From a virus (lineage: Duplodnaviria > Caudoviricetes), in the IMG/VR virus record IMGVR_UViG_3300013121_000033, positions 128,001 to 192,000 of that record: DNA of 64,000 nucleotides, one strand, 5' to 3'. The notes under the pieces were generated by a model. The model was not told the origin of the DNA. It searched no databases and saw only the letters and a list, made by a program, of their open reading frames with translations. Positions 1 through 64,000 of this stretch are shown one piece after another. The translations under genes were made by a program, and so were the position numbers. Numbering within the stretch: position 1 is the first letter of the stretch; each line of letters opens with the position of its first letter.

Positions 1-240
1 CCACACGTCGTTGTGTCCGTGCGCTTCGAGAAGCGCCTTGACGGTCGGGTAGACGTCGAACTCGCCGGGGCCGATCTTGACCGCTGGGAGGAACCCGAGT
101 TCCCGCCACGTCGGCACATAGATGGACCACAGTCCGCCGTTGTTGATGATCGACGCGATGAGCGAGTCACCGATCCGTGCGGTGGGCGGAGCTTCGTCCT
201 GCTCGGGTAGCCGGAACGAGATGAACGTGTCGTTGTCCAT
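1..240 (-). CDS. hypothetical protein (MDNDTF..., runs off window start)
   Basis: ATG at 240 behind promoter cassette; open frame to position 1. Confidence 0.75.
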   Translation of the reverse strand, partial: MDNDTFISFRLPEQDEAPPTARIGDSLIASIINNGGLWSIYVPTWRELGFLPAVKIGPGEFDVYPTVKALLEAHGHNDVW

Positions 241-278
241 GGCGTCGAACCCTACCCTTGCGTTGTGGTCACGTCAAC
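238..278 (-). promoter_or_regulatory. MDND promoter cassette copy 1
   Basis: GTTGACGTGACCACAAC, TTGACG-17nt-TAGGGT, 8 nt to ATGGACAACGAC. Confidence 0.85.
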
Positions 279-328
279 GCTTCGGAAAGTCGGGCGGTGG
301 GGTTGACTCGGGTGGTACCGTGGCCCTC

Positions 329-376
329 GTGCGTTCCCGTCTCCAACAGCGTCGCTGGCCTCAGCCACCGCTCTAG
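329..376 (+). CDS. leaderless leader peptide MRSRLQQRRWPQPPL of Pro/Trp/Gln tRNA operon
   Basis: TACCGT -10 at 316-321, GTG 7 nt later; Gln/Trp/Pro-rich; 351-376 pairs with 443-469. Confidence 0.75.
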   Translation: MRSRLQQRRWPQPPL

Positions 377-488
377 CTCCACCGGAACGCGCCCAAGATC
401 ACCCGAGCGTCCCGGCGGAGCGGAAGCCCGCACGGGGCTCTCTTGGAGTGGTGGCCGAAGCCAGCCGACAAGGGACCCCCGGACACCA

Positions 489-564
489 CGGGGTGTAGCC
501 CAGCGGCCAGGGCACCTGCTTCGGGAGCAGGGGATCGGGAGTTCGAGTCTCCCCACCCCGACCA
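489..564 (+). tRNA. tRNA-Pro(CGG)
   Basis: cloverleaf, loop TTCGGGA, GTTCGAG T-loop, encoded CCA. Confidence 0.95.
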
Positions 565-583
565 GGTCGCCCCACCGAAACGA

Positions 584-656
584 AGGGGTGTAGCTCAGCG
601 GCGAGAGCAGCGGCTTCCAAACCCGCGTGTCGGGGGTTCGAATCCCTCCACCCCTG
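584..656 (+). tRNA. tRNA-Trp(CCA)
   Basis: cloverleaf, loop TTCCAAA. Confidence 0.92.
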
Positions 657-660
657 CTGA

Positions 661-733
661 TGGCCCGTAGTTCAACTGGCGGAACGCCCGACTTTGGATC
701 GGGAGGTTGCAGGTTCGAGCCCTGCCGGGCCAG
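661..733 (+). tRNA. tRNA-Gln(TTG)
   Basis: cloverleaf, loop CTTTGGA. Confidence 0.93.
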
Positions 734-1132
734 CTACACCGACGCTGCGCGTGCGCGGTCGTTCTCGTGGGTGACGTCGCAGGCGGGGCACTGGCCTTCG
801 GGTTTGATGTCGCGGGTCAGGTGGTTGTGGCGGGTCGGGTCGACCCTGCCTTGGATCGAGATGGGGACGGCGCTCTTGAGGAACGAGAGCAGCTTCGCAG
901 CGGTGTGTTCCATGTCGCTGACGCTGCGCCTCTCCTCGATGTCTATGGACAGGCGGCGGGCCTTGCGGAACGCGGCACCGAGGGACGCCATGTCGAGGGC
1001 GCCGTGGACGACGACGTTGCGGCCGAGGGGGGCGTCACCGGGGTCCTCGTTGATCGCGGCGGCCAGGTCGCGTGGCGACCAGGGACCGGGGTCGTCGACC
1101 TCGATGAGCAGGATGCGGCGGGGCTTGTCCAT
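734..1132 (-). CDS. hypothetical protein (MDKPRR...)
   Basis: TAACGT -10 8 nt upstream of ATG 1132; C-terminal CPAC. Confidence 0.65.
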   Translation of the reverse strand: MDKPRRILLIEVDDPGPWSPRDLAAAINEDPGDAPLGRNVVVHGALDMASLGAAFRKARRLSIDIEERRSVSDMEHTAAKLLSFLKSAVPISIQGRVDPTRHNHLTRDIKPEGQCPACDVTHENDRARAASV

Positions 1133-1143
1133 GGGCGGTGACG

Positions 1144-1404
1144 TTACAGGTCCGGGTCGTCCACTGCGCCGCCTTCCCATGAGGCGATGTCGGATGCGAC
1201 GTCGAACAGTCCCATGGCGACGTGGTCGGAGACGTTCGGGGTGTGGTAGTGGGTTGTGTAGTAGGTGGAGCCGTCCGGCATCACCCACGCTGCGATCACG
1301 GCGTAGTCGCCGAGCAGGCCATCCTCCGGGGTGGTGCCGTAGGCGGCGGCGTGGTTGACGATCGCGGTGCGGAGCGCTTCGTCGACGATCGGCTGCTCAT
1401 CCAT
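1144..1404 (-). CDS. hypothetical protein
   Basis: ORF with GC3-rich codons; TAGCGT -10 just upstream. Confidence 0.7.
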   Translation of the reverse strand: MDEQPIVDEALRTAIVNHAAAYGTTPEDGLLGDYAVIAAWVMPDGSTYYTTHYHTPNVSDHVAMGLFDVASDIASWEGGAVDDPDL

Positions 1405-1442
1405 CCGCAGGGACGCTAGCGGCGGTCGACTAGAACGACGGG

Positions 1443-2432
1443 ATGGTCAACCACGTCATCTATCACGGCGGCTGTGTCGACGGGTTCACAGCAGCGGCGC
1501 TGCTCCGCCAGGTGTACCCGTATGCCGTCTTGCACGCCGCCCGGTACCAGGAGGCGCCGCCTGATGTGTCCGGCGAAGTCGTGATCGCCGATTTCTCGTA
1601 TCCGCCCGCCGTGCTCACGGAGATCGCTGCTCGACCGAACGTCGACCGGGTCACGATGCTCGACCACCATCAGACCACCCGCGATCAGATCGCCGAGCAG
1701 GGCATGCCGGAAGGGGTTGACGTCGTTCTCGACATGGACCGGTCCGGGGCGCGGATCACGTTCGACTGGCTGCGCGACGTCCGAACCGCTGACGTCGCGT
1801 TGTCGGGGTCGGGGGTCGCCGGGTGGGAGACACTGGTCGACTACGTCCAGGACCGGGACCTCTGGCGGTTCGCTCTCGACGATTCCCGTGAGGTGACGGC
1901 GTACATCAACGCTGCGCCGATGACGTTGGACCGGTGGGCGGCGCTCGCTGTCGAAGTCCGCGACGAGCACGACATCGTGGTGCGATGCGGGCAAGCGGTC
2001 CTCGACAGGAACCGGGTGCTGCTCGACCAGATGCGCGAGACGGTCGCTGTCGCGGAGATCGGCGGGTTCCCTGTGCCGGTCACGGCGTCGCCGTACGGGC
2101 TCGGCTCTGACTTCGCTGGTGAGGTCGCAGCGACGTCACCGCACGGGATCGGCGGCTACTACATCGACTACCCGGGGTTCCGGCAGTTCGGGCTGCGGTC
2201 CACCGACACCGGCCCCGACGTGCAGGCGATCGCCCGGACGTTCGGCGGCGGCGGCCACGTCCACGCCTCCGGATTCAAGATCGACCGGGCCACGGGCCAC
2301 CCGCTGCTCGCCGACTTCCACGCTTACGGCGGCGGGAGCGGCGGTGGCGGCGGTGGCGTCGGCGGGAGGACGGGCAGCGGCGTCGGCGGGAGGACGGGCA
2401 GCGGCGGGTCGAGCTACGCGAACCTCACCTAG
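1443..2432 (+). CDS. DHH/DHHA1-family phosphoesterase (nanoRNase-like)
   Basis: YHGGCVDG, DFSY, LDHH, DRDLW and FGGGGH motifs. Confidence 0.9.
   Translation: MVNHVIYHGGCVDGFTAAALLRQVYPYAVLHAARYQEAPPDVSGEVVIADFSYPPAVLTEIAARPNVDRVTMLDHHQTTRDQIAEQGMPEGVDVVLDMDRSGARITFDWLRDVRTADVALSGSGVAGWETLVDYVQDRDLWRFALDDSREVTAYINAAPMTLDRWAALAVEVRDEHDIVVRCGQAVLDRNRVLLDQMRETVAVAEIGGFPVPVTASPYGLGSDFAGEVAATSPHGIGGYYIDYPGFRQFGLRSTDTGPDVQAIARTFGGGGHVHASGFKIDRATGHPLLADFHAYGGGSGGGGGGVGGRTGSGVGGRTGSGGSSYANLT
2355..2402 (+). repeat. 24-bp tandem repeat x2 encoding GVGGRTGS
   Basis: GGCGTCGGCGGGAGGACGGGCAGC twice. Confidence 0.85.
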
Positions 2433-2599
2433 GCCGCGACGGGGACGGAGGTACGGCGTCCGAGCGGCGGGCTCTCCGTGCCGTCGGCGTACACGAGGAC
2501 GACGTGGCTGCCGTCGACGAGGACGTCGATCACGAGTCTCGGGCCGTGCCGGGTGAGGACGACGTCGCCGGGGTCGATGAGCCAGGCGCGGCGAGTCAC
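2429..2599 (-). CDS. small hypothetical protein (MTRRAWLIDPGDVV...)
   Basis: GTGA overlap with helicase stop; 56 aa; absent from ORF track. Confidence 0.65.
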   Translation of the reverse strand: MTRRAWLIDPGDVVLTRHGPRLVIDVLVDGSHVVLVYADGTESPPLGRRTSVPVAA

Positions 2600-5500
2600 C
2601 GGAACAACGGGATGACGTTGCCGCCATCATCATCGCCTTCGTCGGGTTCGGCGGGCGTCGTAGGGATCGGTTCCCCCGCCTGTTCCAACACGGCACGAGC
2701 GAGCATCTTGACGCGGTCGGCGTCGACCTCCATGAGCGGCGTGATCCGCTCGATCGACGGGTCCTCGATCGGTTCCGCCTGCTGCTTCTTCACTCCCAAC
2801 ACCTCGATCATCGGCAGGTCGGACCCGACATCGGACGTAAGGAAGTACGCGAGGACCGGATGGTTCTCCTGACCGGGCCGATTCAATCGGCCAATGCACT
2901 GCGCATGCATCGACGGTGTCCAGTCGAGTTCGCCGAACACGCCGACGTGGCAGACGTCTTGGAGCCCGTTGAGCCCGGCACCGGACCGCAAGCTCATGAT
3001 GAACACGGCGGAGCCGCCTTCGTTGTTCGGGCGGCGGAACCTGTCGAGAGCGTCGCGTTTCTGTGTGTCCGACTCTGCACCAGTGAACTTGACCGGCCGA
3101 TGCTTCGCCAACCGTTCCATCCAGATGTCGTAGCACGCGTGGTGCCATCCCCAGAGGACGACTTTGTCGACCGATTCGAGTAGTAGCTCAACGAACGCTG
3201 CGACGTATGGGGCCTTCGCGATGCCGGTTGCTTGGCGGAGGCGGACGTCCAACTCGCCTGCGGCCTGCCACCGGTCCGTCGTGGGTGTCTCTTGGGAGAG
3301 GATGAACCGGGCGAGTTCCGCGGCGTTGCCGGAGAGTTGGTCGTAGACGTCGATGTCGTGGTCGACGACCTGTTCGATGCGGAGCGGTTCGATCCCGGGG
3401 AGTTTCACCCCGACCATGACCCCGGAGTCCCGGAGGAACGAACCGAGCGCAGCGGGGTTGGCGACACGGGGCTTGCCGCCGTAACTCGACCCGCACCATT
3501 CGCGCAGGAACTCGTGTCGTTCGCCGAGCGCGTCGGGGCGGACGATGCTGTAAATCTCCCAGAGGTCGCCGCCGTAGTTCGTTACTGGTGTCGCGGTGTT
3601 GTGGACGAGCACTCCGTCAGCGACGAACGAGGGGTGTCCTACCATCTCTAGGTCGTACACCACGTCCGGGCTTTCGAGGTCGGCCTCAACTGAGCGGACA
3701 GCGGCTTCTTTGAGCTTGTTTCGCCCCCAGTCGTATCTGACTCGGTTACCTCGCCAACCGAAATTGTCGCCGGACTCGGCATGCGCTGACCAGTTGACTG
3801 AGAACGCGTTTCTTGTCCCTACGATCTTCCGTCCATGGGCGTCAGCCCCGCCCGCTCCTGTCCCGGTCCGGCAAGACAGGCTGCCTTGGGCGCCCAAGCT
3901 TCGGAGCAGGCTGAGCAGGGACGTGGCGAGGGGTTTCGAGACGGTCGTGTAGTACCGACGACCGTCTCGACCCACACTGCCGTCGCTATCAACCAGTCCT
4001 CGGAGTAGTTCGCGACGAGCCGTTTCGGGCCACGAGATGATCCACTCACCTGGGATGAACTTGTCGTAGCAGTTGGCGCCTCTGGTCGTGCGGCGCAGCA
4101 TCTCGGAGAACAGAGGATGACTGAATCGCACTTCGACGCTTCGGCCGTTGCCCGGCCGCAACTTGGGTTCGAGGGCGACATGTGGCAGGTTGGCGACCAT
4201 GTCCATCATGTGCTCAGCAAGGGCGTCCTCGACGGCGAGCCCGACGCGGGTGCCGTCCAACCAGCCGTCGCCGAGGTAGAAGCCCAAGAGGTAGGCCCAG
4301 TCGCTCAAGTTCACAGATGCGGCGATCCATCGGTGCCCCCGACCGATGCCCTGGTATGCGCCGGTCGGCGGAGGGAGAAGTGCCGCATGTTGGCGGTAGA
4401 TGTCGGCTGGCAGACGGGGGCCGAACTTGGCTTCTTTGTGGAAGTTCTGCCATTGCCACGCTGTGACGCCGATGTCGTGTCGGGTGATACCAGCGGTGTC
4501 GACGACGACTTGGCCTCGGACGAGGTCGGCAGCAAGGTCGGCGAAATCGAAGGGCTGTTCCGCTACGGCAGCCCAGCCGTTCCCGTCGTCGCCAGCGAGC
4601 CGGTCCCCGGGGGTGAGCCCGTCAGCGCGGACAAGGTCGAGCCCGCGAGCGGCAACGCGGTACACAGAGTGTTCATCGGTGAGCGTAAGGCGACCACTCG
4701 GAACGCGGAGCGTCGTCGTGGTGGTGTCGCACCGGTGGCGGAGGAAGGTGCGAACTGGCTTCCAGCCGAACCTCTCCCCAGTCCACCCCCGCGACCTGAC
4801 ATCAAGGTGTTCCACTCGAAACAGTTCGTGGATGCCCCAACATTCTGGCGCCACTTCTTTCGCCACAAGTCGCGTCGCTTCCTCGATAGTCCCTACCCAC
4901 CCCGTGCCGAACGGACCACCTATCATCTCGACCACGCTGTCTGGACCGACGCTCAGGCCGACGACGTAGTTGGCTTTGTCGGCGATCGTCGCGGCGGCGG
5001 TGCCTTTCACGGTCGAGGTGCCGTTGCGGAGTTCCTGGACTTCGTCGAACACGACGGAACGGATCGCCCCTGCGAGATGCTGCGACCAGCCGCCGAGCTT
5101 CGAGTAGGTCGTGACGTACACGTCGGGTGGCCGGACGTGGCGTCGTCCGAGCCGGGTGCGCATCGGGTCGTACGGTGTGCCCTTCGTGACGACGTGGACG
5201 TGGAAGTCGGGCCACGTCGCCTTGATCTCGTTGTACCACTGGTGTTGGAGGTGGGGGGCGGCGACCACCAGGCCGGGGAGGGCGTCCGGGTTCCGGAACG
5301 TGAGCGACCCGCTATAGGACTTACCGGCTCCGAGTGAATCGGTGATGAGTAGCCGCTTGACGACCGAGACGATGTCGGCGTTCGTCCGCTGGTGATCCCA
5401 TCGTGGGGCGCGGGCCGGGATGCGGAAGTCGCCGTCGACGGGGTGTCCAGCGAAGATCGAGACGATCTGGTCGCCGATCCATCGTTGCCGGTCGGCTACC

Positions 5501-5721
5501 GCGGTCAGGTGCGCTAGGTCGTCGGCGCCGACGTCAAGCGGCCAGCGGATCAGGGACCACTCGATGTCGAGCGCGACATCGTCGGACTCGGCGACAACGA
5601 TCGTCCCGGAACGAGTCGCTAACGCTCGTGGGAACAGGCGCTTGAGACGGACCGCGACGTGTGGTTCGACGTCGAACACCCAATAGGTGTCCTCGCGGGT
5701 GAGGGTCCCGTAGGTGCGCAT
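2596..5721 (-). CDS. SNF2-family helicase containing an intein
   Basis: DSLGAGKS, DEVQ, L-TATP motif III, SLRSGAGLNGLQ, QCIGRLNRPGQ; ATG 5721 after TAGCAT. Confidence 0.92.
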   Translation of the reverse strand: MRTYGTLTREDTYWVFDVEPHVAVRLKRLFPRALATRSGTIVVAESDDVALDIEWSLIRWPLDVGADDLAHLTAVADRQRWIGDQIVSIFAGHPVDGDFRIPARAPRWDHQRTNADIVSVVKRLLITDSLGAGKSYSGSLTFRNPDALPGLVVAAPHLQHQWYNEIKATWPDFHVHVVTKGTPYDPMRTRLGRRHVRPPDVYVTTYSKLGGWSQHLAGAIRSVVFDEVQELRNGTSTVKGTAAATIADKANYVVGLSVGPDSVVEMIGGPFGTGWVGTIEEATRLVAKEVAPECWGIHELFRVEHLDVRSRGWTGERFGWKPVRTFLRHRCDTTTTTLRVPSGRLTLTDEHSVYRVAARGLDLVRADGLTPGDRLAGDDGNGWAAVAEQPFDFADLAADLVRGQVVVDTAGITRHDIGVTAWQWQNFHKEAKFGPRLPADIYRQHAALLPPPTGAYQGIGRGHRWIAASVNLSDWAYLLGFYLGDGWLDGTRVGLAVEDALAEHMMDMVANLPHVALEPKLRPGNGRSVEVRFSHPLFSEMLRRTTRGANCYDKFIPGEWIISWPETARRELLRGLVDSDGSVGRDGRRYYTTVSKPLATSLLSLLRSLGAQGSLSCRTGTGAGGADAHGRKIVGTRNAFSVNWSAHAESGDNFGWRGNRVRYDWGRNKLKEAAVRSVEADLESPDVVYDLEMVGHPSFVADGVLVHNTATPVTNYGGDLWEIYSIVRPDALGERHEFLREWCGSSYGGKPRVANPAALGSFLRDSGVMVGVKLPGIEPLRIEQVVDHDIDVYDQLSGNAAELARFILSQETPTTDRWQAAGELDVRLRQATGIAKAPYVAAFVELLLESVDKVVLWGWHHACYDIWMERLAKHRPVKFTGAESDTQKRDALDRFRRPNNEGGSAVFIMSLRSGAGLNGLQDVCHVGVFGELDWTPSMHAQCIGRLNRPGQENHPVLAYFLTSDVGSDLPMIEVLGVKKQQAEPIEDPSIERITPLMEVDADRVKMLARAVLEQAGEPIPTTPAEPDEGDDDGGNVIPLFR
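3598..4953 (-). mobile_element. intein (452 aa) with LAGLIDADG endonuclease in helicase motif III
   Basis: Ser1 SVGPDSVV; TLTDEH block B; LLGFYLGDG and LLRGLVDSDG; VYDLEM...VLVHN/T. Confidence 0.92.
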
Positions 5722-5738
5722 GCGGGCGGCGATGCTAC

Positions 5739-6335
5739 CTACAACCCGCCGCCGACATAGATGACGGTGAGGGTGCAGGGGCCGACCGTTCCGGGGAGAC
5801 GCCGGTGCGTGACGCGGGTCGTGACAACGACCAGGTCGGTGAGCCGCGGGTCCTTCGAGTAGCGGAGTAGCTGCGCGAGTAGCGTCGTGTCCGACCCTTT
5901 GACCTTCACCTCGACGCCGACGGTGCCGTCGACGACGAAGTCGATGCGGTCCCTCGGGGTGAGGCGCACTTCGCGTTGGTAGGGGAGCGCGGCGGCGTCG
6001 AACGCTTCGGCGAGCCCGGCTTGGAGGTCGTGTTCGCTGGCGTAGCTGTACTTCCACGAGCGCACCGCGGCGACGACCGCCGCACGGGGGTCACCGGCGA
6101 GGTGGGCGGGCCGGTGGGTGTCGTCGACGTACGCGCCATAGATCGACGCGACCGACCGGCGGAAGTCGATCCAGTCGGACAGGGTGGTCGGCCCGGGGCG
6201 GCAGTCGAGGCACCCGTCCGCCGTGGCGGTGTGGATGTCGACGCCGAGCAGTGAGAACCGGGCGACGGTGTACCCGTCCGGGGAGTCGACCCACACGGTA
6301 CGACCATCGGACCGGATCAGAGGGTCGATCGCCAC
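5739..6335 (-). CDS. hypothetical protein with PD-(D/E)XK nuclease-like C-terminus
   Basis: EHDLQ...RIDFVVDGTVGVEVK...QLLRY. Confidence 0.65.
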   Translation of the reverse strand: MAIDPLIRSDGRTVWVDSPDGYTVARFSLLGVDIHTATADGCLDCRPGPTTLSDWIDFRRSVASIYGAYVDDTHRPAHLAGDPRAAVVAAVRSWKYSYASEHDLQAGLAEAFDAAALPYQREVRLTPRDRIDFVVDGTVGVEVKVKGSDTTLLAQLLRYSKDPRLTDLVVVTTRVTHRRLPGTVGPCTLTVIYVGGGL

Positions 6336-6679
6336 GCTTCCTCACGTTCGGGGAGGTCTGCGACGGGATGGTCGCCGCCGTGGCGGAGCAGGCCGTCGAT
6401 GAACGCGTTGGCAGCATCGACCTGCGCGGCGAGGGCGACGTTCTCGGCTTCGAGTTCGGAGTAGGTGGCGCACCACCGTGCGAGTAGGTTCGCCGCGGTT
6501 TGGAGGGCGTCGGCGGCGTCACGGCGACAGCGGGCTTCGTCGGTGAAGGTGGAACGGTGGCCGAAGCCGCCCATCACGTCCACCTTGGCGGCGACGTCGC
6601 GCAGCGTCGCCGTGATCGTTGTCGTAGCGGCCTCGGTGAGAGGGTCCGCCGCCACGATCCGGTCGGTCGTGTTGGTCAT
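6317..6679 (-). CDS. hypothetical protein
   Basis: ATGA overlap with upstream gene; codon bias. Confidence 0.65.
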   Translation of the reverse strand: MTNTTDRIVAADPLTEAATTTITATLRDVAAKVDVMGGFGHRSTFTDEARCRRDAADALQTAANLLARWCATYSELEAENVALAAQVDAANAFIDGLLRHGGDHPVADLPEREEAWRSTL

Positions 6680-7149
6680 GGCACTCTCGCTTCCGGGCAG
6701 ACGGCGCACAGCGCCTCGTACCGTTCCGGGGTCCACGAACCGAACTCGGATTCGGGGTCGACGCCGTACAGGTCGGTGACGCCGAGCGGGAGCGACGGGA
6801 CCCGCTGGTCCTCGGCGATCTCGCCGCTGAGCCACGCTACGGGGACCTCCCAGTCGGCGTACCCCTGTCCACGTCCCGTCTCTGCGAACTGGCGGTAGAC
6901 GTCGGGGTGGCGGCGGATCATCGCTGCGAGGTCGCAGGTCACGTCGATCTCGACGGTGACGCGGCCGTCGAGACGGAACGAGCCGGGCGGGTTGCACTCG
7001 GGGCAGGCGCACGGTTCACCGTGACCCGATTCACAGCGGTGAACCCATCGTCCTCCGTGCGGCGGGGGGTCGCGTTCCTCGGCGTAGCGGCAGGACTGGC
7101 ACCACGTCTCGATCGGCGGGGGGCCAGGGTCGAACAGGTGGTCAGACAT
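6676..7149 (-). CDS. hypothetical protein, Cys-rich N-terminus
   Basis: ORF in operon; CQSC and CACPEC. Confidence 0.65.
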   Translation of the reverse strand: MSDHLFDPGPPPIETWCQSCRYAEERDPPPHGGRWVHRCESGHGEPCACPECNPPGSFRLDGRVTVEIDVTCDLAAMIRRHPDVYRQFAETGRGQGYADWEVPVAWLSGEIAEDQRVPSLPLGVTDLYGVDPESEFGSWTPERYEALCAVCPEARVP

Positions 7150-7669
7150 CGGCGGGGTCCAGGCGGGTCAGGTCGGAGTCGGACAGCAGGACCCGGTGGT
7201 GGCCTCCGGCCGGGTCGGTGACCTCGACGTCGGTGCCGCCCCGGCCGCGGTCGATCACCTGGCCGACCGATCCGGCGAGATATGCCGGGGTGTAGGCGTC
7301 GCTGATCTTGACGGGAGTGCCGACCATGAACGGGTGGTAGATGCCGTCGGGTGTCTCGTCGTCGTCCAGGGAGCACCAGCCGCCGTCAGCGTCGGCGACC
7401 TCGATGATCGTCATGTTCGAGTAGTCGGGCTTGATCCGGTTGTGGAACTGGAACAGGTCGTACGCCACGAGGACGGCGTCGAGTCGCTTCGCGGTGTCGT
7501 AGTCGGGGACACCGACCGCGAACGCCGGTCCGGGGACCTGCGGGATGTGGAGGACACGGATCGCGCCGGGGACGCCCGGCGCGTCCGTGTCGACGTACGC
7601 GCCGAGGCCGTCGGTGGCGTCGAGCACTCGACGCCACGCCTGGTCTGACGGGTTGGGGGTGTCGGTCAT
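7142..7669 (-). CDS. P22 gp17-like (superinfection-exclusion-related) protein
   Basis: HIPQVP...YDLFQFHNRIKPDYSN resembles P22 gp17 family from memory. Confidence 0.6.
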   Translation of the reverse strand: MTDTPNPSDQAWRRVLDATDGLGAYVDTDAPGVPGAIRVLHIPQVPGPAFAVGVPDYDTAKRLDAVLVAYDLFQFHNRIKPDYSNMTIIEVADADGGWCSLDDDETPDGIYHPFMVGTPVKISDAYTPAYLAGSVGQVIDRGRGGTDVEVTDPAGGHHRVLLSDSDLTRLDPADV

Positions 7670-7681
7670 CGTTCGGGCCTT

Positions 7682-8311
7682 TCAGGGGGTCGGGTTGGGG
7701 TCGGTGACCCCGAGCGCGACGGACGCGACGAACGTCCCGTCGGCAGGGTGGTCGCCGTGGTCGCTGTCCCACAGGATCGTGTTGCCCCGGGTGCCGTACG
7801 TCTCGATCTCCCACGCTCCGCCGAGCGAGGAGCCGGGGTTCCACCAGGCGGCGAACCCTTCGGGGTCGACGCCGTTCTCGACGTCGGGGGCGTTGTGGAC
7901 GGCGCGGACCTCGACATGCGGGGTCGAGTAGACGGTGGACATCGCGACGGTGACGTGCCACGTCCGCCGCTCGGGGTCACGTTCGGTGAGGGTCCGGGCG
8001 ACGTGCGGGACAGCGGCGACGGTGACCGCGATCTGCGGTTCGCAGAACCCGAGCGGGTCGCTGTCGTTGTGCTCGACGAACAGGCGGCGGGCGGACGGAC
8101 CGAAGTAGCCGATGACCTGGCCGTTGTAGGTGCCGATCACCGAGTCGTTGCGGATGCCGACGCTCGGGTCTGCCGGGTCGACCTCGGCGTCGCGGAGGAC
8201 CGCCCCGGCGGGGAGGAACACGGACGGTTCCCGGTCCGGGTCGACCGGGTCGTCGGGACCGGGGTCGACGTTGTCGTAGAACGCGACGGGTTCGAGCAGT
8301 CGCAGGTCCAT
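7682..8311 (-). CDS. hypothetical protein (MDLRLLEP...)
   Basis: TGATG overlap with upstream mini-gene. Confidence 0.7.
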   Translation of the reverse strand: MDLRLLEPVAFYDNVDPGPDDPVDPDREPSVFLPAGAVLRDAEVDPADPSVGIRNDSVIGTYNGQVIGYFGPSARRLFVEHNDSDPLGFCEPQIAVTVAAVPHVARTLTERDPERRTWHVTVAMSTVYSTPHVEVRAVHNAPDVENGVDPEGFAAWWNPGSSLGGAWEIETYGTRGNTILWDSDHGDHPADGTFVASVALGVTDPNPTP

Positions 8312-8448
8312 CACTTGGCCTCCTTCGGCGGATGCGCTTCCGCGGTCCATCGCGTGAGGACACTGCGGGGCCGTTGGCAAGGGCAGTGGGAGGTGCGACC
8401 ATCGAGCCAGTCGACCACGATGGGGTGGAAGTTGGTGCCGTTGTCCAT
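8311..8448 (-). CDS. 45-aa mini-gene (MDNGTNF...)
   Basis: starts at cassette ATG; stop overlaps next ATG. Confidence 0.6.
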   Translation of the reverse strand: MDNGTNFHPIVVDWLDGRTSHCPCQRPRSVLTRWTAEAHPPKEAK

Positions 8449-8484
8449 GCCCGCACCCTACCGTCACGTTATGGTCACGTCAAC
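8446..8484 (-). promoter_or_regulatory. MDND promoter cassette copy 2
   Basis: GTTGACGTGACCATAAC...TAGGGT...ATGGACAAC. Confidence 0.85.
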
Positions 8485-8927
8485 ACCGTGGCGAGGTGGA
8501 GCATCCCGGACTCGGGGGCGTTCTCGCAGACCCGGACGATCAGGTCTGAGTCGCCGAGCCTGATCCAGCCGTGCCGCTGGTACCAGGCGTGCAGCGACGT
8601 CGCGTCGAGTCCCCCGTGTTCCTCGTCGAGTGGGAGGACCGCGGCGTACAGGTGACGCCGGTAGCGGTCCGCCCAAGTATGGACCTCGGCGAGTAGCGCT
8701 GTGCCGTGCCCGCGGCCGCGGTCGTCGGGTGCGGTGAACACGAGGACGAGGCATCCGAGATGGGGGTGTTCGACCTGAACGGCGGCGTGGCCGTGGACGG
8801 TGGTGAACGTCTCGACGTCGAGCGGGCGCGGTTTGGGGAGAAGGTCACCTTTGTTGATCCCGGTCATCTTCATGACCCACCCCCGAGCGCCGACGCGGTA
8901 GCGGGCGGTGGAGTCATCCGGTCCCAT
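8475..8927 (-). CDS. GNAT acetyltransferase
   Basis: RGRGHGTALL acetyl-CoA motif, WYQRHGW. Confidence 0.8.
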   Translation of the reverse strand: MGPDDSTARYRVGARGWVMKMTGINKGDLLPKPRPLDVETFTTVHGHAAVQVEHPHLGCLVLVFTAPDDRGRGHGTALLAEVHTWADRYRRHLYAAVLPLDEEHGGLDATSLHAWYQRHGWIRLGDSDLIVRVCENAPESGMLHLATVLT

Positions 8928-9196
8928 TCGTCCTGGTCCGGCCAGAAGATGATCCCCGGCTGGATCAACGCGACCCGCCCCTCGGCTACGAGGCGGTCCC
9001 GATAGTTTTCCGCTCCCTTCTCGGAGCGGAACTCCCGGGTTCGTTCACCCTTCACGACCCACGGTTCGGTCCGGTCGCCGAGAACACCGACCACTTCGAC
9101 CACCCGCCAGATCGACCTGATGCGCGGCAGGTTGTAGCGGTCCGAGAGGATCGGTTTGCCATCGAACCAGGCGGCGAGGTCACCGGGGACCGTCAC
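8870..9196 (-). CDS. hypothetical protein
   Basis: GTGA overlap; codon bias. Confidence 0.55.
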   Translation of the reverse strand: MTVPGDLAAWFDGKPILSDRYNLPRIRSIWRVVEVVGVLGDRTEPWVVKGERTREFRSEKGAENYRDRLVAEGRVALIQPGIIFWPDQDEWDRMTPPPATASALGGGS

Positions 9197-9939
9197 GACC
9201 GCTCCTCGGACGGCCACACCTGGACGCCGTCGGTGTTCCACGCCCGGTACAGGCGGTCGGCTTCGATCTTGCCGGAGCAGCCCAACTCGGCCCACGAGAC
9301 GGTCTTGCGGTTGACCTTGGTTACGGTCCACTTCCGGCGGCGGCCGTCCTTGTACCACTCCTCGACCGTGAACCCGGGGGCCAGCAGGTCGAGCGGGACG
9401 GGCGTCGCTTCGGCGACAGCGGCCCGGTGCTCGATGCGCCGTTCGGCGGCCTCGGCGCGCCGTGCGAACGTCTTGGCGTCGTCGCCTGCCTGGACGATCG
9501 TGCTCAGCGCCCGGTCCATGCGGTCGAGGTCGCGGCGGTGGCGGCGCTCGGAGTGGTGGCCGACGAGGATGGGCTGCCCGATCGGGATGGCGTCGCCGAT
9601 CTGACGGAACGTCGCTTCGGCGGCGTCGCGGGTGGCGGTGGCGGCTTCGGCTCGGGCCTGGTTGCGGGCGGCGATTGCAGCGTCGCGTTCGTCGGCGTCG
9701 CGGTCGTCCGCTGCGGCTTCGCCGGTGACGGTGGCGCCGTGGGCGGCGGCGATCTGCTCGGCTCGCCACTGGACCGTCTCGGGGCGGATGTTGCGTGCCC
9801 AGACGTAGCAGCCGCGGCGAGGGGACCAGACGAGGCCGTAGCTGCGCCAGTTGACGCCGTCGCCCTTGCTGGTTCCGTGGAGGGTGCGCTCGGTGAGGTC
9901 GATGACCAACTCCGGGTCGGTCGTGGTGTCGTTGTCCAT
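9193..9939 (-). CDS. DUF3560-domain protein
   Basis: IPIGQPILVGHHSERRHRRD signature. Confidence 0.85.
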   Translation of the reverse strand: MDNDTTTDPELVIDLTERTLHGTSKGDGVNWRSYGLVWSPRRGCYVWARNIRPETVQWRAEQIAAAHGATVTGEAAADDRDADERDAAIAARNQARAEAATATRDAAEATFRQIGDAIPIGQPILVGHHSERRHRRDLDRMDRALSTIVQAGDDAKTFARRAEAAERRIEHRAAVAEATPVPLDLLAPGFTVEEWYKDGRRRKWTVTKVNRKTVSWAELGCSGKIEADRLYRAWNTDGVQVWPSEERS

Positions 9940-9976
9940 GGACACACCATACCCGCCACGTTGTTGTCACGTCAAC
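9937..9976 (-). promoter_or_regulatory. MDND promoter cassette copy 3
   Basis: GTTGACGTGACAACAAC...TATGGT...ATGGACAACGAC. Confidence 0.85.
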
Positions 9977-9980
9977 ACGG

Positions 9981-12107
9981 CTAGTAGATGCCGCCGCTGC
10001 CAGCCCCGGTCATGCGTCGGGGGCCTCGGACGATCTCGCCGCCTAGTGGCAGCCCGCAACGCACGATCCAACTAGCACCGTTCAACGTCGCAGCGACGGG
10101 GAGGACGATGGTCATAGCCACCCATGTGATCGCGTCGTTCGAAAACTGGATCACCCAGTTGGTCGACGTGGTCGAGATGTTCTCCATGCGGTAGAACGCG
10201 CCGTCGGCCGCCATCGGCCGGGCGTTCCCGGCAACCGTGTCTCTGATCGTGAACACACTCGACCCGACCGTCGCAGCAGGAACAGTCAGGTACCGGTTCG
10301 TCGAGGTCGACGAGTTGAACCCGTGCAAGCCGAGCAGCTTGGAGTCCTTGGCGTACGACAGCGTCCACGACGGGTTCGTCGTGGTGATCGTCTGACCGCC
10401 GTAGTTCGCCGACGATTCGGTGAGCACCTGAGTCCAGTTGACACCGTCGGTGCTGGTGAACAGACCGCGTGTACCTGACCCGGCCGACCCGTAGCGAAGC
10501 TGGTAGAACGCCGTGTCGGTCGCGACTGTCGTCACGATACGGCTGTTCGCTACCGCGTAGAGCCCGCTGGTGAACACGAGGCCGGGGACCGTGACCTTCT
10601 GCCACCCCGCGCTCGTAAACGAGAACCAGGCGTTGAGCCACTTGGCGTAGATCGTCCCTTGAGCGGTTGTCGTTGACCACCCGGACCCGTTGGCGGACCA
10701 CTTGAAGAAGTCGCCGGTCAACTCGGCCGCGGCGAAGATGCCGCCGTCGCGGTCGGCTCTCACGGTACCGAGTTGTCGTTGGAACATCCCCTGTACGGAC
10801 GGATGCACAGTCTCCACTGTCGACCACACGGTGCCGCCGCCGGTTCGGACCTGTAGAAGTTGGTCGCGCGGCTGTGTTATCGGGCCGTAGTCGGCGTCGA
10901 TGAACGAGTTGCATGTGACAGGGAAGAGAGCGGTCCAGTTCACGCCGTCCGACGAGACGTACAGGGTCTTGGCGCTGGGCGGGACGGACGGGTAGTAGAA
11001 GCTACGGTAGAAACTGCCGTCGGCCGCAGCCTTGATGAAGCACGATCCGACGCTCGTATATGTGGCGTCGGTGGTCCAGGAGAGCCCGTCTGTCGAGTGG
11101 TAGAGGGTCTGGTTGGCGCTCGGCCCGGAGGTGGAACCTTTCGACCTGACAATCACTGAACCGTTCGACGCGATGCACTGGTTTGACCGTTGAGCGCTGG
11201 TTCCAGTCGACGTGTAGGTCCATGTCGCGCCATCGAGTGAGGTGGCGATGAAGTGGTCGTAGACGGACCCGGTGTAGACGACCCCGACTCCGACGAATCT
11301 CCCGGCGATGTAGGCGACGCCGTCCCAGTAGGGGGTCCCGGCGACGTGGTAGGTCTGCGCGACGGTCGCCCATGTTCCCGCAGCACCGTTGCTTGTCGAG
11401 CGCCACACGGCGCTTGCGTTGTTCGCTGGCACGGCGACGACGGTGCCCGTCCCGTCGTACGCGGTGTACGGGTAAAAGCCGGTGACGACGTCGGCCGCTG
11501 TCGTCATCCCAGTCGGCGCGGCTCCGGTGCCGACGACGGTGTAGGAGGCGGTGGGGTCGAGAGCGTAGATCGTGACCCACCGGTCGGTGTAGAGCATCGG
11601 GGCGAACACGGCGGTTACGCCGCCGATCTGTTGGGCGTCCCAGACGACGCCGTCAGCAGACGAGGCGAGCGCCACGATGCCTCCGCTGATGTCGTGGTAC
11701 TCGACGACCCACATGCCGTTCACATAGTTGACGCGCTGTGATCGGGCGATGCTTGCCACCCCGCCGGGGGCGTGCGTCCAGAGGGCAGCGCCGGTGGTTG
11801 GGTCGCGGTACGAGAATGCCCCGTAGAAGGTGCCGAAGCCGTCGCGGTACGGGGTGGTCGTCATGAGACGGTTCACTGGCGACGGGAAGGCGTCCCACTT
11901 CCAGCGTGCCGCTGTCCCGAGTGCTGACTTCATGGCGCCCGACCCTGCGGCGGATGCTGCGGTCACACCCTGGTCGGTGTCGGGGGAGAGGTTCTGCGCT
12001 CCGGCGGTGACGGTGCCGCCGATCTCGCCGGACGCGAAGAAGAACCGGGGCGGCACACTCCGGTTCCCTACCCCCATGTGGAACGCCTCGAAGTAGCTGG
12101 CCGCCAT
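9981..12107 (-). CDS. Ser/Thr-rich beta-propeller (Asp-box) protein, putative tail fibre/receptor-binding protein
   Basis: repeated SxDGxxW motifs; ATG 12107 after TAGGGT. Confidence 0.7.
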   Translation of the reverse strand: MAASYFEAFHMGVGNRSVPPRFFFASGEIGGTVTAGAQNLSPDTDQGVTAASAAGSGAMKSALGTAARWKWDAFPSPVNRLMTTTPYRDGFGTFYGAFSYRDPTTGAALWTHAPGGVASIARSQRVNYVNGMWVVEYHDISGGIVALASSADGVVWDAQQIGGVTAVFAPMLYTDRWVTIYALDPTASYTVVGTGAAPTGMTTAADVVTGFYPYTAYDGTGTVVAVPANNASAVWRSTSNGAAGTWATVAQTYHVAGTPYWDGVAYIAGRFVGVGVVYTGSVYDHFIATSLDGATWTYTSTGTSAQRSNQCIASNGSVIVRSKGSTSGPSANQTLYHSTDGLSWTTDATYTSVGSCFIKAAADGSFYRSFYYPSVPPSAKTLYVSSDGVNWTALFPVTCNSFIDADYGPITQPRDQLLQVRTGGGTVWSTVETVHPSVQGMFQRQLGTVRADRDGGIFAAAELTGDFFKWSANGSGWSTTTAQGTIYAKWLNAWFSFTSAGWQKVTVPGLVFTSGLYAVANSRIVTTVATDTAFYQLRYGSAGSGTRGLFTSTDGVNWTQVLTESSANYGGQTITTTNPSWTLSYAKDSKLLGLHGFNSSTSTNRYLTVPAATVGSSVFTIRDTVAGNARPMAADGAFYRMENISTTSTNWVIQFSNDAITWVAMTIVLPVAATLNGASWIVRCGLPLGGEIVRGPRRMTGAGSGGIY

Positions 12108-12133
12108 CCGCGCCACCCTACCCGAACGCTGTC

Positions 12134-12183
12134 TCAACACACATGTTGACTCGCCTCAACACGCTAGTTACGGTAAGGGCATG
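12134..12183 (+). promoter_or_regulatory. leaderless promoter with inverted repeat (cassette variant)
   Basis: TTGACT-17nt-TACGGT-6nt-ATG; TCAACA-CACA-TGTTGA palindrome. Confidence 0.7.
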
Positions 12184-12801
12184 TGGATCGAAGCCGCCGA
12201 CATCGCCACCCAACTCGGGATGACCACCCGCTCGTTCGAGACGTCCCGCTCCCGCGCAGCCGGGAAGTGGGCGACCTTCCCCCACCCGGCCCGCAAAGGC
12301 GACCGCTGGCAGCCAACCGTCTGGCGGTCCGAAGACGTCGACCGCTGGGTCCGGCACCACGAACGCAACTCGCGTCTCGTCGCCCACGCCCTCACGCTCG
12401 TCCCCGGGGCGACCGTCACCCACCCGAGACGCGACGACGTCGCCGACCTCGACTGCCCCGCCGACGACCTGGCCGGGTTCATCACCGCCAAGGGACGCAC
12501 GTTCGCGGTCGTCGTCGAACCCACAGCGGCCTACGCCGACGGGACGATCCGGGCGTGGCTCACGGTCCGGCCCGTCAAGGTCGACACCCGGCCGACGGTC
12601 GCCGACCAGTTGAACGACGCCGCACAGGTCGTCGGGTTGACGTTCACCTCACCCGAACTGTCACCCGGCGGGTGGACGTGGAAAGTCGTCGACTTCGACG
12701 AACGCCTCCGTCGGCTCACGATCCACACGGTCGACACCGAGACACCCCACGAGGCGTGGGTCGGACTCGACGAGCGCGTCAGCATCAGGAGGACCCCATG
12801 A
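12181..12801 (+). CDS. protein with N-terminal AlpA/excisionase-like HTH
   Basis: AADIATQLGMT...FPHP...VWRSEDVDRW. Confidence 0.6.
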   Translation: MWIEAADIATQLGMTTRSFETSRSRAAGKWATFPHPARKGDRWQPTVWRSEDVDRWVRHHERNSRLVAHALTLVPGATVTHPRRDDVADLDCPADDLAGFITAKGRTFAVVVEPTAAYADGTIRAWLTVRPVKVDTRPTVADQLNDAAQVVGLTFTSPELSPGGWTWKVVDFDERLRRLTIHTVDTETPHEAWVGLDERVSIRRTP

Positions 12802-13850
12802 CAGCCACGACCTCCACTGCTCGGGTCCCGGCGCTCGACGGCTACCGCGGCGTCGCGGTGTCGCTCGTGCTGTGGGCGCACCTGTTCGCCGGGGTGTCGC
12901 CGAAGAACCGGCCGTTCACGTCGTGGTCTGCCGGTTGGCTTCCCGGTGGCGGGCTCGTCGGCGTGCAGATGTTCTTCGTGCTGTCCGGCTACCTCATCAC
13001 CGGCATCCTGCTCCGGTCGACCGGCGGCCGGGGTCGGCTCGTCGGGTTCTGGTGCCGCCGGTTCGTGCGCCTCGTCCCCGCCCTCGCCGTCGTGTGCGCT
13101 GGCTACATCGCGATCGGGGGGATGCTCGGGTTCTCGTCGGACCTTGTGCGTGCCGACGTGCGATCGGCGCTCACCTGGTCGGCGAACTTCGCGCCACCGA
13201 CCGGGTACGGCTGGCTGGGCCACACATGGTCGCTCGCCGTCGAGGAGCAGTTCTACCTTGCCTGGCCGCTGCTGGTGGCGGTCGGATGGCGGGTGTCGGG
13301 GCGCCGCGGTGTCGCCCTGTTCGCCGCCGCGGGGATGGTCGCCACGATCGCGTTCCGTCACCTCGCCGACGTGCCCCACGAGATTGCCTACACGCAACTC
13401 CGGTGGGATGCCCTGTTGGTCGGTTGCCTGCTCGCGTGCGTCCTCGATCCGGCGGCGAGGTTTCGGGGCCAGCGGTGGGTCGGGGTCGCGGGCGCTGCCG
13501 TCCTCGGGTGGTTCTCGCTCGCCGAAGTGACCTACTCGCCGGTGTCGTTCACGCTGCTGACGGTGGCCGGTGCGGCTGCGCTCGCCGGTGGACTCCACGA
13601 GCGGGTGCTCACGGGGCGGTGGCTGCGCTACCTCGGGCGCGTCTCGTACAGCCTGTACTTGTGGTCGATCCTGCTGTTGCGCCTCGGCTGGCCCGGGTGG
13701 GTGTCGCTCGCCGCGAGCCTCGCCGTTGCCGACGCCTCATACCGCCTGGTCGAGCGGCCCCTCATCGCCCTAGCCGCAAGGCGTCACGCCCGGCAGACAT
13801 CCACTTCGAACAGGATCAACACGTCGTCGTTGGCTGAGGTGTCGTTGTAG
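12798..13850 (+). CDS. membrane acyltransferase (acyltransferase-3, OafA/YrhL type)
   Basis: LDGYRGVAV, GVQMFFVLSGYLI, HTWSLAVEEQFY, GRVSYSLYLW. Confidence 0.92.
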   Translation: MTATTSTARVPALDGYRGVAVSLVLWAHLFAGVSPKNRPFTSWSAGWLPGGGLVGVQMFFVLSGYLITGILLRSTGGRGRLVGFWCRRFVRLVPALAVVCAGYIAIGGMLGFSSDLVRADVRSALTWSANFAPPTGYGWLGHTWSLAVEEQFYLAWPLLVAVGWRVSGRRGVALFAAAGMVATIAFRHLADVPHEIAYTQLRWDALLVGCLLACVLDPAARFRGQRWVGVAGAAVLGWFSLAEVTYSPVSFTLLTVAGAAALAGGLHERVLTGRWLRYLGRVSYSLYLWSILLLRLGWPGWVSLAASLAVADASYRLVERPLIALAARRHARQTSTSNRINTSSLAEVSL

Positions 13851-16621
13851 AGGTAGGCCGTGCTGCTGGTCACCTTCCACACCGGCCGGAACCCGTGCGT
13901 CCCGGCCTCGGTGGCGACAAACTCGGCGACGCAGCACACCGTCTGCCGGGCCGTCGTCGACGCGTGCACCACCCCCGACCGCGACCCGGCGATGTAGACG
14001 TTGGCGCTGGTCGGCTGGTCGACCTCGTAGTCGAAGTGGACGTTCTGGCCGTTCGCTGCCATCGCCGCTGAGCCCGCGAGGGTGCATCGCACACGGTCGC
14101 CCACGGCCAGGTCGACGGTCTGGTAACCCAAGTTTGTGGAGTCGATCGGCGTCTTGGAAGTGCTGTTCGTGGACTTGGTCGTCGTGCCCGACAGGGTGAC
14201 CGACGCGACCCGCTGCCACACGCCTGCCAGGTTCGTGGCGTTCCACCGCACCCACGGCACCGCTCCCGCCGTGAGCTTGCGCCACACGTCGCCGCTCGTC
14301 GTGTTGAACCACAAGCTCCCGACCGGAAGGTCAGCGCTGCCGGGGTCGGCATCGGCGTAGAACAAACCGAACCCGCCGCCGTCGCCGAACCGGACCGCGC
14401 CTGCGTCGAGGTCGTCGTCGCGGGCAACGACGACACCGGCCTCAGAGTTGCCGAGAGAGATCGTGAACGACTTGCCGTCGGTGTAGTGCGAATCCACCGA
14501 GCCGAGCGCGGACGAGAGGAACTCGCCGTCGCCGTCGAGTACCAGCAGCGGGTGATACCAGAGCGTCCCCGTCCACGTCAGGACGAGCCCGAAATAGTTC
14601 GGGTTCTTCCACGTCTCCCCGGCGCTCGGGGAGCCCGGCACGTCCGTCCCCTCGTAGGTGACGGCGATCTGCGCCCCAAGGTACTCAAGATTCTCGATGA
14701 GCGTCGCGAGGTCAGCCACCGTCTGGACATCGACGTAGTGCCACTTCAACCGGAGCGTGAACGTCACCGGGTCGGAGAGGACGGGGGCGGCGTAGGGGGC
14801 GGCGAGCCCGACTGCGTAGCGGACGGTGGCGACGTCGGCGTCGGTCGTGCGAGGGTTGGTCAGGCGCAGGTACGCCCCCGGATCAGCTTCCGGTGCCCCG
14901 TTGCCATTGCCGATCGTCATGCACTTCCCCGAGAACGAGCCGGGCGGCGAATCGGTGAAGGTGTCGACGATCGCCCCGTGGTCCTGCGTCGTCAGGTCTG
15001 ACGGGTCGACACGCTGGCCGTCGAACGCTTGCGTAGCGGCGTCGGGGTCAACGAGGTCGCCGTCGAACAGGCCGGTGATGAGCGCGAACTGGTATGTCTG
15101 ATCGCCGGGGGTGCCGCCGACCTGCTCGGGGAACTCGACCAGATCAGCCGAGATACCCTTGAGCCAGCGGGTCGGGTCTGGCAGATGATCTGGGTGGGCG
15201 ATCTGCGCGACGTACATGTTGTTCGTCTGGTCGCCAGCGGGCATCGTGAAGCGGTACAAGCCGTCGCCCAGGTACTCCGACGCCATGCCAACCGCCCCGC
15301 TGGACGGGTTGTAGAGCGAATGCTCAGCGACGGCCCTGAGGTTGTTCGTGGCGGCGTCGTCGGAGAAGTCGCCGGTGACCAACTCGACCGCGGCGTCAAG
15401 CTGCGCCTGAGTGACACCACCACCGTCCGGTGCTTCGGGCGATTCCCAGAGGGGGACAACGGTCGCTTCCCACTCCATGCCCGGGTTCGTCGCCGCCGGG
15501 TTGCCTTCGGTGATCGTGACGTGCACGTCGGCGATGTCGGCCGGGTCGGTGAGTGGCGTGTCGAGCAGAACGGTGACCGGTTCCCACGGCTCACCCCACT
15601 GTGCGAACGCCTTGCCGGACGTGCCGATCGCGACGCTGTCGTCGACGGACACGCCGAGGGAGTCGATGAACCGTGACCCGGCGAGCAGGTTGCCGCTCCC
15701 GTCGACCAGAGCGATGCCGCCGCCACGGGTGCCCGACACGCCGTCCGTCTTGCGGCCCACCGAGAACCTGACCCCGTAGAGGGTGCGGCCGTCGTCCGGT
15801 TCGGGGATCGTGGCCTCGGCCCTGTACAGCACCCCGAGCCCGGCGGCTGGCACGCTGAACACATACGGCTCGCCGGTCGCGGCGACGCCGCCCTCGATGG
15901 GTTGCAACCCGGCCGGGTTGCCGCCGACAAAGAAGATGAGCAGCGAATCCCACGCCACGTCGTCGTCGGAGAACTCCAACAGTTCGTCGACGCTTGCCCG
16001 GATGTTCTGCTCCGCTACCTCCCCAGCGAACCACGTCACGTCCGGGCCGTTCAACCGTTCCCAGTCGGTGTCGTCCTCCCCGAACTTGAACCACACCTTC
16101 GCACGCGACGAGCCGTCGACCTGCACGCCGATCGTGCCCCTGTCGGCGGCGATACCGGCGTTCGGGTCGGCGTCGGCGTCGATGGAGATGATGCTGCCGC
16201 CCGTGTTCGGGAACCGCGTGACGCCGTACCCGGAGTGGGTGACCTCGACGAGCACCCACTTGGTCTGAGCGGCTTCCGCTCCGTCGCCGACGCCGAGGGA
16301 CGAATAGAACCCGTCCTCGACGTCGGGTGGGTCGTCGTCGCTGCCGGGCTCAACGATCGACACCGGGACGGAGAGAACGAGGATGGTGGCGCCGCCGAGG
16401 TCGTCGCCGGTCATCTCGATCGTCTCGCCGTAGGTGTTGGTCGCGAGGACGAACGTGTCTGAACCCTCGTCGTAGGAGAGCGCGATCGCGTCGACGGTCG
16501 TGTACGACTGGTCGTCGCTTCCGCCCCCGCCACCGCCGCCGGTGTCAGGATCAGGCCACCAGTAGTTGCCATCCTCATCCGCGACGCTCGCGACGGGGTA
16601 GGGAGCGGTCGGGTTCGCCAT
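13784..16621 (-). CDS. large acidic protein, putative minor tail/fibre protein
   Basis: 945 aa, Gly/Asp/Thr-rich, beta-rich C-terminus. Confidence 0.6.
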   Translation of the reverse strand: MANPTAPYPVASVADEDGNYWWPDPDTGGGGGGGSDDQSYTTVDAIALSYDEGSDTFVLATNTYGETIEMTGDDLGGATILVLSVPVSIVEPGSDDDPPDVEDGFYSSLGVGDGAEAAQTKWVLVEVTHSGYGVTRFPNTGGSIISIDADADPNAGIAADRGTIGVQVDGSSRAKVWFKFGEDDTDWERLNGPDVTWFAGEVAEQNIRASVDELLEFSDDDVAWDSLLIFFVGGNPAGLQPIEGGVAATGEPYVFSVPAAGLGVLYRAEATIPEPDDGRTLYGVRFSVGRKTDGVSGTRGGGIALVDGSGNLLAGSRFIDSLGVSVDDSVAIGTSGKAFAQWGEPWEPVTVLLDTPLTDPADIADVHVTITEGNPAATNPGMEWEATVVPLWESPEAPDGGGVTQAQLDAAVELVTGDFSDDAATNNLRAVAEHSLYNPSSGAVGMASEYLGDGLYRFTMPAGDQTNNMYVAQIAHPDHLPDPTRWLKGISADLVEFPEQVGGTPGDQTYQFALITGLFDGDLVDPDAATQAFDGQRVDPSDLTTQDHGAIVDTFTDSPPGSFSGKCMTIGNGNGAPEADPGAYLRLTNPRTTDADVATVRYAVGLAAPYAAPVLSDPVTFTLRLKWHYVDVQTVADLATLIENLEYLGAQIAVTYEGTDVPGSPSAGETWKNPNYFGLVLTWTGTLWYHPLLVLDGDGEFLSSALGSVDSHYTDGKSFTISLGNSEAGVVVARDDDLDAGAVRFGDGGGFGLFYADADPGSADLPVGSLWFNTTSGDVWRKLTAGAVPWVRWNATNLAGVWQRVASVTLSGTTTKSTNSTSKTPIDSTNLGYQTVDLAVGDRVRCTLAGSAAMAANGQNVHFDYEVDQPTSANVYIAGSRSGVVHASTTARQTVCCVAEFVATEAGTHGFRPVWKVTSSTAYLYNDTSANDDVLILFEVDVCRA

Positions 16622-16669
16622 GCGGGAAGGGTACCGGGTGGGTGTGTCGCCGCCCCGGACCGGCGGTGG

Positions 16670-17446
16670 CTACACCGTCAACGGAGTCGGCGGATCATAG
16701 ATGACGTCCTGTTCGTGCTCGGGGTCCTGCCGCACCCACCGGGAGAACAAGTTTGTTGCCCCAGCGTCGAGTTCGGCGGCCATGTCACGCCAGTGGTACC
16801 CGTAGCGGCGGGACAGGCCCGGGGCTGCGGCGTACGCGGCTGCCCCTTGGCGCACCTTCCGTTCGACTTGCTCAGGTGACCGGTACGGGTAGTGGTGGAT
16901 GACCAAGCGAGGTTCGCCGTGGGGGATCACCACGCGGTCGACGGTCGCCCAATGGTTGCCCTGCTCGATCGTGAGGCCCGGCACACACCGGGCGGCGGTC
17001 TTGGGGATCGCTGAGACAGTGGTCCGCCACCCCATCCGTTCGATGATCGTGCCGTCGGCGGGGTCGAGAACGGTGGGGAAGTGGTGGTAGAAGTCCGCCT
17101 CGATCGCCCCGATGCCGTCGGGGAGGCCGTTTATGACGTCGGAGATGAGTCCCCGTCCGGCGGTCCACAGTTCGTCGGCGTCGAATGGGACAACCCACGT
17201 CGCACCCATGTCAGCGGCGCGGGCAGCGAGCGCGGTCATCTTGGCCGACTGGTAGTAGCCGGGTTCGGGGTCGTCGACGACGGTGACACGGCCGGTGTCG
17301 GCGGCCGCCTGTTCGATGATCGCTCGGGTGCCGTCGACTGAGCCGTTGTCGGCGATGAGAACATGATCGACGTTGGCGAGCATGTGGCGCAGGGTGACGT
17401 CGAGGATGTCGTCCTCGTCGCGGACCATGCTGATCCCAAAGATCAC
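16670..17446 (-). CDS. glycosyltransferase family 2
   Basis: MVRDEDD, DNGSVDG, FDADE, HHYPYRS. Confidence 0.9.
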   Translation of the reverse strand: MIFGISMVRDEDDILDVTLRHMLANVDHVLIADNGSVDGTRAIIEQAAADTGRVTVVDDPEPGYYQSAKMTALAARAADMGATWVVPFDADELWTAGRGLISDVINGLPDGIGAIEADFYHHFPTVLDPADGTIIERMGWRTTVSAIPKTAARCVPGLTIEQGNHWATVDRVVIPHGEPRLVIHHYPYRSPEQVERKVRQGAAAYAAAPGLSRRYGYHWRDMAAELDAGATNLFSRWVRQDPEHEQDVIYDPPTPLTV

Positions 17447-18225
17447 AGCGCCTCCATCAGGGTCGGGGGGTCGTAGATGAGCGACGGTGACGCCTCGGGG
17501 TCAGCGACGTAGTACCGGAAGAACTGTTCGGCAATCGCTACGTCGCTGCGGTTCCCCCAGTCTTTCCAGTGGCCGCCCATCCAGTCGGGCAGGTCCGGGG
17601 CTGCGGCATATGCGGCTGCCCCTTGGCGGAGCTTACGGACGTACTGCTCGACGGTCCGGTACGGGTAGTGGTGGACCTTGAACAGCGTCCCTGTCCACGT
17701 CAGGTCACGGGCCGTGGAGTAGGCGGCGTGGTTGCCTTGCTCGATGACGAGGCCCGGGACAACCCGGCAGATGACGTTGCGGGGACCGGGGATTGTCTGA
17801 CGCCACGGGTAGCGGGCGATCGCGTGGCCGGGCGCGGCGAGGTCGCCGGTCGGGACGTGGTGGTAGACGGTTGCCTCGACGATGTCGACTTCGTCGGGGA
17901 GAGCGGCGAGGACATCGGCGATCCGGCCGGTCGGCGGGACGAACACTTCGTCGGCGTCGAACGGGACAACCCACGTCGCGGCCATGTCTGCGGCCATGGA
18001 AGCGAGTGCGGTCATCTTGGCCGACTGGTAGTAGCCGGGTTCGGGGTCGTCGACGACGGTCAGGCGGTCGCAGCCGTCGGCGATCCGGTCGATGATCGGG
18101 CGAGTGTCGTCGGTCGAGAGGTTGTCGGCGACGATGACGCGGTCGCAGTGGCCGAGCATGTGGCGGATGACTGGCTCGATGATGTCCGCTTCGTCGCGGA
18201 CCATCGTGATCCCGACGACGGTCAC
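17443..18225 (-). CDS. glycosyltransferase family 2 (paralog of 16670-17446)
   Basis: MVRDEAD, DNLSTD, FDADE. Confidence 0.9.
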   Translation of the reverse strand: MTVVGITMVRDEADIIEPVIRHMLGHCDRVIVADNLSTDDTRPIIDRIADGCDRLTVVDDPEPGYYQSAKMTALASMAADMAATWVVPFDADEVFVPPTGRIADVLAALPDEVDIVEATVYHHVPTGDLAAPGHAIARYPWRQTIPGPRNVICRVVPGLVIEQGNHAAYSTARDLTWTGTLFKVHHYPYRTVEQYVRKLRQGAAAYAAAPDLPDWMGGHWKDWGNRSDVAIAEQFFRYYVADPEASPSLIYDPPTLMEAL

Positions 18226-18947
18226 CGGTTGAGCGCCCATTCGTACAGGGTGGGGTGCACGAGATAGTTGCAGGGGTCGAGGTCGTCGGGGAGCCCCAGT
18301 TCTTCGATGACGTCGGTCAGGGTCGCGGCGGGGGCGAACAGCATGAGGTTCTGCTGGTACCACCACTCGACACGGGGATCGCCCCAGAACAGGTGGCGGA
18401 GAGCGCCGGAGCCGGACAGGCCGTGCTGTGCGAACAGGTCGCGCCAGTAGGTCGGCGGCTGGCAGTTGACATGGTTCGTGCCGGGCTGCCCGGGGACAGC
18501 GGCGGAGAACAGGATGAGGTCGGAGAGGTGAGCGAGTTCGGCGACGAAGCCCGCTGCCCGTTCGGGTGGCAGGTGTTCGGCGACCTCCAAGCAGATGACA
18601 AGGTCGACGTACTTGGGGGTGTCGGGGTACAGGTCGAGCGGCTGGTTGAGGTCCCGAGGGAGGAACGGGACGACGTGCTCGGCGACGTGTTCTCCGTCGA
18701 CACAGAGGGCAGCGCAGTCGCCGGGGACTTCGTCACGGAACGCTGCGGCCCAGTGGCCTTCACCGCCACCGACGTCGACGACGTAGAACGGACGGCTCGT
18801 GGAGCCCGGCAACAGCAGCGGCTTCGGAGTCGCCGCTGCGGCGAACACCTTCGCGAGTTCCTTTGCGACGGCCGCCGCGGAGTTCACGGCGGCCGAGCGA
18901 ATCGTGTCGTAGAACTCGCCGTTATACAGCGGTGCGGTATCGGCCAT
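18222..18947 (-). CDS. SAM-dependent methyltransferase
   Basis: VVDVGGGEG, DLVICLEVAEHL, SAAVPGQPGTNHVN. Confidence 0.9.
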   Translation of the reverse strand: MADTAPLYNGEFYDTIRSAAVNSAAAVAKELAKVFAAAATPKPLLLPGSTSRPFYVVDVGGGEGHWAAAFRDEVPGDCAALCVDGEHVAEHVVPFLPRDLNQPLDLYPDTPKYVDLVICLEVAEHLPPERAAGFVAELAHLSDLILFSAAVPGQPGTNHVNCQPPTYWRDLFAQHGLSGSGALRHLFWGDPRVEWWYQQNLMLFAPAATLTDVIEELGLPDDLDPCNYLVHPTLYEWALNR

Positions 18948-18949
18948 CG

Positions 18950-19630
18950 CTAGTACCCCTTCGCTTGTCGATGTCGTTCGTTGCCGATGTGGGTGACCCA
19001 CGGGCCATCATCGCGTGCACCCCAGTAGCCGACGGTGATGGTCGGGTCTGCGAACAGGCGGGTCGTCCATGCCGACTCAGACTGCGGGTCGGGCGGCCAT
19101 CCTTCACGGCAGACGATGGAGCGGTGCAGCGACGGGTTCGTCGTCCAGAACCGGCGGTGTTCAAGCCACGGCCACCCGGCTGTCTCACGGTCCGTGAACG
19201 ACTCGGGGGCGAGTTCGACGACGCCGCCAGCGGCGATCTCGTCGCCGTTGACCGGCTGGCGGCGCAACGCGATCTGCGCGACGTGAGGGTGGAGTTCGAG
19301 TAGGTGCGCGACGGCGTCGAGGTTGACCGCCCGGTTGTAGATGAAGTCGTCCTCGGTGGAGAACACAAAGGGTTCTGGGACGTGGCGGGCGATGTGGGTC
19401 CAGGCGTGCCGGTAAGCGCCACCGAAACCAGAGCGACCAGGGGTCGTGACGACACCCCACCCCGGGTAGCGAGACGTGAGCATCGCGGCATGTTCGGGGT
19501 CGCCGGAGTCGTCGTGGATCAGGCGACGGGTGATGCGGCCGTGGATGTTGTCGAGCAGGGACGCGATCGACTCGTGGAGGTACCGGTCGCGGCCATCGGT
19601 CATGACGACGAGACAGATCGACGGGACCAT
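18950..19630 (-). CDS. glycosyltransferase (GT-A fold)
   Basis: VMTDGR, HDDSG, TEDDF, WVTHIG. Confidence 0.8.
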   Translation of the reverse strand: MVPSICLVVMTDGRDRYLHESIASLLDNIHGRITRRLIHDDSGDPEHAAMLTSRYPGWGVVTTPGRSGFGGAYRHAWTHIARHVPEPFVFSTEDDFIYNRAVNLDAVAHLLELHPHVAQIALRRQPVNGDEIAAGGVVELAPESFTDRETAGWPWLEHRRFWTTNPSLHRSIVCREGWPPDPQSESAWTTRLFADPTITVGYWGARDDGPWVTHIGNERHRQAKGY

Positions 19631-20280
19631 CAGTTGTGGACCATGAGGACGTTCTTGAGGACGGCGCAACGGGGAGGTGGGATCGAGGATGCCATGACGT
19701 CCTCGATGAAGTCGCCGTCGCTGTTGGCGTCGAGGTTCCGCCAGCCGACCCGCTTCGCGATGCGGGAGGTGACGACGAGCGATCCGGCGTCGCAGCGGTT
19801 CCGCTTAGGGGCCACTTGGAGTACGGAGTAGGCAGGGTCGCTCGGCCGGTTGATCCGCTCGTAGTTGTGGACGCACGGGAAGATGACGAGTTTCGCTCGG
19901 GTCCTGTCGAACGCATCGAGGACAAACTCGACGTAGCGCGGCATCAGATAGTTGTCGGCGTTCTGTGTGGCCCAGAATGCGGTGGTGGTCGCTGCGATGC
20001 CGTGGCGGCGGAGGCTGTGCCCCCAGTTGTTGTGCCGTTCTGGTGTCTCGGCGTATGCGAAGTGTTCGGGGTAGCGGTCGGCGTAGGAGCCGCAGATGAG
20101 CCGCGCCCGCGGGTCGGGGCCGTCGTTGATGAGGTGCGCAAACCAGCGGTTGTCGGTCTGCAACAGCAACGAGTTCACGATGATGTGCCACTCGGCTTCG
20201 AACCCGTAGCCGACGACGGTGATGGTGATGCGGGCGCCGTCTGGGGCTGGGGGGAGCCCCAGGGTGTCGTCATCGGTCAT
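19630..20280 (-). CDS. glycosyltransferase (GT-A fold)
   Basis: INDGP, WGHSLR, NADN, SDGDF, VHN. Confidence 0.8.
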   Translation of the reverse strand: MTDDDTLGLPPAPDGARITITVVGYGFEAEWHIIVNSLLLQTDNRWFAHLINDGPDPRARLICGSYADRYPEHFAYAETPERHNNWGHSLRRHGIAATTTAFWATQNADNYLMPRYVEFVLDAFDRTRAKLVIFPCVHNYERINRPSDPAYSVLQVAPKRNRCDAGSLVVTSRIAKRVGWRNLDANSDGDFIEDVMASSIPPPRCAVLKNVLMVHN

Positions 20281-21020
20281 CGTTTCGGCGGGTCCTCTCC
20301 CCATAGGTGGGCTCGACTTCGGTACAGCTTGCGTCCTGCGGGGATGCGGCGGCCGGATGCCATGTAGCTGGCGTCGTTCGGGGCCTTCCCGAACCTGGGG
20401 TGCAGGTGCTCGACGTGACTGTCAACGGCGTACGCCCACGCGTCTCGGTGCCGGGCGGTGCCGGTGAACTCGTCGTCAACGAACTCGTGGGGGTATGCGG
20501 GGTTGAGGACCCCGGTCGGCTCGTGGGGCGGGTCGTCGATGAGGCCGAGGCTGGTGTACCAGCGGGCGACGAGGCAGTGGGTGGCGTGCTCGCCTGCGGC
20601 GACAGCGTCGCGGCTTGGCGAGTCGGGGCGCCACGGGCCGAGGTCGTTGGTGCCGACAACGCCGACGGTGGCGTTCATCGGGGCGAGCGCTGCGTCGAAC
20701 CAGCCGGGGTGGAAGCTGAGGTCGTCCGCGCCGAACAGGAGGTACGGCTCGTCGGTTTCAGCGACTCCACGGTTGATCTTGCGGGCGTAGTCACCGATGC
20801 CGGGCGGGTCGTCCATGACGACAGCGTCCACCGCGCAGCCTTCCGGGACGGGCAGGTCGAGCACCTGGTGGATCGCTGCGAGTTCTTGCCTCTTCCCGGG
20901 CGACGCGAGGAACAGGATGGTCCACGGCACGTCGGTCGCTGCGGCGACCGAGTCGACGATGGGCCGGACACGGTGCGGCCGGTTGAGGACCGGGACGAGA
21001 ACAGCGACCATGCCAGTCAC
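20277..21020 (-). CDS. glycosyltransferase (GT-A fold)
   Basis: VLVPVLNRP, GADD, FVDDE, VEHLHP. Confidence 0.82.
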   Translation of the reverse strand: MTGMVAVLVPVLNRPHRVRPIVDSVAAATDVPWTILFLASPGKRQELAAIHQVLDLPVPEGCAVDAVVMDDPPGIGDYARKINRGVAETDEPYLLFGADDLSFHPGWFDAALAPMNATVGVVGTNDLGPWRPDSPSRDAVAAGEHATHCLVARWYTSLGLIDDPPHEPTGVLNPAYPHEFVDDEFTGTARHRDAWAYAVDSHVEHLHPRFGKAPNDASYMASGRRIPAGRKLYRSRAHLWGEDPPKR

Positions 21021-21262
21021 GAGTCGTCACCGCTCATGATGCGGGCCAGGAAGGCGGGGTCGAGGTGGGCGAGGCGGCGCAACGCCCTCGTCTGGTAGTA
21101 GACCCGGATCGCGTTGAACGCCGCGGTGACGGCGAACAGTTGGGTCGGGTCGGAGAGCGGGGCGTCGTCGCCGTCTGCTTCGACCTGGTCGAACAGGGCG
21201 AGTGCTGCGGCGTTGAGGCCGAGGCACATCTGCCGGACCTTGAAGTCGTTGTCGTCAGACAT
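21017..21262 (-). CDS. hypothetical protein
   Basis: short ORF in operon. Confidence 0.6.
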   Translation of the reverse strand: MSDDNDFKVRQMCLGLNAAALALFDQVEADGDDAPLSDPTQLFAVTAAFNAIRVYYQTRALRRLAHLDPAFLARIMSGDDS

Positions 21263-21484
21263 CGGGTTCCTCGTAGGTGGAGTCGATCAGGTCGTCGGCC
21301 TGGTGGCATGGTCCGCAACGGCGCCGCGTCGCCGGTTCGTCGCTGCTGGTGGGCCGGTACATGTGGCCGCAGGATAGGAACTCGACACCGGTCGACTGGG
21401 ACACGACGTCACGCCACGGTGCGAGCAGCGGCCGGGCGAGGGGGAGGGGGTCGTCGTGGCCGGTGGGTCGTCGGCGGCGGGCGG

Positions 21485-23215
21485 TCACGGGAACAGGTTG
21501 GGGTGGGCGGCGACTTCGTTGCCGTCGGTGACGGCGCAGTCGTTCGACACGAGCCGCGACAGGTACGTCCCGAACGTGCCGCCGCTGCGGGCGACGCCTG
21601 CGGCTTCGGCGAGTTCGTCGCGGGTGACGTAACGGGGATAGACGTCGACGAGGTGGTCGAACATGCGGAGCGCGCCGCCGGAGAACCTGGCACGCCAGAA
21701 GTCCTGTAGCTCGGCGGCGGACTTGGGGGGGCGTCGGCCGCCTGCGGCTTCGAGCCCGGCGTCGGTGATGTCGACCTTGTCGCCGTCGACGGTGACGTAG
21801 CCGCTCGTGCGGAGCCGCGACAGGTAGGTGCCGAACGTGCCGCCACGTTTCTTGAGCCCGGCTTGGGTGGCGAGTTGGCTGCGGGTGAGGCCGTTGGGCC
21901 ACTCGGCGAGCGCTGCGAGCATGCGGCCTTCGCCGCTCGATTCGTTGATGCGGGCGGGGGGCCGTTCCGCGGGGGCGGCGGGAACCGGTCGCGGCCGTGG
22001 CCGCGGCGGGGCAGACGCGGCTGGTGCGGTGGTGTGCTCATTGAGCTTGCCGAGCAGTCGGGTCGCTTCCACCTGTGCGTTCGCAGCTACCCCGACGGCG
22101 TCCTCTGCCGCCTTCGCTGCCGCTGCGGCGTAGTCGGAGGCCCTGGTGGCGCACTCCCGCAACTCGTCGGCAGCGATGGTGACCCAGTCGGGAACGACCT
22201 CTCGCACCTCGACCTCGGTGCTCGGGGCGGCGGCCGAGAGCAGCGCTTCGAGTTCGGCGACACGGCGTCGGAGCGCCTTCGGGTCGTCCTGTTCGGCTTC
22301 GGCTCGGACGTCGGACAGCAACGTCTCGATCTCGTCGAGGTCGATCTTCGCGGTTGACCGGGGCGCTGCCATCTTGCCGAGCGTCGGGGTCGCGCCCGAG
22401 TCGAACGTCGATCGGCGTCGCCACTGGACGCGGAACGAGCGGCCGAGGAACCCGGGTGACAGCACCCACGCTTCGCCGGGGGCGAGGGACGACAACGACG
22501 CCTTGACCTCGGTGCGGAACGCCGGGTCGTCGACCCAGTCGGAGACTGCGTTCTTGTCGTGCGGGGAGGTGGTGCGGTGCAGGATCAGCGTCTCGGTCTG
22601 TGAGAGCGCGTCTTTCGACACGGACGCGGACCGTTGGGTGACGAGCGTGACGCCGAGGCCGAAGCTGCGGCCCTGCTTGGCGAGCTTCGCGTACATGCCG
22701 ATCATCGCCGGGACTTCGCCGCCGCCGCGTTCGCGTTGCACCTGCGGAAGGAACTCTTCGGCTTCTTCGAGGAACAGGTGCAGCGGTTGGGGGGTGCGGT
22801 GGCGGATCAGCTTCCACAGTTCGCGTGCGAACGCGGTGACGAACCGGACCTGGTCGGCCTTCGTGTCGAAGTCGGAGACATCGAGGACGCAGGTCATGTT
22901 GCGTTCGACGACGAGACGGGCCATGAGCGGCCCGGCCGCGGGGGTGAGGGGGAGGTCGCCGTGGAGGCCGCCGAACACGGGGACGGGGAGGCCGGGGCGG
23001 TCGCCGTCGGAACGGATGCCGTGCCAGTCCCCCTTGGGGTCGATCGCGACCCACGGGATGCCAGCAGCGTGCATCTCTTCGGCGAGCACGACCGCGGTCG
23101 AGGACTTGCCAGCGCCGCGTTTCCCGAGGATGGCGAACGTCTCGGTGGCGGCCTCGTCGGGCAGTGTGAAGTCAGGGGCGACGTGGAGCGGCATCACGAA
23201 CCTTGTGTTGGGCAA
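21485..23215 (-). CDS. HerA/FtsK-like (DUF87/DUF853) ATPase with tandem C-terminal winged-HTH repeats
   Basis: GKRGAGKS, IDPKGD, LEEAEEF, GRSFG, TQR; GGTFGTYLSRL twice. Confidence 0.85.
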   Translation of the reverse strand: MPNTRFVMPLHVAPDFTLPDEAATETFAILGKRGAGKSSTAVVLAEEMHAAGIPWVAIDPKGDWHGIRSDGDRPGLPVPVFGGLHGDLPLTPAAGPLMARLVVERNMTCVLDVSDFDTKADQVRFVTAFARELWKLIRHRTPQPLHLFLEEAEEFLPQVQRERGGGEVPAMIGMYAKLAKQGRSFGLGVTLVTQRSASVSKDALSQTETLILHRTTSPHDKNAVSDWVDDPAFRTEVKASLSSLAPGEAWVLSPGFLGRSFRVQWRRRSTFDSGATPTLGKMAAPRSTAKIDLDEIETLLSDVRAEAEQDDPKALRRRVAELEALLSAAAPSTEVEVREVVPDWVTIAADELRECATRASDYAAAAAKAAEDAVGVAANAQVEATRLLGKLNEHTTAPAASAPPRPRPRPVPAAPAERPPARINESSGEGRMLAALAEWPNGLTRSQLATQAGLKKRGGTFGTYLSRLRTSGYVTVDGDKVDITDAGLEAAGGRRPPKSAAELQDFWRARFSGGALRMFDHLVDVYPRYVTRDELAEAAGVARSGGTFGTYLSRLVSNDCAVTDGNEVAAHPNLFP

Positions 23216-23300
23216 CTATCTGGCGAGACGGTACCGGGGGGCTACTGGCCGGACGGGGATGGTGGATGGTGGACGGTCGGTGAACGAGTCGAGGGTCGCC

Positions 23301-23675
23301 TCATCGGCGGAGCCTCCACGAGCGTGGCGGGGCCATGGCCGCAGCGGCGACGGGCGACGGGCTGGTCGGCTTCGGCGGCCGAGACGGTTCGGGCATCGGG
23401 CCACGGGCCGCGAACTCGGTGATGGCAGCGTCGAGGCCCACGGTGTTCGCCGTGACGCAGAACCGGCATGCGCAGCCCTTGGTGTGGGTCGGGTAGCGGT
23501 TGCCGTGGCTGCGCATCACCTGCTTCGAGTGGCAGCCGTCTGTGCCGTCGTGGGGGACGCCGTAGTAGCCGTGACACGACACACACCAGTAGTGCGGGTC
23601 GTGCCACTCGCACTCCCAGGGGTAGACGGGTTCACCGGGATGGCACCGGTGCAACCCGTCGCTGTCGATCCTCAT
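23301..23675 (-). CDS. Cys/His-rich hypothetical protein
   Basis: CVSCHGYYG, HGNRY...GCACRFC. Confidence 0.6.
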   Translation of the reverse strand: MRIDSDGLHRCHPGEPVYPWECEWHDPHYWCVSCHGYYGVPHDGTDGCHSKQVMRSHGNRYPTHTKGCACRFCVTANTVGLDAAITEFAARGPMPEPSRPPKPTSPSPVAAAAMAPPRSWRLRR

Positions 23676-23872
23676 GCCTCGACCACGGTGAGTTCCGCGG
23701 CGTTGACGTTGATCGTGGTGAACGAGCCGGGCTGGCCGGGCTCGGGGCGGATCGTGACGCACGCCTCTCCCCACGGGCACGGGGGGTGACCGCAGCGTCC
23801 GACGTGGACGACGGTCCCGGTGCGGCCCTTGTGGTGGGTGACGCGGCTACCAACGGTCGGTGTCGTCGCCAT
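23672..23872 (-). CDS. hypothetical protein (SH3-like)
   Basis: VGSRVTH...GTVV. Confidence 0.55.
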   Translation of the reverse strand: MATTPTVGSRVTHHKGRTGTVVHVGRCGHPPCPWGEACVTIRPEPGQPGSFTTINVNAAELTVVEA

Positions 23873-24158
23873 GATGGGTCCCTTCGGTCGTGAGCGCCGC
23901 GACGGCGGCGTCGAGAGTTGGATAGGTGGTGTCGTCTCGTGACCAACCGTCGGGGTCGGGCCAGATGAGCATGTCGACGTCGCCGGAGGTGAGGACTGCG
24001 TGGGGGCCGTCCTCGCGGTCGACACCGATCGTGAGGCCCCAGCCGTCGGGAACGTCGACTGCGAGCACTGCGACCGCGATGTCGGCGATGAAAGGCAACA
24101 TGCCGTGGACCAGGTCCCGGTCTGTCACCTCGGTGGGGACTGCTTCGTCGTTGCCCAT
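23847..24158 (-). CDS. hypothetical protein (MGND...)
   Basis: starts at cassette ATG. Confidence 0.7.
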   Translation of the reverse strand: MGNDEAVPTEVTDRDLVHGMLPFIADIAVAVLAVDVPDGWGLTIGVDREDGPHAVLTSGDVDMLIWPDPDGWSRDDTTYPTLDAAVAALTTEGTHHGDDTDRW

Positions 24159-24194
24159 GGCCGCACCATACCCTCGTGTTGTTGCCACGTCAAC
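24156..24194 (-). promoter_or_regulatory. MDND promoter cassette copy 4
   Basis: GTTGACGTGGCAACAAC...TATGGT...ATGGGCAACGAC. Confidence 0.85.
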
Positions 24195-24231
24195 GCTAAG
24201 GAGTGGGGGTGGCCGCGCCGATAGGAACGGC

Positions 24232-24387
24232 ATGGACAACGTGTCGAACCTTCACGAGGAAGCCAGGGCGCTCGGCGTCCTCGAATGGGCGAGGGACCTG
24301 TGTAACTGCGCTGTCGACGAGTGGGAGGGGTGTCTCCGGTTCGTCGTCGAAGCGGCCCGCCTGATCGCAGGTGATACCCTGCGGTGA
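24232..24387 (+). CDS. small hypothetical protein (MDNVSN...)
   Basis: divergent from cassette; ATGGACAAC start. Confidence 0.45.
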   Translation: MDNVSNLHEEARALGVLEWARDLCNCAVDEWEGCLRFVVEAARLIAGDTLR

Positions 24388-24471
24388 ACTGCGGCGACCG
24401 CATCAACGGTCTCCGGCTGGATGGCGGCGTCTGCAAACGCCGCCATCCGCATTCTTGTGGGGGGAACGGTC

Positions 24472-24504
24472 ACGGCCCCCGGGTGTGAACACCGCGGGGG
24501 CCGT
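24472..24504. terminator. GC-rich hairpin between convergent genes
   Basis: ACGGCCCCC...GGGGGCCGT. Confidence 0.55.
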
Positions 24505-24540
24505 TCGCTGAACCCATCGCTGGGCAAGCGGCGACGGACG

Positions 24541-25986
24541 CTACTTCGTGAGTTCGCGCACCCAGGCGATGTCGAGCGAGTAGACGGCCTTGGGGTCCTG
24601 CTTCCACAGCGTCATCGGGAGTTCCTTCCCGACCGGGCACATGTAGCTCGGGGACGACCCGTCTTTCTGCTTGCCGTCGTAGTCGAGCAGCGGCTTACCG
24701 TCGACAACGGTTCGGGCTCGGGACTCGCCGCCGACCCACAGGTCAGCGCGCAGGTCAAACGCGTGAGCGTCGTCACCGGAGACGTACCACGGTGGGGTGG
24801 TGCGCCCCGGCGGCAACGTCTCTTCCCATGTGACGCAGAGGACACCGTCGAGGTAGTAGCGCACCCCGAGCTTCCACCCGGACGCGCCGACGGGGATGCG
24901 GTAGCGTTCGATTTCGCAGAGGTGCCAGCCGGAGTGCCCTGGGGTTGCGCCGTTCTCGGAGCCGTCAGAGAACGCATAGTCGGCGATCGACGCACGCGAC
25001 GTCGCCGCCTTCACCGGCCGTGGGGTTGTCTTGCGGTAGGCGATCGCCGACCGGACGCCGGAGGTGCCGTCGCCGGGACCGCGGACCAGGTTCTTGCCGT
25101 AGTGGTCGGGGCTGTGCACCTGGAAGCGTGTGCAGACCCCGTCAGCCTGGTCGGGGAACCGTTCGCAGCCGTCGAGTTCAAGTTTGGCTGCGGCACCGAG
25201 GTAGTTCATCCATACCGGGTCGGACCACAGCGCCCAGCCGCCCGGCGCACGGAAACACACTTGGGTGCGACCGAACAGTGGGAACCGGTCGGCTGCGCTC
25301 GATCCGATGCTCATGTAGGCGGACGAGTACGGGAACTTCCGCCCGGACGCGCTGGTCGGTTCGATCTTGGCTTGGAGGCGGAGCGCCCCGAGGGTCGAGT
25401 CCTCGTACACGTTGCGGGCGAGACTGATGCTCTCGGTGCCGTTCTGATAGTGGCCGTCGCGGGCGTTGACGCGGCGGGGAAGCGGGCGCCCCGAACCGAA
25501 GTCGAGGGTGAACAGTTCACGCCACCCGGAGGGGGCAGCGTTGGGGGGCGGCGCCTGGCCCGGGGTGGGGGCGGGCGCGACGATCTTGACCGTGAAGTGG
25601 TTCGACTTGGAGACACCGCGACCGTCGACGACCGTGACCGTGATGTCGTAGTCCCCGGGCGTGGTCGGCTTCCCGCCGACGACGCCCTCGACGATCGTGA
25701 GTCCAGGTGGGAGGCCCGACGCTGACCACTTGTAGGGGGCGGCTCCGCCCGTCGCTGTCAGCGGGACGGGCGAGTACGCCGCCCCGGCGACTCCGTCGCC
25801 GAAGTTCGCGTCGCTGATCGCGAGGGACTTGACTGCCGTGGCGGCGAAGGGACGGTCGGCTGGCAGGTCGATCTCGCCAGGTGAGCCGTCGGGCCTGCGC
25901 CACACGATCGCGAGGTCAGAGTTGTCGTCAAGGTCGAACACTGACCCGATGATCGTTCCGTCAGCGGCGGTCACCACGATGTCCAT
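24541..25986 (-). CDS. putative Ig-domain plus GH16-like glycoside hydrolase domain protein
   Basis: LTATGGAAPYKWSASGLPPGL (putative Ig), Pro linker, ELDGCE. Confidence 0.7.
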   Translation of the reverse strand: MDIVVTAADGTIIGSVFDLDDNSDLAIVWRRPDGSPGEIDLPADRPFAATAVKSLAISDANFGDGVAGAAYSPVPLTATGGAAPYKWSASGLPPGLTIVEGVVGGKPTTPGDYDITVTVVDGRGVSKSNHFTVKIVAPAPTPGQAPPPNAAPSGWRELFTLDFGSGRPLPRRVNARDGHYQNGTESISLARNVYEDSTLGALRLQAKIEPTSASGRKFPYSSAYMSIGSSAADRFPLFGRTQVCFRAPGGWALWSDPVWMNYLGAAAKLELDGCERFPDQADGVCTRFQVHSPDHYGKNLVRGPGDGTSGVRSAIAYRKTTPRPVKAATSRASIADYAFSDGSENGATPGHSGWHLCEIERYRIPVGASGWKLGVRYYLDGVLCVTWEETLPPGRTTPPWYVSGDDAHAFDLRADLWVGGESRARTVVDGKPLLDYDGKQKDGSSPSYMCPVGKELPMTLWKQDPKAVYSLDIAWVRELTK

Positions 25987-26025
25987 GCCACCACCCTAGA
26001 GCGGTAGACGGCAGATGGCAGCGGA

Positions 26026-26322
26026 TCACCCGATGAGCGTCTGGTGTCGCCTGCGGCGGCTCACAGCGCGGAACGTGCGCGCCCGACGTACGAGCGCTCC
26101 GGAGACGAGGTGGCGGGTCACCGGTGACGGGGGGCGGACGTCGGCGAGCATGGCCGCGAAGTTCCACATCTGGTCGTCCCAGGTGGAGGTGGCGATCACC
26201 GCGGCGGCGTAGTCGTGGTCGGCGAGCGCTTCGGCGACGTCGGCGAGTGCTTCGGCCTTGGCGTGCCGGGCAGCTTCGATCTGTGCTTCCTTCACCATCT
26301 GCTCGCAGCGGTCGCTGTCCAT
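26026..26322 (-). CDS. hypothetical protein (MDSD...)
   Basis: starts at cassette ATG. Confidence 0.65.
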   Translation of the reverse strand: MDSDRCEQMVKEAQIEAARHAKAEALADVAEALADHDYAAAVIATSTWDDQMWNFAAMLADVRPPSPVTRHLVSGALVRRARTFRAVSRRRRHQTLIG

Positions 26323-26359
26323 GCCTTGCACCCTACCGCCACGTTGTCGTGGCGTCAAC
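26320..26359 (-). promoter_or_regulatory. MDND promoter cassette copy 5
   Basis: GTTGACGCCACGACAAC...TAGGGT...ATGGACAGCGAC. Confidence 0.8.
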
Positions 26360-26449
26360 ACATGGCAGAGCCTCCGTCACCCCGTGGGGATCAGGAGGCT
26401 CTGCCCGCCGTGTCTATTTGGTATGAGGATGGCAGGCGTTCCTGCCAAG

Positions 26450-26525
26450 TGGCACGAGGGGGATTCGAACCCCCGACCTCCGGGTTATGAGCCCGGCGAG
26501 CACAACCAGACTGCTCCATCGTGCT
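26450..26525 (-). tRNA. initiator tRNA-fMet(CAT)
   Basis: loop CTCATAA, GGG/CCC in anticodon stem, 1:72 mismatch. Confidence 0.92.
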
Positions 26526-26562
26526 CCGACGGATGATAGCGGTTCCGTCACTTCGTCACTCG

Positions 26563-27087
26563 TCATTTCCACTTCGGGGTGTTCAACTCCGCCATCCGGC
26601 CGAGACAGGCGCCTTGGCCGATCTGTGTCCAGGTGACCGGCCCGTACGTCGTGACCGGGGCGACGGCTCGGACGGCGCTGTCGGCGGCTTCGATGTCGTC
26701 GGGGATGCCCTCGAAGAGCCGGTAGTACCGGGCCGACACGATCTCCTGAACCCATGGTCCCGGTGGGTCGATCAGGCGGCGACCGGCTACTTCGATCGGT
26801 TCCACGATCGGGGTCGGCGGCCTGGCTTCGTAGTGCACCCAGAACCGCAGCGGTCGGTCCAGGTCCGTGATCCCGTTGTGGACGACCAGATCGTCGAGGT
26901 CATCGGCAGGGATACGGATGCCCCACACCTCTCCGGCGAGGTAGACGGGAAGGTCACCGGTCGGGGCGACGCCACGACAGACTCCACACGCGCCAACGGC
27001 GAGCGACGACGGGTCGGTGAACGCCAGGCTTGTGACCAGGCATGTGCACCGGTGGAACGGCACAGCGAGCCCGTACCTCGACTTCAT
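26563..27087 (-). CDS. hypothetical protein
   Basis: TGATG overlap with rtcB stop. Confidence 0.65.
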   Translation of the reverse strand: MKSRYGLAVPFHRCTCLVTSLAFTDPSSLAVGACGVCRGVAPTGDLPVYLAGEVWGIRIPADDLDDLVVHNGITDLDRPLRFWVHYEARPPTPIVEPIEVAGRRLIDPPGPWVQEIVSARYYRLFEGIPDDIEAADSAVRAVAPVTTYGPVTWTQIGQGACLGRMAELNTPKWK

Positions 27088-28253
27088 CAGGTCCCCTTGT
27101 AGTTGAGCAGAGCGGTGAGGCGGTGCAACGGGCGGACCAGGTCGGCCTGTGCGTCCATCACGTTCTCGATGTCCTTGTAGGCGCGGGGGTCCTCGTCGAT
27201 CAGCTTTGCAGCGTCGCTGTCGTTCCACGCCTTCCCGGCCATCGCGTCGCGCAACCCGTCGAGATCGAGGTTGCGGCGCGCCTGGTTGCGGGACATGCGA
27301 CGCCCGGCGCCGTGCGAGCACGACTCGTAGCTGGCCGGGTTCCCGAGCCCTTCGACGATGTAGCTCCCGGTCGCCATCGACCCGGGGATGATCCCGAGGT
27401 CGCCGACCCCGGCACGGATCGCGCCCTTCCTTGTGACCCACAGGTCGACACCGTGGTGGTGCTCGCGGGTGCAGTAGTTGTGGTGGCACTGGATCGTGCG
27501 GACGGGTTCGAAGTGGTAGCCGACCGCTCCGGCGACCTGAACGAGGACGGCGTCGAGCATCATCTGCCGGTTCAACGCGGCGTAGTCCTGCGCCCACAGC
27601 ATCGCCGCGATGTACGCGTCGAACTCCGGGGTGCCCTCTACGAGGTAAGCGAGGTCAGGGTCGGGGATGTCCGCGAGCGCAGCGCCCATCGCCCTCTCTG
27701 CGGCGGCGACGTGGACGTCTGCCAACTGCTTGCCAACCCCGCGGCTCCCCGAGTGCAGCACAACCCACACCCGGTTGCGTTCGTCGGCGCACACCTCAAC
27801 GAAGTGGTTGCCGGACCCGAGCGACCCGATCTGTGTGTCCATCGCCGTTTCCATCCGGTCGGTCATCCCCTCAGGGCGGCGGGCGAACAGGTCGGCAACT
27901 TCGGCGCTGTGGGTGCGCCGGTCGTGACCGCGGCCCGCCCCGGCAGGGACGACAGCGGCGATCGCCGAGTGGAGCTTCCCAAGGTCGTCGGGGAGCAGGT
28001 CCACCGTGAACGGACACTCGACGGCCCCCATCCCACATCCGATGTCGACGCCGACGGCGGACGGGATGACCGCGGCTTCGGTCGCGATGACCGATCCGAC
28101 GGTCGCGCCAAACCCGAAGTGTGCGTCGGGCATGAGCGCGATCGGTTCGTGGACCACGGGGAGTGACGCGCTGTCGGCGGCCTGGCCGATCGTCTTGTCG
28201 TCGAGGTCGGCTGCCCAGGAGAGGACGTTCGGGCGGATGAAGGTGGGGGCCAT
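27087..28253 (-). CDS. rtcB: RtcB RNA ligase
   Basis: MPDAH, VGVDIGCGM, GSGNHF, HSGSRG, HHNY, IIPGSM, SHGAGR, KG C-terminus. Confidence 0.96.
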   Translation of the reverse strand: MAPTFIRPNVLSWAADLDDKTIGQAADSASLPVVHEPIALMPDAHFGFGATVGSVIATEAAVIPSAVGVDIGCGMGAVECPFTVDLLPDDLGKLHSAIAAVVPAGAGRGHDRRTHSAEVADLFARRPEGMTDRMETAMDTQIGSLGSGNHFVEVCADERNRVWVVLHSGSRGVGKQLADVHVAAAERAMGAALADIPDPDLAYLVEGTPEFDAYIAAMLWAQDYAALNRQMMLDAVLVQVAGAVGYHFEPVRTIQCHHNYCTREHHHGVDLWVTRKGAIRAGVGDLGIIPGSMATGSYIVEGLGNPASYESCSHGAGRRMSRNQARRNLDLDGLRDAMAGKAWNDSDAAKLIDEDPRAYKDIENVMDAQADLVRPLHRLTALLNYKGT

Positions 28254-28270
28254 CTGGCGAGCCTTGCAGG

Positions 28271-28852
28271 TCAGGTCGGTTCGGTTCCGAGTGATTTGAC
28301 GGTCGCGTGGACGGTCGTCATGTCGACTGTCCAGCGTGCCGGGGCGGTGGGGACGGTCCCGGGTTGCTCGGGGCGCCACACCCACGAGACGTTCTTGTGG
28401 GTGACGGTGGCGTCCGTGGATGCCGGGTCGTCCGGCGCGAACGAAGGACCGAACACGAGCGCGAGGCACGCTGCCTCTGTTTCGAGCGCGCCAGCCTGCG
28501 CTCTCGACGCGGCGAGGTGCGCGGTGAGCTTGGCGACCTGATCCGAGAGGTCCGCTACGACCGCTTCCGTTTCGGACGCCTTGATGCGCTCAGCCGCGAG
28601 GGCGCCGATCATCGCTTCGTACACGTCGTCGTACTCGGTGAGAGCACGGCGCATGGCGCCGATCAGCGCCTCTCTGTCGGCCACGAACCCGTTGCGGGCA
28701 ACGGTCGGCTTGTACCGCTCCCACAGCGTCAGCAGGGCGTACTTGAGGTCGCTACGGGCGTGGGCTTCCTCCGGGTTCTTCTCGGGGACCGCTGGTATCG
28801 CTGGCGCCTTGAACCCCGTACGAAGGACCGCTTTGACGTTGTCGTTGACCAT
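28271..28852 (-). CDS. hypothetical coiled-coil protein (MVNDN...)
   Basis: starts at cassette ATG. Confidence 0.75.
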   Translation of the reverse strand: MVNDNVKAVLRTGFKAPAIPAVPEKNPEEAHARSDLKYALLTLWERYKPTVARNGFVADREALIGAMRRALTEYDDVYEAMIGALAAERIKASETEAVVADLSDQVAKLTAHLAASRAQAGALETEAACLALVFGPSFAPDDPASTDATVTHKNVSWVWRPEQPGTVPTAPARWTVDMTTVHATVKSLGTEPT

Positions 28853-28888
28853 CGCACCAGCCTACCGCGGCGTTGACGTCACGTCAAC
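28850..28888 (-). promoter_or_regulatory. promoter cassette copy 6 (fully palindromic box)
   Basis: GTTGACGTGACGTCAAC...TAGGCT...ATGGTCAACGAC. Confidence 0.85.
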
Positions 28889-28943
28889 GCTCGGAAAGTG
28901 ATTGACGAGGGTTGGGGGAACCCGGCAAGGTGGATACCTCAAT

Positions 28944-29017
28944 GGGCCGGTAGCTCAAGTTGGTAGAGCACCTGCTTTGCAAGCAGACGGTTGTGGGTTC
29001 GAGGCCCATCTGGTCCA
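28944..29017 (+). tRNA. tRNA-Ala(TGC)
   Basis: cloverleaf, G3:U70. Confidence 0.93.
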
Positions 29018-29034
29018 CTAGCTAAGGAAACTTT

Positions 29035-29107
29035 GGGGTTGTAGCTCAGACGGTAGAGCGCTCGCCTGGCTTGCGAGAGGTCCCCGGTTCGACTCCGGGT
29101 AACTCCA
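29035..29107 (+). tRNA. tRNA-Ala(GGC)
   Basis: G3:U70, loop CTGGCTT. Confidence 0.9.
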
Positions 29108-29108
29108 C

Positions 29109-29181
29109 GGACGTGTAGCTCAGCCGGTAGAGCAGCACCATGACAGGGTGAAGGCCCCCGGTTCGAACCCGGGCATGTCCA
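29109..29181 (+). tRNA. tRNA-Val(GAC)
   Basis: cloverleaf, loop ATGACAG. Confidence 0.9.
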
Positions 29182-29186
29182 CTCGC

Positions 29187-29261
29187 AGGCGCGTAGCTCA
29201 GATCGGCTAGAGCAGCACTCTCACATGGTGAAGGTCGACGGTTCGAATCCGTCCGTGCCTA
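29187..29261 (+). tRNA. tRNA-Val(CAC)
   Basis: cloverleaf, loop CTCACAT. Confidence 0.9.
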
Positions 29262-29831
29262 CTTGACGGCGGGAGATCGTCGTTCGTGCACGGTGTAGAA
29301 CTCGGACAGCGGGACGTTCGTCCACATCGACGCGTCGAACACGGTCGACGTGAACCCGGGGTGGGGGTTGGGGTTCTCGACGGTGGACCGGTCGCAACGC
29401 CACCGGCACCACAGGTACCCGTCGGAGTCGAACACCTCGGCGGGGTAGTGGATCGTGTAGGAGCCGTCGCGTCGACCGCTCGGAACCCACAACTCGTCGG
29501 GCATCCCGACGAGGTCACGGACCGATGGCCGGGGGGGCATGTCGCGGAGGCGCCGGTCGTTCGCCTTCCCCGTCTTGGTTCGACGGTCCGGGACGACGTA
29601 GTAGCTGCCGTCGGCGAGTGGTCCGGCGCGCCGCCACCCCTGCGGGATGGTGCCGTCGTCGGATGCAGGGAACCCTAGGAGGCGGTCGGCGCTGCGGGTG
29701 ATGCCGTCGGCGCCGACCTCGGCAGCCCATCCGAACGCTGCCTCGTTCCAAGCGTCGAGGTCGGCGTGGAGTTTCGCCCACCCGTCGAGTACGGCAGGGT
29801 GGTTCGACTTGTAGGCGCTGTCCTCGTTCAT
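29259..29831 (-). CDS. hypothetical protein
   Basis: ATGA overlap; codon bias. Confidence 0.7.
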   Translation of the reverse strand: MNEDSAYKSNHPAVLDGWAKLHADLDAWNEAAFGWAAEVGADGITRSADRLLGFPASDDGTIPQGWRRAGPLADGSYYVVPDRRTKTGKANDRRLRDMPPRPSVRDLVGMPDELWVPSGRRDGSYTIHYPAEVFDSDGYLWCRWRCDRSTVENPNPHPGFTSTVFDASMWTNVPLSEFYTVHERRSPAVK

Positions 29832-31555
29832 GATCCGCCTCCGGCGCGTCCGGCGAGCGCTCGGGTGAACTGTTCGATGCACGAGGCGAGGTCTGCTGTG
29901 GCGATCTGGTCGGGAGGTGCGCCACACCCTGCGGCCGGGGCGGCTGCGGGGCCTTCGGTCGGAGCGGGGCCAGTCGAGGGAGTGACGTCCTGGTCGGCGC
30001 CGGTGCCGTTCGGGTCGATCTTCACGAGACGAGTCGGGACTTCGGCGTCGGCGGAGATGTCGAGCCGATAGATGACTCGGCCGTTCAGTTCACCGAACGC
30101 CCGCCACAGGGTGCCGGTGATCGGGGAGAACTCGACGAGCTTCCCGCCGTTCGGGACGAACTGCCCGGCGTTCGTCGCGAGATAGTTGCGGGCGTCGACT
30201 TCGAGGTTGTCGATGTTGATGCGGCGCGGGTCGTTGACGTCGAGGACGTAGACGCGGAGCGGGTTGAGGCGCCCGGCGTTCGCTGTGTCGGCGGGGGTGA
30301 CGGCGTAGGCGACGAACACTTCGCTCTTGGACGACCGGAGAGTGAGCGGGGTGACCCATTCCAGGCGGCCGGTCTTGGCGTTCTTGAGCAGGTACTCCGA
30401 GACGTTCCCGGCTTGGACGCTGCTCGACGCAGGGTCGAACCCGAACTTGTTGCGGTTCATGTTCTGACGTCCCGCGGCCCACATCGAGTTGCGACGTTGG
30501 CGGGCGACGAGGCTCATCGGGTAGACGGGACCGGGGTACTCGCCGGGGTCGGCGGACGTGTGGAGCGACGTGGTCGTCTTGCCGTTGTCGCCACGGACGA
30601 TGATGAACCCGCCGTAGGTGTTCACGGTCCGGGACTTGGTGGCGGCCTGGCGGACCGTGGGGATCACGACGACGGGTTCGTCGGTGTCGGTGCAGTAACC
30701 CCACACGTCGCCGAGGGTCCAGATCAGGTCCGGGTACCGTTCGGCCAGGAGGTTCCGCAGGTTGTTCATGCGGCTGCCGCGCAGGGCGCGGTCGAGGGCG
30801 TACTTCCCTTCGAAGAGGCATTGGTGGGGCTTGCCGCTGCCCACCCATTCGGCGATCCCGCCGATCGGCTGTTGGATGCTGCCGCCGTCGAGGACCCCGG
30901 ACCAGCGGGCTGGCTGCTCGTGCCAGTCGTTCAGGTAGGTGAGGGTCGAGTCGACGAGGGACACGCGTTGGATGTCGACAGCGGTGCGGTCGATCGCGAT
31001 GTTGGCGCCGTCGAGTGACCCGATGCGAGGCTCCCACCCGGTGTCAGGGAGTGAGCCTTCGGTGATGCACGACGGGACGTCGTGGACGCCGCGGAGAGCG
31101 CATCGTCCGTTGCTGTGGGTCGCGTCGGCGGCGAGCCGGGAAAGGGGGGCGGGGACCTTGCCGAGGTCGGGAACAACGAAGGTAACGGACCCGGCGTCGT
31201 AGCGGGCTTCGTCCTTGTCGTTGTCCCACTCGCCGGTGACGACGTTGACTGCGCACCACACGAACACCACACCAACCACGGCGGCGGCGGCGAGGCCGAA
31301 CCCGACGGGTTGGATCGCGACGAGCAACACGAACGCGGCGAGGGCACAGATCGCGAGGACCCACCACAGGGTCGTCGTCGTCGTCGTCGCGGAGAGCAGG
31401 TTGCGGTCGAGCCACCGGTCGTAGGAGTAGGTCGAGTCGAGCCCGCCTGCGAACAGATGCAGGACCGCGGCTGGCAGCCCGAAGATCGCTACTGCGGCGA
31501 CGAACGGTGAGATGATCGAACCGATGATCGGGACGGCGTCGATGTCAGAGTCCAT
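29828..31555 (-). CDS. membrane protein with large extracytoplasmic domain
   Basis: about 3 N-terminal TM segments; TAGCGT -10 before ATG 31555. Confidence 0.8.
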   Translation of the reverse strand: MDSDIDAVPIIGSIISPFVAAVAIFGLPAAVLHLFAGGLDSTYSYDRWLDRNLLSATTTTTTLWWVLAICALAAFVLLVAIQPVGFGLAAAAVVGVVFVWCAVNVVTGEWDNDKDEARYDAGSVTFVVPDLGKVPAPLSRLAADATHSNGRCALRGVHDVPSCITEGSLPDTGWEPRIGSLDGANIAIDRTAVDIQRVSLVDSTLTYLNDWHEQPARWSGVLDGGSIQQPIGGIAEWVGSGKPHQCLFEGKYALDRALRGSRMNNLRNLLAERYPDLIWTLGDVWGYCTDTDEPVVVIPTVRQAATKSRTVNTYGGFIIVRGDNGKTTTSLHTSADPGEYPGPVYPMSLVARQRRNSMWAAGRQNMNRNKFGFDPASSSVQAGNVSEYLLKNAKTGRLEWVTPLTLRSSKSEVFVAYAVTPADTANAGRLNPLRVYVLDVNDPRRINIDNLEVDARNYLATNAGQFVPNGGKLVEFSPITGTLWRAFGELNGRVIYRLDISADAEVPTRLVKIDPNGTGADQDVTPSTGPAPTEGPAAAPAAGCGAPPDQIATADLASCIEQFTRALAGRAGGGS

Positions 31556-31608
31556 GGCGTCGCACGCTACGACCGACGTTAGGGTGGCGTCAACAACCAG
31601 TTGCGGCG

Positions 31609-33042
31609 ATGGGGCGGCTAGGGTCCGGCAACTATGCGCAACGACAACGGCTCGGCGATCGGTCGGATGCTGCGGCGAGCGTTCCACGGGATGTGGGGTC
31701 ACCCGAAGCCGGTGACGACATCACGGGACGGCCGCAGGTACACGTCGAGGTGCGACCGGTGCAGGTGAACAAGCGGGTCGTGAAAGCGGGGGAGTCCCTG
31801 GTCGGGGCGCGGGCGTTGATCGCTGTCGGCGAGAAGGTCAACGCGACAGTGAAGTCAGCGGCGCGGAAACTCACCTACCGGGTCGCTGTGTCGGACCGTG
31901 ACCCGCTGTACCGGCTGGTGGAACGGGAGTTGGCGCCGTACGTTCCGAACTGGTCGAGGCGGGTGCTGCGCGCCGGGTTCGAACGGGACGTGAAAGCACC
32001 GCCGGTCCAGTGGCGGTACGACGGGAAGCGGCCGCACTTCATCGAGTTCGGCGGGCATCGGGTGATGGTCGAGTTCGCGGTTCCGGACGGGGTGCTGAAC
32101 GACCAGTCGGGCCTCGGTCAGCCGGTGTTGCGCGTCGAGGGGTTGAGCAGCGCTGAGGCGGCCGGTGAGATGCGGTCGATGTCGTCTCGACAGGAGACGT
32201 GGCTGGTGATGAGTTGCCTCACCCCGTCGACTCGGGATGACATCGTCGGATGGGTCGAGTCGTTGGCCGACGAGGAACGGCAGCGGTCGAACCCGCCGAT
32301 GCTGCGGTTGCCGCGGTGGGGTGGGTGGGGTGACGAGTGGGGGCGGCCGATCCGGGAGCGTGACCCGTCGACGTTGTTCCTGCCGCCCGGCATGTGGGAC
32401 GGGCTCGTAGCGGACATCGACGACTTCTACGCGTCGGCGGACCGGTACCGGTCGCTCGGGTTGCCGTGGCGGCGCGGCTACCTGATGTCGGGGCCGCCTG
32501 GGACCGGCAAGACGTCGACCGTGACGACCCTCGCGTCGCACTACCAGAAGGACGTGTGGATGATCCCGCTGTCCGATATCTCGTCGGACACCACGTTCCT
32601 GAACCTGGTGTCGAGCACGACCGGCGGGTTCCTCGTGTTGGAGGACATCGACATCGCTGGGGCGTCCCACGCCCGCAGCGACGACGACGGGACGGGTGTC
32701 GCGGTCGAACGGTTGACGCTCGCCGGGTTGCTCAACGGGATCGACGGCCTGGCGACCCCGGAAGGGCTCGTCGTGTTCATGATGTCGAACCGGCCTGACG
32801 TGTTGGACGAAGCGCTGATCCGTGAGGGCCGCGTCGACCGACGAATCGAGATCGACTATGCGACCGCCGACCAGATCGTCGCAGCGTTCACACGGGTGTA
32901 CGGACGGCGCCCGCCGGGGAAGCTGCCCGAGACGTTCCGTCCGGTCGGGATGAACTCGGTGATGGAAGTGTTCAAACGGCACCTCGACCCGGGCCAGGGT
33001 GACGACGCGTGGGCGTCGCTACTCGCCCGGCTCGTTCTGTAA
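31609..33042 (+). CDS. BCS1-like AAA+ ATPase (start uncertain)
   Basis: WRRGYLMSGPPGTGKT, LEDID, LLNGIDG, ALIREGRVD. Confidence 0.88.
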   Translation: MGRLGSGNYAQRQRLGDRSDAAASVPRDVGSPEAGDDITGRPQVHVEVRPVQVNKRVVKAGESLVGARALIAVGEKVNATVKSAARKLTYRVAVSDRDPLYRLVERELAPYVPNWSRRVLRAGFERDVKAPPVQWRYDGKRPHFIEFGGHRVMVEFAVPDGVLNDQSGLGQPVLRVEGLSSAEAAGEMRSMSSRQETWLVMSCLTPSTRDDIVGWVESLADEERQRSNPPMLRLPRWGGWGDEWGRPIRERDPSTLFLPPGMWDGLVADIDDFYASADRYRSLGLPWRRGYLMSGPPGTGKTSTVTTLASHYQKDVWMIPLSDISSDTTFLNLVSSTTGGFLVLEDIDIAGASHARSDDDGTGVAVERLTLAGLLNGIDGLATPEGLVVFMMSNRPDVLDEALIREGRVDRRIEIDYATADQIVAAFTRVYGRRPPGKLPETFRPVGMNSVMEVFKRHLDPGQGDDAWASLLARLVL

Positions 33043-33609
33043 CGCGTCGAGGCGGTCCTGCTGCGCTGACGCGACCCACTCGATCAACTCGGTCATCGAC
33101 GACGGCCAGCCGCCGTCGAGGTCGCCGGGGTTGAGTAGTTCGGCGAGCATGCGGCCCTCGACGGTGTCGAGAGGGTGGCCGCTGGTGGCGTCGATGTCGT
33201 CGGGGTCCCACACGACCTCGGCGACCTTGACGCGTTCCCACAGGGTTTGGTCAGTCGGGTGGACCACCCGGACGTCTTCGTTCGCCACGGCTGCGGTGTC
33301 GAAGTGCCAGGTGATCCCGCGGAACGACTGCGCTTCGTTCTCTGCGGGCCACAGCGCGTCGGCTTCGACAGTGCGCCCAGCGGCGGTCACGATCAGGCGG
33401 TCGCCGCCCTCACCGCGGACGATGACGTCGCCGACACGAGGCACCCACGCCGGGGGCGGTGGGGGTGGCGTGGATGGCCGGAACTCGGCGGCGAGCACCC
33501 GGAGGTCCGCAGCGACGTCTCGCTGACCCTTGCCGTCCCACCAGTCGGCGAGGACGTCGAGCCGACGGCTGACTTGGCGGAGAGCGTCGTCGCGGGTTGG
33601 TTCAGCCAC
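33019..33609 (-). CDS. hypothetical protein
   Basis: ORF, codon bias. Confidence 0.65.
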   Translation of the reverse strand: MAEPTRDDALRQVSRRLDVLADWWDGKGQRDVAADLRVLAAEFRPSTPPPPPPAWVPRVGDVIVRGEGGDRLIVTAAGRTVEADALWPAENEAQSFRGITWHFDTAAVANEDVRVVHPTDQTLWERVKVAEVVWDPDDIDATSGHPLDTVEGRMLAELLNPGDLDGGWPSSMTELIEWVASAQQDRLDALQNEPGE

Positions 33610-33612
33610 GAG

Positions 33613-33957
33613 TCAGAACCCCGCGGCGTCGCAAGCGGCGCCCATGTCGATCGCCGCGGCGGCGACGTCGTCGGCAGTGCCGGTCGTCATCGCTGCGACG
33701 AGTTCACGGGCAGACGACCGGATGTCGGCCTCCTCGGCGCCGGACGCGGAGTCCTCGACCTCTTGGAACTTCGCTCGGGCCTCGGCGTCGGTGAGGACCC
33801 CGTCGGCGATGTCGCCGACGATGTTGCGGAAGTGGGTGCACGCGAGATCGGCACCGGCCGACCCGGAGCCGTCGTCACCGTAGCCGTCGGTGCACGCGGC
33901 CGTGGCGGCGAGCGCGACGATGGCGAGAGCAGCAGCGCGGCGCATCGTGGTGGTCAT
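33613..33957 (-). CDS. putative lipoprotein
   Basis: signal peptide with lipobox-like LAATAAC. Confidence 0.7.
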   Translation of the reverse strand: MTTTMRRAAALAIVALAATAACTDGYGDDGSGSAGADLACTHFRNIVGDIADGVLTDAEARAKFQEVEDSASGAEEADIRSSARELVAAMTTGTADDVAAAAIDMGAACDAAGF

Positions 33958-34063
33958 GGTGTTCCTCCTAGGACGTCGCGTCCGCGTGGCTCGGCGAGCG
34001 CTCGGACCTTGGACTGGTTGCCGGTGAGCAGGTAGTGCTCGCCCACCACGATCTCAGATGCTT

Positions 34064-34531
34064 TCACGGGGTCCCCTCCCGGTTGTCGAGGCTGTCGAGG
34101 TGGATGAGGAACTGGCGGCGCATCGCGACTTCCCCACCGGCGGACGGCGACTTCTCGTTCGTGAACGTCTGCCACCCGCACGAGCAGGTGACGGTCGTCC
34201 CGTACGAGGTGGTGTTGCTGCCCCACCGGGTGCCGAGACGGCGTGCCGTGTAGCGGGGAACGTGGCCTTCGATGCCGTCGAGGGCGGTGTGGACCGGGGC
34301 GATGCGGGCGCAGCGACCGCAGTCCCTCGGGGCTCCACGGCCGGGGGCGTCGTCGTCGGACACGGCTTGACCGGGGGCGGCCCCACAGATCGGCACGACG
34401 TGGATCAAGTCGCCGCTTGGGCCGTAGTAGTGCCTGACGCGGGCAAGGTGTCGGACTGTGCTCGGCGACCCGCCCACCGGGCGAACCACCGTCGCGATCA
34501 ACGACCCGACCGGAGTGAGCGCTGCGGTCAT
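34064..34531 (-). CDS. Cys-containing hypothetical protein
   Basis: CGRC, CSCGW. Confidence 0.6.
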   Translation of the reverse strand: MTAALTPVGSLIATVVRPVGGSPSTVRHLARVRHYYGPSGDLIHVVPICGAAPGQAVSDDDAPGRGAPRDCGRCARIAPVHTALDGIEGHVPRYTARRLGTRWGSNTTSYGTTVTCSCGWQTFTNEKSPSAGGEVAMRRQFLIHLDSLDNREGTP

Positions 34532-34872
34532 CGGTCTGTTCCCTTCGCCTTGCGCCATGCGGCGACCAACTCTTTCACTGCGGCGGCACGGGTGTACCCG
34601 AAACCGTCGTCACGCCACGTCCGGCGCTGCTGCGACCGGAGTTCGGGGATGAGATTGGCCTTCCACTCGACCGCGTAACCGATCAAACCCGTCGTGTACC
34701 GAAGCCCCTTCGGCTTCCGGCGGGATGCTTCGGAGTGCTTCTCGACGTGACCGATGAGGACGCCGTTGAGGTACACCTCGTACCGGGCGGGCTTGTGGAT
34801 CGTGTCGCCGACGGCTATGGCATATGTGCTCGGCTCGACTGCCTTGAAGATGACCGTGTCGTCGTTGTCCAT
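34528..34872 (-). CDS. hypothetical protein (MDNDDTVIF...)
   Basis: starts at cassette ATG. Confidence 0.75.
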   Translation of the reverse strand: MDNDDTVIFKAVEPSTYAIAVGDTIHKPARYEVYLNGVLIGHVEKHSEASRRKPKGLRYTTGLIGYAVEWKANLIPELRSQQRRTWRDDGFGYTRAAAVKELVAAWRKAKGTDR

Positions 34873-34909
34873 GACCACATGGTACCGCCGACGTTATGGT
34901 CACGTCAAC
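34870..34909 (-). promoter_or_regulatory. MDND promoter cassette copy 7
   Basis: GTTGACGTGACCATAAC...TACCAT...ATGGACAACGAC. Confidence 0.85.
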
Positions 34910-35026
34910 ACTCCCGGGGTCGTGGTACGGTGCCCCGAGGTTCGTCCGAGTCGGAAGGGAGGTGGTGGTCGTGGATTGGTTCCCGCCTGGCGGCAAGTAA
35001 CTGCCCCAGACGAGAGGAACTTCACG

Positions 35027-35788
35027 ATGCCCACCTACGGTGCCGCGAAGCGGCGCGACATGATCCGTTCCGTGCTGCCGTCGTCCCGCTATCGGACGGC
35101 GAGCGCTGACAAGCGGACGACGAATCGGCGGCTCCGCCGTGCTGTCCGCCTCAACCTGGCGCGCCTCGACGGCGACGATCTCACGGACCGCGCCTACGCG
35201 AACATCGGTGCCGCTGAGGGCTGGTATCGCCGGGACATCTACGAGATCGTGTTCGACCGCCGCCAGGGCGACAAGGCGTCGGCGCTTGAACGGTGGGCGC
35301 CGCACCAGGTGGCCCACATTCGGATCGAGGACCGGTTGTCGCGGATGGCGGCGATGCTGCCCGACTCGACGGTCGGCCGTCACGCTCTCGACCATCTGCG
35401 ATGGCTGCCCGAGTTCGAGGTCGAACCGCGGTACCGGTGGCGGCCCACTCCGGAGGAATGGGCTCGTCGGGATCGTGAAGAGTGGATCGCCGCGTGCCGG
35501 TATGCGGCGATCCGGGCGCGGCTGCTGTGGGTGTGGGACCACGACCTGATCGGCGTGTTCAACGCTCAGGTCGCGCAGGCTCCGGACATCGCTCGTGGCG
35601 GGGTCGACGACCCGGGGTATCCGCCTGTCGAGCGGCGGAACCACCACGCTGCGGTCGGGTTGGTCGACGGCGGCGGGATCGACTCGTGGCTGTGCGCGAA
35701 CCTGGTGTCTCGGACGGCGTGGCGGCCGCGGCCGACGGACCTGCCGCGGCGGCTCGAAGCGTGGCTCGCTGACGTCGCCCCGTTCTAG
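35027..35788 (+). CDS. hypothetical protein (MPTYGAAKRRDMIRSVLPS...)
   Basis: GAGAGG RBS; codon bias. Confidence 0.75.
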   Translation: MPTYGAAKRRDMIRSVLPSSRYRTASADKRTTNRRLRRAVRLNLARLDGDDLTDRAYANIGAAEGWYRRDIYEIVFDRRQGDKASALERWAPHQVAHIRIEDRLSRMAAMLPDSTVGRHALDHLRWLPEFEVEPRYRWRPTPEEWARRDREEWIAACRYAAIRARLLWVWDHDLIGVFNAQVAQAPDIARGGVDDPGYPPVERRNHHAAVGLVDGGGIDSWLCANLVSRTAWRPRPTDLPRRLEAWLADVAPF

Positions 35789-36258
35789 ACGGACCGAAGC
35801 TTCGGCGGCCGCGGTTCGTCTGCCGGTTTGCCGACGACTTCGCATCCGTCGTCACCGCAGAGGAACCCGACGCCTGTCTCCGGGTCGGGCAGGTAGAACC
35901 AGCGGGGTGCGTAACCGGTGAGGGTCGCGAGACGGCGGACGTCGTCGACGGTCGGGATGATCGTTCCCGCTTCCCACCCGTCGACCACCGTGTCGAACGC
36001 GTCGGCGACGCCGAGCGCTTCGTCGACCTCGGGGCCTTCCATGCCGTTGAGGTCGAGAACCATCGTGATCCGTGACGGGCTCGGCCGGTCAGCGAGCCGG
36101 GTGAGTCCACCGCGGTCCACCTGCGGGTCGACGTGAGGGACTTCGGGATGGAGGGGGACCGGTGCTGGGTGTTCCTCGACGAGCCCGCCGCCGGGCCGGT
36201 AGCAGCGGACCCAGAGCCGACCGTGTTCGTCGCGACGCCACCAGTCCGGTTGTCCCAC
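35785..36258 (-). CDS. hypothetical protein with HTH-like region
   Basis: ITMVLDL...EVDEALGV...WEAGT...LATLTG. Confidence 0.65.
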   Translation of the reverse strand: MGQPDWWRRDEHGRLWVRCYRPGGGLVEEHPAPVPLHPEVPHVDPQVDRGGLTRLADRPSPSRITMVLDLNGMEGPEVDEALGVADAFDTVVDGWEAGTIIPTVDDVRRLATLTGYAPRWFYLPDPETGVGFLCGDDGCEVVGKPADEPRPPKLRSV

Positions 36259-36272
36259 GCCACGAAGATAGA

Positions 36273-36348
36273 TGGTGCCCCTGGTAGGACTCGAACCTAC
36301 GCACGCGGCTTCGTAGGCCGCTGCTCTCTCCAACTGAGCTACAGGAGC
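36273..36348 (-). tRNA. tRNA-Arg(ACG)
   Basis: cloverleaf, CCA. Confidence 0.95.
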
Positions 36349-36349
36349 T

Positions 36350-36425
36350 TGGTGGGTCAGGTGGGGCTCGAACCCACGACCGTCCGATTAAAAGTCGGTG
36401 GCTCTACCAACTGAGCTACTGGCCC
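36350..36425 (-). tRNA. tRNA-Lys(TTT)
   Basis: loop CTTTTAA, CCA. Confidence 0.95.
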
Positions 36426-36429
36426 GAGG

Positions 36430-36513
36430 TGGGTGCGGTGGGATTCGAACCCACGAAGGCTTGCGCCGCTGGATTAAGAGTCCAGACCCGTTGACCGCTT
36501 GGGTAACGCACCC
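36430..36513 (-). tRNA. tRNA with Lys(CTT) anticodon and long variable arm
   Basis: loop CTCTTAA, V-arm GGCGCAAGCC, class II-like D arm. Confidence 0.88.
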
Positions 36514-36517
36514 GTGT

Positions 36518-36594
36518 TGGTGCCCCCGGCCCGGTTCGAACGGGCGACCTTCCCCTCCGGAGGGGGACGCTCTATCCGACTGAGCTACGAGAGC
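36518..36594 (-). tRNA. tRNA-Arg(CCG)
   Basis: loop CTCCGGA, CCA. Confidence 0.93.
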
Positions 36595-36613
36595 GAGACT
36601 GCTGTGTTGCCCG

Positions 36614-36687
36614 CTGCGCCCCTGGGCCTCGAACCCAGAACATCCGCCTTAACAGGACGGTCCCCCTGCCAGTAGGGGCCGAGCGCA
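36614..36687 (-). tRNA. tRNA-Asn(GTT), atypical D region
   Basis: loop CTGTTAA, G73; G at position 8. Confidence 0.82.
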
Positions 36688-36725
36688 ATCGCTAACTGTC
36701 ACACCTCCTGGTTACCGTCTCGGCG

Positions 36726-37124
36726 ATGCCCTACAAAGACCGCGAGGCGCAACGCGCCTACCAGCGTGAGTGGATGGCGCGCCGTCGCCGCGAGTGGATC
36801 GAGGCTCACGGCCCGTGTGTCGACTGCGGGTCGTGGACCGACGACCTGGAAGTCGACCACGCCGATCCCGCTTCGAAGGTGATGAATCCCACGTTGGTCT
36901 GGTCGCGACGAGCCGCAGTCCGCGACGCCGAGTTGGCGAAGTGCGTCGTCCGCTGCCACAACTGCCATCTCCGCAAGACATCTCATGAGCGGGCACCTCA
37001 GCACGGAACGGACAACATGTACGGCAAACACGGTTGCCGCTGCGATCCATGCCGAGCGGCTAGGGCGAGGGCTAAGAAGGCGAATCGTGACAGACGGAAG
37101 GCGTTGGGCCTAGCCCGCCAGTAG
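36726..37124 (+). CDS. HNH endonuclease inside tRNA operon (antisense)
   Basis: CVDC...LEVDH...CVVRCHNCH; leaderless TACCGT promoter. Confidence 0.88.
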   Translation: MPYKDREAQRAYQREWMARRRREWIEAHGPCVDCGSWTDDLEVDHADPASKVMNPTLVWSRRAAVRDAELAKCVVRCHNCHLRKTSHERAPQHGTDNMYGKHGCRCDPCRAARARAKKANRDRRKALGLARQ

Positions 37125-37143
37125 ACGGCCTAAACGCCTAATC

Positions 37144-37219
37144 GGTGACCGACCGGGTTCGAACCGGCACGTCGCACGGGGACACAACCCGCGGCTCTAC
37201 CTGTTGAGCTACGGTCACC
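37144..37219 (-). tRNA. tRNA-His(GTG)
   Basis: G-1:C73, loop TTGTGTC. Confidence 0.9.
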
Positions 37220-37252
37220 ACGAGCGGGGCCAGACGACGAGCGAGTACGCGG

Positions 37253-37363
37253 TCAGGCCCCGGCGGGGTTGCGATGTCGCAGCCCGCGCCGTCGCTTTCG
37301 GCGCGCAGCAGCGTCGACAAGTTTGTCGCGGAGCGCAGCAGCGAAGGCGTCGGCGGAGGTCAC
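37253..37363 (-). CDS. leaderless leader peptide MTSADAFAAALRDKLVDAAARRKRRRGLRHRNPAGA of His/Asn/Arg/Lys tRNA operon
   Basis: TACCGT -10 at 37371-37376; codons AAA, AAG, CGC, CGA, CGG, CAT, AAC. Confidence 0.72.
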   Translation of the reverse strand: MTSADAFAAALRDKLVDAAARRKRRRGLRHRNPAGA

Positions 37364-37823
37364 GCCCGACACGGTACCGGGACAGGTGCGGCGTGTCGAC
37401 CGATTTCTCGGGGTGGTGTCGGGCGCCGCGGTTCGCGCACGCCTGCTCCGTCGCCGCCACGGCCGGGGGTGAACACGGCAACGACGGGACCGACCCGTCT
37501 CATAGATGCCACGTCTGCGACTGCGGCGGCGAGCGCAGAAAGACGGACGTCAGCGGCGGCCGGTCGGCGGGTCGCTACGGTCACGGTGACCTCGGACCCG
37601 GCTGTGAGGAACAAACGGAGCTTCGCTGCTTCGTAGCGGGGCAGCCCCTCGATGGAGGGGCGGACCGTCATCTGCTCGATCCGGCAGCCTCGATCTTGTA
37701 GACCTCGCGGAGCGGGATGCGCCACGCCTGCCGTCGCGTCACGGTCCCGTCTGCGTTGACCGACGTGATCGTCGTCTCTTGCGGGAGTGCGGAACTGGTG
37801 TTGCGGGTCATCGCCGCGTGACG

Positions 37824-38042
37824 TTAGCCGCGGCGGGCGAGTTCGGCGTCGATCGCTGCGATCGCCCGGTCAGCGAACTCGGCGACTGTGACACCAGCGG
37901 CGGCGGCCCCGGCAGCGAACTGGTCGCGGCGGAGCGTGACGCGTGGTTTCGGTGGGAGACGTGGGCGGACGGTCGGCTGTGGGCGGGTCGGCTGTGTGCC
38001 TTTCGGGGTGACCCGGCCGCCGCCTTTCTTCGGGCGGGCCAT
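37824..38042 (-). CDS. small basic protein (MARPKKGGGRVTPKGT...)
   Basis: ORF in operon. Confidence 0.65.
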   Translation of the reverse strand: MARPKKGGGRVTPKGTQPTRPQPTVRPRLPPKPRVTLRRDQFAAGAAAAGVTVAEFADRAIAAIDAELARRG

Positions 38043-38043
38043 G

Positions 38044-38247
38044 TCACTCCACCACGGTGAGCGCGTTCGATCCGTAGGTGGCAGTCCGGTCGGTGCCGTC
38101 GATGTCGACGACCACAGACCATCCGTTGCTGTCCTCGCCGACGACACCCGTGACGCCGTCGTTGGCGACGACCCGGGTTCCGGCGGTGAACGTCTCGCGG
38201 GCGATCCGCAGGGCGCGGCGCACCTCGGGCGGGGTCAGTGCCCCCAT
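38044..38247 (-). CDS. hypothetical protein
   Basis: ORF in operon. Confidence 0.55.
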   Translation of the reverse strand: MGALTPPEVRRALRIARETFTAGTRVVANDGVTGVVGEDSNGWSVVVDIDGTDRTATYGSNALTVVE

Positions 38248-38666
38248 GCCGCGTCCTCCGCTGCCATCGCCTGCTCCTCGCGGACCAGGCGGTCCATCTC
38301 GGCGACGTCGAAGTCCTCGACGTACTCGGGGGGTTCGTGCTTGTGGTCGGCGACACAGAACCCGCAGACCGACACGAGCGGGTCGCCGTTGATGTCGTAC
38401 TGCGTGGAGGCGAACAGGTCGGCGGCCTCAGCGACCAGTTGGGAGTGGGCGCCGATGTCGCAGGCGTCGCAGCCGCCGATGACGTTGCCGTCGATCCCGG
38501 TAGCCGCCATGGCCTGTGCGAGCGCCTTCACGGTCGGCAGGTTGGCGTGGTCGACAGCGAGCTTCGCTGCGGCGGCGCACACGGCTTCGAGGACGGAGTC
38601 GCACTGTGCGTCCGAGAGCCGAACGACCGTGTCGGAGTCCGGGGTGGTGTCGTTGTCGTTGTCCAT
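38235..38666 (-). CDS. hypothetical protein (MDNDND...)
   Basis: cassette ATG; CDAC/CGFC pairs. Confidence 0.75.
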   Translation of the reverse strand: MDNDNDTTPDSDTVVRLSDAQCDSVLEAVCAAAAKLAVDHANLPTVKALAQAMAATGIDGNVIGGCDACDIGAHSQLVAEAADLFASTQYDINGDPLVSVCGFCVADHKHEPPEYVEDFDVAEMDRLVREEQAMAAEDAAWGH

Positions 38667-38702
38667 GACCCCACCCTACCCGAATGTTGTGGTCACGTCA
38701 AC
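38664..38702 (-). promoter_or_regulatory. MDND promoter cassette copy 8
   Basis: GTTGACGTGACCACAAC...TAGGGT. Confidence 0.85.
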
Positions 38703-39006
38703 GTTTGCGGATGGTGGCGGCGAGTTCCCGCTTGATGGCGTTCAACTCGGCGAACCTGACCATCCCGTCAGCGATCTCCGTTTCCGTCTCCCGGAGCCAG
38801 TGCTCCGACGCGGCAGGCCACCGGACGCGGTCCTGGCCGTACACAGCCACGATTGACATGACAAGATCAACGAGCGTCTGGCGGAGAACCACGAGGTCCC
38901 TGGCCGCCACGTCGCAGGCCGCGGAGATGTCGTCGAGTTCCGAAGCCAGTTCGTCCAACGACCACGTAGCGATCGTGTCAGCGTCCATGATCGTCCGAAC
39001 CGTCAC
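38698..39006 (-). CDS. hypothetical protein
   Basis: GTGA overlap with 17-aa MDND mini-gene. Confidence 0.65.
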   Translation of the reverse strand: MTVRTIMDADTIATWSLDELASELDDISAACDVAARDLVVLRQTLVDLVMSIVAVYGQDRVRWPAASEHWLRETETEIADGMVRFAELNAIKRELAATIRKR

Positions 39007-39056
39007 CGAGCCCGAGCGGCCGCCTGGTCGGTGAGAGAGATCGTGTCGTTGTCCAT
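39003..39056 (-). CDS. 17-aa mini-gene MDNDTISLTDQAAARAR
   Basis: cassette ATG; stop overlaps next GTG. Confidence 0.55.
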   Translation of the reverse strand: MDNDTISLTDQAAARAR

Positions 39057-39092
39057 GTGCACACCCTACGTGCCCGTTGTCGTCACGTCAAC
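39054..39092 (-). promoter_or_regulatory. MDND promoter cassette copy 9
   Basis: GTTGACGTGACGACAAC...TAGGGT. Confidence 0.85.
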
Positions 39093-39270
39093 GTTGGGGG
39101 TGATGCGGGCGATCCATTCGCTCGTCGTCTCGTCAGGGCGGCGGTCGTGCTTGCGGGCCTTCGGCACGGACGCCATCTCCAAGACCGTCCCGAGGTTGGC
39201 CTCGCCACGTCGAGTACCGACCGCGCGTCCCATGTTCTCGGTGCCCACAGACGACACAAGCTAGCGTTTG

Positions 39271-39342
39271 AGCGCCCCCCGGGAGTCGAACCCGGTTTCC
39301 ACGCTTTGCAGGCGCAGCCCTCGCCGTCCGGTGCCGAGGCGC
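39271..39342 (-). tRNA. tRNA-Cys(GCA)
   Basis: loop CTGCAAA, U73; atypical D arm. Confidence 0.85.
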
Positions 39343-39349
39343 ATCGCTA

Positions 39350-39404
39350 CCTTCGACCTCACCCTTATCAGGGGTGCGCTCTAAACCTGCTGAGCTACCT
39401 GCCG
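39350..39404 (-). pseudogene. truncated tRNA-Ile(GAT) (no T arm or 3' acceptor strand)
   Basis: intact D arm and CACCC-CTGATAA-GGGTG, then AGGTCG with no TTCGA. Confidence 0.8.
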
Positions 39405-39405
39405 T

Positions 39406-39481
39406 TGGAGCGACCGACCGGATTCGAACCGGTACAACCAGGGTGGGGTCCTGGCGTGCTAACCGTTCACACTACGGTCGC
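39406..39481 (-). tRNA. tRNA-Gly(CCC), C33
   Basis: GCG acceptor, U73 CCA, loop ACCCCAC. Confidence 0.87.
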
Positions 39482-39496
39482 AGAGGTTGTGTGCGT

Positions 39497-39570
39497 TGGA
39501 GCGGATCACCGGAATCGAACCGGTTCTTCCAGGGTGGCGTCCTGGTGTGCGGCCTTCACACCCGACCCGC
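39497..39570 (-). tRNA. tRNA-Gly(GCC), C33
   Basis: GCG acceptor, U73 CCA, loop ACGCCAC. Confidence 0.85.
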
Positions 39571-39571
39571 A

Positions 39572-39648
39572 TGGCGCCACCGAAGGGACTCGAACCCTCG
39601 ACCTTCCGCTCGACAAGCGGCTGCTCTCACCATCTGAGCTACGGCGGC
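39572..39648 (-). tRNA. tRNA-Asp(GTC)
   Basis: loop TTGTCGA, G73 CCA. Confidence 0.92.
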
Positions 39649-39667
39649 ATAGATGAAGTTGTCAGGG

Positions 39668-39740
39668 TGCCCTCGCCAGGATTCGAACCCGGGCTCGTAC
39701 CGTTAGGACCGGTCTGCTCTATCCGCTGAGCTACGAGGGC
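39668..39740 (-). tRNA. tRNA-Arg(CCT)
   Basis: loop GTCCTAA, A20. Confidence 0.9.
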
Positions 39741-39801
39741 GTGACGGTCGATGTTCCTGTTCTGTGCCTTCGCTTCACGATTCGTCGTTCCTTTCAATCG
39801 G

Positions 39802-39879
39802 TGGAGCCGGTGGTCGGACTTGAACCGACAACCTGACGTATACAAGACGCCTGCTCTATCCAAGTTGAGCTACACCGGC
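39802..39879 (-). tRNA. tRNA-Thr(TGT)
   Basis: GCC acceptor, loop CTTGTAT. Confidence 0.92.
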
Positions 39880-39881
39880 AT

Positions 39882-39957
39882 TGGAGCCCTCGCCCGGGAT
39901 CGAACCGGGGACCTCATCCCTACCATGGATGCGCTCTACCAACTGAGCTACGGGGGC
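39882..39957 (-). tRNA. tRNA-Thr(GGT)
   Basis: loop ATGGTAG. Confidence 0.94.
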
Positions 39958-39958
39958 G

Positions 39959-40034
39959 TGGAGCCTGTGACCCGGATCGAACGGGTGACCTCCGCTTTAC
40001 GAGAGCGGCGCTCTACCAACTGAGCTACACAGGC
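39959..40034 (-). tRNA. tRNA-Thr(CGT)
   Basis: loop CTCGTAA. Confidence 0.95.
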
Positions 40035-40053
40035 AACGATGTTTTGCCTTGCG

Positions 40054-40129
40054 TGGTCCAGGTCGGAATCGAACCGACGACCCCTCGCGTTTCAGGCGAG
40101 TGCTCTCTCCGAGTCTGAGCTACTGGACC
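40054..40129 (-). tRNA. tRNA-Phe(GAA)
   Basis: loop CTGAAAC. Confidence 0.93.
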
Positions 40130-40157
40130 GAGAACCGATCCAGCCTGCTCGACGGGA

Positions 40158-40250
40158 TCAGCGACAACGTCCGCCGCCGATCCCGGTGGTATCGGTGATA
40201 CCTCGGGGACCGGCGGTGGGGAATGTCCTGATCGTCAGCGTCGAACGCAT
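40158..40250 (-). CDS. leaderless leader peptide MRSTLTIRTFPTAGPRGITDTTGIGGGRCR of the Phe-Thr3-Arg-Asp-Gly2-Ile-Cys tRNA operon
   Basis: TAGTGT -10 at 40258-40263, ATG 7 nt later; has a codon for every downstream tRNA. Confidence 0.78.
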   Translation of the reverse strand: MRSTLTIRTFPTAGPRGITDTTGIGGGRCR

Positions 40251-40284
40251 GACAGCGACACTACGACACCCGACCGGTGAACGT

Positions 40285-40521
40285 CTACCGGTTTCTCGCG
40301 ACCACGGCGAGGTACCGGTCTGCGAGTTCGGACGCGACAGCGTGGTGGGCGAAGATGAGCGTGACCCCGTTCGCTGCGGGGGGCCAACACGTCGCTGCGA
40401 ACTGGGGTAGCTGAGCGTCGGCGGGGAGGGAGCCCGTCTCGTTCAGCGTCGCGTACTCGGCGTGGAGCGTCGCGAGGTAGTCGTCGGTGAACGTTCGGGC
40501 GAGTTCGTCAGCGCGTCTCAT
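40285..40521 (-). CDS. hypothetical protein
   Basis: ORF, codon bias. Confidence 0.55.
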   Translation of the reverse strand: MRRADELARTFTDDYLATLHAEYATLNETGSLPADAQLPQFAATCWPPAANGVTLIFAHHAVASELADRYLAVVARNR

Positions 40522-40532
40522 CGGTGCTCGTT

Positions 40533-40808
40533 TCAGTCGGTGGGTGTCTCGTTGAGGCCGTCGTTCGCCGACCGGTACATGTCGTAGATGTCCTTGCACG
40601 CCTGGCACATCGGCAACCGGCGCGGGTCGCGGGACGGCACCCAGACGTGGCCGCACAACGCTTCGAGCGGGGTCCCCTCGATGCGGGCAGTGAGCACCTT
40701 GTCCGCCGCGTTCTCACCGGGACGGGTCTTGACGATGTGAGCGACCGGGCCGTCCTCAGTCGCAGTCGTATCGGACGGGATCGTCGAAGGGGACTCGATG
40801 GTGGTCAA
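40533..40808 (-). CDS. DUF3039-domain protein
   Basis: AHIV...ALCGHVWVPSRDP...CQACKDIY. Confidence 0.85.
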   Translation of the reverse strand: MTTIESPSTIPSDTTATEDGPVAHIVKTRPGENAADKVLTARIEGTPLEALCGHVWVPSRDPRRLPMCQACKDIYDMYRSANDGLNETPTD

Positions 40809-41054
40809 CGGTCACTTCCTGGTCTTGGGTTTGCGGTTTGCGGGCGGGGTGCTTCCCGCGTCCCGCTCGGATGCGGGCGTGGCCGCGGGCGTGCCACGGT
40901 TCGATCGGGTGTTGCTTGCGCCACTCGGCGAGTAGACGGGCGTGTTCGCGCATGGCTGCGGCGAGGTCGTCGGGGTGGGCGGCACGGGCCTGTTCCCACA
41001 GACTGCGGTAGGTCCCGCGGCGGCTCTCGCGGTTCACTGACGGAGGCATCGAGT

Positions 41055-41378
41055 TCAGCCTTCGATCTCTCGGCGGGCCTGTTCGTAGCCGCCGCGGTCA
41101 ACTTGCTTCCATCGTGGCGGCAGGACCACGGTCGCTTCGATCGGGACACGGGTCATGAGGTGCATCGTGTCGTCCGGGGTCGGGTAGTGGTCGATCGCGC
41201 CGACAGCGCGTTCCACGGGGAACGGGACGACAGGTCCGGTCTTGCCGGGGGTGACGACCTGGACGTCGATCACGGAGTCGGCGGCGACCCAGTCGGGAAC
41301 GAGTTCCTTCGGGAGGCGAACGAACCGGGCGTCGGCAACGAAGTAGACGTTCGCGTCCGGTGGGGTGGGGCGGGTCAC
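41055..41378 (-). CDS. hypothetical protein
   Basis: GTGA overlap. Confidence 0.6.
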   Translation of the reverse strand: MTRPTPPDANVYFVADARFVRLPKELVPDWVAADSVIDVQVVTPGKTGPVVPFPVERAVGAIDHYPTPDDTMHLMTRVPIEATVVLPPRWKQVDRGGYEQARREIEG

Positions 41379-41986
41379 GGAAGCAGCACCTCCAACGCCT
41401 CGCTGTACTTCAACCCGAGACGGGCCGCGGTCGGTTCGTCCATCCTGCCCGCTGCGACCGCGGTCTTGATGCCGGACAGGTTCCGGAGGGTGTCGGCCAG
41501 CTTCACCGGTCGGGCGACCGGGTCCGCTGCGATCGCTTCGAGGTAGGGGCGGCGCGGTGTCCCCTTCTCGTGGGTGAGTAGGCCGACGGCGGTGACGACG
41601 GGTCTGATCCACAGGGGGGAGCGGGTGAACCCGGGGAAGCGACACAGCGTGGCTTGGACACGGTCGAGCGGCCAGTCGGGGACGTCCTCGGGGACGTCGT
41701 GGAGCCAGGCTGCGCTAACGGCTTGGACACGGTCAGTGGCGGTGAGGAAGGTGGTGAACATTCCGCAGACGGACGCTGTGAGCGTCGCGACCGGTTCGAC
41801 GTGGTCGGTGATGTACGGGCCGGACCCGTACTTGCCGACGGCGTCGGCGTGCGCGACGCGGGCGACAGCCTGGCATGCGTCGATCACCCTGCCAGCGTTC
41901 AGGTCGATCTGTCCGACGTAGCCTGCGCACCGGGCGCAGAGCGTGTCGCCGCCGCTTGCCTGTTCGCAGATGAGGCACACGGTCAT
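41375..41986 (-). CDS. HD-domain hydrolase, RelA/SpoT-hydrolase-like
   Basis: AH...PYITDH, AWLHDVPED, LLT, VKLADTLRN. Confidence 0.85.
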   Translation of the reverse strand: MTVCLICEQASGGDTLCARCAGYVGQIDLNAGRVIDACQAVARVAHADAVGKYGSGPYITDHVEPVATLTASVCGMFTTFLTATDRVQAVSAAWLHDVPEDVPDWPLDRVQATLCRFPGFTRSPLWIRPVVTAVGLLTHEKGTPRRPYLEAIAADPVARPVKLADTLRNLSGIKTAVAAGRMDEPTAARLGLKYSEALEVLLP

Positions 41987-42423
41987 CGCGCGCCATCCCG
42001 TTCGAAGCGGAACATCGGGTGGACCGGCCGATCGTCGGGCACCATCGCGCCGCCACCGGCGCAGACCCGTTCGTGGTGGTCGCGTTCGGTCTGCTTGTAC
42101 CAGTCGAGGATCGGGCCGCCGTACGACAGGCTGTGGACCATCCGGATGCGGTCGAGGCACCGTTCGTACTGTGCGGTCGTGCCGCCGTACTCGACCTGGT
42201 CGAGCGCCCACGCCAGGCCGTCGCTCAGGAGTCGAACGCGTGCCTCGGCGTCGTGGACGTACGCCCAGGTCGTGTTCTCCCTCCACGCCGCCTCGGCCTG
42301 CTGTTGGCGGGCGACGAACGACAGGACATCGAGTGCCGTATCGGTGTCCGGGTTCTTGTCCCGAGCGTGGGACTTGAGGACAGCCGCGGTCACGTCGACC
42401 ATCGTCGGCTCAGTGGTACTCAT
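41983..42423 (-). CDS. hypothetical protein
   Basis: ORF in operon. Confidence 0.65.
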   Translation of the reverse strand: MSTTEPTMVDVTAAVLKSHARDKNPDTDTALDVLSFVARQQQAEAAWRENTTWAYVHDAEARVRLLSDGLAWALDQVEYGGTTAQYERCLDRIRMVHSLSYGGPILDWYKQTERDHHERVCAGGGAMVPDDRPVHPMFRFERDGAR

Positions 42424-42959
42424 GGGTGTTCCTCGATTCGAGCGAGTAGAAGGTCAAGGTCATCGAACGACATCGTGACCACTTCGGTGTCGCGTAAGCG
42501 GCCGATCTCGGCCCCCGCCTGCGCTGCTCGACGGACAAGCCCAACGAACCGGTCGCGGATGAGGGCTTCAACCCGGTCGGCTTCGGCGCGTTGCGCTGAG
42601 CGTTCGGCAGCGATGGCGGCAGCCTTCGCTTCGCGTTTGGCGATCGCGTGGACGCCGCGGTGTTCGATCATCCGGCGTGCTCCGGACAGCGAGTAGTGCC
42701 GCTGGTCGGTCCACCCGGGGTGGGTGCCGATCGCCATGATGAACCGGCAGTGGGCATCGAGGAGGACCGACACCTTGAACTCGCCGGGGTCGTCTCCCAA
42801 GACGATCCGGTCCCGTGGCGCTTGGAACGTGACGACGGTCCACGGTCGAGCGTCCCGTCCGCGTTGGCCGCTGTAGCCGATGCGGTGGAGCGGGATCGGG
42901 TCGACTTTCGTGAACCCGTGCTCCGCGGCGAACGCGTCGAGATCAGCGGCGTCAACCAC
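42420..42959 (-). CDS. hypothetical protein
   Basis: ORF in operon. Confidence 0.65.
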   Translation of the reverse strand: MVDAADLDAFAAEHGFTKVDPIPLHRIGYSGQRGRDARPWTVVTFQAPRDRIVLGDDPGEFKVSVLLDAHCRFIMAIGTHPGWTDQRHYSLSGARRMIEHRGVHAIAKREAKAAAIAAERSAQRAEADRVEALIRDRFVGLVRRAAQAGAEIGRLRDTEVVTMSFDDLDLLLARIEEHP

Positions 42960-43085
42960 GGCGCACCCGCCGGAGGATCACGGCCGCCGATCCGGTGACC
43001 GCGGCCCACACGGCGAGAGTGGTGAGGCACCCGAACCCGAGACACCCCAGGTTCAGATAGATGCGGGGGGCGCAACCGCGGCTCA

Positions 43086-43328
43086 TCACGCGACCCGGTC
43101 GGCTCGGAGCACAGGGGCCATCGAGTAGTTGCCGAGCGGCAGGCACGTCTCGACACCGTCGCGCACCTTCACCCCGACACGACGAAGGACGCCGTTGACA
43201 TCGGGGATGACGACGAACTTCGCGGTGCGGGCCTCGACGGTGACCGGGGTGCGAAGGGTGGAGTCGGTCGCCCAGCGCATCTCGTACGTCTTGCCAACCT
43301 TGAACTCGGTGATCATGTCGTTGTCCAT
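43086..43328 (-). CDS. hypothetical protein (MDNDMITEFKVGKTY...)
   Basis: cassette ATG; FKVGKTY...RTAKFV...YSMAPVLRA. Confidence 0.78.
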   Translation of the reverse strand: MDNDMITEFKVGKTYEMRWATDSTLRTPVTVEARTAKFVVIPDVNGVLRRVGVKVRDGVETCLPLGNYSMAPVLRADRVA

Positions 43329-43364
43329 GCCCACACCCTACCGTTCTGTTATGGTCACGTCAAC
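43326..43364 (-). promoter_or_regulatory. MDND promoter cassette copy 10
   Basis: GTTGACGTGACCATAAC...TAGGGT. Confidence 0.85.
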
Positions 43365-43577
43365 GTTCGGGGTGGCGATGGCGGCAAGAATGTTCGCGAT
43401 CCGGGCCACGTCGCCAGGGTGCGGCCAGGTCAGATCGTCGTCAGAGCACATGAACCCCAGGTCAGAGTGGCGTCGCTCCCACTCGGCGTGCAGCACCTCA
43501 GCGAGGTCATCACACTCGGAGAGAGCAGCGAGCGCTCGCGACGCAGCGACCAGCTTGCGAGGAGTGACTAGCTTCAC
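43338..43577 (-). CDS. hypothetical protein
   Basis: GTGA overlap. Confidence 0.5.
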   Translation of the reverse strand: MKLVTPRKLVAASRALAALSECDDLAEVLHAEWERRHSDLGFMCSDDDLTWPHPGDVARIANILAAIATPNVDVTITER

Positions 43578-46390
43578 GCTGTCCTCCGGTCGTCGTCGTC
43601 ACAGTCGTCGTTGTCGGGTGGGGGGATGTTGAGCGGCCGGTGACCGTGCTCCTCGACGAAGTCGTGATCGAGTAGACCGACGAGGTCGCCCCATTCGTCT
43701 TGGACGCCGTCGTTCAACGCTGTCGCTGTCGATGCGAGGTCTGCGAACGTGGCGTCGGGGTTGGCGTCGACCCAACCGGACTCGATAGCTCGTTTGAGGA
43801 CGAAGGTGACCGAGGCCCTGTCGAGGTCGTCGTCGTAGCGGAGCGTCTTGAGGTGCCCTTCCCACAGGTCGGGGTCGGCGTAGTCGTCGATGAACCGTTG
43901 GTACTGGGCGGTTTCCCACTCGGCTCGAAGCGTGTCCCGGAGGGCGTCGAACGCGGCCCCTGCGCGTCGCCCGATCGCCGTGGCGCGGTCGCGGGCGGTG
44001 TTGTACTCGGCGGTGGCGGCGTCGAGCGCGTCGAGTTCGGCCCGGTCGAGCCACGCGGCTTTCGCGATGAAGTCGTCACGGCTGTACTGGGGGACGCCCC
44101 AGGTGTTGAACCGGGACAGGGTGATGCCGTCGCGGGTTCGTTTCCACTCGTACTCGACACACGTCTTGACCGGCGCTTCGATCTTTCCGGTGGCAGGACG
44201 GTCCGGTGGCGGGAGGAGCGGCGGGAACCACAGGTGTGCGTAGAACAGGCCGCGCTTGTGCTCGTTGTCCTTCCGGAAGATGACGCCGTAGAACCGGGGG
44301 TCGGCGTCGATCGTTGACCCCCAGCCGTTGCTGTAGGACCAGGAGCGGTCGGCGGCGTACCGTGCGGCGACCACGACGACTCGGGTGGCGACTTCCACGA
44401 TCTCGTGGGGGCGGAGATGGTCAGAGGGGTGGGCGTCGTGGTCCCAGCCGGTCCACCGGTCGGAGTGCCAGAGTAGACGCCAGCGGCGCCACCCGGTCCC
44501 GGTGACAGCCCATTCGGTGTCCACGGCGACCCCGGTTCGGGTGGGACGCCAGCGGTGGACCCACACGTTGCCGTCGTCCGCTGCCGAGTAGGCGACGTAG
44601 GTGCCGTTCGGTTTACGGGCGACAGCGAGCAGGTCCGGGACCGCGGCTTGGAACTCGGCGACCTTCGCTGCTTCCTTGTCGGCTTCGGTGTCACCGCGTT
44701 CGTCGTTCGTGACGCGCCGCCGGTACTCGGCGACGACCGCGGCAGCGACCCGGTCGTCGATGTCGCCGTCGAGGACGAGGGGCCGATGCCAGCGGTTCCC
44801 GAGCTTCCACCAGTCGACGAGTTCCCCCACCTTCGCTTCGGCGTCGGGGACGGAGACGGAGCAGTCGCGTGCGATGACCCCGGCGAGCATCGCCCGGACT
44901 GGTGCCTCGGCTTCGTGTTCGCGGCGCTTCGCTTCGAGGGTCGCCCGGATCAACGGGAGGACGGTCAGATAGTTGTGTCGCTCGGTGCGGGCGTTCAGGT
45001 AGAAGTCGAGGTCGTCGGGGTTGACGAGGTCGAACGCGATGACGAACGGGTCGGCCGGGTGGATGAGGACGGTGGCCCGATGCTTGTACGGCCACTCGCC
45101 CCACGCGCCACGCCACCCGGCCGGTTCGCTGGGGTGTTCCCATCCCCATCGTTTGTCGGTGCGGTCGAACTTGACCGTCAGGTACTCGGCGCCTTGGTGG
45201 CGGCGGGTGCCGTCGATCACGACGGGGGTCATCTCGGGGAGGCCGCGGGCGTCGCTGGGGAACACGCGGCCGCCGTAGCCGTCGCGGTCGACGTGGTTCT
45301 CGGATCGGAAGTCGGTCGAGTTGAACGCGACAACGACTCGCATCCCGGGGCGGAGCCCGGCGTTGAGGTCTTTGAGCCACTGCGAGAACGGGGGGCGGCC
45401 GGTGCCGATCGCCCGTTCGGCGTCGGTGATGATCGCGACGTGTCCGGCGTCGTAGTCGTCGGGTTGGAGGACGGAGAGGCCGGGGTGGGGAAGGGGGTGG
45501 AACACGGTGGTGCGGTCGATGAGCCCCTGGATGACGAGCGCTGCCCGCATGTAGTGGCGGTGCTTCGAGTCGGCTTTCTCTTCGGCTTCGGCCCATTCGC
45601 GGCTGCCGGGCTTGAGGTCGACCCAGTCGCCGTGTTCGGCGCGTTCGTGTGACCATGCGCGGCGGCGGAACAGGGAGGTGAACTCGTCGGCGAGGGGGAC
45701 GAGACGGTGGCCGACGCGGAGGTCGGTGTGCATCCGGTACAGGTTGTCGCCGTTGCGGATCAGCCAGTACGAGTCGGTGTTCGCGTCCTTCATCGCGAGT
45801 GTCGTCCACGGGTTGCCGTAGTCGCGGTTCTGGCGTGACGCGACGAGGACAACGACCCCTTTCGGTTCGGGGATGATCTGCTCGACGTGGGCGGGGTCGG
45901 CGGCGAGCCACGCGTCGAACTCGGGGAGGTCGTTGATGTCGATGCCGCCGACCTCGGCTGCGATCCGGGATTCCTCATCCATCGCGAGGGTCATCTGGCG
46001 GATCGTGATGGGGGTGTCGGCGGGGGCCGGGTCGCCTTCGGTGAGGCGGACGATGCTTTCGTCACGGCCCAGGTACAGGTTGATCGTCCAGATGCCTTCC
46101 TGCATTCGGGCGACCATCTTCTTGAGCGGTTCGAGCACCTGGTTGGCACGGGCCATCTCGGCGTCGAGACGAGCGCGGAGCGCCTGCTGCGCGGCGGCGA
46201 CTTCGGACTGCTTGCGGCGCACGAGGGAATGGACTTCCGCCATGCGTGCCTTCACGACCGCGGGATCGCTGGTGACGTGCACGAGCGCGGTGCTGTGCTC
46301 CTGGTCGGCCAGGTCTGCCGCTTCGGCGGTCAAGCGTTCGAGGTCAGCGACCAGATCGGCGACGGACGGCTCAGCGTTGTCGGCGGTCAC
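43574..46390 (-). CDS. large hypothetical protein with N-terminal coiled coil
   Basis: 938 aa; GTG start overlapping upstream stop. Confidence 0.85.
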   Translation of the reverse strand: MTADNAEPSVADLVADLERLTAEAADLADQEHSTALVHVTSDPAVVKARMAEVHSLVRRKQSEVAAAQQALRARLDAEMARANQVLEPLKKMVARMQEGIWTINLYLGRDESIVRLTEGDPAPADTPITIRQMTLAMDEESRIAAEVGGIDINDLPEFDAWLAADPAHVEQIIPEPKGVVVLVASRQNRDYGNPWTTLAMKDANTDSYWLIRNGDNLYRMHTDLRVGHRLVPLADEFTSLFRRRAWSHERAEHGDWVDLKPGSREWAEAEEKADSKHRHYMRAALVIQGLIDRTTVFHPLPHPGLSVLQPDDYDAGHVAIITDAERAIGTGRPPFSQWLKDLNAGLRPGMRVVVAFNSTDFRSENHVDRDGYGGRVFPSDARGLPEMTPVVIDGTRRHQGAEYLTVKFDRTDKRWGWEHPSEPAGWRGAWGEWPYKHRATVLIHPADPFVIAFDLVNPDDLDFYLNARTERHNYLTVLPLIRATLEAKRREHEAEAPVRAMLAGVIARDCSVSVPDAEAKVGELVDWWKLGNRWHRPLVLDGDIDDRVAAAVVAEYRRRVTNDERGDTEADKEAAKVAEFQAAVPDLLAVARKPNGTYVAYSAADDGNVWVHRWRPTRTGVAVDTEWAVTGTGWRRWRLLWHSDRWTGWDHDAHPSDHLRPHEIVEVATRVVVVAARYAADRSWSYSNGWGSTIDADPRFYGVIFRKDNEHKRGLFYAHLWFPPLLPPPDRPATGKIEAPVKTCVEYEWKRTRDGITLSRFNTWGVPQYSRDDFIAKAAWLDRAELDALDAATAEYNTARDRATAIGRRAGAAFDALRDTLRAEWETAQYQRFIDDYADPDLWEGHLKTLRYDDDLDRASVTFVLKRAIESGWVDANPDATFADLASTATALNDGVQDEWGDLVGLLDHDFVEEHGHRPLNIPPPDNDDCDDDDRRTA

Positions 46391-46719
46391 GGTTCGACCG
46401 CCGACGTGATGCGCTTCGGGTCGAGCATGAGGCGACCCCAGCGGGGCGAGTAGACGACGACGGTGCGCCGGTTCACCTTCGCGACGGGGACCGGTTCCGG
46501 GTCGCTGAGGCCGCGGCGCGGGAGGTAGGTGACGAGGTCGCCGACGCCGACCGTGAGCGTCGTCGCGGTGACGGACGGCGGGGCGAGGCCGTCGGCTTCG
46601 TCGAGGGAGAACTCGTCGCCGCACGCCGAGCAGTGCATCTGGTCGCCCATGAAGTCCATCCGGTGACCGCCCGCGCCGCACGTCGCGCACCGGAACCGGT
46701 CGATGAGGGTGATGGTCAT
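46387..46719 (-). CDS. zinc-ribbon hypothetical protein
   Basis: CATC...CSAC. Confidence 0.65.
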   Translation of the reverse strand: MTITLIDRFRCATCGAGGHRMDFMGDQMHCSACGDEFSLDEADGLAPPSVTATTLTVGVGDLVTYLPRRGLSDPEPVPVAKVNRRTVVVYSPRWGRLMLDPKRITSAVEP

Positions 46720-46976
46720 GCCGTCGCCTCCTGTGCGAGCTTCTTGGCGCATCGCGGGCAGAGCCGTTCGGGGTCGACCGTGTGGAGCCAGTCGTCAGCG
46801 ATGGTCGCGAGTCGGGAGGCGGTGCCGCAGAGCGGAACGAGCGGCGGGAACCGATCGTCGGGCCACCGCGGAACGGGTCGGGAGACGTGGATGACGCGTC
46901 GGGCGGACTGGCCGCGCGCCGGTCGGGCCGCCCACTGGTACTCGAACGGCTCGGCGAGGTCGGGGAGTCTGCTCAT
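46716..46976 (-). CDS. hypothetical protein
   Basis: H...LCG...CPRC. Confidence 0.6.
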   Translation of the reverse strand: MSRLPDLAEPFEYQWAARPARGQSARRVIHVSRPVPRWPDDRFPPLVPLCGTASRLATIADDWLHTVDPERLCPRCAKKLAQEATA

Positions 46977-47068
46977 CCGTGGGTCCTTCGGTAGTGGGTC
47001 TTGTCGCCAGCGGCGATCGCCCACGACGATGGCTCGACAGCGGTGAAGGTGACGGTGTCGTTGTCCAT
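46973..47068 (-). CDS. 31-aa MDND mini-gene, truncated paralog of 34528-34872
   Basis: MDNDTVTFTAVEPSSWAIAAGDKTH vs MDNDDTVIFKAVEPSTYAIAVGDTIH. Confidence 0.65.
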   Translation of the reverse strand: MDNDTVTFTAVEPSSWAIAAGDKTHYRRTHG

Positions 47069-47106
47069 GGCGCACACTGTACCCGGCTTGTTGTGGTCAC
47101 GTCAAC
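47066..47106 (-). promoter_or_regulatory. MDND promoter cassette copy 11
   Basis: GTTGACGTGACCACAAC...TACAGT. Confidence 0.85.
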
Positions 47107-47113
47107 ATTGTTG

Positions 47114-47155
47114 TGCGGGTGGAGGGAGTCGAACCCTCACGCCTTCCGGCGTCGA
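47114..47155 (-). pseudogene. 3' half of a tRNA-Leu-like class II tRNA
   Basis: V-arm ACGCCGGAAGGCGT, T arm GAGGGTTCGACTCCCTC, CACCCGC-A. Confidence 0.75.
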
Positions 47156-47583
47156 CTGGCGTTTCGCTTGTCATTCCACTCTCGCTTCGCCCGGCTACAG
47201 ATGTCGCAGCAGCAGCGCCGCTTCTGCCACGCGTACATCGTGCCGTGGGCGAACCCCTTGTCGATCCCCCTGAACGGGCTCGCCTTGCCGAGATTGGTCT
47301 TTCTGTTGTTCTCCGCTGGGGTCAACAACTGATAGTTGTCGATCCGATCGTCCATCGGGTCATCGTTGACGTGGTCGACGTGCTCGTCGGGGGCCAGCGT
47401 TCGCCCGAGATGCTGTGTCATCTGCCAGCGGGCGTAGGACATGCTGGTCCTGCGACCGTTTGCCAAGTGGATGACGACCTGCCGTCGTGGTCGGCTGCCG
47501 CCCGGACGCACAACGTACGGACCGTAAACCTTTGTGATCGCCACATCGAACGGATTGTGCATTGGGATGGCGAGTTTACTCAC
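47137..47583 (-). CDS. HNH homing endonuclease
   Basis: LGRTLAPDEHVDHVNDDPMDDRIDNYQLLTPAENNRK. Confidence 0.9.
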   Translation of the reverse strand: MSKLAIPMHNPFDVAITKVYGPYVVRPGGSRPRRQVVIHLANGRRTSMSYARWQMTQHLGRTLAPDEHVDHVNDDPMDDRIDNYQLLTPAENNRKTNLGKASPFRGIDKGFAHGTMYAWQKRRCCCDICSRAKREWNDKRNASRRRKA

Positions 47584-47640
47584 GGCGTGTCTGCCAGCTT
47601 TACAGGCTGCCCCACCTCTCCGAACGGTGGCGCGCTCCCC
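47563..47640 (-). ncRNA. non-canonical tRNA-Tyr(GTA)-like structure
   Basis: CAGC-CTGTAAA-GCTG hairpin flanked by further hairpins; no TTCGA loop. Confidence 0.4.
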
Positions 47641-47687
47641 GGTTCCGGGACCGGAAGGCGCGGCTGAATGCTCGTGCGCTCCGGTCC

Positions 47688-47726
47688 CTACGGAAGTAGG
47701 CGGCGGCGATACAAGCGTCGGGTCAC
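47688..47726 (-). CDS. leaderless leader peptide MTRRLYRRRLLP of Tyr/Leu tRNA locus
   Basis: TAGAGT -10 at 47735-47740; rare TTG, TAT, CTA, CTT codons; hairpin follows. Confidence 0.62.
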   Translation of the reverse strand: MTRRLYRRRLLP

Positions 47727-47825
47727 GGCAGAGAACTCTACTCGTCGAGGTCGCCGGTGTCGACGGGGTTGAGTTCGTCGGCGTGTTCCTGACAGAGGTC
47801 TAATCGAGACATGACCATGGTTCGT

Positions 47826-47864
47826 GTTGACGTGACCACAACAGTCGTGTAGGGTGTGGACATG
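47826..47864 (+). promoter_or_regulatory. MDND promoter cassette copy 12
   Basis: GTTGACGTGACCACAAC...TAGGGT...ATGGACAACGAC. Confidence 0.88.
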
Positions 47865-48164
47865 GACAACGACACGCTGATGCAAGCCCGGTGGGACGCC
47901 TTCATGGCGGACTGTGCAGCCGCGGCGGCCCGCGGGAAGGACTGGGACGCTGTCGGTGCGGCGTGGCGGGCCGAGCATCCCGACACCCGGTTCACCGACC
48001 TGCCCTACATGGAGCAGGTTCACCTGATCGCCGGGCTCGACGGGTTCTATCCGGACTTGATCGACGACGCCGTGGCGGTGTTCCTCGCTGACGACGAGGA
48101 CTTGGACTACGACATGGCTCTGCCGGTGGAGGCCGCGGCGCAGGCTGCCGCCAACGCCTACTGA
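47862..48164 (+). CDS. hypothetical protein (MDNDTLMQ...)
   Basis: cassette ATG. Confidence 0.75.
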   Translation: MDNDTLMQARWDAFMADCAAAAARGKDWDAVGAAWRAEHPDTRFTDLPYMEQVHLIAGLDGFYPDLIDDAVAVFLADDEDLDYDMALPVEAAAQAAANAY

Positions 48165-48221
48165 TCCGAAGGGTTCCGGGGGGGGGGTTGATACTGCCGT
48201 CTTGGAGCCCGAAGGCGAGAT

Positions 48222-48259
48222 TCAGAGCCCCTGGTGGACTCCCGCCCAACCGGGGGCTC
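48222..48259 (+). terminator. hairpin downstream of 47862-48164
   Basis: AGAGCCCCTGG...CCGGGGGCTCT. Confidence 0.5.
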
Positions 48260-48280
48260 TCTCGCGTATGGTCACCCGTC

Positions 48281-48718
48281 ATGGCGTACAAGCAGGCATG
48301 CAAGAAGCAGTCGCTCCGGTTCTACGCGGCCCTCGGGATCGTCCCCGGCTACCCGGGTGGTGCGGGCGAGAGCATGCGACGCGATCCATGGTGGACGGAG
48401 GGGATCGTGGCGGAGGAGTGGAACGAGGCCGCCGCCGAGTCCGCCGCGACGTTCCGTGTGTACCCGCCGTCAGTGGTCGTGCAGGTGGCGACGGTCGGCT
48501 ACCAGATCGAGGGTGACGGTCAACGGGCGGAACAGGTGGTGACGTTGACCGGAACGTTGAACCCTCACTGGGGTGACGACCAGGAGGCGTGGCGTGCCGC
48601 GGTCCTGGACGTCGTTCAGCGGCTCGGTGACCGGTTCGGGCAGGAGACAGTCCAGGTGAACTTCGAAGAGGTCGAGGTCGTCTACTACCAGCGGCACCCG
48701 GCAGCAGTGACGGTGTGA
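48281..48718 (+). CDS. hypothetical protein
   Basis: TATGGT -10 then ATG; GIVPGY...GTLNP...FGQETVQV. Confidence 0.75.
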   Translation: MAYKQACKKQSLRFYAALGIVPGYPGGAGESMRRDPWWTEGIVAEEWNEAAAESAATFRVYPPSVVVQVATVGYQIEGDGQRAEQVVTLTGTLNPHWGDDQEAWRAAVLDVVQRLGDRFGQETVQVNFEEVEVVYYQRHPAAVTV

Positions 48719-48719
48719 G

Positions 48720-49337
48720 ATGGGATGCGAGCATTCGCTGCTGGTGAACGGCATCTGCCGGGATTGCGAACCGGACGAACCCGGGCCTCACCAGCGGGGA
48801 CGGATCGTCGTCAATGACCGCCACGTCCACTACATCGACCGTGACGGTCCGGGCTGCTACTACTGCCGACGAGACGCCACGTCGCTGACGTTCGACCACG
48901 TCGTCCCTCGCGCCGTGTTCCGTGCTGGCCTCGCCCCGATCCCTGCCGGGCGGCTCAACAAGGTGCTGGCATGCCGGAAGTGCCAGAAAGACAAGGGCGC
49001 TCGACTCGATCTCGATTGGGACCCGCGGTGGTACGACCATGGCGGCCTGTACCGGCCGACACCCGAGGACCGGTTCGTTCGAGGCGTCCCCGACGACCTG
49101 CGCATCCTGCTCCCGTTCTCGAACGGGCCGCACAGTGTGCGCGCCTTCCGGGTCCTCTACCGCGACACCCTGGACTCTGAGGGCGGATGGAGTGGGGCTC
49201 GAACCCACACGGACGCTGCGAACGCCCCAACCGTTTTCGAGACGGCGGCCGGTAGTCCATCACTCGGCTTATCCATCCAGGCGGAGGGGGCGAGGATCGA
49301 ACTCGCAGTGAACTCCACAGAGCCCACACCCGGGTAG
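48720..49337 (+). CDS. HNH endonuclease (3' end antisense to two tRNA-Ser)
   Basis: CYYC...TFDHVVPR...NKVLACRKCQKDKG. Confidence 0.8.
   Translation: MGCEHSLLVNGICRDCEPDEPGPHQRGRIVVNDRHVHYIDRDGPGCYYCRRDATSLTFDHVVPRAVFRAGLAPIPAGRLNKVLACRKCQKDKGARLDLDWDPRWYDHGGLYRPTPEDRFVRGVPDDLRILLPFSNGPHSVRAFRVLYRDTLDSEGGWSGARTHTDAANAPTVFETAAGSPSLGLSIQAEGARIELAVNSTEPTPG
49184..49278 (-). tRNA. tRNA-Ser(CGA)
   Basis: GGA acceptor, long V arm, G73. Confidence 0.92.
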
Positions 49338-49373
49338 CAACCGGGCTGCCTTGCCAGCCGTAGCGACCCCTCC
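49282..49373 (-). tRNA. tRNA-Ser(GCT)
   Basis: loop TTGCTAC, long V arm, G73. Confidence 0.92.
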
Positions 49374-49406
49374 GAGAACTTGCGGGGTCGCGCGTGACGT
49401 CGCCGT

Positions 49407-49454
49407 CTAGCTCGACCCCTCGGGGGAACTCGATGACAGCGACGAACGGATCAC
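49407..49454 (-). CDS. leaderless leader peptide MIRSSLSSSSPEGSS of tRNA-Ser operon
   Basis: TATCGT -10 at 49462-49467; 8 of 15 codons Ser. Confidence 0.8.
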   Translation of the reverse strand: MIRSSLSSSSPEGSS

Positions 49455-49494
49455 GGCCGGAACGATACGCCCACCGTCCCGGCCGTGTCCACGA

Positions 49495-50061
49495 CTATTC
49501 GTCGGCGCCCCACACGCGGTTGCGGGCCTTCTTGAGGAGGCGGAGCAACGCCTGGACCGACTGGCGGTCCGACAGGTTCGCCCACTGGTCCCGGTAGTAG
49601 AGACGGCCAGGCTGTTCGAGGAACGCGACGAGCGCTTCGCCGTACGCCCGGTCGATCCACCTCTGATCTTCGGACGAGTCCTCGGACAGTTCCATGATCT
49701 TGATGACGGCGTTCCGGAACGCGGCTTGACCGACGGTGAACCCGGACGCGGCGAGCCACGTCTTGTAGTCGGATGCGGTGGTGAACCCACCGCGCGGCCT
49801 CTCACCGGGCGCTCTCTCTGCGGGCGAAGGCATCGACTCGCGGAGAGCGACGACCTCGTCGATGATGGCTTGCTCGACGAGCGCGGCGTGGCCGATGTCG
49901 CGGATGAACCGGCCGACCTCGGTGAGTGTCTGGTCGTTGCCGAGCCACTGTCGGATCAGAGCGGGTCCGTCGTCGGGGTTGCCGACGCCGATGGACACCT
50001 CGCCCTTGTCCCACGCGACGTTGATGCGGCCGTCGTCGGCCATGACGTGTTCTCGGGGCAT
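49495..50061 (-). CDS. hypothetical protein
   Basis: AAGGAGG RBS; C-terminal LKKARNRVWGADE. Confidence 0.75.
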   Translation of the reverse strand: MPREHVMADDGRINVAWDKGEVSIGVGNPDDGPALIRQWLGNDQTLTEVGRFIRDIGHAALVEQAIIDEVVALRESMPSPAERAPGERPRGGFTTASDYKTWLAASGFTVGQAAFRNAVIKIMELSEDSSEDQRWIDRAYGEALVAFLEQPGRLYYRDQWANLSDRQSVQALLRLLKKARNRVWGADE

Positions 50062-50094
50062 CTCGCCCTCCTTCTATGTGTGTGGCCGCCTATC

Positions 50095-50253
50095 TCAGGC
50101 GGCGCTGGTGTCGGAGGATAGACGCCGGGGGTACGCCACCTCCCGAACCAACGGACCTGGCCGAGGGGGCGGGCCGCCGTCAGTGGGGATCACGTCCCAC
50201 CGTTTCGTCTTAGGGGCCGGAGTCGTTTCGACGAACTCGATCCACTTCGCCAT
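50095..50253 (-). pseudogene. apparently frameshifted small phage gene (MAKWIEF...KTKRWDV / LGQVRWFGRWR)
   Basis: AGGAG RBS; coding-like sequence changes frame in a C run near 50165. Confidence 0.45.
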
Positions 50254-50335
50254 CTACCGCTCCTGTGAGGGTTCATCGGGGAGCACCACCCGGAAAGGGT
50301 TATGTTGGGTAACACGAGACGTGGTGGGGTAGGAG

Positions 50336-50617
50336 GTGCGTATGGCACCGATGAGCCACCGGCGAACCGAACGAGGGCGGTTCCTCTACGCGGCGCGAGT
50401 CCGGAAAGCGAACACGTTGACGGACGCTGCGATCGCCGCGTGCGGCGGTGACCCCGTGTGCGCCGCTGAGGTGATCGCCGCGTGGGAGGTCGACGTCGAG
50501 TGGGCTGACCTCGCTGGGCGGGCCGGAGTGAACGCCCCGTCTCCGATCACGGTGACGATGGTGCGGCATCGGGTCGAGGACCGCGCCCGCCGTGCCCGCT
50601 GCCAACGCCGGGGCTGA
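50336..50617 (+). CDS. hypothetical protein
   Basis: ARVRKA...WADLAGRAGVNAPS. Confidence 0.6.
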   Translation: MRMAPMSHRRTERGRFLYAARVRKANTLTDAAIAACGGDPVCAAEVIAAWEVDVEWADLAGRAGVNAPSPITVTMVRHRVEDRARRARCQRRG

Positions 50618-52097
50618 GCCGCCACCCCGGCCGCTCGCCGTCGTCGAACTCGAACGGGCCGTCAGCGATCCACTTCGCGGCGTCGGCGCTGTCGTCGTCG
50701 ACCCACCCATCGAACCGTGACCCGCCTCGGGTGCGGACGTTCCGGATGAGCGCGTCGACACCTAGGGGTGCGAGCGAGTTCGAGAGGACCGCGACGGCTT
50801 CGGTCGTGAACCGTGCCGCCTTGAGCCAGGCGGGGAGCGTCGACCAGGCGGCTTCGAAGGTGGTGCGGGCCTGGTACTCGGCTTCCGTGACTGGGGCGTG
50901 AGGGCTGGCCGGGTGGAAGGTGGTGCGGCCGATGGTGAACTCGGTCGCCCAGCCTTCGACGTTCAGGGCGGCGCCAGCGGTTCGAGCCCATTCGTACCCG
51001 GATCGGCGTGGACCTGCCCCGAAATCGGGGGGCGTCGTCGACGGCGGCCGGTGCTCGGCCGCGAGAGCGTTCCACTGGTCGAGTTCATCGGACTCTCCGA
51101 CACACGACGCGAGCATGTCGCCGGTGGCGACGAGAGCTTGCACCGCTGCTTCGGCTTCGCGTCGTAGCTGGTGCGGCGACGGCCGGTTCGGTCGACAGAT
51201 GATGACCTTGTACTCGCGGGGTTCCTCGGTGCCGTCCGGCCGCGTCCACGACGCCCGATAGGTTTGCTCGACATAGTTGATGGCGGCGTCGGACTCGGCG
51301 AGCATGTCGCCGAAGATGCGTGCCATCAACGACGTGTACCAGTGGGGTGGCGACACGGAGAAGTCGATCGTCGAGCCTTCCTGGATGATGCCACCGGTGC
51401 CGAGGAGGAGGGCTTCGGTGGAGAACGGTCGGGCGACGCCTTCGCGTTGGAGGAACGCCAGGAACCCGGTGAGGATCGTGGCGGTGTCGTCGACCGGTTT
51501 CACCTCGGTGGCGTAGGCGTCGACAAGCCAGGCGCGGAGGTTGTCGTCGAGGACGCGTTGCGGGGGGAGGGGGCGCAGGTCGGTGGAGCGGACTTCGAGG
51601 GTGCCGGTTCGACGGTTGTCGACAACCCAGTCTCCGAGGCGGGCGGTGTCGCCGTTCGGGAGGACGATCACGGTGTCGGGGTCGACACCGGGGGCGGGTG
51701 CGCGGTTCTCGACGCTGGCGCCGCGTGCTTCGAGGATCGCTGCGGTGTCGTCGAACCGTTCCCCGCTGGGGTCCTCGACTTCGGTGGGGAGGTACCAGCC
51801 GTGATGGTGGACTTGCGCAGAGTTGAGGTCGATCTCGACGACGTCACCGGCGCGTGCGTCGACGATCATGGTGGCGCCGATGACGGGACCGGTGGATTGG
51901 TCGAACTGCTGGTAGTCGTCGGGGGTGCGGCCGGTGAAGTCGCGCATGGTCGCGAACATGGAGGGGTCGAGGTAGTCGACTGACGGCCCGAGTGGTGCGA
52001 CTGCGGCGGCGAGCGCCGCGGTGACGTCGTCGACGGTGCGGCCGTCAGCGGGGATGGTGACGGTGAACGTGTAGCTGGCGTCGTCGTCCACGGTCAC
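50547..52097 (-). CDS. hypothetical multidomain protein
   Basis: GTGA overlap; codon bias. Confidence 0.75.
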   Translation of the reverse strand: MTVDDDASYTFTVTIPADGRTVDDVTAALAAAVAPLGPSVDYLDPSMFATMRDFTGRTPDDYQQFDQSTGPVIGATMIVDARAGDVVEIDLNSAQVHHHGWYLPTEVEDPSGERFDDTAAILEARGASVENRAPAPGVDPDTVIVLPNGDTARLGDWVVDNRRTGTLEVRSTDLRPLPPQRVLDDNLRAWLVDAYATEVKPVDDTATILTGFLAFLQREGVARPFSTEALLLGTGGIIQEGSTIDFSVSPPHWYTSLMARIFGDMLAESDAAINYVEQTYRASWTRPDGTEEPREYKVIICRPNRPSPHQLRREAEAAVQALVATGDMLASCVGESDELDQWNALAAEHRPPSTTPPDFGAGPRRSGYEWARTAGAALNVEGWATEFTIGRTTFHPASPHAPVTEAEYQARTTFEAAWSTLPAWLKAARFTTEAVAVLSNSLAPLGVDALIRNVRTRGGSRFDGWVDDDSADAAKWIADGPFEFDDGERPGWRLSPGVGSGHGGRGPRPDAAPSSP

Positions 52098-52501
52098 TCT
52101 CCGTACAGGCAGCGGCGGGCGTCGCGGAACGCTTGGCGTGCGGTCGCCGCGTCCCGCTTCGCTGAGGTTCGTTGCCCTGGCCGCTTCACGGTCCACGTCC
52201 ACCGGTTGTCGGGGTCGCCGTCGGGGTTGTAGTAGAGATGGAACTGGTCGTTGGTGGAGCGGTGGGTGCAGATGACGAGGTGGGGCTCGCGCCCTACTGC
52301 GACGTTCCAGCGGGCTCGCTTCGCGACGGGAGCGAGGACTTCGGCGGCGGCGAGGAACGGGGTGAGACGGTCGATGAGTTGGACGAGCGACGGGCACGCC
52401 GCGAGCCATTCGCGGTACGAGAAGAACGGGCTGTTGGCGTAGCCGTTGAGGGCGTCGATGAACGCGTCGTGTTCGGCTTCGAGGTTGACTGCGGACGTCA
52501 C
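52094..52501 (-). CDS. hypothetical protein
   Basis: AAAGG RBS. Confidence 0.65.
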   Translation of the reverse strand: MTSAVNLEAEHDAFIDALNGYANSPFFSYREWLAACPSLVQLIDRLTPFLAAAEVLAPVAKRARWNVAVGREPHLVICTHRSTNDQFHLYYNPDGDPDNRWTWTVKRPGQRTSAKRDAATARQAFRDARRCLYGE

Positions 52502-52607
52502 TGGGGGTTGGCCTTTCCTGTGGAGATGTCGGGCACCTGTGCCTCCTGTTAGCGGGTGAGTGCGATCCACGCGCAGTAGCCGTTGGCTGCGACGGCTGCC
52601 GCCACGA

Positions 52608-52877
52608 TCAGCCACGTGACGATGTCGAACGCTCGGTCGAGGAACCGGCGGCAGCGGCGAGACAGGATCGGTCGAGTACGCATGTCCACCTCGGGTCGCG
52701 GGCGATGCCGAAGCACAGGGTGGCGGCGTGGGGGTCGTTCTCTACGAGAACGACGACTTCGTTGGGGCCAAGCCCGACCCACGGGTAGGTGGGGTCGAGT
52801 TGCGGGATGATCTGGCAGCGGAGCCCTTCGCGTTCCGGCCACGGCGACCCGACGATCCGATAGGGCCAGTCGGTCAT
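52608..52877 (-). CDS. hypothetical protein
   Basis: ATGA overlap. Confidence 0.5.
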   Translation of the reverse strand: MTDWPYRIVGSPWPEREGLRCQIIPQLDPTYPWVGLGPNEVVVLVENDPHAATLCFGIARDPRWTCVLDRSCLAAAAGSSTERSTSSRG

Positions 52878-53063
52878 CGGTTCGAGCGTTGCCGTGAGCG
52901 TCGGATGCGGGCCTGCCGGTTGTGGATGCGTCGCAGGTGGCTGGGGCGGGGTCCGCCGAGTAGCAGCCGGTCGGGCGCGGGGTCGAGTTTGTATGGGCCG
53001 AGCGTGACGATCGTTCCTCCCTTGCCCCACCGGCGATTCCGGCGGCGTTCGCGGCGGGCGATG

Positions 53064-53465
53064 TCACGGCGATGATTCCGGGCGGTCATGGTTCTCCTGT
53101 GAGATGGCGTCGACTTTGGCGTAGCACCAGGTGCGGGCTTCGATCTCGGATGCGCAGTGGTAGCTCTCGATGGGGGCGGCGCCGGAGGCAGCCCACACTT
53201 CGCAGCACCAGCCGTCGCTGTCTGGTTTCGCGATCACTCCCGGGGTGTAGTCGCCGGGGTCGTACACCCAGAACCCTGCTTGCTGGATGAATCCCCGGCT
53301 TGTCCAGTGGTCCATCCATGCGAGGAAACCCGGCCAGCACCTGTCAGCACATAGATGGAACTTCTCGACGTGGTCGCTGCCGCCGTGGTGGGTGGGCGGG
53401 GAGAACGCGATCGCGCCGAACTCGGTCAACTCGGTGCCGCACCGGGCGCACGTCGGGCGGATCAT
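53064..53465 (-). CDS. hypothetical protein with Cys pairs
   Basis: CARCG...KFHLC..C. Confidence 0.65.
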   Translation of the reverse strand: MIRPTCARCGTELTEFGAIAFSPPTHHGGSDHVEKFHLCADRCWPGFLAWMDHWTSRGFIQQAGFWVYDPGDYTPGVIAKPDSDGWCCEVWAASGAAPIESYHCASEIEARTWCYAKVDAISQENHDRPESSP

Positions 53466-53674
53466 CGGGTCGCTTCCCGGTGGTAGCGGGCGACTGTCGT
53501 GAACCTGGTGGTGATGCGCAGGTCGACGGCGTCGCCTTCCCGTTTGTTCCCCGGGGCGGTGACCATCTTGACGAGCATGTCGAACACGGTCTGTGCGAGG
53601 TGCCGGTCGCGGCTCTCGTGGAGGACCACGGTTGGGCCGTCGTCGTCGGCGATCGTGACGAGGTACTTCCTCAC
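53462..53674 (-). CDS. hypothetical protein
   Basis: GTGA overlap. Confidence 0.55.
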
Positions 53675-55725
53675 GGCGTCTCGTCCCAGGTGCGGCCGTC
53701 CAACTCGCGGCCTGCGGCCCTCTTTCCGACGTTGGCGACCCGGACGACGTCACGGCCGTGGAACCCGTGTCCGCCGTCGGCGTTGAGCCACCGACCCGCA
53801 GGGGCCTGATCCGGCGCGTCATCGTCGAACGGGACGGGCACCCACGCGCCCCACTGCTTGAAGAAGAACGGGACGGGCTGCGGGTGACGGCCGACCTGCG
53901 TGACGTGTTGCGACGGTCGAGCGCACACCCAGCAGTCGCCGTCGCCGTCCGTGTCGTTGGGGCATGGCACGGTGGCGGCCTGGCAGCGGTCGCGGAGGTC
54001 ACGTACCCAGTCGGGGTGCATGGGGCGTGCGCCGGGGCCGGACTCGCCACCGACGATGACCTGGTCGATGCCGGTGAGGTCGAGCGATGGGAGCGGACCG
54101 AGGAGCGGTTCGCACGACAGGAAACGCACGGCGGCCGGGGTGGCGCGCAGATGGTCAGCGCGGAACGTGTACCGGTCCGACTCGATCGACGTCCCCAACC
54201 ACACGTTCGGGAGCGGCCACGCGCAGGCGGCGTTCATCTGCTGGCCGATCGGGTACTCGCCGATCCGAGCTTCGACCTTCTCGCGGAACCCGGGATCGCC
54301 TACGACCTTCGCCATCCGCTGCGGCCGCTTGGTGAGCACCTGGAACGTGTGCTGCGACGCGAGCGCCATCACCGCGAACACCTCCACGACGAAGTCGACG
54401 GTCACCTGATCGTGGAACAGGTCCGACATCGAGTTCACGAAGATGCGACGCGGGCGCTTCCAGCGGAGCGGCTGATCGAGCGCGTCAGCGTGGGTCGCGA
54501 CACCGAATCCGGGGCCGGACGTCCGCGGGTCGCCGTCGGTCTGGTAGCGGGCCGATCCCATCGCCTTCAACCGCTTCGCCAACGCCAGCGCGTAGCAGTT
54601 GTGTGTTGCCAGCCCGGCAGCGATGAAGGTGCCAGTTGATGTCTGGATGTCGACTAGGTCGCGCACCCCGAGTCGGCGCACACCATCCACGGGGCTTGCC
54701 GCCTTTGGGAAGCGGCGGCCATAGAAGTCGGCGGCCTTGCGTGTCAACGCTGGCTGGATGCACGACAGGAACCTGACCTTGTCGGTGACGTCTCCGGCCA
54801 GTCGAACGCTTCGGCCTTCGGCGCTGCGGAAGTCCTCCCGTGTCGCCTTGAACCCCAGCCGGTCGATACACCTGACGGTCACGTCGAGGAGGTCGTTGTC
54901 CTTCGACTGGTTGAACCTCAGGTTTCCTCCGCTGTAGCTGCCGTCGGTGTCGAGGAACCCGGCGAGGAACCCGGCCGCCCAGTTGGGGTCGTCGCGCTCG
55001 GGGAGGCACTGGTCGGCGATCAGCAACAAGTTGTCCATCCGCCGAGTTTCGACCTTCGCCATCGGCGCTCTGACGCCACTCTTGGGAGCGAAGCCACTGC
55101 TGCCTGGCCCTTGGTCGAACGGGCGGATCGCGATGTTGGAGCAGCCCAGAGCCACGAGCGAAGCCGCGAACCGTTCCAGCAGCGGCATGTCCGTTTCGGG
55201 GTCGGCGACCCTCATGTACGACTGTTTGGTCCCGCCTTTGCCTGACCCGTCGATTCGCATGGTCCCGTCGCCGCCGATAACCCCGGCGACGTAACCGGCC
55301 CGGTACGCCTCGGTGTCGACGTTGGGGACCCATCCGGGCATACCGATGTCAACGATCAGGGAATCGAGGCCAAGCGAGTCCGCCGTCCGCCAGGAGGGTC
55401 GGGTGGGAGCAAGGAACCGGTGGTCGGCGCTCGCGATGATCGAGCGGTCCCCGACCGTTAGTTCTACCGCCTCCGCTCGCGTAGTCCACACATGTTCGAC
55501 GGCGGCTGTCTCGTACACCCGGTTCTGGCCGACGGACGGGGCCTCCGTGAACGACACAAGAAGGTCGCCGACCTCCACCTTCCCGATCGGCTTCCACCGC
55601 ATGTCGGCCATCAGAACGGGCGTCGCCGGGTCGAGGCAATTTTCGCAGCCGGGCGAGATGCGATCGCAGCCGGTCACCGGGTTCCACGTCGCCTCGGTCC
55701 ACTCGATCCCCGTCTTGTCTCCCAT
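53671..55725 (-). CDS. phage Gp37Gp68 / DUF5131 protein containing an intein
   Basis: [50 protein letters not shown]. Confidence 0.93.
54598..55638 (-). mobile_element. intein (347 aa) with LAGLIDADG endonuclease
   Basis: [42 protein letters not shown]. Confidence 0.93.
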
Positions 55726-55896
55726 CACACGACTCCTACGAGAGGTCTGGCGACACGGTCGGCGTCGCGGCCATCGCACAGCCGCCATTGCACGACACCA
55801 GATCGGCTCGTGTGCATCCACACGCCGTCGACCTGGACGATCCACGCGCCGCAGGCGCATTCTTGGCCCTCGCTCCGGATTCGGGATTCGGTCTTG

Positions 55897-56286
55897 TCAC
55901 CCAGGACCACTGGTCGTCCATCCGAGAGGACCGCCGGGGCTGCTTGCCCCGTACGGTTCGGTGGGGAGCGGGAAGCCGAGCACCCAACCGACTTCCTCGA
56001 CGGATGCTTCGACGACGAAGTCGCCGACGTGGGCGATGGTGAGTAGGCATCGGTCCGAGTGGTACCGCGCGGCTTGGACCGCGACGACCGCGGATTGACG
56101 GCAGATCACTACCCTGCGGTATTCGTTGAGGCTGTCGCCGCTCAGCGCGACGATTCTCAGCCAGTCCGTCTCTTCCGTCTCTTCGGTCCCGACGTGGTAG
56201 AGGGGCGATACGGCGGGGCCGAGTTCACCGAGCGGCGGCTTGTCCTCGCGGGGTCCGCAGTAGAGGAGCATCGGGTCGTCGGGCAT
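55897..56286 (-). CDS. hypothetical protein
   Basis: TGATG overlap. Confidence 0.6.
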   Translation of the reverse strand: MPDDPMLLYCGPREDKPPLGELGPAVSPLYHVGTEETEETDWLRIVALSGDSLNEYRRVVICRQSAVVAVQAARYHSDRCLLTIAHVGDFVVEASVEEVGWVLGFPLPTEPYGASSPGGPLGWTTSGPG

Positions 56287-57080
56287 CAGATTCCTGCCTC
56301 GGGTTCGTGGGGGCGGTGCTGGTTCGCTTTGCCCCAGTAGCGGGCCTCGTCGCCGCGGATCATCAACAGGTGCGCCATGACGTCATCGGACGGGGTCAGG
56401 CTCCCGGCCCACGTCCCGCCGTAGTAGCCGGTCGGGTGAAGGCAGAGGACGGCGAGGACGCGCATGTAGTTCTCGGCGCCGGTGTAGCGGGCGCGGGGCG
56501 TCATCGCGACGGTGGGGCGGAGTCGGCGGAGCAGGTAGGTGACCCGCGACCGGGGCGACGTTTCGAGGAACGAGCCGGTGAGGTCGTACTGGTTCCACTG
56601 GCGTTCGGTGAGGAGTTCGCGGAGCGCCGCGCGGGCGGTGTGTTCCGCTTCGGGACGCCACGCGTCCATCGCTCCGAGCGTGGTGAGCCACAGGTTGAGG
56701 CGTTCCATCGACCGGTCAGGAGAGACGGTGTCGGTCAACGCGTAGCGGCAGCCGTCGGTGTCCACGACGTACACGAACCGGTTGCGGCGGCCGTCCCACC
56801 AGTGGTTCACGACCCGTTCGGTGTCGTTCACGCCCGAGCACACGAACGAGAACGTCTCGCCGTCGTCGTCGTTATCGTCGGGGTCGGGGTCGGAGTCTGC
56901 TGCGGGCGCCCAGTGGGTGTAGTCGTAGACGTCGGCGAGCGGATGACGCGAATGAAGGATCAGCGGGGTGTCGTCACCGAGCGGGACCGGGATGCCCTGG
57001 TAGTCGCCGCGGTACTCGGCGACCGCGGTGAGGACGTCCCGGAAGTCGGGCATGGAGAACGAGTCGGACACGTCAGTCAC
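56286..57080 (-). CDS. hypothetical protein with LCLHP...DD...DE..YW..AN motif
   Basis: ORF with strong codon bias. Confidence 0.75.
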   Translation of the reverse strand: MTDVSDSFSMPDFRDVLTAVAEYRGDYQGIPVPLGDDTPLILHSRHPLADVYDYTHWAPAADSDPDPDDNDDDGETFSFVCSGVNDTERVVNHWWDGRRNRFVYVVDTDGCRYALTDTVSPDRSMERLNLWLTTLGAMDAWRPEAEHTARAALRELLTERQWNQYDLTGSFLETSPRSRVTYLLRRLRPTVAMTPRARYTGAENYMRVLAVLCLHPTGYYGGTWAGSLTPSDDVMAHLLMIRGDEARYWGKANQHRPHEPEAGI

Positions 57081-57498
57081 CCGTCGCCCCCTCTGTGGTG
57101 GCGGCGATGGCTGCGACGAGGTCGTCGAGTGTGGGGTGGCGTTCGAACACGGCGTCACCGTCGGCGCTTCGCGGCCACGCCGACACCAGCGTCGCTGCCC
57201 CACCGGGTCCACCCGGAGCGCCTTCGACCTGGATGCGGACAAGGTGCCTGTGAGCCGCGATCACGAGCCGGGTCAACTCGTTCATGTCGTGTGAAGCGAG
57301 CGGCTTGCGCGGCATCCGCACCGACACATGCCACGGCGTGATGCGCCATCTACTCCCCGTCGACCCACCGATGTTGTACGGGGCGCCGATCGAACAGATC
57401 GCCACGACGCACCGCTCAAAGTCATCGTCGCCGAGACGCCGACCGGGAGTCTCGTAGCAGCCGTGACGGGCCACCCATTCAGCGCGCTTGTCTATCAC
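57073..57498 (-). CDS. hypothetical protein
   Basis: LASHDMNELTRLVIAAH...HPTL. Confidence 0.7.
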   Translation of the reverse strand: MIDKRAEWVARHGCYETPGRRLGDDDFERCVVAICSIGAPYNIGGSTGSRWRITPWHVSVRMPRKPLASHDMNELTRLVIAAHRHLVRIQVEGAPGGPGGAATLVSAWPRSADGDAVFERHPTLDDLVAAIAATTEGATGD

Positions 57499-58004
57499 GC
57501 GCCCTCCGTGGCGGCGGCGATGGCCGCGACAGCAGCCTCCACCGGGTCGTCGGCCTCGACCACGCCGAACTGCGCCCCAGAGGAGAAGCACGCCTGGAAT
57601 GCGGGCTTGACGTAATAGGACACGGCCAGCGCGCTGCCGTCGGCCCAGGCGTAGCGGAGCATCCCGTCTCGAATCGTCCGTCGCCATCCCTCGGGCAGCT
57701 TCCCGCTGTCCTCGATCGCGACGCCCGCGGCGGAGAGCCGGGCGTAGACCGGGTCGAACGCGACCTGGCGGGTGAGGCGGGCGATGTCGGCGCGCAAGCG
57801 GTCCCGTTCTTCCGCAGCGTCATCCATGGCGTCGAGCCGCCAGGACATGCGGCGGGCGTCCGTTACGCACTCCTCGTAGCGGGCTGCCAGTTGCTCGATG
57901 CGGTCGGCGGCTTCACGGACCAGGAGCACATCGGAGTCGTCCTGCCAGCCCATCTGCTCGGCGAGGACCCGCAGGCGTGCGGTGATGTCGTCGTCGTCAG
58001 GCAC
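57495..58004 (-). CDS. hypothetical protein
   Basis: LVREAADRIEQL coiled-coil motif. Confidence 0.65.
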   Translation of the reverse strand: MPDDDDITARLRVLAEQMGWQDDSDVLLVREAADRIEQLAARYEECVTDARRMSWRLDAMDDAAEERDRLRADIARLTRQVAFDPVYARLSAAGVAIEDSGKLPEGWRRTIRDGMLRYAWADGSALAVSYYVKPAFQACFSSGAQFGVVEADDPVEAAVAAIAAATEGA

Positions 58005-58221
58005 GGCAGTCCTCGCAGAGCAACGGGTCACCAGGGCCGCCGTGGTCCTCGAACCACCATCCGCACCCCTCACACACCTCGATGCGGCGCTTTCCGAGTT
58101 GTTCCTCGACCTCTGATTCCGGCAGGCCCGCCACCTCCGCAAGCGCGGCCGGGCTCTCGCATGTGCCCAAGGCCCGCACGGCAAGAGCATCCCAGCGTGC
58201 GGCGATGTCGTCGTCAGCCAT
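57997..58221 (-). CDS. small zinc-finger protein
   Basis: GTC...CEGCGWW...CEDC. Confidence 0.7.
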   Translation of the reverse strand: MADDDIAARWDALAVRALGTCESPAALAEVAGLPESEVEEQLGKRRIEVCEGCGWWFEDHGGPGDPLLCEDCRA

Positions 58222-58290
58222 CGGGGACCGTCCCGAACTCTGCGCCGATGACGCGAAGATCGAGAAACACCTCGATTCCTCAGGCATCGG

Positions 58291-58599
58291 TCATCCACCT
58301 GCGGTGGCGCCGACGGCACGGGACCGGGTTCCCTGTGCGGGGAGTTCCTTCTCCGGTTGGGCCGCGGTCGGTGACGGGGTGTCGACGATGATGTACGTCT
58401 GCCGCTTCGGGTTGTACTTCTTGACGCGGCGGAGGCCGCTGTCCGTCTCGACGAAGATCGAGTATCCGGCGCGGAGCATGTCGCCGATGACCTGCTCGGC
58501 CTTGCCGCGTTCCTCCGGGGTGTCGCCCGTGAACGACAGGCGCATGTCGCCACGGCCGATCGACAGGACGTCGATCACCCATCCGGGCTGGTCAGGCAT
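58291..58599 (-). CDS. small protein ending in Gly-Gly
   Basis: GRGDMRLSF...GYSIF...YNP...VGATAGG-stop. Confidence 0.75.
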   Translation of the reverse strand: MPDQPGWVIDVLSIGRGDMRLSFTGDTPEERGKAEQVIGDMLRAGYSIFVETDSGLRRVKKYNPKRQTYIIVDTPSPTAAQPEKELPAQGTRSRAVGATAGG

Positions 58600-58975
58600 C
58601 GTTCTGCGCTGCCGCGAGGATGCGGTCGATCTCGGCGGCGATCAGGGCGCCTGCCTTGACCAGGTTGCGGACCGGGTCGTCAGGGGACGGCTTCCACCAG
58701 TCGGGGTGCCACGGCCAGTTGTCGGACGGCCCGGCGATGAACTCGCTGACCTCCGAGGCTGTCGGGTCGCGAAGCAGGATCGCAGCGAACCGGGCGTAGT
58801 CGATGGCGGCGTCGACCAGTTCACCTTGAACGTGCTCGGCGTCGTGTTCGGAAGTCCAGCCCTCGACGGCTCGCTGTCGGAGACGTTCGTACTCGATCAG
58901 GTCTGCGCCGGTGAGGGGGATCATGTCGTCGATGTCGGGGATGTTCATGGAACCTTCCTCGTTGTCGTTGACCAT
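58592..58975 (-). CDS. conserved phage protein (MVNDN...)
   Basis: ERLRQ...EGWTSEHD...WPW...WKP...NLVKAGALIAAEIDR. Confidence 0.85.
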   Translation of the reverse strand: MVNDNEEGSMNIPDIDDMIPLTGADLIEYERLRQRAVEGWTSEHDAEHVQGELVDAAIDYARFAAILLRDPTASEVSEFIAGPSDNWPWHPDWWKPSPDDPVRNLVKAGALIAAEIDRILAAAQNDA

Positions 58976-59014
58976 AGCGTCCGACCCTACCCGGTGTGTT
59001 GACGGGGCGTCAAC
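58973..59014 (-). promoter_or_regulatory. promoter cassette copy 13 (palindromic box)
   Basis: GTTGACGCCCCGTCAAC...TAGGGT...ATGGTCAACGAC. Confidence 0.82.
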
Positions 59015-59616
59015 GGTTCGGAGGCGATGGTGTCCCACAGTTCGTGGAACCGTTCGATCCCTACGGGGTTCCGCCAGTTCGCCGCGTGCCGGTAGTCGTC
59101 GGGGTGCTTCTGGATTGCGTAGTTCATCCAGCCGACCCCGGCGTTGAGGGCGGTCAAGTCGAACGCGAACCCTGGCAGTATCCGTGACGGCTCCCCCGTG
59201 GCGGCGGGGTCGATGACGAGGGGGCGGCGGACTCGGATGCCGTGGGCGGGACGGTCGAACTGCGGGGCGGACATGTCGAGCAGGCGGGCGCCTTCGCTGC
59301 CGTCGGGGAGCGCGACCTTGGCGAGGACGACGAGATGGCCGCGGTAGCCGCCGTGTTGGACCTTGTCGGTCGACTGGACACCGACAGTCCAGGTGCCCGG
59401 CTTGAGGTTGCCGTTCCGGTCGGTGGTGCCGATCTGGTGGGCGAGCCGGTTCTCGGCGACGGCGTCCATCACGAGCACGAGCGGGTCGCTGTCCGAGAGC
59501 AGCAGGTCGGTCAGGACACGGGCCGCGTAGATGCAATGGTCGGCGCGGAGCATCGGTTCGGCGACGGACTGCCAGCGGTCGGCGAGCCTTTCGACGTGTT
59601 CAAGGTGGTAGGCCAT
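58987..59616 (-). CDS. hypothetical protein
   Basis: HCI...GHLVV...LLDMSAPQF. Confidence 0.7.
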   Translation of the reverse strand: MAYHLEHVERLADRWQSVAEPMLRADHCIYAARVLTDLLLSDSDPLVLVMDAVAENRLAHQIGTTDRNGNLKPGTWTVGVQSTDKVQHGGYRGHLVVLAKVALPDGSEGARLLDMSAPQFDRPAHGIRVRRPLVIDPAATGEPSRILPGFAFDLTALNAGVGWMNYAIQKHPDDYRHAANWRNPVGIERFHELWDTIASEPLTPRQHTG

Positions 59617-60078
59617 CTATGTCACCGTTCTGGTGGGGGTGGGGAACTCGCGGCGGTAGTCGCGGAGCAACCGTTCGATGCGGCGGTGCAGCCACGACCA
59701 CTGCTCCTCTGCGCCGTCGCCCGGGTGCGGGTCGAACACTCGGTGGCCGTCGACCCGGACCGTTTCCATGACCTCGTGGACCATGTCGGTGAGGATCGCT
59801 GCTGAGCCGACCACCGCGAACTGTTCGGCGGTCCGACAGTTCGCGCCGACGAGCCACCCGGTCCCGAGGCAGTTGTAGCCAACGACGACTCTGCCGCGGT
59901 GGTCGCGTTGCGGGGGGATCGACGCGTCGGGGCGGACGGGGCCGTCGACATACATGATGCCGACCGCTGCGGGTGTCTCATCGGGTCGATGATGGGAACC
60001 GACCGGGATCACCCGGTAGTCGGGGGGCCACGTCACCCGGTCAGGGTCGAACGGGTACTGGTCGTCGGCCGCGGTCAT
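59617..60078 (-). CDS. hypothetical protein
   Basis: ATGA overlap at 60078; HEVME...FDPH. Confidence 0.65.
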   Translation of the reverse strand: MTAADDQYPFDPDRVTWPPDYRVIPVGSHHRPDETPAAVGIMYVDGPVRPDASIPPQRDHRGRVVVGYNCLGTGWLVGANCRTAEQFAVVGSAAILTDMVHEVMETVRVDGHRVFDPHPGDGAEEQWSWLHRRIERLLRDYRREFPTPTRTVT

Positions 60079-60537
60079 GACACACCTGCGAGGCGCACGC
60101 GGGCGGCGGTGCGGACCATGTCGGTGAAGCTCGCCCGCTGGCGTGCGACCTGGTCGGGGTCGTCGCCGTAGATGTCGGCGAGGGTGGCGAGCGCCTTGAC
60201 GATCGACGCTTCGACCTGGTCGACGAGGATCACCGTGATGTCGGTGGTCGGTCACGGCGATGACGTTGCCGGTGGGGAGGCGGACGAGCCAGTCGCCGAA
60301 CTCGGCGTAACCGTTGTTCGACGGGTTGCCGACTTGGTGGATGATGACCTCGACGCAGCCCCGCTTCCCGGCTCGCGGGCGGCGCATCGTGAAATCCTCA
60401 CCGCGTCCCGTGTCCGGGTGGACGTCACTACCGAGGAACACGGCGACGGCATCCCACACCTTCATGGCGTCGCCTTCGGTGAGTTGGATCGCCTCGACAG
60501 CGTGGGAGTTGCTGTAGTAGCGGATGGGGTCGGTCAT
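60075..60537 (-). pseudogene. gene with apparent frameshift near 60250
   Basis: codon-biased frame switches from ...GNVIAV to PTTDITVILV...AGVS-stop. Confidence 0.55.
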
Positions 60538-60539
60538 GG

Positions 60540-60821
60540 TCAGGTCGTCCTTGGGGCTTCGGGGTGGGTGCGGCGGTCGATGACTCCGGCGACGTCAGCG
60601 GCGGCGACACGGACCAGGGTGGGGGCAGAGTCAGAAGCCCAGCAGATGATCTGGCGGGGGCTCGCGACGGCGAACACGGTGAGGTGCTGCTCCTCGAACA
60701 GGTCGTCGGAGAGCGGGTGGAAGTGGACGACTCGGTCGCCGGTGCCGACGTGGATGACGTCGTCGACGATTCCGGGGGCGGTGATCGTCGCGGTCGAGTC
60801 GCGGTCGATGACAGTCGTCAT
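60540..60821 (-). CDS. hypothetical protein
   Basis: GGAGG RBS, ATGA overlap. Confidence 0.65.
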   Translation of the reverse strand: MTTVIDRDSTATITAPGIVDDVIHVGTGDRVVHFHPLSDDLFEEQHLTVFAVASPRQIICWASDSAPTLVRVAAADVAGVIDRRTHPEAPRTT

Positions 60822-61126
60822 GTCGTTGCCTCCGTGATGCGGGCGCCGAGACGGCGGGCGTCCTTGAGGATCGCTCGGCCCTCGGCTCGGGTGTCGGGGT
60901 CGTCGCCCGCGGCGAACCCTTCGCCGACAGTGACGAGATGATCGTGAAGCGCTTCGGCGACGGCGACCGGCATCGCTGCCCAGGTGACCTGGTAGCCGCG
61001 GCCGATCTTCGCCCACGTCGAGGGGACCTTGTCGAGGCCGATCTCGCGGGGCACGGACGACACCTTGTCGTCGAGGCAGGCGTCGTAGGTCTTGCCGGAC
61101 ACCGTCACCTTGAGGGTCGCTGTCAT
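60818..61126 (-). CDS. hypothetical protein
   Basis: GGAGG RBS, ATGA overlap. Confidence 0.65.
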   Translation of the reverse strand: MTATLKVTVSGKTYDACLDDKVSSVPREIGLDKVPSTWAKIGRGYQVTWAAMPVAVAEALHDHLVTVGEGFAAGDDPDTRAEGRAILKDARRLGARITEATT

Positions 61127-61488
61127 GACTGGCACGCCTCCCGGACGGCGGCGTCCATAACGGCGTACATCCACCGGTTCGCCTTCACGAACGCGTCGGC
61201 GATGACCGCCATGTGGCTGCTGGTGAGATGGTCGGTGGGGTCGGTTGCGCCGACGTCACCGCCGTGGTCCCACTCGTAGATGATGTCGGCGCGAGAGCCG
61301 AGCGGCCGCCGAGCCGACCATGGGCCGTGCCCGTTCATGCCGTTCCGGCCGTCGAAGCGGAACACCATCGTTCGACCGTCCATGTAGTAGTCGACGATGT
61401 CACCTTGGATCGTGTTGAGCGTCGCGATCGCTTCGAGCGCAGCGTCTCGTGCCGCCTCTGCACGGGTCGGCGGGATCGTGGCGGTCAT
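61123..61488 (-). CDS. hypothetical protein
   Basis: ATGA overlap. Confidence 0.65.
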   Translation of the reverse strand: MTATIPPTRAEAARDAALEAIATLNTIQGDIVDYYMDGRTMVFRFDGRNGMNGHGPWSARRPLGSRADIIYEWDHGGDVGATDPTDHLTSSHMAVIADAFVKANRWMYAVMDAAVREACQS

Positions 61489-62291
61489 GGGTTCGCCCCC
61501 TTGTGCTGGCGGAGCTTGAGCGTCGAGGTGACAGAGATGACCTGACCGCAGTGATCGCACTTCGCTCGCTTCGAGTAGTAGTGGATGCCGGAGCGGTCGT
61601 GGTCGAGGGTCCCGGAACCGGGGCAGCGTTCGGCGGCGGCCTGCGCCTGCCGGTCCCGGGCGGCTGCGAGAGCGGCGAGGAACGCCTCTTCGCCGTCGTT
61701 GAGCAGCCGTTCCGCTTGGGCCTTCGGGAACTTGAGGGGCGACCCGGTGACGGGTGCTGCGGGGAAACAGACGGTGCACAGCGTCTCACCGAGGAGAGCA
61801 ACGGCGGCGGTGTCGTCGAGGCCGGACAGGTGGGGGAGCGGGGCGAACAGGGTGGACGGTCGGCACGTCTGGCAACTGCGGGTCCGGTGGACGTGCCCGG
61901 CCGACGACACGACGAGGAAGTAGCGGTTCCAGCCGGTGTAGTTCTGCTCGTGGTCAACGATGAGGCCGTCGATCTCGGCGGCGGCGTCGCGGGCGGTGTC
62001 GTAGTCGGCGACCATCTGCGGGACGTCCCAGTAGGTGTGGGTCGGCGGCTTCGGGACGTTCCCTGCTGCCATGGCCCGGACGTGGTCGAGCATCTGGACG
62101 AGGGAGTAGAGGCTGCCGTCGGGGTGGGTGCGGTAGCCGTTGCGGCTCACCTTGGCGCCGGTGAGCGACCACAGGTTCCCGGCGGCCAATCCAACCTTGT
62201 GGTGCGCGGCGTGGGATTCGCGGAGCAGTTCGAGCAGGTGCTCGTCGTGGGCGACCTGCGCTGCCCGCTCGGTGGTGATGTCGTTGTCCAT
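61485..62291 (-). CDS. Cys/His-rich hypothetical protein (MDNDITT...)
   Basis: WNRYFLV...GHVH..SCQTC...LCTVCFPAAP, CPGSG, CDHCG. Confidence 0.8.
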   Translation of the reverse strand: MDNDITTERAAQVAHDEHLLELLRESHAAHHKVGLAAGNLWSLTGAKVSRNGYRTHPDGSLYSLVQMLDHVRAMAAGNVPKPPTHTYWDVPQMVADYDTARDAAAEIDGLIVDHEQNYTGWNRYFLVVSSAGHVHRTRSCQTCRPSTLFAPLPHLSGLDDTAAVALLGETLCTVCFPAAPVTGSPLKFPKAQAERLLNDGEEAFLAALAAARDRQAQAAAERCPGSGTLDHDRSGIHYYSKRAKCDHCGQVISVTSTLKLRQHKGANP

Positions 62292-62328
62292 GCCCAACAC
62301 CCTACCCGGTTGTTGGTGTCACGTCAAC
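62289..62328 (-). promoter_or_regulatory. MDND promoter cassette copy 14
   Basis: GTTGACGTGACACCAAC...TAGGGT. Confidence 0.85.
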
Positions 62329-62578
62329 ACGTTGCTAGGGGAGGCGGACGACGACTTCGCCGTCGCGGTGCGGGCTGTTCCTGTTCGAGCCAGGCGATGA
62401 CACACGCGAGGGCGTGTCGGGTGTCGCGGGCGGCGTCGACCTCGTACACGGCGACCGTGTGGTGGTCGCGGGTCGGTTCGACCCCGACAGTGACCGCTTC
62501 GAACGTGCGGACCGGGTCGAGGTCAGGGTCGAGGCCGCGGTAGCGGCGGACGGGAACGTCGCGGACGTGGACGAACAT
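62324..62578 (-). CDS. hypothetical protein
   Basis: AGGAGG RBS, TGATG overlap. Confidence 0.6.
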   Translation of the reverse strand: MFVHVRDVPVRRYRGLDPDLDPVRTFEAVTVGVEPTRDHHTVAVYEVDAARDTRHALACVIAWLEQEQPAPRRRSRRPPPLATC

Positions 62579-62868
62579 CAATCCTCCTGTGGGGGTGAGA
62601 GCGGGTAGAGGTGGGCGGGGGTGAGTACCGGCTGCGGGGGGAACCCGTACGGCCACCCGCAAATGACCTCCCACCAGCAGGCGGCTTCGCGGGTCGACCC
62701 ATCGAGTTGATCGAGCAACGCGGCGACGTCGGCTCGGCTTCGTCGCGAGTGGATTCTGTAGGCTGCGTCGGTGAGCGCCGTCTTGATCTCTTCGGTGGCG
62801 CCTTCGTCGACACGACGTTGCCACAACCGGTTGATGTCCGACGCTGTCGGCGGAAAGGCGGCGGTCAC
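62578..62868 (-). CDS. hypothetical protein
   Basis: GTGA overlap. Confidence 0.6.
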   Translation of the reverse strand: MTAAFPPTASDINRLWQRRVDEGATEEIKTALTDAAYRIHSRRSRADVAALLDQLDGSTREAACWWEVICGWPYGFPPQPVLTPAHLYPLSPPQED

Positions 62869-63275
62869 GGACGGTACGCGTCTGCTGCGAGTCGGTCACG
62901 GACGACGCTGGTGTCGAACGGGTCATACCCGAGTCGGTTGCCACGGTAGGGGAGGGTGGTCGAGTGCGGGTCGTCGGCGACGTTCAACATCGCTGCGATG
63001 ATCGCTTCGAGCGATTCGCGCCGGTAGTTCGCGAGGTTCTTCATGTCGAGCGTCTGGACGCCGACGCATTCGGCGCAGTAGGTGAGCACCTTCCGCATGT
63101 GGTCCGCTTCGTTGATGAGCGCGAGAACGTCAGCGGCGGACACGCCGACGACGTCGTGGTGCCCGAACGTCTCGTCGCGGGTCTGTGGTTCGACCACGCC
63201 GCGGAGTTCGGCGAGTCGGTCCCGGTAGAGGGGCCGGTCCCCCGTGTACGGGTTGCTGGTGATACCCATGGTCAT
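62865..63275 (-). CDS. hypothetical protein
   Basis: AAGGA RBS. Confidence 0.65.
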   Translation of the reverse strand: MTMGITSNPYTGDRPLYRDRLAELRGVVEPQTRDETFGHHDVVGVSAADVLALINEADHMRKVLTYCAECVGVQTLDMKNLANYRRESLEAIIAAMLNVADDPHSTTLPYRGNRLGYDPFDTSVVRDRLAADAYRP

Positions 63276-63439
63276 CGGGTTCCTTGCCTTGTCATGAGTT
63301 TGGCGAGAGCGCTCAACATGAGGGCCGTCACCTGTTCGGATTCGGATTCGGTGTAGCCGTCGACCACTTCCCCGGCGAGCACCTGGTTGAGCGCGGTGAT
63401 GACCGCGTCGGTTTCGGCTCGGGTGAGTCGGGTGGTCAC
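63272..63439 (-). CDS. small hypothetical protein
   Basis: GGAG RBS, GTGA overlap. Confidence 0.55.
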   Translation of the reverse strand: MTTRLTRAETDAVITALNQVLAGEVVDGYTESESEQVTALMLSALAKLMTRQGTR

Positions 63440-63960
63440 GTCGGTGCTCCGTTGGCGATCGCTGCGGCGCGGGCGTAGTCGTCGTCGGTCTGTGCGACCC
63501 CAGCGAAGTTGATCGCGAGGTACAGGTCGGCTTCGGCGGCGGTGTCGAGGCCGACGGCTTCGACGACGGTGACGGTGCAGGACCGGAACCAGAGGCGTTG
63601 CCCGAGGTCGGTGAGGTCCCGGTAGTGGACCATGCCGTCGAGGTCGACCCCGTCGGGCAGATAGATGCCGCCCTCGTTGTAGGTGGGGTCGTTCTCGAAC
63701 CAGCGTGCCGGGACGGTGAACTCGTTGTCGTGGAACGCTCGGAGCGTGGTGATGCGCTGCTTGCCGTCCACCACGACGCCTTGCACGTTCGGGTCCGGGT
63801 GCGGGTTCTCGGCGTCGCGGAGGGAGAGGGTGATGGCTCCGATGGGGAGGCCGATCATCAACGAGTGGATGAGCATGCGGCGCTGGTCGTCGTTCCACAC
63901 GCTGCCCCGCTGGTACGGAGGGTTGAGGTCCCAGCGAGATTTGTCACGGGTGAAATCCAT
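63436..63960 (-). CDS. DUF262 (ParB/Srx-like) domain protein, possibly extending beyond window
   Basis: PPYQRGSVW, SLMIGLPIG, VVDGKQR, IN. Confidence 0.85.
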   Translation of the reverse strand: MDFTRDKSRWDLNPPYQRGSVWNDDQRRMLIHSLMIGLPIGAITLSLRDAENPHPDPNVQGVVVDGKQRITTLRAFHDNEFTVPARWFENDPTYNEGGIYLPDGVDLDGMVHYRDLTDLGQRLWFRSCTVTVVEAVGLDTAAEADLYLAINFAGVAQTDDDYARAAAIANGAPT

Positions 63961-64000
63961 GACGTTCGCGGAGAACCCGGAGAGGGGGAGTCGATGAAGG

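Follow-up and report, generated by a model that had tools for sequence, protein, structure and literature searches.

Ribosome-mediated attenuation is classically represented by the leader peptides trpL, hisL, thrL and pheL, by the multivalent leader of ilvGMEDA, and by pheM of pheST; to our knowledge, all examples so far concern protein operons, namely those for amino acids, for synthetases and for a few other products. Searches of the full-text literature turned up no account of tRNA genes controlled by a leader peptide. The locus considered here belongs to a single virus sequence of 225,159 bp (68% GC), of which bases 128001-192000 were analysed as one stretch of 64,000 nt (the window), and it consists of a 30-codon open reading frame, leader F, that precedes a tRNA operon. 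Like the classical attenuators, leader F is a short ORF placed ahead of the genes that it would regulate and is enriched in codons tied to the operon's product; two pairings of its RNA (segments 1:2 and 2:3) exclude each other, segment 1 is immediately preceded by regulatory codons, and the stop codon is at the foot of a hairpin. Unlike them, it precedes tRNAs, its codons represent up to ten of them with one or a few codons apiece and no run of a single codon, its message is predicted to be leaderless, and its last helix engages a tRNA acceptor strand, with no hairpin followed by a U tract. The tRNA-gene target, the multi-isoacceptor 'barcode' leader, the leaderless message and the missing terminator are the features that we rate as new with respect to known ribosome-mediated attenuation.

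The nearest published system found is the mycobacterial 'Cys ribulon', where leaderless sORFs with polycysteine tracts act as attenuators: the stalled ribosome frees a downstream ribosome binding site, and Cys only is sensed (Canestrari et al., bioRxiv 10.1101/834739). By analogy, leader F would have in common with these attenuators an actinobacterial setting, a leaderless sORF at the transcription start, stalling at cognate codons as the signal, an output that consists of changed RNA pairing with no intrinsic terminator, and the occurrence of several independent units per genome. In contrast to the Cys ribulon, the next gene after leader F is a tRNA and has no ribosome binding site, so that sequestration would instead concern the acceptor strand (40130-40119), and each unit of this phage would sense a different tRNA set. 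T-box riboswitches also couple, through a leader RNA, the status of a specific tRNA to the expression of translation-related genes; they differ in that the tRNA is bound by the RNA itself, no ribosome being involved, and in their conserved T-box sequence, whereas leader F would sense several tRNAs at once. An Rfam search of positions 36000-41000 (E ≤ 1) detected neither a T-box nor any other cis-regulator; matches besides the tRNAs were sub-threshold and at chance level.

A similar design is present in the Caulobacter phage phiCbK. In particular, a 45-codon ORF precedes its Pro/Lys/Leu/Ala/Ser cluster (23 of 44 codons cognate, 10 of 10 tRNAs covered), and a 32-codon ORF (TTGACA, 17 nt, TAGGGT, 7 nt, ATG) precedes its Phe/Val/Ile/Gln cluster (10 of 31 cognate, 7 of 7 covered); neither leader matches other clusters. 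Both phages thus have a promoter, a gap of about 7 nt, an ATG, and a short ORF that covers every tRNA of the following cluster and no other, although their host phyla differ and there is no sequence similarity, the phages being unrelated. The tRNA array of the Streptomyces phage JustBecause has no convincing codon-matched ORF, which indicates that the design is not universal.

The genome carries 26 tRNA genes in about eight clusters (ARAGORN). The genes that flank the locus of leader F are on the minus strand and are nearly all orphans; one of them carries DUF3039, which we take to be an actinobacterial domain. Leader F is located in a 155-nt spacer between an orphan gene encoding 78 aa (stop codon 40287-40285) and tRNA-Phe, from which it is separated by 28 nt. 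Promoter-like −35 and −10 hexamers stand directly upstream of it (Table 1), the TAG of the −35-like hexamer doubling as the stop codon of the 78-aa gene, and no Shine-Dalgarno sequence was found upstream of the leader. Searches of phage, IMG/VR and metagenome sequences yielded no relative near enough for a comparison of the locus. Specifically, megablast and blastn of the locus region against phages produced generic tRNA matches only, the 78-aa protein encoded upstream, used as query in tblastn and word searches, matched nothing except itself, and an exact-word search of IMG/VR gave no match to a tRNA-Phe word and two chance matches to a promoter word. The neighbour with DUF3039, when followed for relatives, led only to an unrelated lake phage. 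A neighbouring 1038-aa protein has no relative in IMG/VR and has 40-49% homologues in metagenomes; three such contigs were examined, and none carried a tRNA close by. Three sequencing runs from one activated-sludge study contained identical low-depth contigs, and otherwise foreign tRNA matches, with zero variants; this study may have supplied the source sample.

Table 1. Features of leader F, its operon and the sister leaders of the phage. Positions are those of the window.
Feature	Position	Strand	Remarks
−35-like hexamer TAGACG	40282-40287	−	18 nt from −10; flank matches cluster E promoter (CGAGAAA.CGGT.GAC)
−10-like hexamer TAGTGT	40258-40263	−	followed by 7-nt spacer, 40257-40251
Leader ORF F	40158-40250	−	30 codons + TGA; predicted leaderless, ATG at or adjoining predicted transcription start; cluster of ten tRNAs, two of them remnants; 19/29 cognate codons, 10/10 tRNAs covered
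Basal 5′ arm, codons 6-10	40223-40234	−	pairs with segment 3, extending hairpin 1:2; −13.6 kcal/mol, z −3.7
Segment 1	40205-40219	−	pairs with segment 2; in MFE and centroid folds
Apical mini-hairpin of long stem-loop, codons 17-21	40188-40202	−	from the fold
Segment 2	40171-40184	−	partner is segment 1 or, alternatively, segment 3
Segment 3, last codon + TGA stop	40154-40167	−	partners are basal arm, segment 2 or segment 4
Segment 4, 'anti-acceptor'	40134-40144	−	pairs with 40130-40119, tRNA-Phe 5′ end
tRNA-Phe (GAA), first tRNA of operon	40053-40129	−	ARAGORN; Rfam 65.2 bits
Thr-CGT, Thr-GGT, Thr-TGT, Arg-CCT, Asp-GTC, Gly-GCC, Gly-CCC	39406-40034	−	ARAGORN, Rfam
Ile(GAT) 5′ fragment fused to degenerate Cys(GCA)-like tRNA	39271-39404	−	Ile ~39404-39355, Cys-like 39342-39271; match ATC x3 and TGT of the leader
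Leader A			cluster Gln-CTG, Glu x2; 4/18 cognate, 3/3 covered
Leader B	316-376	+	−10 316-321, 15-codon ORF 329-376; Pro-CGG, Trp, Gln-TTG; 5/14 cognate, 3/3 covered
Leader E	37253-37376	−	−10 37376-37371, 36-codon ORF 37363-37253; 12/35 cognate, 6/6 covered
Leader G	49407-49467	−	−10 49467-49462, 15-codon ORF 49454-49407; Ser-GCT, Ser-CGA; 6/14 cognate, 2/2 covered
Leader H	47688-47740	−	−10 47740-47735, 12-codon ORF 47726-47688; precedes broken Tyr/Leu tRNA locus

The initial annotation had described a 30-codon leader, and the ORF indeed translates to 30 residues followed by TGA. Its count of 19 cognate codons among the 29 non-start codons is exact when ten tRNAs are counted (ACG x2, ACC x4, ACA, AGG, TTC, GAT, GGG, GGT x2, GGC x2, ATC x3 and TGT), and all ten are represented. 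Eight of the ten tRNA genes that it counted are solid, while the Ile fragment and the Cys-like sequence are remnants; with the solid tRNAs only, the cognate count is 15 of 29. ARAGORN calls seven of them (Phe, Thr-CGT, Thr-GGT, Thr-TGT, Arg-CCT, Asp and Gly-CCC) and misses the Gly-GCC gene at 39500-39570, which scores 36.8 bits in Rfam. The rare AGG and ACA and codons of all three Thr types are present as annotated, and the operon has dedicated tRNAs for both rare codons; across 159 long ORFs, ACA accounts for 8% of the codons for Thr and AGG for 10% of those for Arg, and two further minor codons of the leader, GAT and TGT, for 8% and 16% of those for Asp and Cys, respectively. Unlike in classical attenuators, the cognate codons occur throughout the leader and do not cluster before segment 1.

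Plain binomial p-values for this match were dropped as over-optimistic: in a blind scan of 1,572 small ORFs, spurious low-complexity frames scored alike, and empirical nulls were used because of this inflation. Against 1,851 windows of 29 codons each, taken from real genes, the probability of at least 19 cognate codons is 0.0016 and that of covering all ten tRNAs is 0.0005; for the eight solid tRNAs, the corresponding values are 0.0038 (cognate count) and 0.0032 (coverage).

The same type of leader recurs at other tRNA clusters of the phage. A rule that is blind to codon content (a −10 of the form TAnnGT and, after 7-8 nt, a start codon ATG or GTG) selects a single short ORF in front of each of clusters A, B, E, F, G and H, where the spacing from the −10 to the start is exactly 7 nt in five leaders and 8 nt in H; no leader ORF was found before clusters C (Met) and D (Ala/Val). 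About 25 'MDND' genes of the phage start 6-8 nt after a −10 TAGGGT that itself lies behind a conserved extended −35. Judged from this geometry, the leaderless layout should be the standard gene layout of the phage, and leader F, which shares it, is predicted to start leaderless. Leaders E, F, G and H have a common −35, T.GAC(A/G), at 17-18 nt from the −10, and the promoters of E and F also share the flank given in Table 1; leaders A and B are without a matching −35 and have in common the extended −10 GGTACCGT. Moreover, when the heads of 'MDND' genes are excluded, all four short ORFs (<45 codons) that stand behind a recognisable −35/−10 pair (E, F, G and H) precede tRNA clusters.

Each of the five testable leaders (A, B, E, F and G) is enriched in the codons of its own cluster and covers all of its tRNAs. 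Their empirical P values are 0.007, 0.009, 0.12, 0.02 (for F, counting the seven tRNAs that ARAGORN calls) and 0.0015, giving a Fisher combined P of 2.8e-6. When the leaders are matched to the clusters in a matrix, the true assignment ranks first of 120 permutations, with a score of 14.7 versus 3.4 for the best assignment without any own-cluster pair. The match extends to isoacceptors: leader A has CAG as its only Gln codon and precedes tRNA-Gln(CTG), while leader B also has CAA and precedes tRNA-Gln(TTG). Leader E covers a cluster that begins with His and continues with Asn, Arg-CCG, two Lys and Arg-ACG; eight of the 14 codons of leader G are Ser codons; and leader H uses TTG, TAT, CTA and CTT, which are among the rarest codons of the genome. 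The core idea of the initial annotation, a translated leader that mirrors the tRNAs of its own operon, is well supported: the layout recurs with own-cluster specificity at five other clusters, and also in phiCbK. Leader F is very probably one of six such units in this phage, and sensing by the ribosome is the only explanation found that would account for the own-cluster matching of codons. We infer that leader F is a functional codon-matched sensor of its operon's own tRNAs, with a probability of roughly 0.8.

These results bear on the view that there is no sensor at all and that leader F is a chance open frame in DNA of 68% GC, its stem-loop acting as a 3′ stabiliser, as a terminator that lacks the U tract and serves the orphan gene upstream, or as an RNase III-type site for precursor processing. 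Short ORFs are plentiful in all frames, spurious low-complexity ORFs reach similar binomial p-values, the stem-loop starts about 50 nt past the stop codon of the upstream gene, and no relatives were found for a comparison of conservation; further, the GC3 of leader F (0.69, versus 0.86 in genes) is not gene-like and is not above that of non-coding DNA. A chance frame is nevertheless improbable in light of the own-cluster match with full coverage at five clusters and its rank and combined P, of the choice of ORFs by a promoter rule independent of codon content, of the exclusive association of the promoter-borne short ORFs with tRNA clusters, and of the same design in phiCbK.

Leader F could also be translated to no regulatory end, with ribosomes protecting the 5′ end or unfolding the hairpin for processing, and with codons adapted to the locally abundant tRNAs. 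With the leaderless layout, the 5′ triphosphate end would be occupied by a ribosome; the ORF contains nearly the whole stem-loop of about 80 nt, so that translation must melt it; and equilibrium modelling gives no clean switch for F. But adaptation would favour the whole tRNA set of the phage or common host codons, whereas the leaders match their own cluster only and prefer rare codons such as ACA, AGG, CTA and TAT, which makes this account, too, a very unlikely one.

The RNA of leader F and its spacer contains strong helices. The initial annotation had proposed four of them (1:2, 2:3, 3:4 and 4:tRNA), all of which exist and each of which is stronger than in shuffled sequences: 1:2 has a free energy of −27.1 kcal/mol (z −3.9); 2:3 has −23.6 kcal/mol (z −5.2) and forms when nucleotides 1-40 are masked; 3:4 is the weakest of the four at −11.7 kcal/mol (z −2.7); and the helix between segment 4 and the 5′ end of tRNA-Phe has −15.1 to −16.4 kcal/mol (z −3.9), the entire 5′ acceptor strand of tRNA-Phe being predicted to be pairable with segment 4. 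The core of the fold is the long stem-loop, composed of helix 1:2, the apical mini-hairpin and the pairing of the basal arm with segment 3; it is unique in the genome and belongs to no repeat family. The spacer folds more stably than its shuffled versions, with a z of −2.5 alone and −3.5 together with tRNA-Phe. Helices 1:2 and 2:3 are mutually exclusive, and 3:4 loses to the pairing of segment 4 with the acceptor strand in every modelled state. In all six leaders, the stop codon is at the foot of a GC-rich hairpin, which means that a terminating ribosome must remodel the RNA downstream. The annotation had also reported that a U-tract terminator is missing, and the search agrees: positions 36000-42000 contain no hairpin followed by a U run, and no U run follows any of the helices. 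A lax hairpin-plus-T scan of the whole genome gave 232 matches, mostly intragenic, and was uninformative.

A sensor of the following kind can be proposed for leader F. A sigma-70-type promoter, formed by the −35- and −10-like hexamers, would start the RNA at or adjoining the ATG, and the geometry of this start suggests that the message is translated as a leaderless one. Ribosomes would then have to read 19 codons served by Phe, three Thr, Arg-CCT, Asp, both Gly and the Ile- and Cys-type remnants, so that, given the codon match, their progress may report how well those codons are decoded. The free RNA would adopt the long stem-loop, with helix 1:2 and its basal extension onto segment 3; a ribosome over segment 1 would allow helix 2:3; and a ribosome at the stop codon would mask segment 3. 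The position of the ribosome would in this way decide if segment 3 holds segment 4. If it does not, segment 4 could take the 5′ acceptor strand of tRNA-Phe, which would make it harder for the first tRNA, and hence for the precursor, to fold and to be processed by RNase P. The resulting control would be a negative feedback, in which the yield of mature tRNA rises when early decoding is slow and falls when ribosomes run smoothly to the stop codon. This full explanation, a sensor mini-gene with helix coupling and negative feedback, has somewhat better than even odds. Sequestration of the acceptor strand as its output is put forward tentatively, with the odds against it, and the complete terminator-free switch, in which translation of a codon-barcoded leaderless mini-ORF decides the anti-acceptor capture of the first tRNA and hence its maturation by RNase P, is more doubtful still.

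The evidence on acceptor sequestration is divided. For all 26 tRNAs, complementarity to tRNA nucleotides 1-12 was sought within the preceding 35 nt; a significant anti-acceptor segment was found only at the leader-preceded first tRNAs of clusters A, F and G (z of −3.6, −3.9 and −2.5, respectively). The segment is thus present in three of the five leaders and is absent at leaders B and E, and acceptor sequestration cannot be the common output of all six units. Equilibrium folding with ribosome masks predicts that, in A and G, a ribosome at early cognate codons frees the acceptor strand, which is paired upstream when the ribosome is at the stop codon or when there is none. The energetic cost of forcing the native acceptor stem, compared between an early stall and a ribosome at the stop, is 0.6 versus 3.7 kcal in A, 0.1 versus 0.9 kcal in G, and 3.8-5.7 versus 8.6 kcal in F. 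Early stalls are therefore cheaper than a terminating ribosome, which fits a negative feedback where slow decoding releases tRNA.

In leader F, the model calculations are less uniform. The cost is lower for stalls at codons 3-8 and higher (9-12 kcal) at codons 9-18, which include ACA, TTC, ACC and GGT and where the ribosome masks segment 1 and drives helix 2:3; the 19 cognate codons consequently do not share one direction. Across ribosome positions, the cost varies by up to 8 kcal with no single consistent direction, and the annotation had been right to label its on/off direction as an inference. Moreover, the pairing of segment 4 with tRNA-Phe has a probability of 1.0 at every ribosome position, and an equilibrium switch was rejected as proof of switching in F. 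Of the annotated pairing between segment 4 and tRNA-Phe, what stands is that it is real and that such segments occur at three of 26 tRNAs, all leader-preceded; the model, in turn, forms it wherever the ribosome is. The annotated cascade fares likewise. Its helices exist, while the on/off switching is at odds with that constant pairing, with the weakness of 3:4 and with leaders B and E. According to these calculations, the four-helix cascade is anatomically real, and as a switch it is unproven and partly contradicted by equilibrium modelling.

With no intrinsic terminator, the output should be either post-transcriptional or Rho-dependent, and the step concerned is presumably the folding of the tRNA or its processing by RNase P, the stability of the RNA, or Rho. 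Termination by Rho or by a non-canonical route, cleavage of the long stem by RNase III and protection of the 5′ end are all candidate outputs. The same sensor could in particular act on transcription, the progress of the ribosome gating entry into the tRNA genes and not their folding, either through Rho that loads onto the C-rich leader and spacer, or through a hairpin stop of a non-canonical type (2:3, or else 3:4 with the U/C-rich motif UUCUC behind it, directly ahead of the tRNA). The strength and mutual exclusion of 1:2 and 2:3 are consistent with such gating, as are the location of segment 1 immediately downstream of a run of four cognate codons (ATC AGG ACA TTC), which resembles trp-type attenuators, the stop codon at the hairpin foot in all six leaders, and the GTTCTC directly before the tRNA in both F and G; further, B and E have no anti-acceptor pairing, so another output must exist there. 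Against it, positions 36000-42000 hold no hairpin with a U tract, which mycobacterial RNA polymerase is reported to require for intrinsic termination, and Rho loading behind a stalled ribosome would give less tRNA under scarcity, the wrong sign for homeostasis. Gating of transcription is accordingly judged unlikely as the output of the codon-matched sensor.

The role of phage tRNA genes has been debated for decades, current ideas being codon compensation and escape from tRNA-targeting defences (PMC10264068). If the proposed sensor is true, tRNA genes gain a direct, isoacceptor-specific feedback loop, and if the switch is true as well, replacement tRNAs would be released only when decoding of the very codons that they read falters, for example after the action of host anticodon nucleases or when infection depletes tRNAs. 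That the units are without terminators points to control at the stage where the pre-tRNA folds or is processed, an output that would be new for leader peptides. With their similar promoters and different 'barcodes', the six units form a natural test set, in which swaps of codons or leaders should re-address the response; as small programmable reporters, such units might also show how well individual tRNAs are supplied.

Within this set, leaders F and G resemble each other. Codons 2-7 of F align with codons 3-8 of G, the Thr codon ACG of F standing opposite the Ser codons TCG and TCA of G, and the spacers of both leaders end with the same hexamer right before the tRNA. On this sequence comparison, the two look like paralogous cassettes, and both carry an anti-acceptor segment.

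The leaders of two tRNA clusters from this genome, leader A (ahead of Gln-CTG and two Glu tRNAs, on L013) and leader B (ahead of Pro-CGG, Trp and Gln-TTG), have an extended -10 in common (GGTACCGT). They are also alike in their first codons and carry similar hairpins that start exactly at the TAG stop. Leaders A and B look like duplicated cassettes that have been retuned to different tRNA sets. Behind leader H, a 12-codon ORF, the order in the 3′ direction is a Tyr-type anticodon arm, an ORF that may be an HNH gene, and an orphan tRNA 3′ piece; the tRNA locus appears to have been broken up by an endonuclease gene, with its leader and promoter still in place.

Near the end of leader F, the 30-codon ORF of the operon that begins with tRNA-Phe, spacer segment 3 contains a TTG 7 nt ahead of the leader's TGA, and a second short reading frame opens there. 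Its 15 codons, among them ATC, AGG, GAT and TTC, span segment 4 (the anti-acceptor) and the tRNA-Phe acceptor strand, ending with TAG at tRNA nucleotides 8-10. If re-initiation does occur at this TTG, the helix between segment 4 and the acceptor strand would melt; the frame may be due to chance.

In operon F, the two tRNA-Gly genes (CCC and GCC) share identical anticodon stems and carry C at position 33, where U is otherwise universal; this resembles the anticodon-loop changes that have been proposed as evasion of tRNA nucleases (PMC10264068). The 5′ part of a tRNA-Ile(GAT) is joined directly to a degenerate tRNA-Cys(GCA)-like gene, and the Rfam alignment treats the pair as a single tRNA interrupted by a 61-nt insertion, at a score of 28.5 bits that falls just short of the threshold. 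At 86 nt, tRNA-Lys(CTT) exceeds the normal tRNA-Lys length, possibly through a long variable arm, and Rfam ranks a weak tmRNA match (27.5 bits) above tRNA.

Contigs from one activated-sludge study match window positions 36200-49600 without differences at about 3x depth. This study probably represents the habitat or sample from which the sequence came, and these matches do not count as independent support.

Coordinates of the features (window positions, except leader A)
Feature	Position	Strand	Remark
Leader A region (with -10 and hairpin)	L013:431-503	-	
Leader B region (with -10 and hairpin)	316-440	+	
Locus behind leader H	47110-47640	-	
Tyr-type anticodon arm (GTA)	about 47609-47595	-	
Orphan tRNA 3′ piece (T arm, 3′ acceptor)	about 47140-47113	-	overlapped by end of preceding ORF
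Second small frame	40120-40167	-	
tRNA-Gly genes	39406-39570	-	
tRNA-Ile/tRNA-Cys-like pair	39271-39404	-	
tRNA-Ile(GAT) 5′ part	within 39271-39404	-	acceptor strand, D arm, anticodon arm
tRNA-Lys(CTT)	36428-36513	-	
Promoter cassette copies	254, 8460, 9951, 24170, 26335, 31569, 34884, 38678, 39068, 43340, 47081, 47850(+), 58989, 62304		others outside window
Promoter cassette layout			extended -35 (GTTGACGTGAC.ACAAC), 17-18 nt, TAGGGT, 6-8 nt, ATG GAC AAC GAC

A strong promoter cassette recurs in about 25 copies, inside the window and beyond it. Although the genes that follow are unrelated, nearly all of their products begin with Met-Asp-Asn-Asp, and therefore the first codons may be part of the promoter or of a leaderless-initiation signal. 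Behind some copies (39068, 47081 and 8460) there are only truncated ORFs of 17-45 codons.

Follow-up and report, generated by a model that had tools for sequence, protein, structure and literature searches.

A serine-decoding, predicted leaderless open reading frame that may gate the folding of a phage tRNA-Ser through a decoy of the tRNA 5' end

A serine-rich open reading frame (ORF) ahead of two tRNA-Ser genes in an uncultured phage may act as a leaderless sensor, whose decoding by the ribosome would gate the folding of the first tRNA, tRNA-Ser(GCU), through a decoy copy of the tRNA's 5' end and a short complementary spacer, and it would be one of five such leaders matched in codons to the tRNAs that follow them; this reading as a whole is put forward with somewhat less than even confidence. 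A wider claim is more tentative, namely that five sensor ORFs form a ribosome-read circuit over the phage's tRNA supply, in which the output of the Ser leader, and apparently of the Gln leader, is the folding of the first tRNA and not termination. Phage tRNA genes are usually regarded as constitutive add-ons. They have also been connected with the evasion of host defences that cleave tRNAs, which makes the control of their expression a weightier question.

Organization of the tRNA-Ser locus

The phage genome is 225 kb in length with 67% GC, and the window analysed here is a stretch of 64,000 nucleotides within it. tRNA-Ser(GCT) (49282..49373, minus strand) is a type II tRNA with the acceptor stem GGAGGGG/CCCCUCC and G49282 as its discriminator base; it is followed on the same strand by tRNA-Ser(CGA) (49184..49278), identified as a tRNA by Rfam (35.3 bits) and by its fold, with CCT (3 nt; CCU in the RNA) as the sole gap between the two genes. 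The coordinates given for tRNA-Ser(CGA) are those of the Rfam register, the ARAGORN call being off by 3 nt. Upstream lies a gene for a 188-aa protein of unknown function (49495..50061, minus strand, GC3 0.87), and an intergenic spacer of 121 nt (49374..49494, minus strand) separates it from tRNA-Ser(GCT).

A strong inverted repeat (49448..49490, minus strand) lies over the predicted promoter and the start codon of the leader ORF and is part of a minimum free energy (MFE) structure of -63.9 kcal/mol (z = -3.6); in read-through RNA it gives a 19-bp hairpin, 4 nt past the stop codon of the 188-aa gene. That this repeat serves as a terminator or insulator, or else as an operator at the DNA level, is an inference and has not been shown. 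No T-box or other Rfam family was found in 48500..50500 apart from the two tRNAs (Rfam scan, E up to 1). In blastn-short comparisons with the genome, a search for a repeat family in the intergenic spacer gave only chance words, and no other part of tRNA-Ser(GCT) was seen to be repeated there. The tRNA arrays of the window are flanked and invaded by HNH genes.

Promoter geometry and the leader ORF

A search for sigma-70-like sites places a predicted tRNA-Ser promoter in the intergenic spacer, with a -35-like hexamer, TGGACA (49486..49491, minus strand), and, 18 nt past it, a -10-like hexamer of the TANNNT form, TATCGT (49462..49467, minus strand), which stands 7 nt before a GTG. This layout, TGGACA-18-TATCGT-7-GTG, has the leaderless geometry of the phage's other promoters. 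One sigma-70-like site is present in 3 kb around the Ser unit, as opposed to 0.2 expected, and it is among 17 in the whole 225-kb genome; at 14 of these an ATG or GTG follows the -10 at a distance of 6-8 nt, and most of the 14 belong to MDND leaderless cassettes. No match to a plain consensus promoter (TTGACA and TANNNT at 16-19 nt) was found, and the promoter types of this phage are TTGACG with TAGGGT, or the TACCGT class.

TATCGT is the only TANNNT within 200 nt upstream of the tRNA-Ser head, and the upstream 200 nt of the eight tRNA cluster heads hold five such boxes in total. Each of the five has, at a distance of exactly 7 nt, an RTG that opens a short ORF, whereas genome-wide an RTG stands at this distance from 20 of 281 boxes (binomial P 1.8e-6). 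While this geometry is read directly from the DNA, the transcription start is inferred: the GTG of the Ser ORF is predicted to be the first base of the transcript from promoter geometry only, as the start is unmapped.

The ORF opened by this GTG encodes MIRSSLSSSSPEGSS in 15 codons followed by TAG (49407..49454, minus strand; GTG at 49454, TAG to 49407). It has no Shine-Dalgarno sequence, its start codon is GTG and not ATG, and its end lies 33 nt from tRNA-Ser(GCT) on the same strand. The codons are GTG ATC CGT TCG TCG CTG TCA TCG AGT TCC CCC GAG GGG TCG AGC TAG, of which eight specify Ser, starting at 49445, 49442, 49436, 49433, 49430, 49427, 49415 and 49412 (minus strand). An earlier note, made from the sequence alone, had listed the Ser codons as TCG four times with TCA, TCC, AGT and AGC, which is what the ORF holds, and had described the ORF as a Ser leader ahead of tRNA-Ser(GCT) and tRNA-Ser(CGA), both of which were found downstream on the minus strand. 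Six of the eight Ser codons are decoded by these two tRNAs, and 6 of 14 codons so decoded has an empirical P of 0.0018; at least eight Ser per 14 codons occurs in 3.9e-4 of all six-frame windows and in 0.9% of random 121-nt segments.

The ORF is the end of a long open frame that runs off-frame through the upstream 188-aa gene. That it arose by chance in the off-frame of a GC-rich gene, its start codon being hidden within a hairpin, was considered and abandoned once the promoter geometry and the sibling leaders came to light. It is probably a real leaderless sensor ORF, its translation being an inference.

Codon-matched leaders before other tRNA clusters

Short ORFs in the codons of their own tRNAs precede five of the eight tRNA heads. 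The Phe sibling (TAGTGT-7-ATG, a 30-codon ORF; 40158..40263, minus strand) stands before tRNA-Phe, three tRNA-Thr and tRNA-Arg, -Asp and -Gly, and the His sibling (TACCGT-7-GTG, a 36-codon ORF; 37253..37376, minus strand) before tRNA-His, followed by Asn, Arg, Lys, Lys and Arg. The Pro sibling (TACCGT-7-GTG; 316..376, plus strand), with a 15-codon ORF encoding MRSRLQQRRWPQPPL, precedes tRNA-Pro, -Trp and -Gln. Codons read by the leader's own cluster number 11 of 29 for Phe (empirical P 0.0153), 12 of 35 for His (P 0.127), 4 of 18 for Gln (P 0.0245) and 5 of 14 for Pro (P 0.0087), where 7 of 14 amino acids are cognate.

Combined with the Ser leader, codon matching over the five gives a Fisher P of 7.4e-6, and the leader-by-cluster codon matrix is diagonal, the true pairing being the best of 120 permutations. 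When ORFs were chosen blind to the promoter at all eight heads, the combined P was about 3e-3, with 0.005 for Ser. Streptomyces phage Daubenski served as a negative control, and the small CDSs ahead of its tRNAs were unmatched (permutation P 0.94). In four of the five leaders a distance of 28-38 nt separates the stop codon from the tRNA, and a hairpin is found at or over the stop codon in three of those four (Gln, His and Ser).

Competing pairings in the Ser leader RNA

The decoy, GAGGGGTCG (49413..49421, minus strand), spans codons 12-14 (GAG GGG TCG) of the ORF and is identical to nucleotides 2-10 of tRNA-Ser(GCT), the second copy being at 49372..49364 (minus strand). Lying between the two, the spacer element (G)CGACCCC (49384..49391, minus strand) is complementary both to the decoy and to the tRNA 5' strand. 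The 9-mer had been placed in the earlier note at 49413-49421 and 49364-49372, and both copies were confirmed in the sequence; the claim that CGACCCC at 49384-49390 can pair with either was borne out by sequence and folding. The 9-mer has six occurrences in 450 kb (both strands). A direct repeat of at least 9 nt, between a 20-nt target and the preceding 121 nt, is found at 3.7% of genomic positions, and with a complement of at least 7 nt in between at 0.10%. MFE structures also contain a lock hairpin, whose 5' arm GUCGCUGUCA (49435..49444, minus strand) lies within Ser codons 4-7 and whose 3' arm (49398..49407, minus strand) comprises the last base of TAG and 9 nt beyond.

The effect of ribosome position was modelled wholly in silico, by masking the ribosome footprint and refolding the RNA. 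With the A-site on Ser codons 4-9, and solely then, decoy:spacer pairing reached a probability of 0.70-1.0; the tRNA acceptor stem stood at 0.97-0.99, and the stalled-state MFE of tRNA-Ser(GCT) is a clean cloverleaf. In free RNA, or with the ribosome at Ser10, Ser14, Ser15 or the stop codon, the spacer paired with the tRNA 5' strand at 0.44-0.82 and the acceptor stem was at 0.18-0.55. The trap consists of an 8-bp helix between the spacer and tRNA nucleotides 4-11 (probability 0.71-0.98 in free RNA), and in a nascent free chain it reached 1.0 after tRNA nucleotide 11 emerged. The switch was insensitive to footprint size and to 30 vs 37 C. Masked folding thus reproduced the earlier inference that the spacer traps the tRNA once the ribosome is at the stop codon and that the decoy captures the spacer when the ribosome stalls on early Ser codons. 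The inference needs one correction: the decoy is not free when the RNA goes untranslated but is part of the larger lock hairpin (49444..49435/49407..49398), which the note left unmentioned. In the models a stalled ribosome opens this hairpin, masking of the 5' arm freeing the decoy on refolding.

This thermodynamic behaviour is a property of the modelled RNA; stalling itself, and any consequence for how much tRNA is made or matured, are inferred only. Of 509 random genomic leaders, 18 gave an equal switch, as did 13 of 403 shuffled ones (about 3.5%), and pairing of the acceptor strand by random leaders is common in silico (25-58%; 33-40% for Ser). The switch hypothesis was, moreover, formed on the same sequence that was used to test it. 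The switch-competent codons, TCG, TCG, TCA, TCG and AGT, are mostly read by the second tRNA (CGA), whereas the modelled trap hits the first (GCU); tRNA-Ser(CGA) could be released by RNase P despite a trap on its neighbour. Each test that could be run, all of them in silico, favoured the stall/decoy interpretation, which is supported to that extent, and the decoy mechanism remains plausible but unproven on the basis of these models.

The Gln leader follows the same switch logic as the Ser leader (null 1/267). The Pro, His and Phe leaders showed no acceptor switch in masked folding, leaving it in two of the five, and an acceptor trap as the general mechanism of all five leaders is not supported. 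For the Phe tRNA the models predict a trap wherever the ribosome is placed, which is impossible in vivo if that tRNA works, so traps of this kind may be overridden by tRNA tertiary folding or RNase P.

Searches of INPHARED (megablast, blastn, tblastn), of IMG/VR (188-aa protein, a 29-mer from the tRNA, MDND box), of the protein database and of JGI metagenome contigs (a 23-mer from the tRNA, 188-aa protein) brought up no relative that carries the locus, so that the Ser unit is without evidence from conservation or covariation. The terminase and capsid had only distant relatives, or a 5.5-kb fragment with 96% capsid identity, which comes from IMG sample 3300006092.

A model for serine-dependent tRNA folding, and its alternatives

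In the proposed mechanism, the 121-nt intergenic spacer would hold a dedicated promoter for both tRNA-Ser genes, with transcription starting at G49454 so that GUG opens the RNA; if the host is an actinobacterium, a GUG-initial RNA of this kind would need no Shine-Dalgarno sequence for its translation, and the 15-codon ORF would serve as a serine-decoding sensor. In the OFF state, with the RNA untranslated or the ribosome quickly at the stop codon, the decoy would be held in the lock hairpin or covered by the ribosome, and, well ahead of the synthesis of the 3' acceptor strand, the spacer GCGACCCC would bind nucleotides 4-11 of nascent tRNA-Ser(GCU), barring the tRNA from folding into an RNase P substrate. 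In the ON state, scarcity of Ser-tRNA would stall the ribosome at Ser codons 4-9 and melt the lock, and the freed decoy, as a copy of the tRNA 5' end, would take the spacer and allow the tRNA to fold.

The locus could also be an ordinary tRNA-operon leader, in which the promoter is real, the GTG, the Ser frame and the repeat with its complement are the chance products of GC-rich structured RNA, and RNase P removes the leader. This is regarded as unlikely, with several observations in its favour. An NTC-rich stretch (TTC GTC GCT GTC ATC GAG TTC) gives the Ser run when read in its +1 frame, and such stretches are a usual source of TCN codons; tested in windows for single amino acids, the run has a P of 0.014 among 18 cognate tests, and non-cognate runs are equally rare before other tRNAs (Cys before His 0.002, Glu before Met 0.010). 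In silico, a trapped acceptor is frequent among random leaders, with 3.5% showing the full switch, and conservation evidence is lacking. A chance origin is weighed against by an RTG at exactly 7 nt after five of five -10 boxes of tRNA heads (P 1.8e-6), by a diagonal codon matrix (Fisher 7.4e-6; best of 120 permutations) whose signal persists under promoter-blind ORF choice (about 3e-3), and by a 9-mer/7-mer/9-mer layout met at 0.1% of positions.

The same promoter and codon-match evidence would serve for a real Ser sensor with another output, in which a stall alters precursor stability or else read-through, the latter by way of a U-less hairpin or of access for Rho to the naked leader, so that both tRNAs are affected. 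Such a sensor is thought improbable, at a lower level than the ordinary leader, although it would account for the mostly-TCG sensor, TCG being the second tRNA's codon, and for the three siblings that lack an acceptor switch. The stop codons 28-38 nt before the tRNA in four of five leaders, with hairpins at or over the stop in Gln, His and Ser, also speak for it. This output is opposed by the absence of a terminator-like site, and of a U-tract terminator, on the minus strand of 49374..49494; likewise, none of the hairpins at or after the leader stop codons has a U tract following. The leader tails are GCAAGUUCUC and UACGGCUGG, and the polarity of helix and tail is opposite to that of a classical attenuator because the more U-containing GCAAGUUCUC follows the stalled-state helix and not the free-state helix. 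Finally, the decoy 9-mer might be a functionless remnant, left when the 5' end of tRNA-Ser(GCT) was partly duplicated, for instance by recombination or homing-endonuclease repair in the tRNA array. HNH genes do flank and invade the arrays, and a gapped alignment lengthens the match (GAGGGGTC..GCT..ACGGC); but the extended local alignment of spacer and tRNA is not significant (P 0.09 vs shuffles), the rest of the tRNA is unrepeated, and the complementary spacer and Ser codons are left unexplained. A relic has very little to recommend it.

Comparison with known regulatory leaders

Leader-peptide attenuators are established for amino-acid operons and pheST (trpL, hisL, leuL, thrL, ilvL, pheL and pheM). 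The pheL leader is one described example (PMC3082878). The Ser unit resembles the trpL/hisL class in having a short 5' leader ORF rich in codons for the sensed amino acid, in that ribosome position picks between mutually exclusive pairings (for the Ser unit in silico only), and in that slow decoding would turn the downstream genes on. It differs in that its targets are tRNAs and not biosynthetic enzymes or a synthetase, its ORF lacks a Shine-Dalgarno sequence and stands at the predicted 5' end of the transcript, it has no hairpin-plus-U-tract terminator, and its predicted output is the folding of an acceptor stem with a decoy of the tRNA 5' end competing. A literature search yielded no publication in which tRNA genes are controlled by a leader peptide.

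A related format is seen in mycobacteria, where ribosome stalling is sensed through short polycysteine ORFs, likewise leaderless, in a 'Cys ribulon' (Canestrari et al., bioRxiv 10.1101/834739); the rule for leaderless initiation is that of Shell et al. 2015 (PMC4633059). The two share a high-GC setting of actinobacterial type, a run of cognate codons and several independent units per signal class. For the Ser unit, an ORF from the transcript's first base, as in mycobacteria, is predicted from promoter geometry only, and a stalled ribosome that blocks an RNA duplex otherwise silencing the downstream gene is a matter of modelling. The mycobacterial duplex hides the ribosome-binding site of a protein gene, whereas the genes 3' of the Ser leader are tRNAs without such a site, and the modelled duplex would hide the 5' acceptor strand. 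The Ser unit is also phage-encoded, and its signal would be the decoding of codons that the regulated tRNAs themselves read. T-box riboswitches bind uncharged tRNA directly, and translation is not needed. They too make expression depend on how much of a given charged tRNA is available; unlike them, the Ser unit has no T-box match in its spacer and would depend on translation.

Implications for phage tRNA supply

If the proposed gating of tRNA-Ser(GCU) by its leader is true, the sensor ORF would provide demand-driven feedback on tRNA supply, and leader-peptide attenuation would be extended to tRNAs as a new target class, in a leaderless, actinobacterial format and with a new output, in which a decoy matching the 5' end of the tRNA decides whether that tRNA folds. 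No earlier case would then exist in which tRNA maturation is controlled through translation, and the phage could raise its own tRNAs under depletion of host tRNAs, for example by anticodon nucleases. The Ser unit itself is compact, at about 175 nt.

Ser leader, decoy and spacer

The serine-rich leader ahead of the two tRNA-Ser genes is present as the earlier note had described it, a 15-codon ORF on the minus strand at 49454..49407 (GTG ATC CGT TCG TCG CTG TCA TCG AGT TCC CCC GAG GGG TCG AGC TAG). Near its end lies the decoy, the 9-mer GAGGGGTCG (49421..49413), which recurs at 49372..49364 as nt 2-10 of tRNA-Ser(GCT), and the spacer segment CGACCCC, able to pair with either copy, is found at 49390..49384; all of these observations are confirmed. 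The 9-mer has six copies in 450 kb (both strands), a repeat/complement/repeat layout occurs at 0.10% of genomic positions, and at least eight Ser in 14 codons are seen in 3.9e-4 of all six-frame windows and 0.9% of random 121-nt segments. The hexamer GUUCUC stands directly 5' of both the tRNA-Ser(GCT) and tRNA-Phe genes (49374-49380 and 40130-40136, minus strand), and the segment just 5' of it complements the tRNA 5' strand: CGACCCC matches nt 4-10 of tRNA-Ser(GCT) and, at the same position, CUGGAUC matches nt 1-7 of tRNA-Phe.

The window covers bases 128001-192000 of an IMG/VR virus record of 225,159 bp, rated complete, with 67% GC and 26 tRNA genes in eight heads, a head being a tRNA cluster or single tRNA gene with its own upstream region. 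As its terminase is just 38-42% identical to Gordonia phage terminases, the source is, judged from sequence, an uncultured jumbo phage without a close sequenced relative, its host most likely an actinobacterium. The minus strand carries a 188-aa gene (GC3 0.87; function unknown) that ends at 49495, and a 121-nt spacer region without a match to any Rfam family separates it from tRNA-Ser(GCT) (49373..49282); tRNA-Ser(CGA) begins three bases (CCT) later in the Rfam register (49278..49184), from which the ARAGORN boundary is 3 nt off. CCA is not encoded by either gene: after the discriminator, the first has CCU (49279-49281) and the second CCC (49181-49183), both on the minus strand. Given this and the gap of only three bases between the genes, maturation must include 3'-end trimming and CCA addition. 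Both genes converge with a plus-strand HNH endonuclease gene whose open frame (48720-49337) extends across them, running 157 nt antisense before its stop; its C-terminus is uncertain, and Pfam HNH_5 matches residues 46-65, with a weaker Pfam HNH match at 46-95.

Predicted promoters and leaderless starts

The Ser ORF was initially read as a chance off-frame, since it closes an open off-frame, 132 codons long, of the 188-aa gene, has no Shine-Dalgarno sequence, and has its GTG within the 3' arm of a hairpin of great strength (49490..49448); further, the Ser run scored P 0.014 in a single-amino-acid window test (one of 18 cognate tests), and ahead of other tRNAs non-cognate runs matched it in rarity. 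This reading was dropped because that hairpin holds the region's sole sigma-70-like site (TGGACA-18-TATCGT), and because the genome has leaderless promoter cassettes as well as leaders before other tRNA clusters. In a transcript from the predicted promoter, the hairpin would lie upstream of the start and the GTG would not be hidden.

Only 17 sigma-70-like sites occur genome-wide; in 14 of them ATG or GTG follows the -10 by 6-8 nt, and most of these 14 were confirmed to belong to the MDND cassette (GTTGACGTGACCACAAC..TAGGGT..ATGGACAACGAC). This cassette has approximately 25 genome copies, with 6-8 nt between TAGGGT and ATGGACAACGAC, and supplies both promoter and start, whereby unrelated genes gain the N-terminus MDND without a Shine-Dalgarno sequence; within the window it lies at 277, 8483, 9975, 24193, 26358, 28887, 31593, 34908, 38701, 39091, 43363, 47105, 47827, 59013 and 62327. 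A second promoter class precedes tRNA heads, with a GAAA-type upstream element, a -35-like GNNGACA, a -10 of TACCGT, TAGTGT or TATCGT, and ATG or GTG exactly 7 nt past it. TANNNT hexamers are very scarce (281 on both strands vs ~2000 predicted from base composition), which makes a -10-like box informative here. Five lie within 200 nt upstream of the eight heads, all with RTG at a 7-nt gap, against a genome-wide rate of 20/281 (binomial P 1.8e-6). For tRNA-Met, the 5' end of the tRNA itself follows a -10-like box by 7 nt. From this promoter geometry, leaderless translation of the five short ORFs is plausible.

The tRNA-Ser and tRNA-His promoters both sit inside inverted repeats (49448-49490 and 37355-37395, minus strand) that begin with GACACG in the -35 region and finish with CGTG(A/T)(T/C)C at the predicted transcript start; these may be dimeric-regulator operators or terminators insulating against read-through.

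Codon matching of leaders and tRNA clusters

With the five leaders picked by the promoter rule alone and codons counted for each cluster under standard wobble rules, own-cluster codons made up 6/14 in the Ser/Ser leader (P 0.0018), 5/14 in Pro/Trp/Gln (P 0.0087), 11/29 in Phe/Thr3/Arg/Asp/Gly (P 0.0153), 4/18 in Gln/Glu/Glu (P 0.0245) and 12/35 in His(+Asn/Arg/Lys/Lys/Arg) (P 0.127), the null being random open windows of equal length in all six frames. Off-diagonal cells were zero for the most part, Fisher's combined P was 7.4e-6, and the actual pairing ranked best of 120 permutations. A promoter-blind rule (every ATG/GTG ORF of at least 10 codons within 200 nt upstream of any of the eight heads, Sidak-corrected) gave a combined P of ~3e-3 and 0.005 for Ser. 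As a method control, annotated small CDSs before tRNAs in Streptomyces phage Daubenski were not codon-matched (permutation P 0.94).

Folding of the Ser leader and rival readings

It had been proposed that a ribosome reaching the stop leaves the spacer segment to trap the tRNA 5' strand, whereas a stall on early Ser codons lets the decoy capture it. Masked-ribosome folding of the RNA from G49454 through the end of tRNA-Ser(GCT) reproduced this behavior and added a lock hairpin: in the free RNA, codons 4-7 (GUCGCUGUCA) are predicted to pair with the stop region, the decoy is locked in a larger hairpin, and the spacer GCGACCCC forms a helix with tRNA nt 4-11 (P 0.72; acceptor stem P 0.28). In the modeled nascent chain, the trap helix reaches P 1.0 once tRNA nt 11 emerges, ~80 nt ahead of the 3' acceptor strand. 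When the masked footprint puts the A site at Ser codon 4, 5, 7, 8 or 9, decoy:spacer pairing is 0.70-1.0, the trap at most 0.011 and the acceptor stem 0.97-0.99, the MFE being a textbook type II cloverleaf; trapping recovers to 0.44-0.82 with the A site at Ser10, Ser14, Ser15 or the stop. The outcome is stable over four footprint sizes and at 30 and 37 C.

The proposed interpretation is supported in silico, without RNA data or covariation. A genuine role of the Ser ORF as a leaderless decoding sensor is considered probable, an estimate joining the best explanation, action through the decoy/spacer/acceptor switch, which is at most tentative and slightly short of even, with an unlikely rival in which the sensor is real and its output is termination, Rho or RNA stability. 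The other rival retained is an ordinary tRNA leader whose pattern arose by chance. Trapping alone is not distinctive, as 33-40% of random leaders reach the same level; the full switch appears in 18/509 random genomic leaders and 13/403 shuffles (~3.5%). Scored uniformly, the Gln leader switches too (null 1/267; Ser null 8/234), and the Pro, His and Phe leaders show no switch in masked-ribosome folding. tRNA-Phe is modeled as trapped at all ribosome positions, a warning that traps predicted by folding may not operate in vivo. Both rivals are kept because no relatives of the Ser locus were found, and hence no covariation support, RNA data are lacking, no U-tract terminator is present at the Ser leader, the early sensor codons are mainly TCG, read by the second tRNA (CGA), while the trap targets the first (GCT), and the switch hypothesis was derived from and tested on the same sequence. 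More doubtful than the Ser switch is a wider reading, in which five leaderless sensor ORFs would control tRNA supply, with Ser, and apparently Gln, acting via folding of the first tRNA. The capsid protein encoded on a 5.5-kb fragment (IMGVR_UViG_3300006092_001496) shares 96% identity with the phage's own, from which a close relative is inferred in that sample that could supply the missing comparative data.

The Ser unit has the same logic as leader-peptide attenuation but lacks its class-defining hairpin-plus-U-tract terminator; similarly, its format, as predicted from promoter geometry, is that of mycobacterial leaderless polycysteine sensors (bioRxiv 10.1101/834739), but their class-defining ribosome-binding site to sequester is absent. 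A literature search found no published leader-peptide control of tRNA genes.

Split tRNA-Tyr-like locus

A tRNA-Tyr-like gene (47080-47800, minus strand) is apparently interrupted by an HNH gene: the anticodon arm CAGC-CTGTAAA-GCTG (~47606..47592) is followed by a 148-aa HNH ORF (47583..47137), whose stop codon overlaps by 2 nt an intact T arm, GAGGGTTCGACTCCCTC (47138..47122), and an acceptor-like 3' strand comes after it. Upstream lies another leaderless-type unit, TCGACA-17-TAGAGT-8-GTG, opening MTRRLYRRRLLP.
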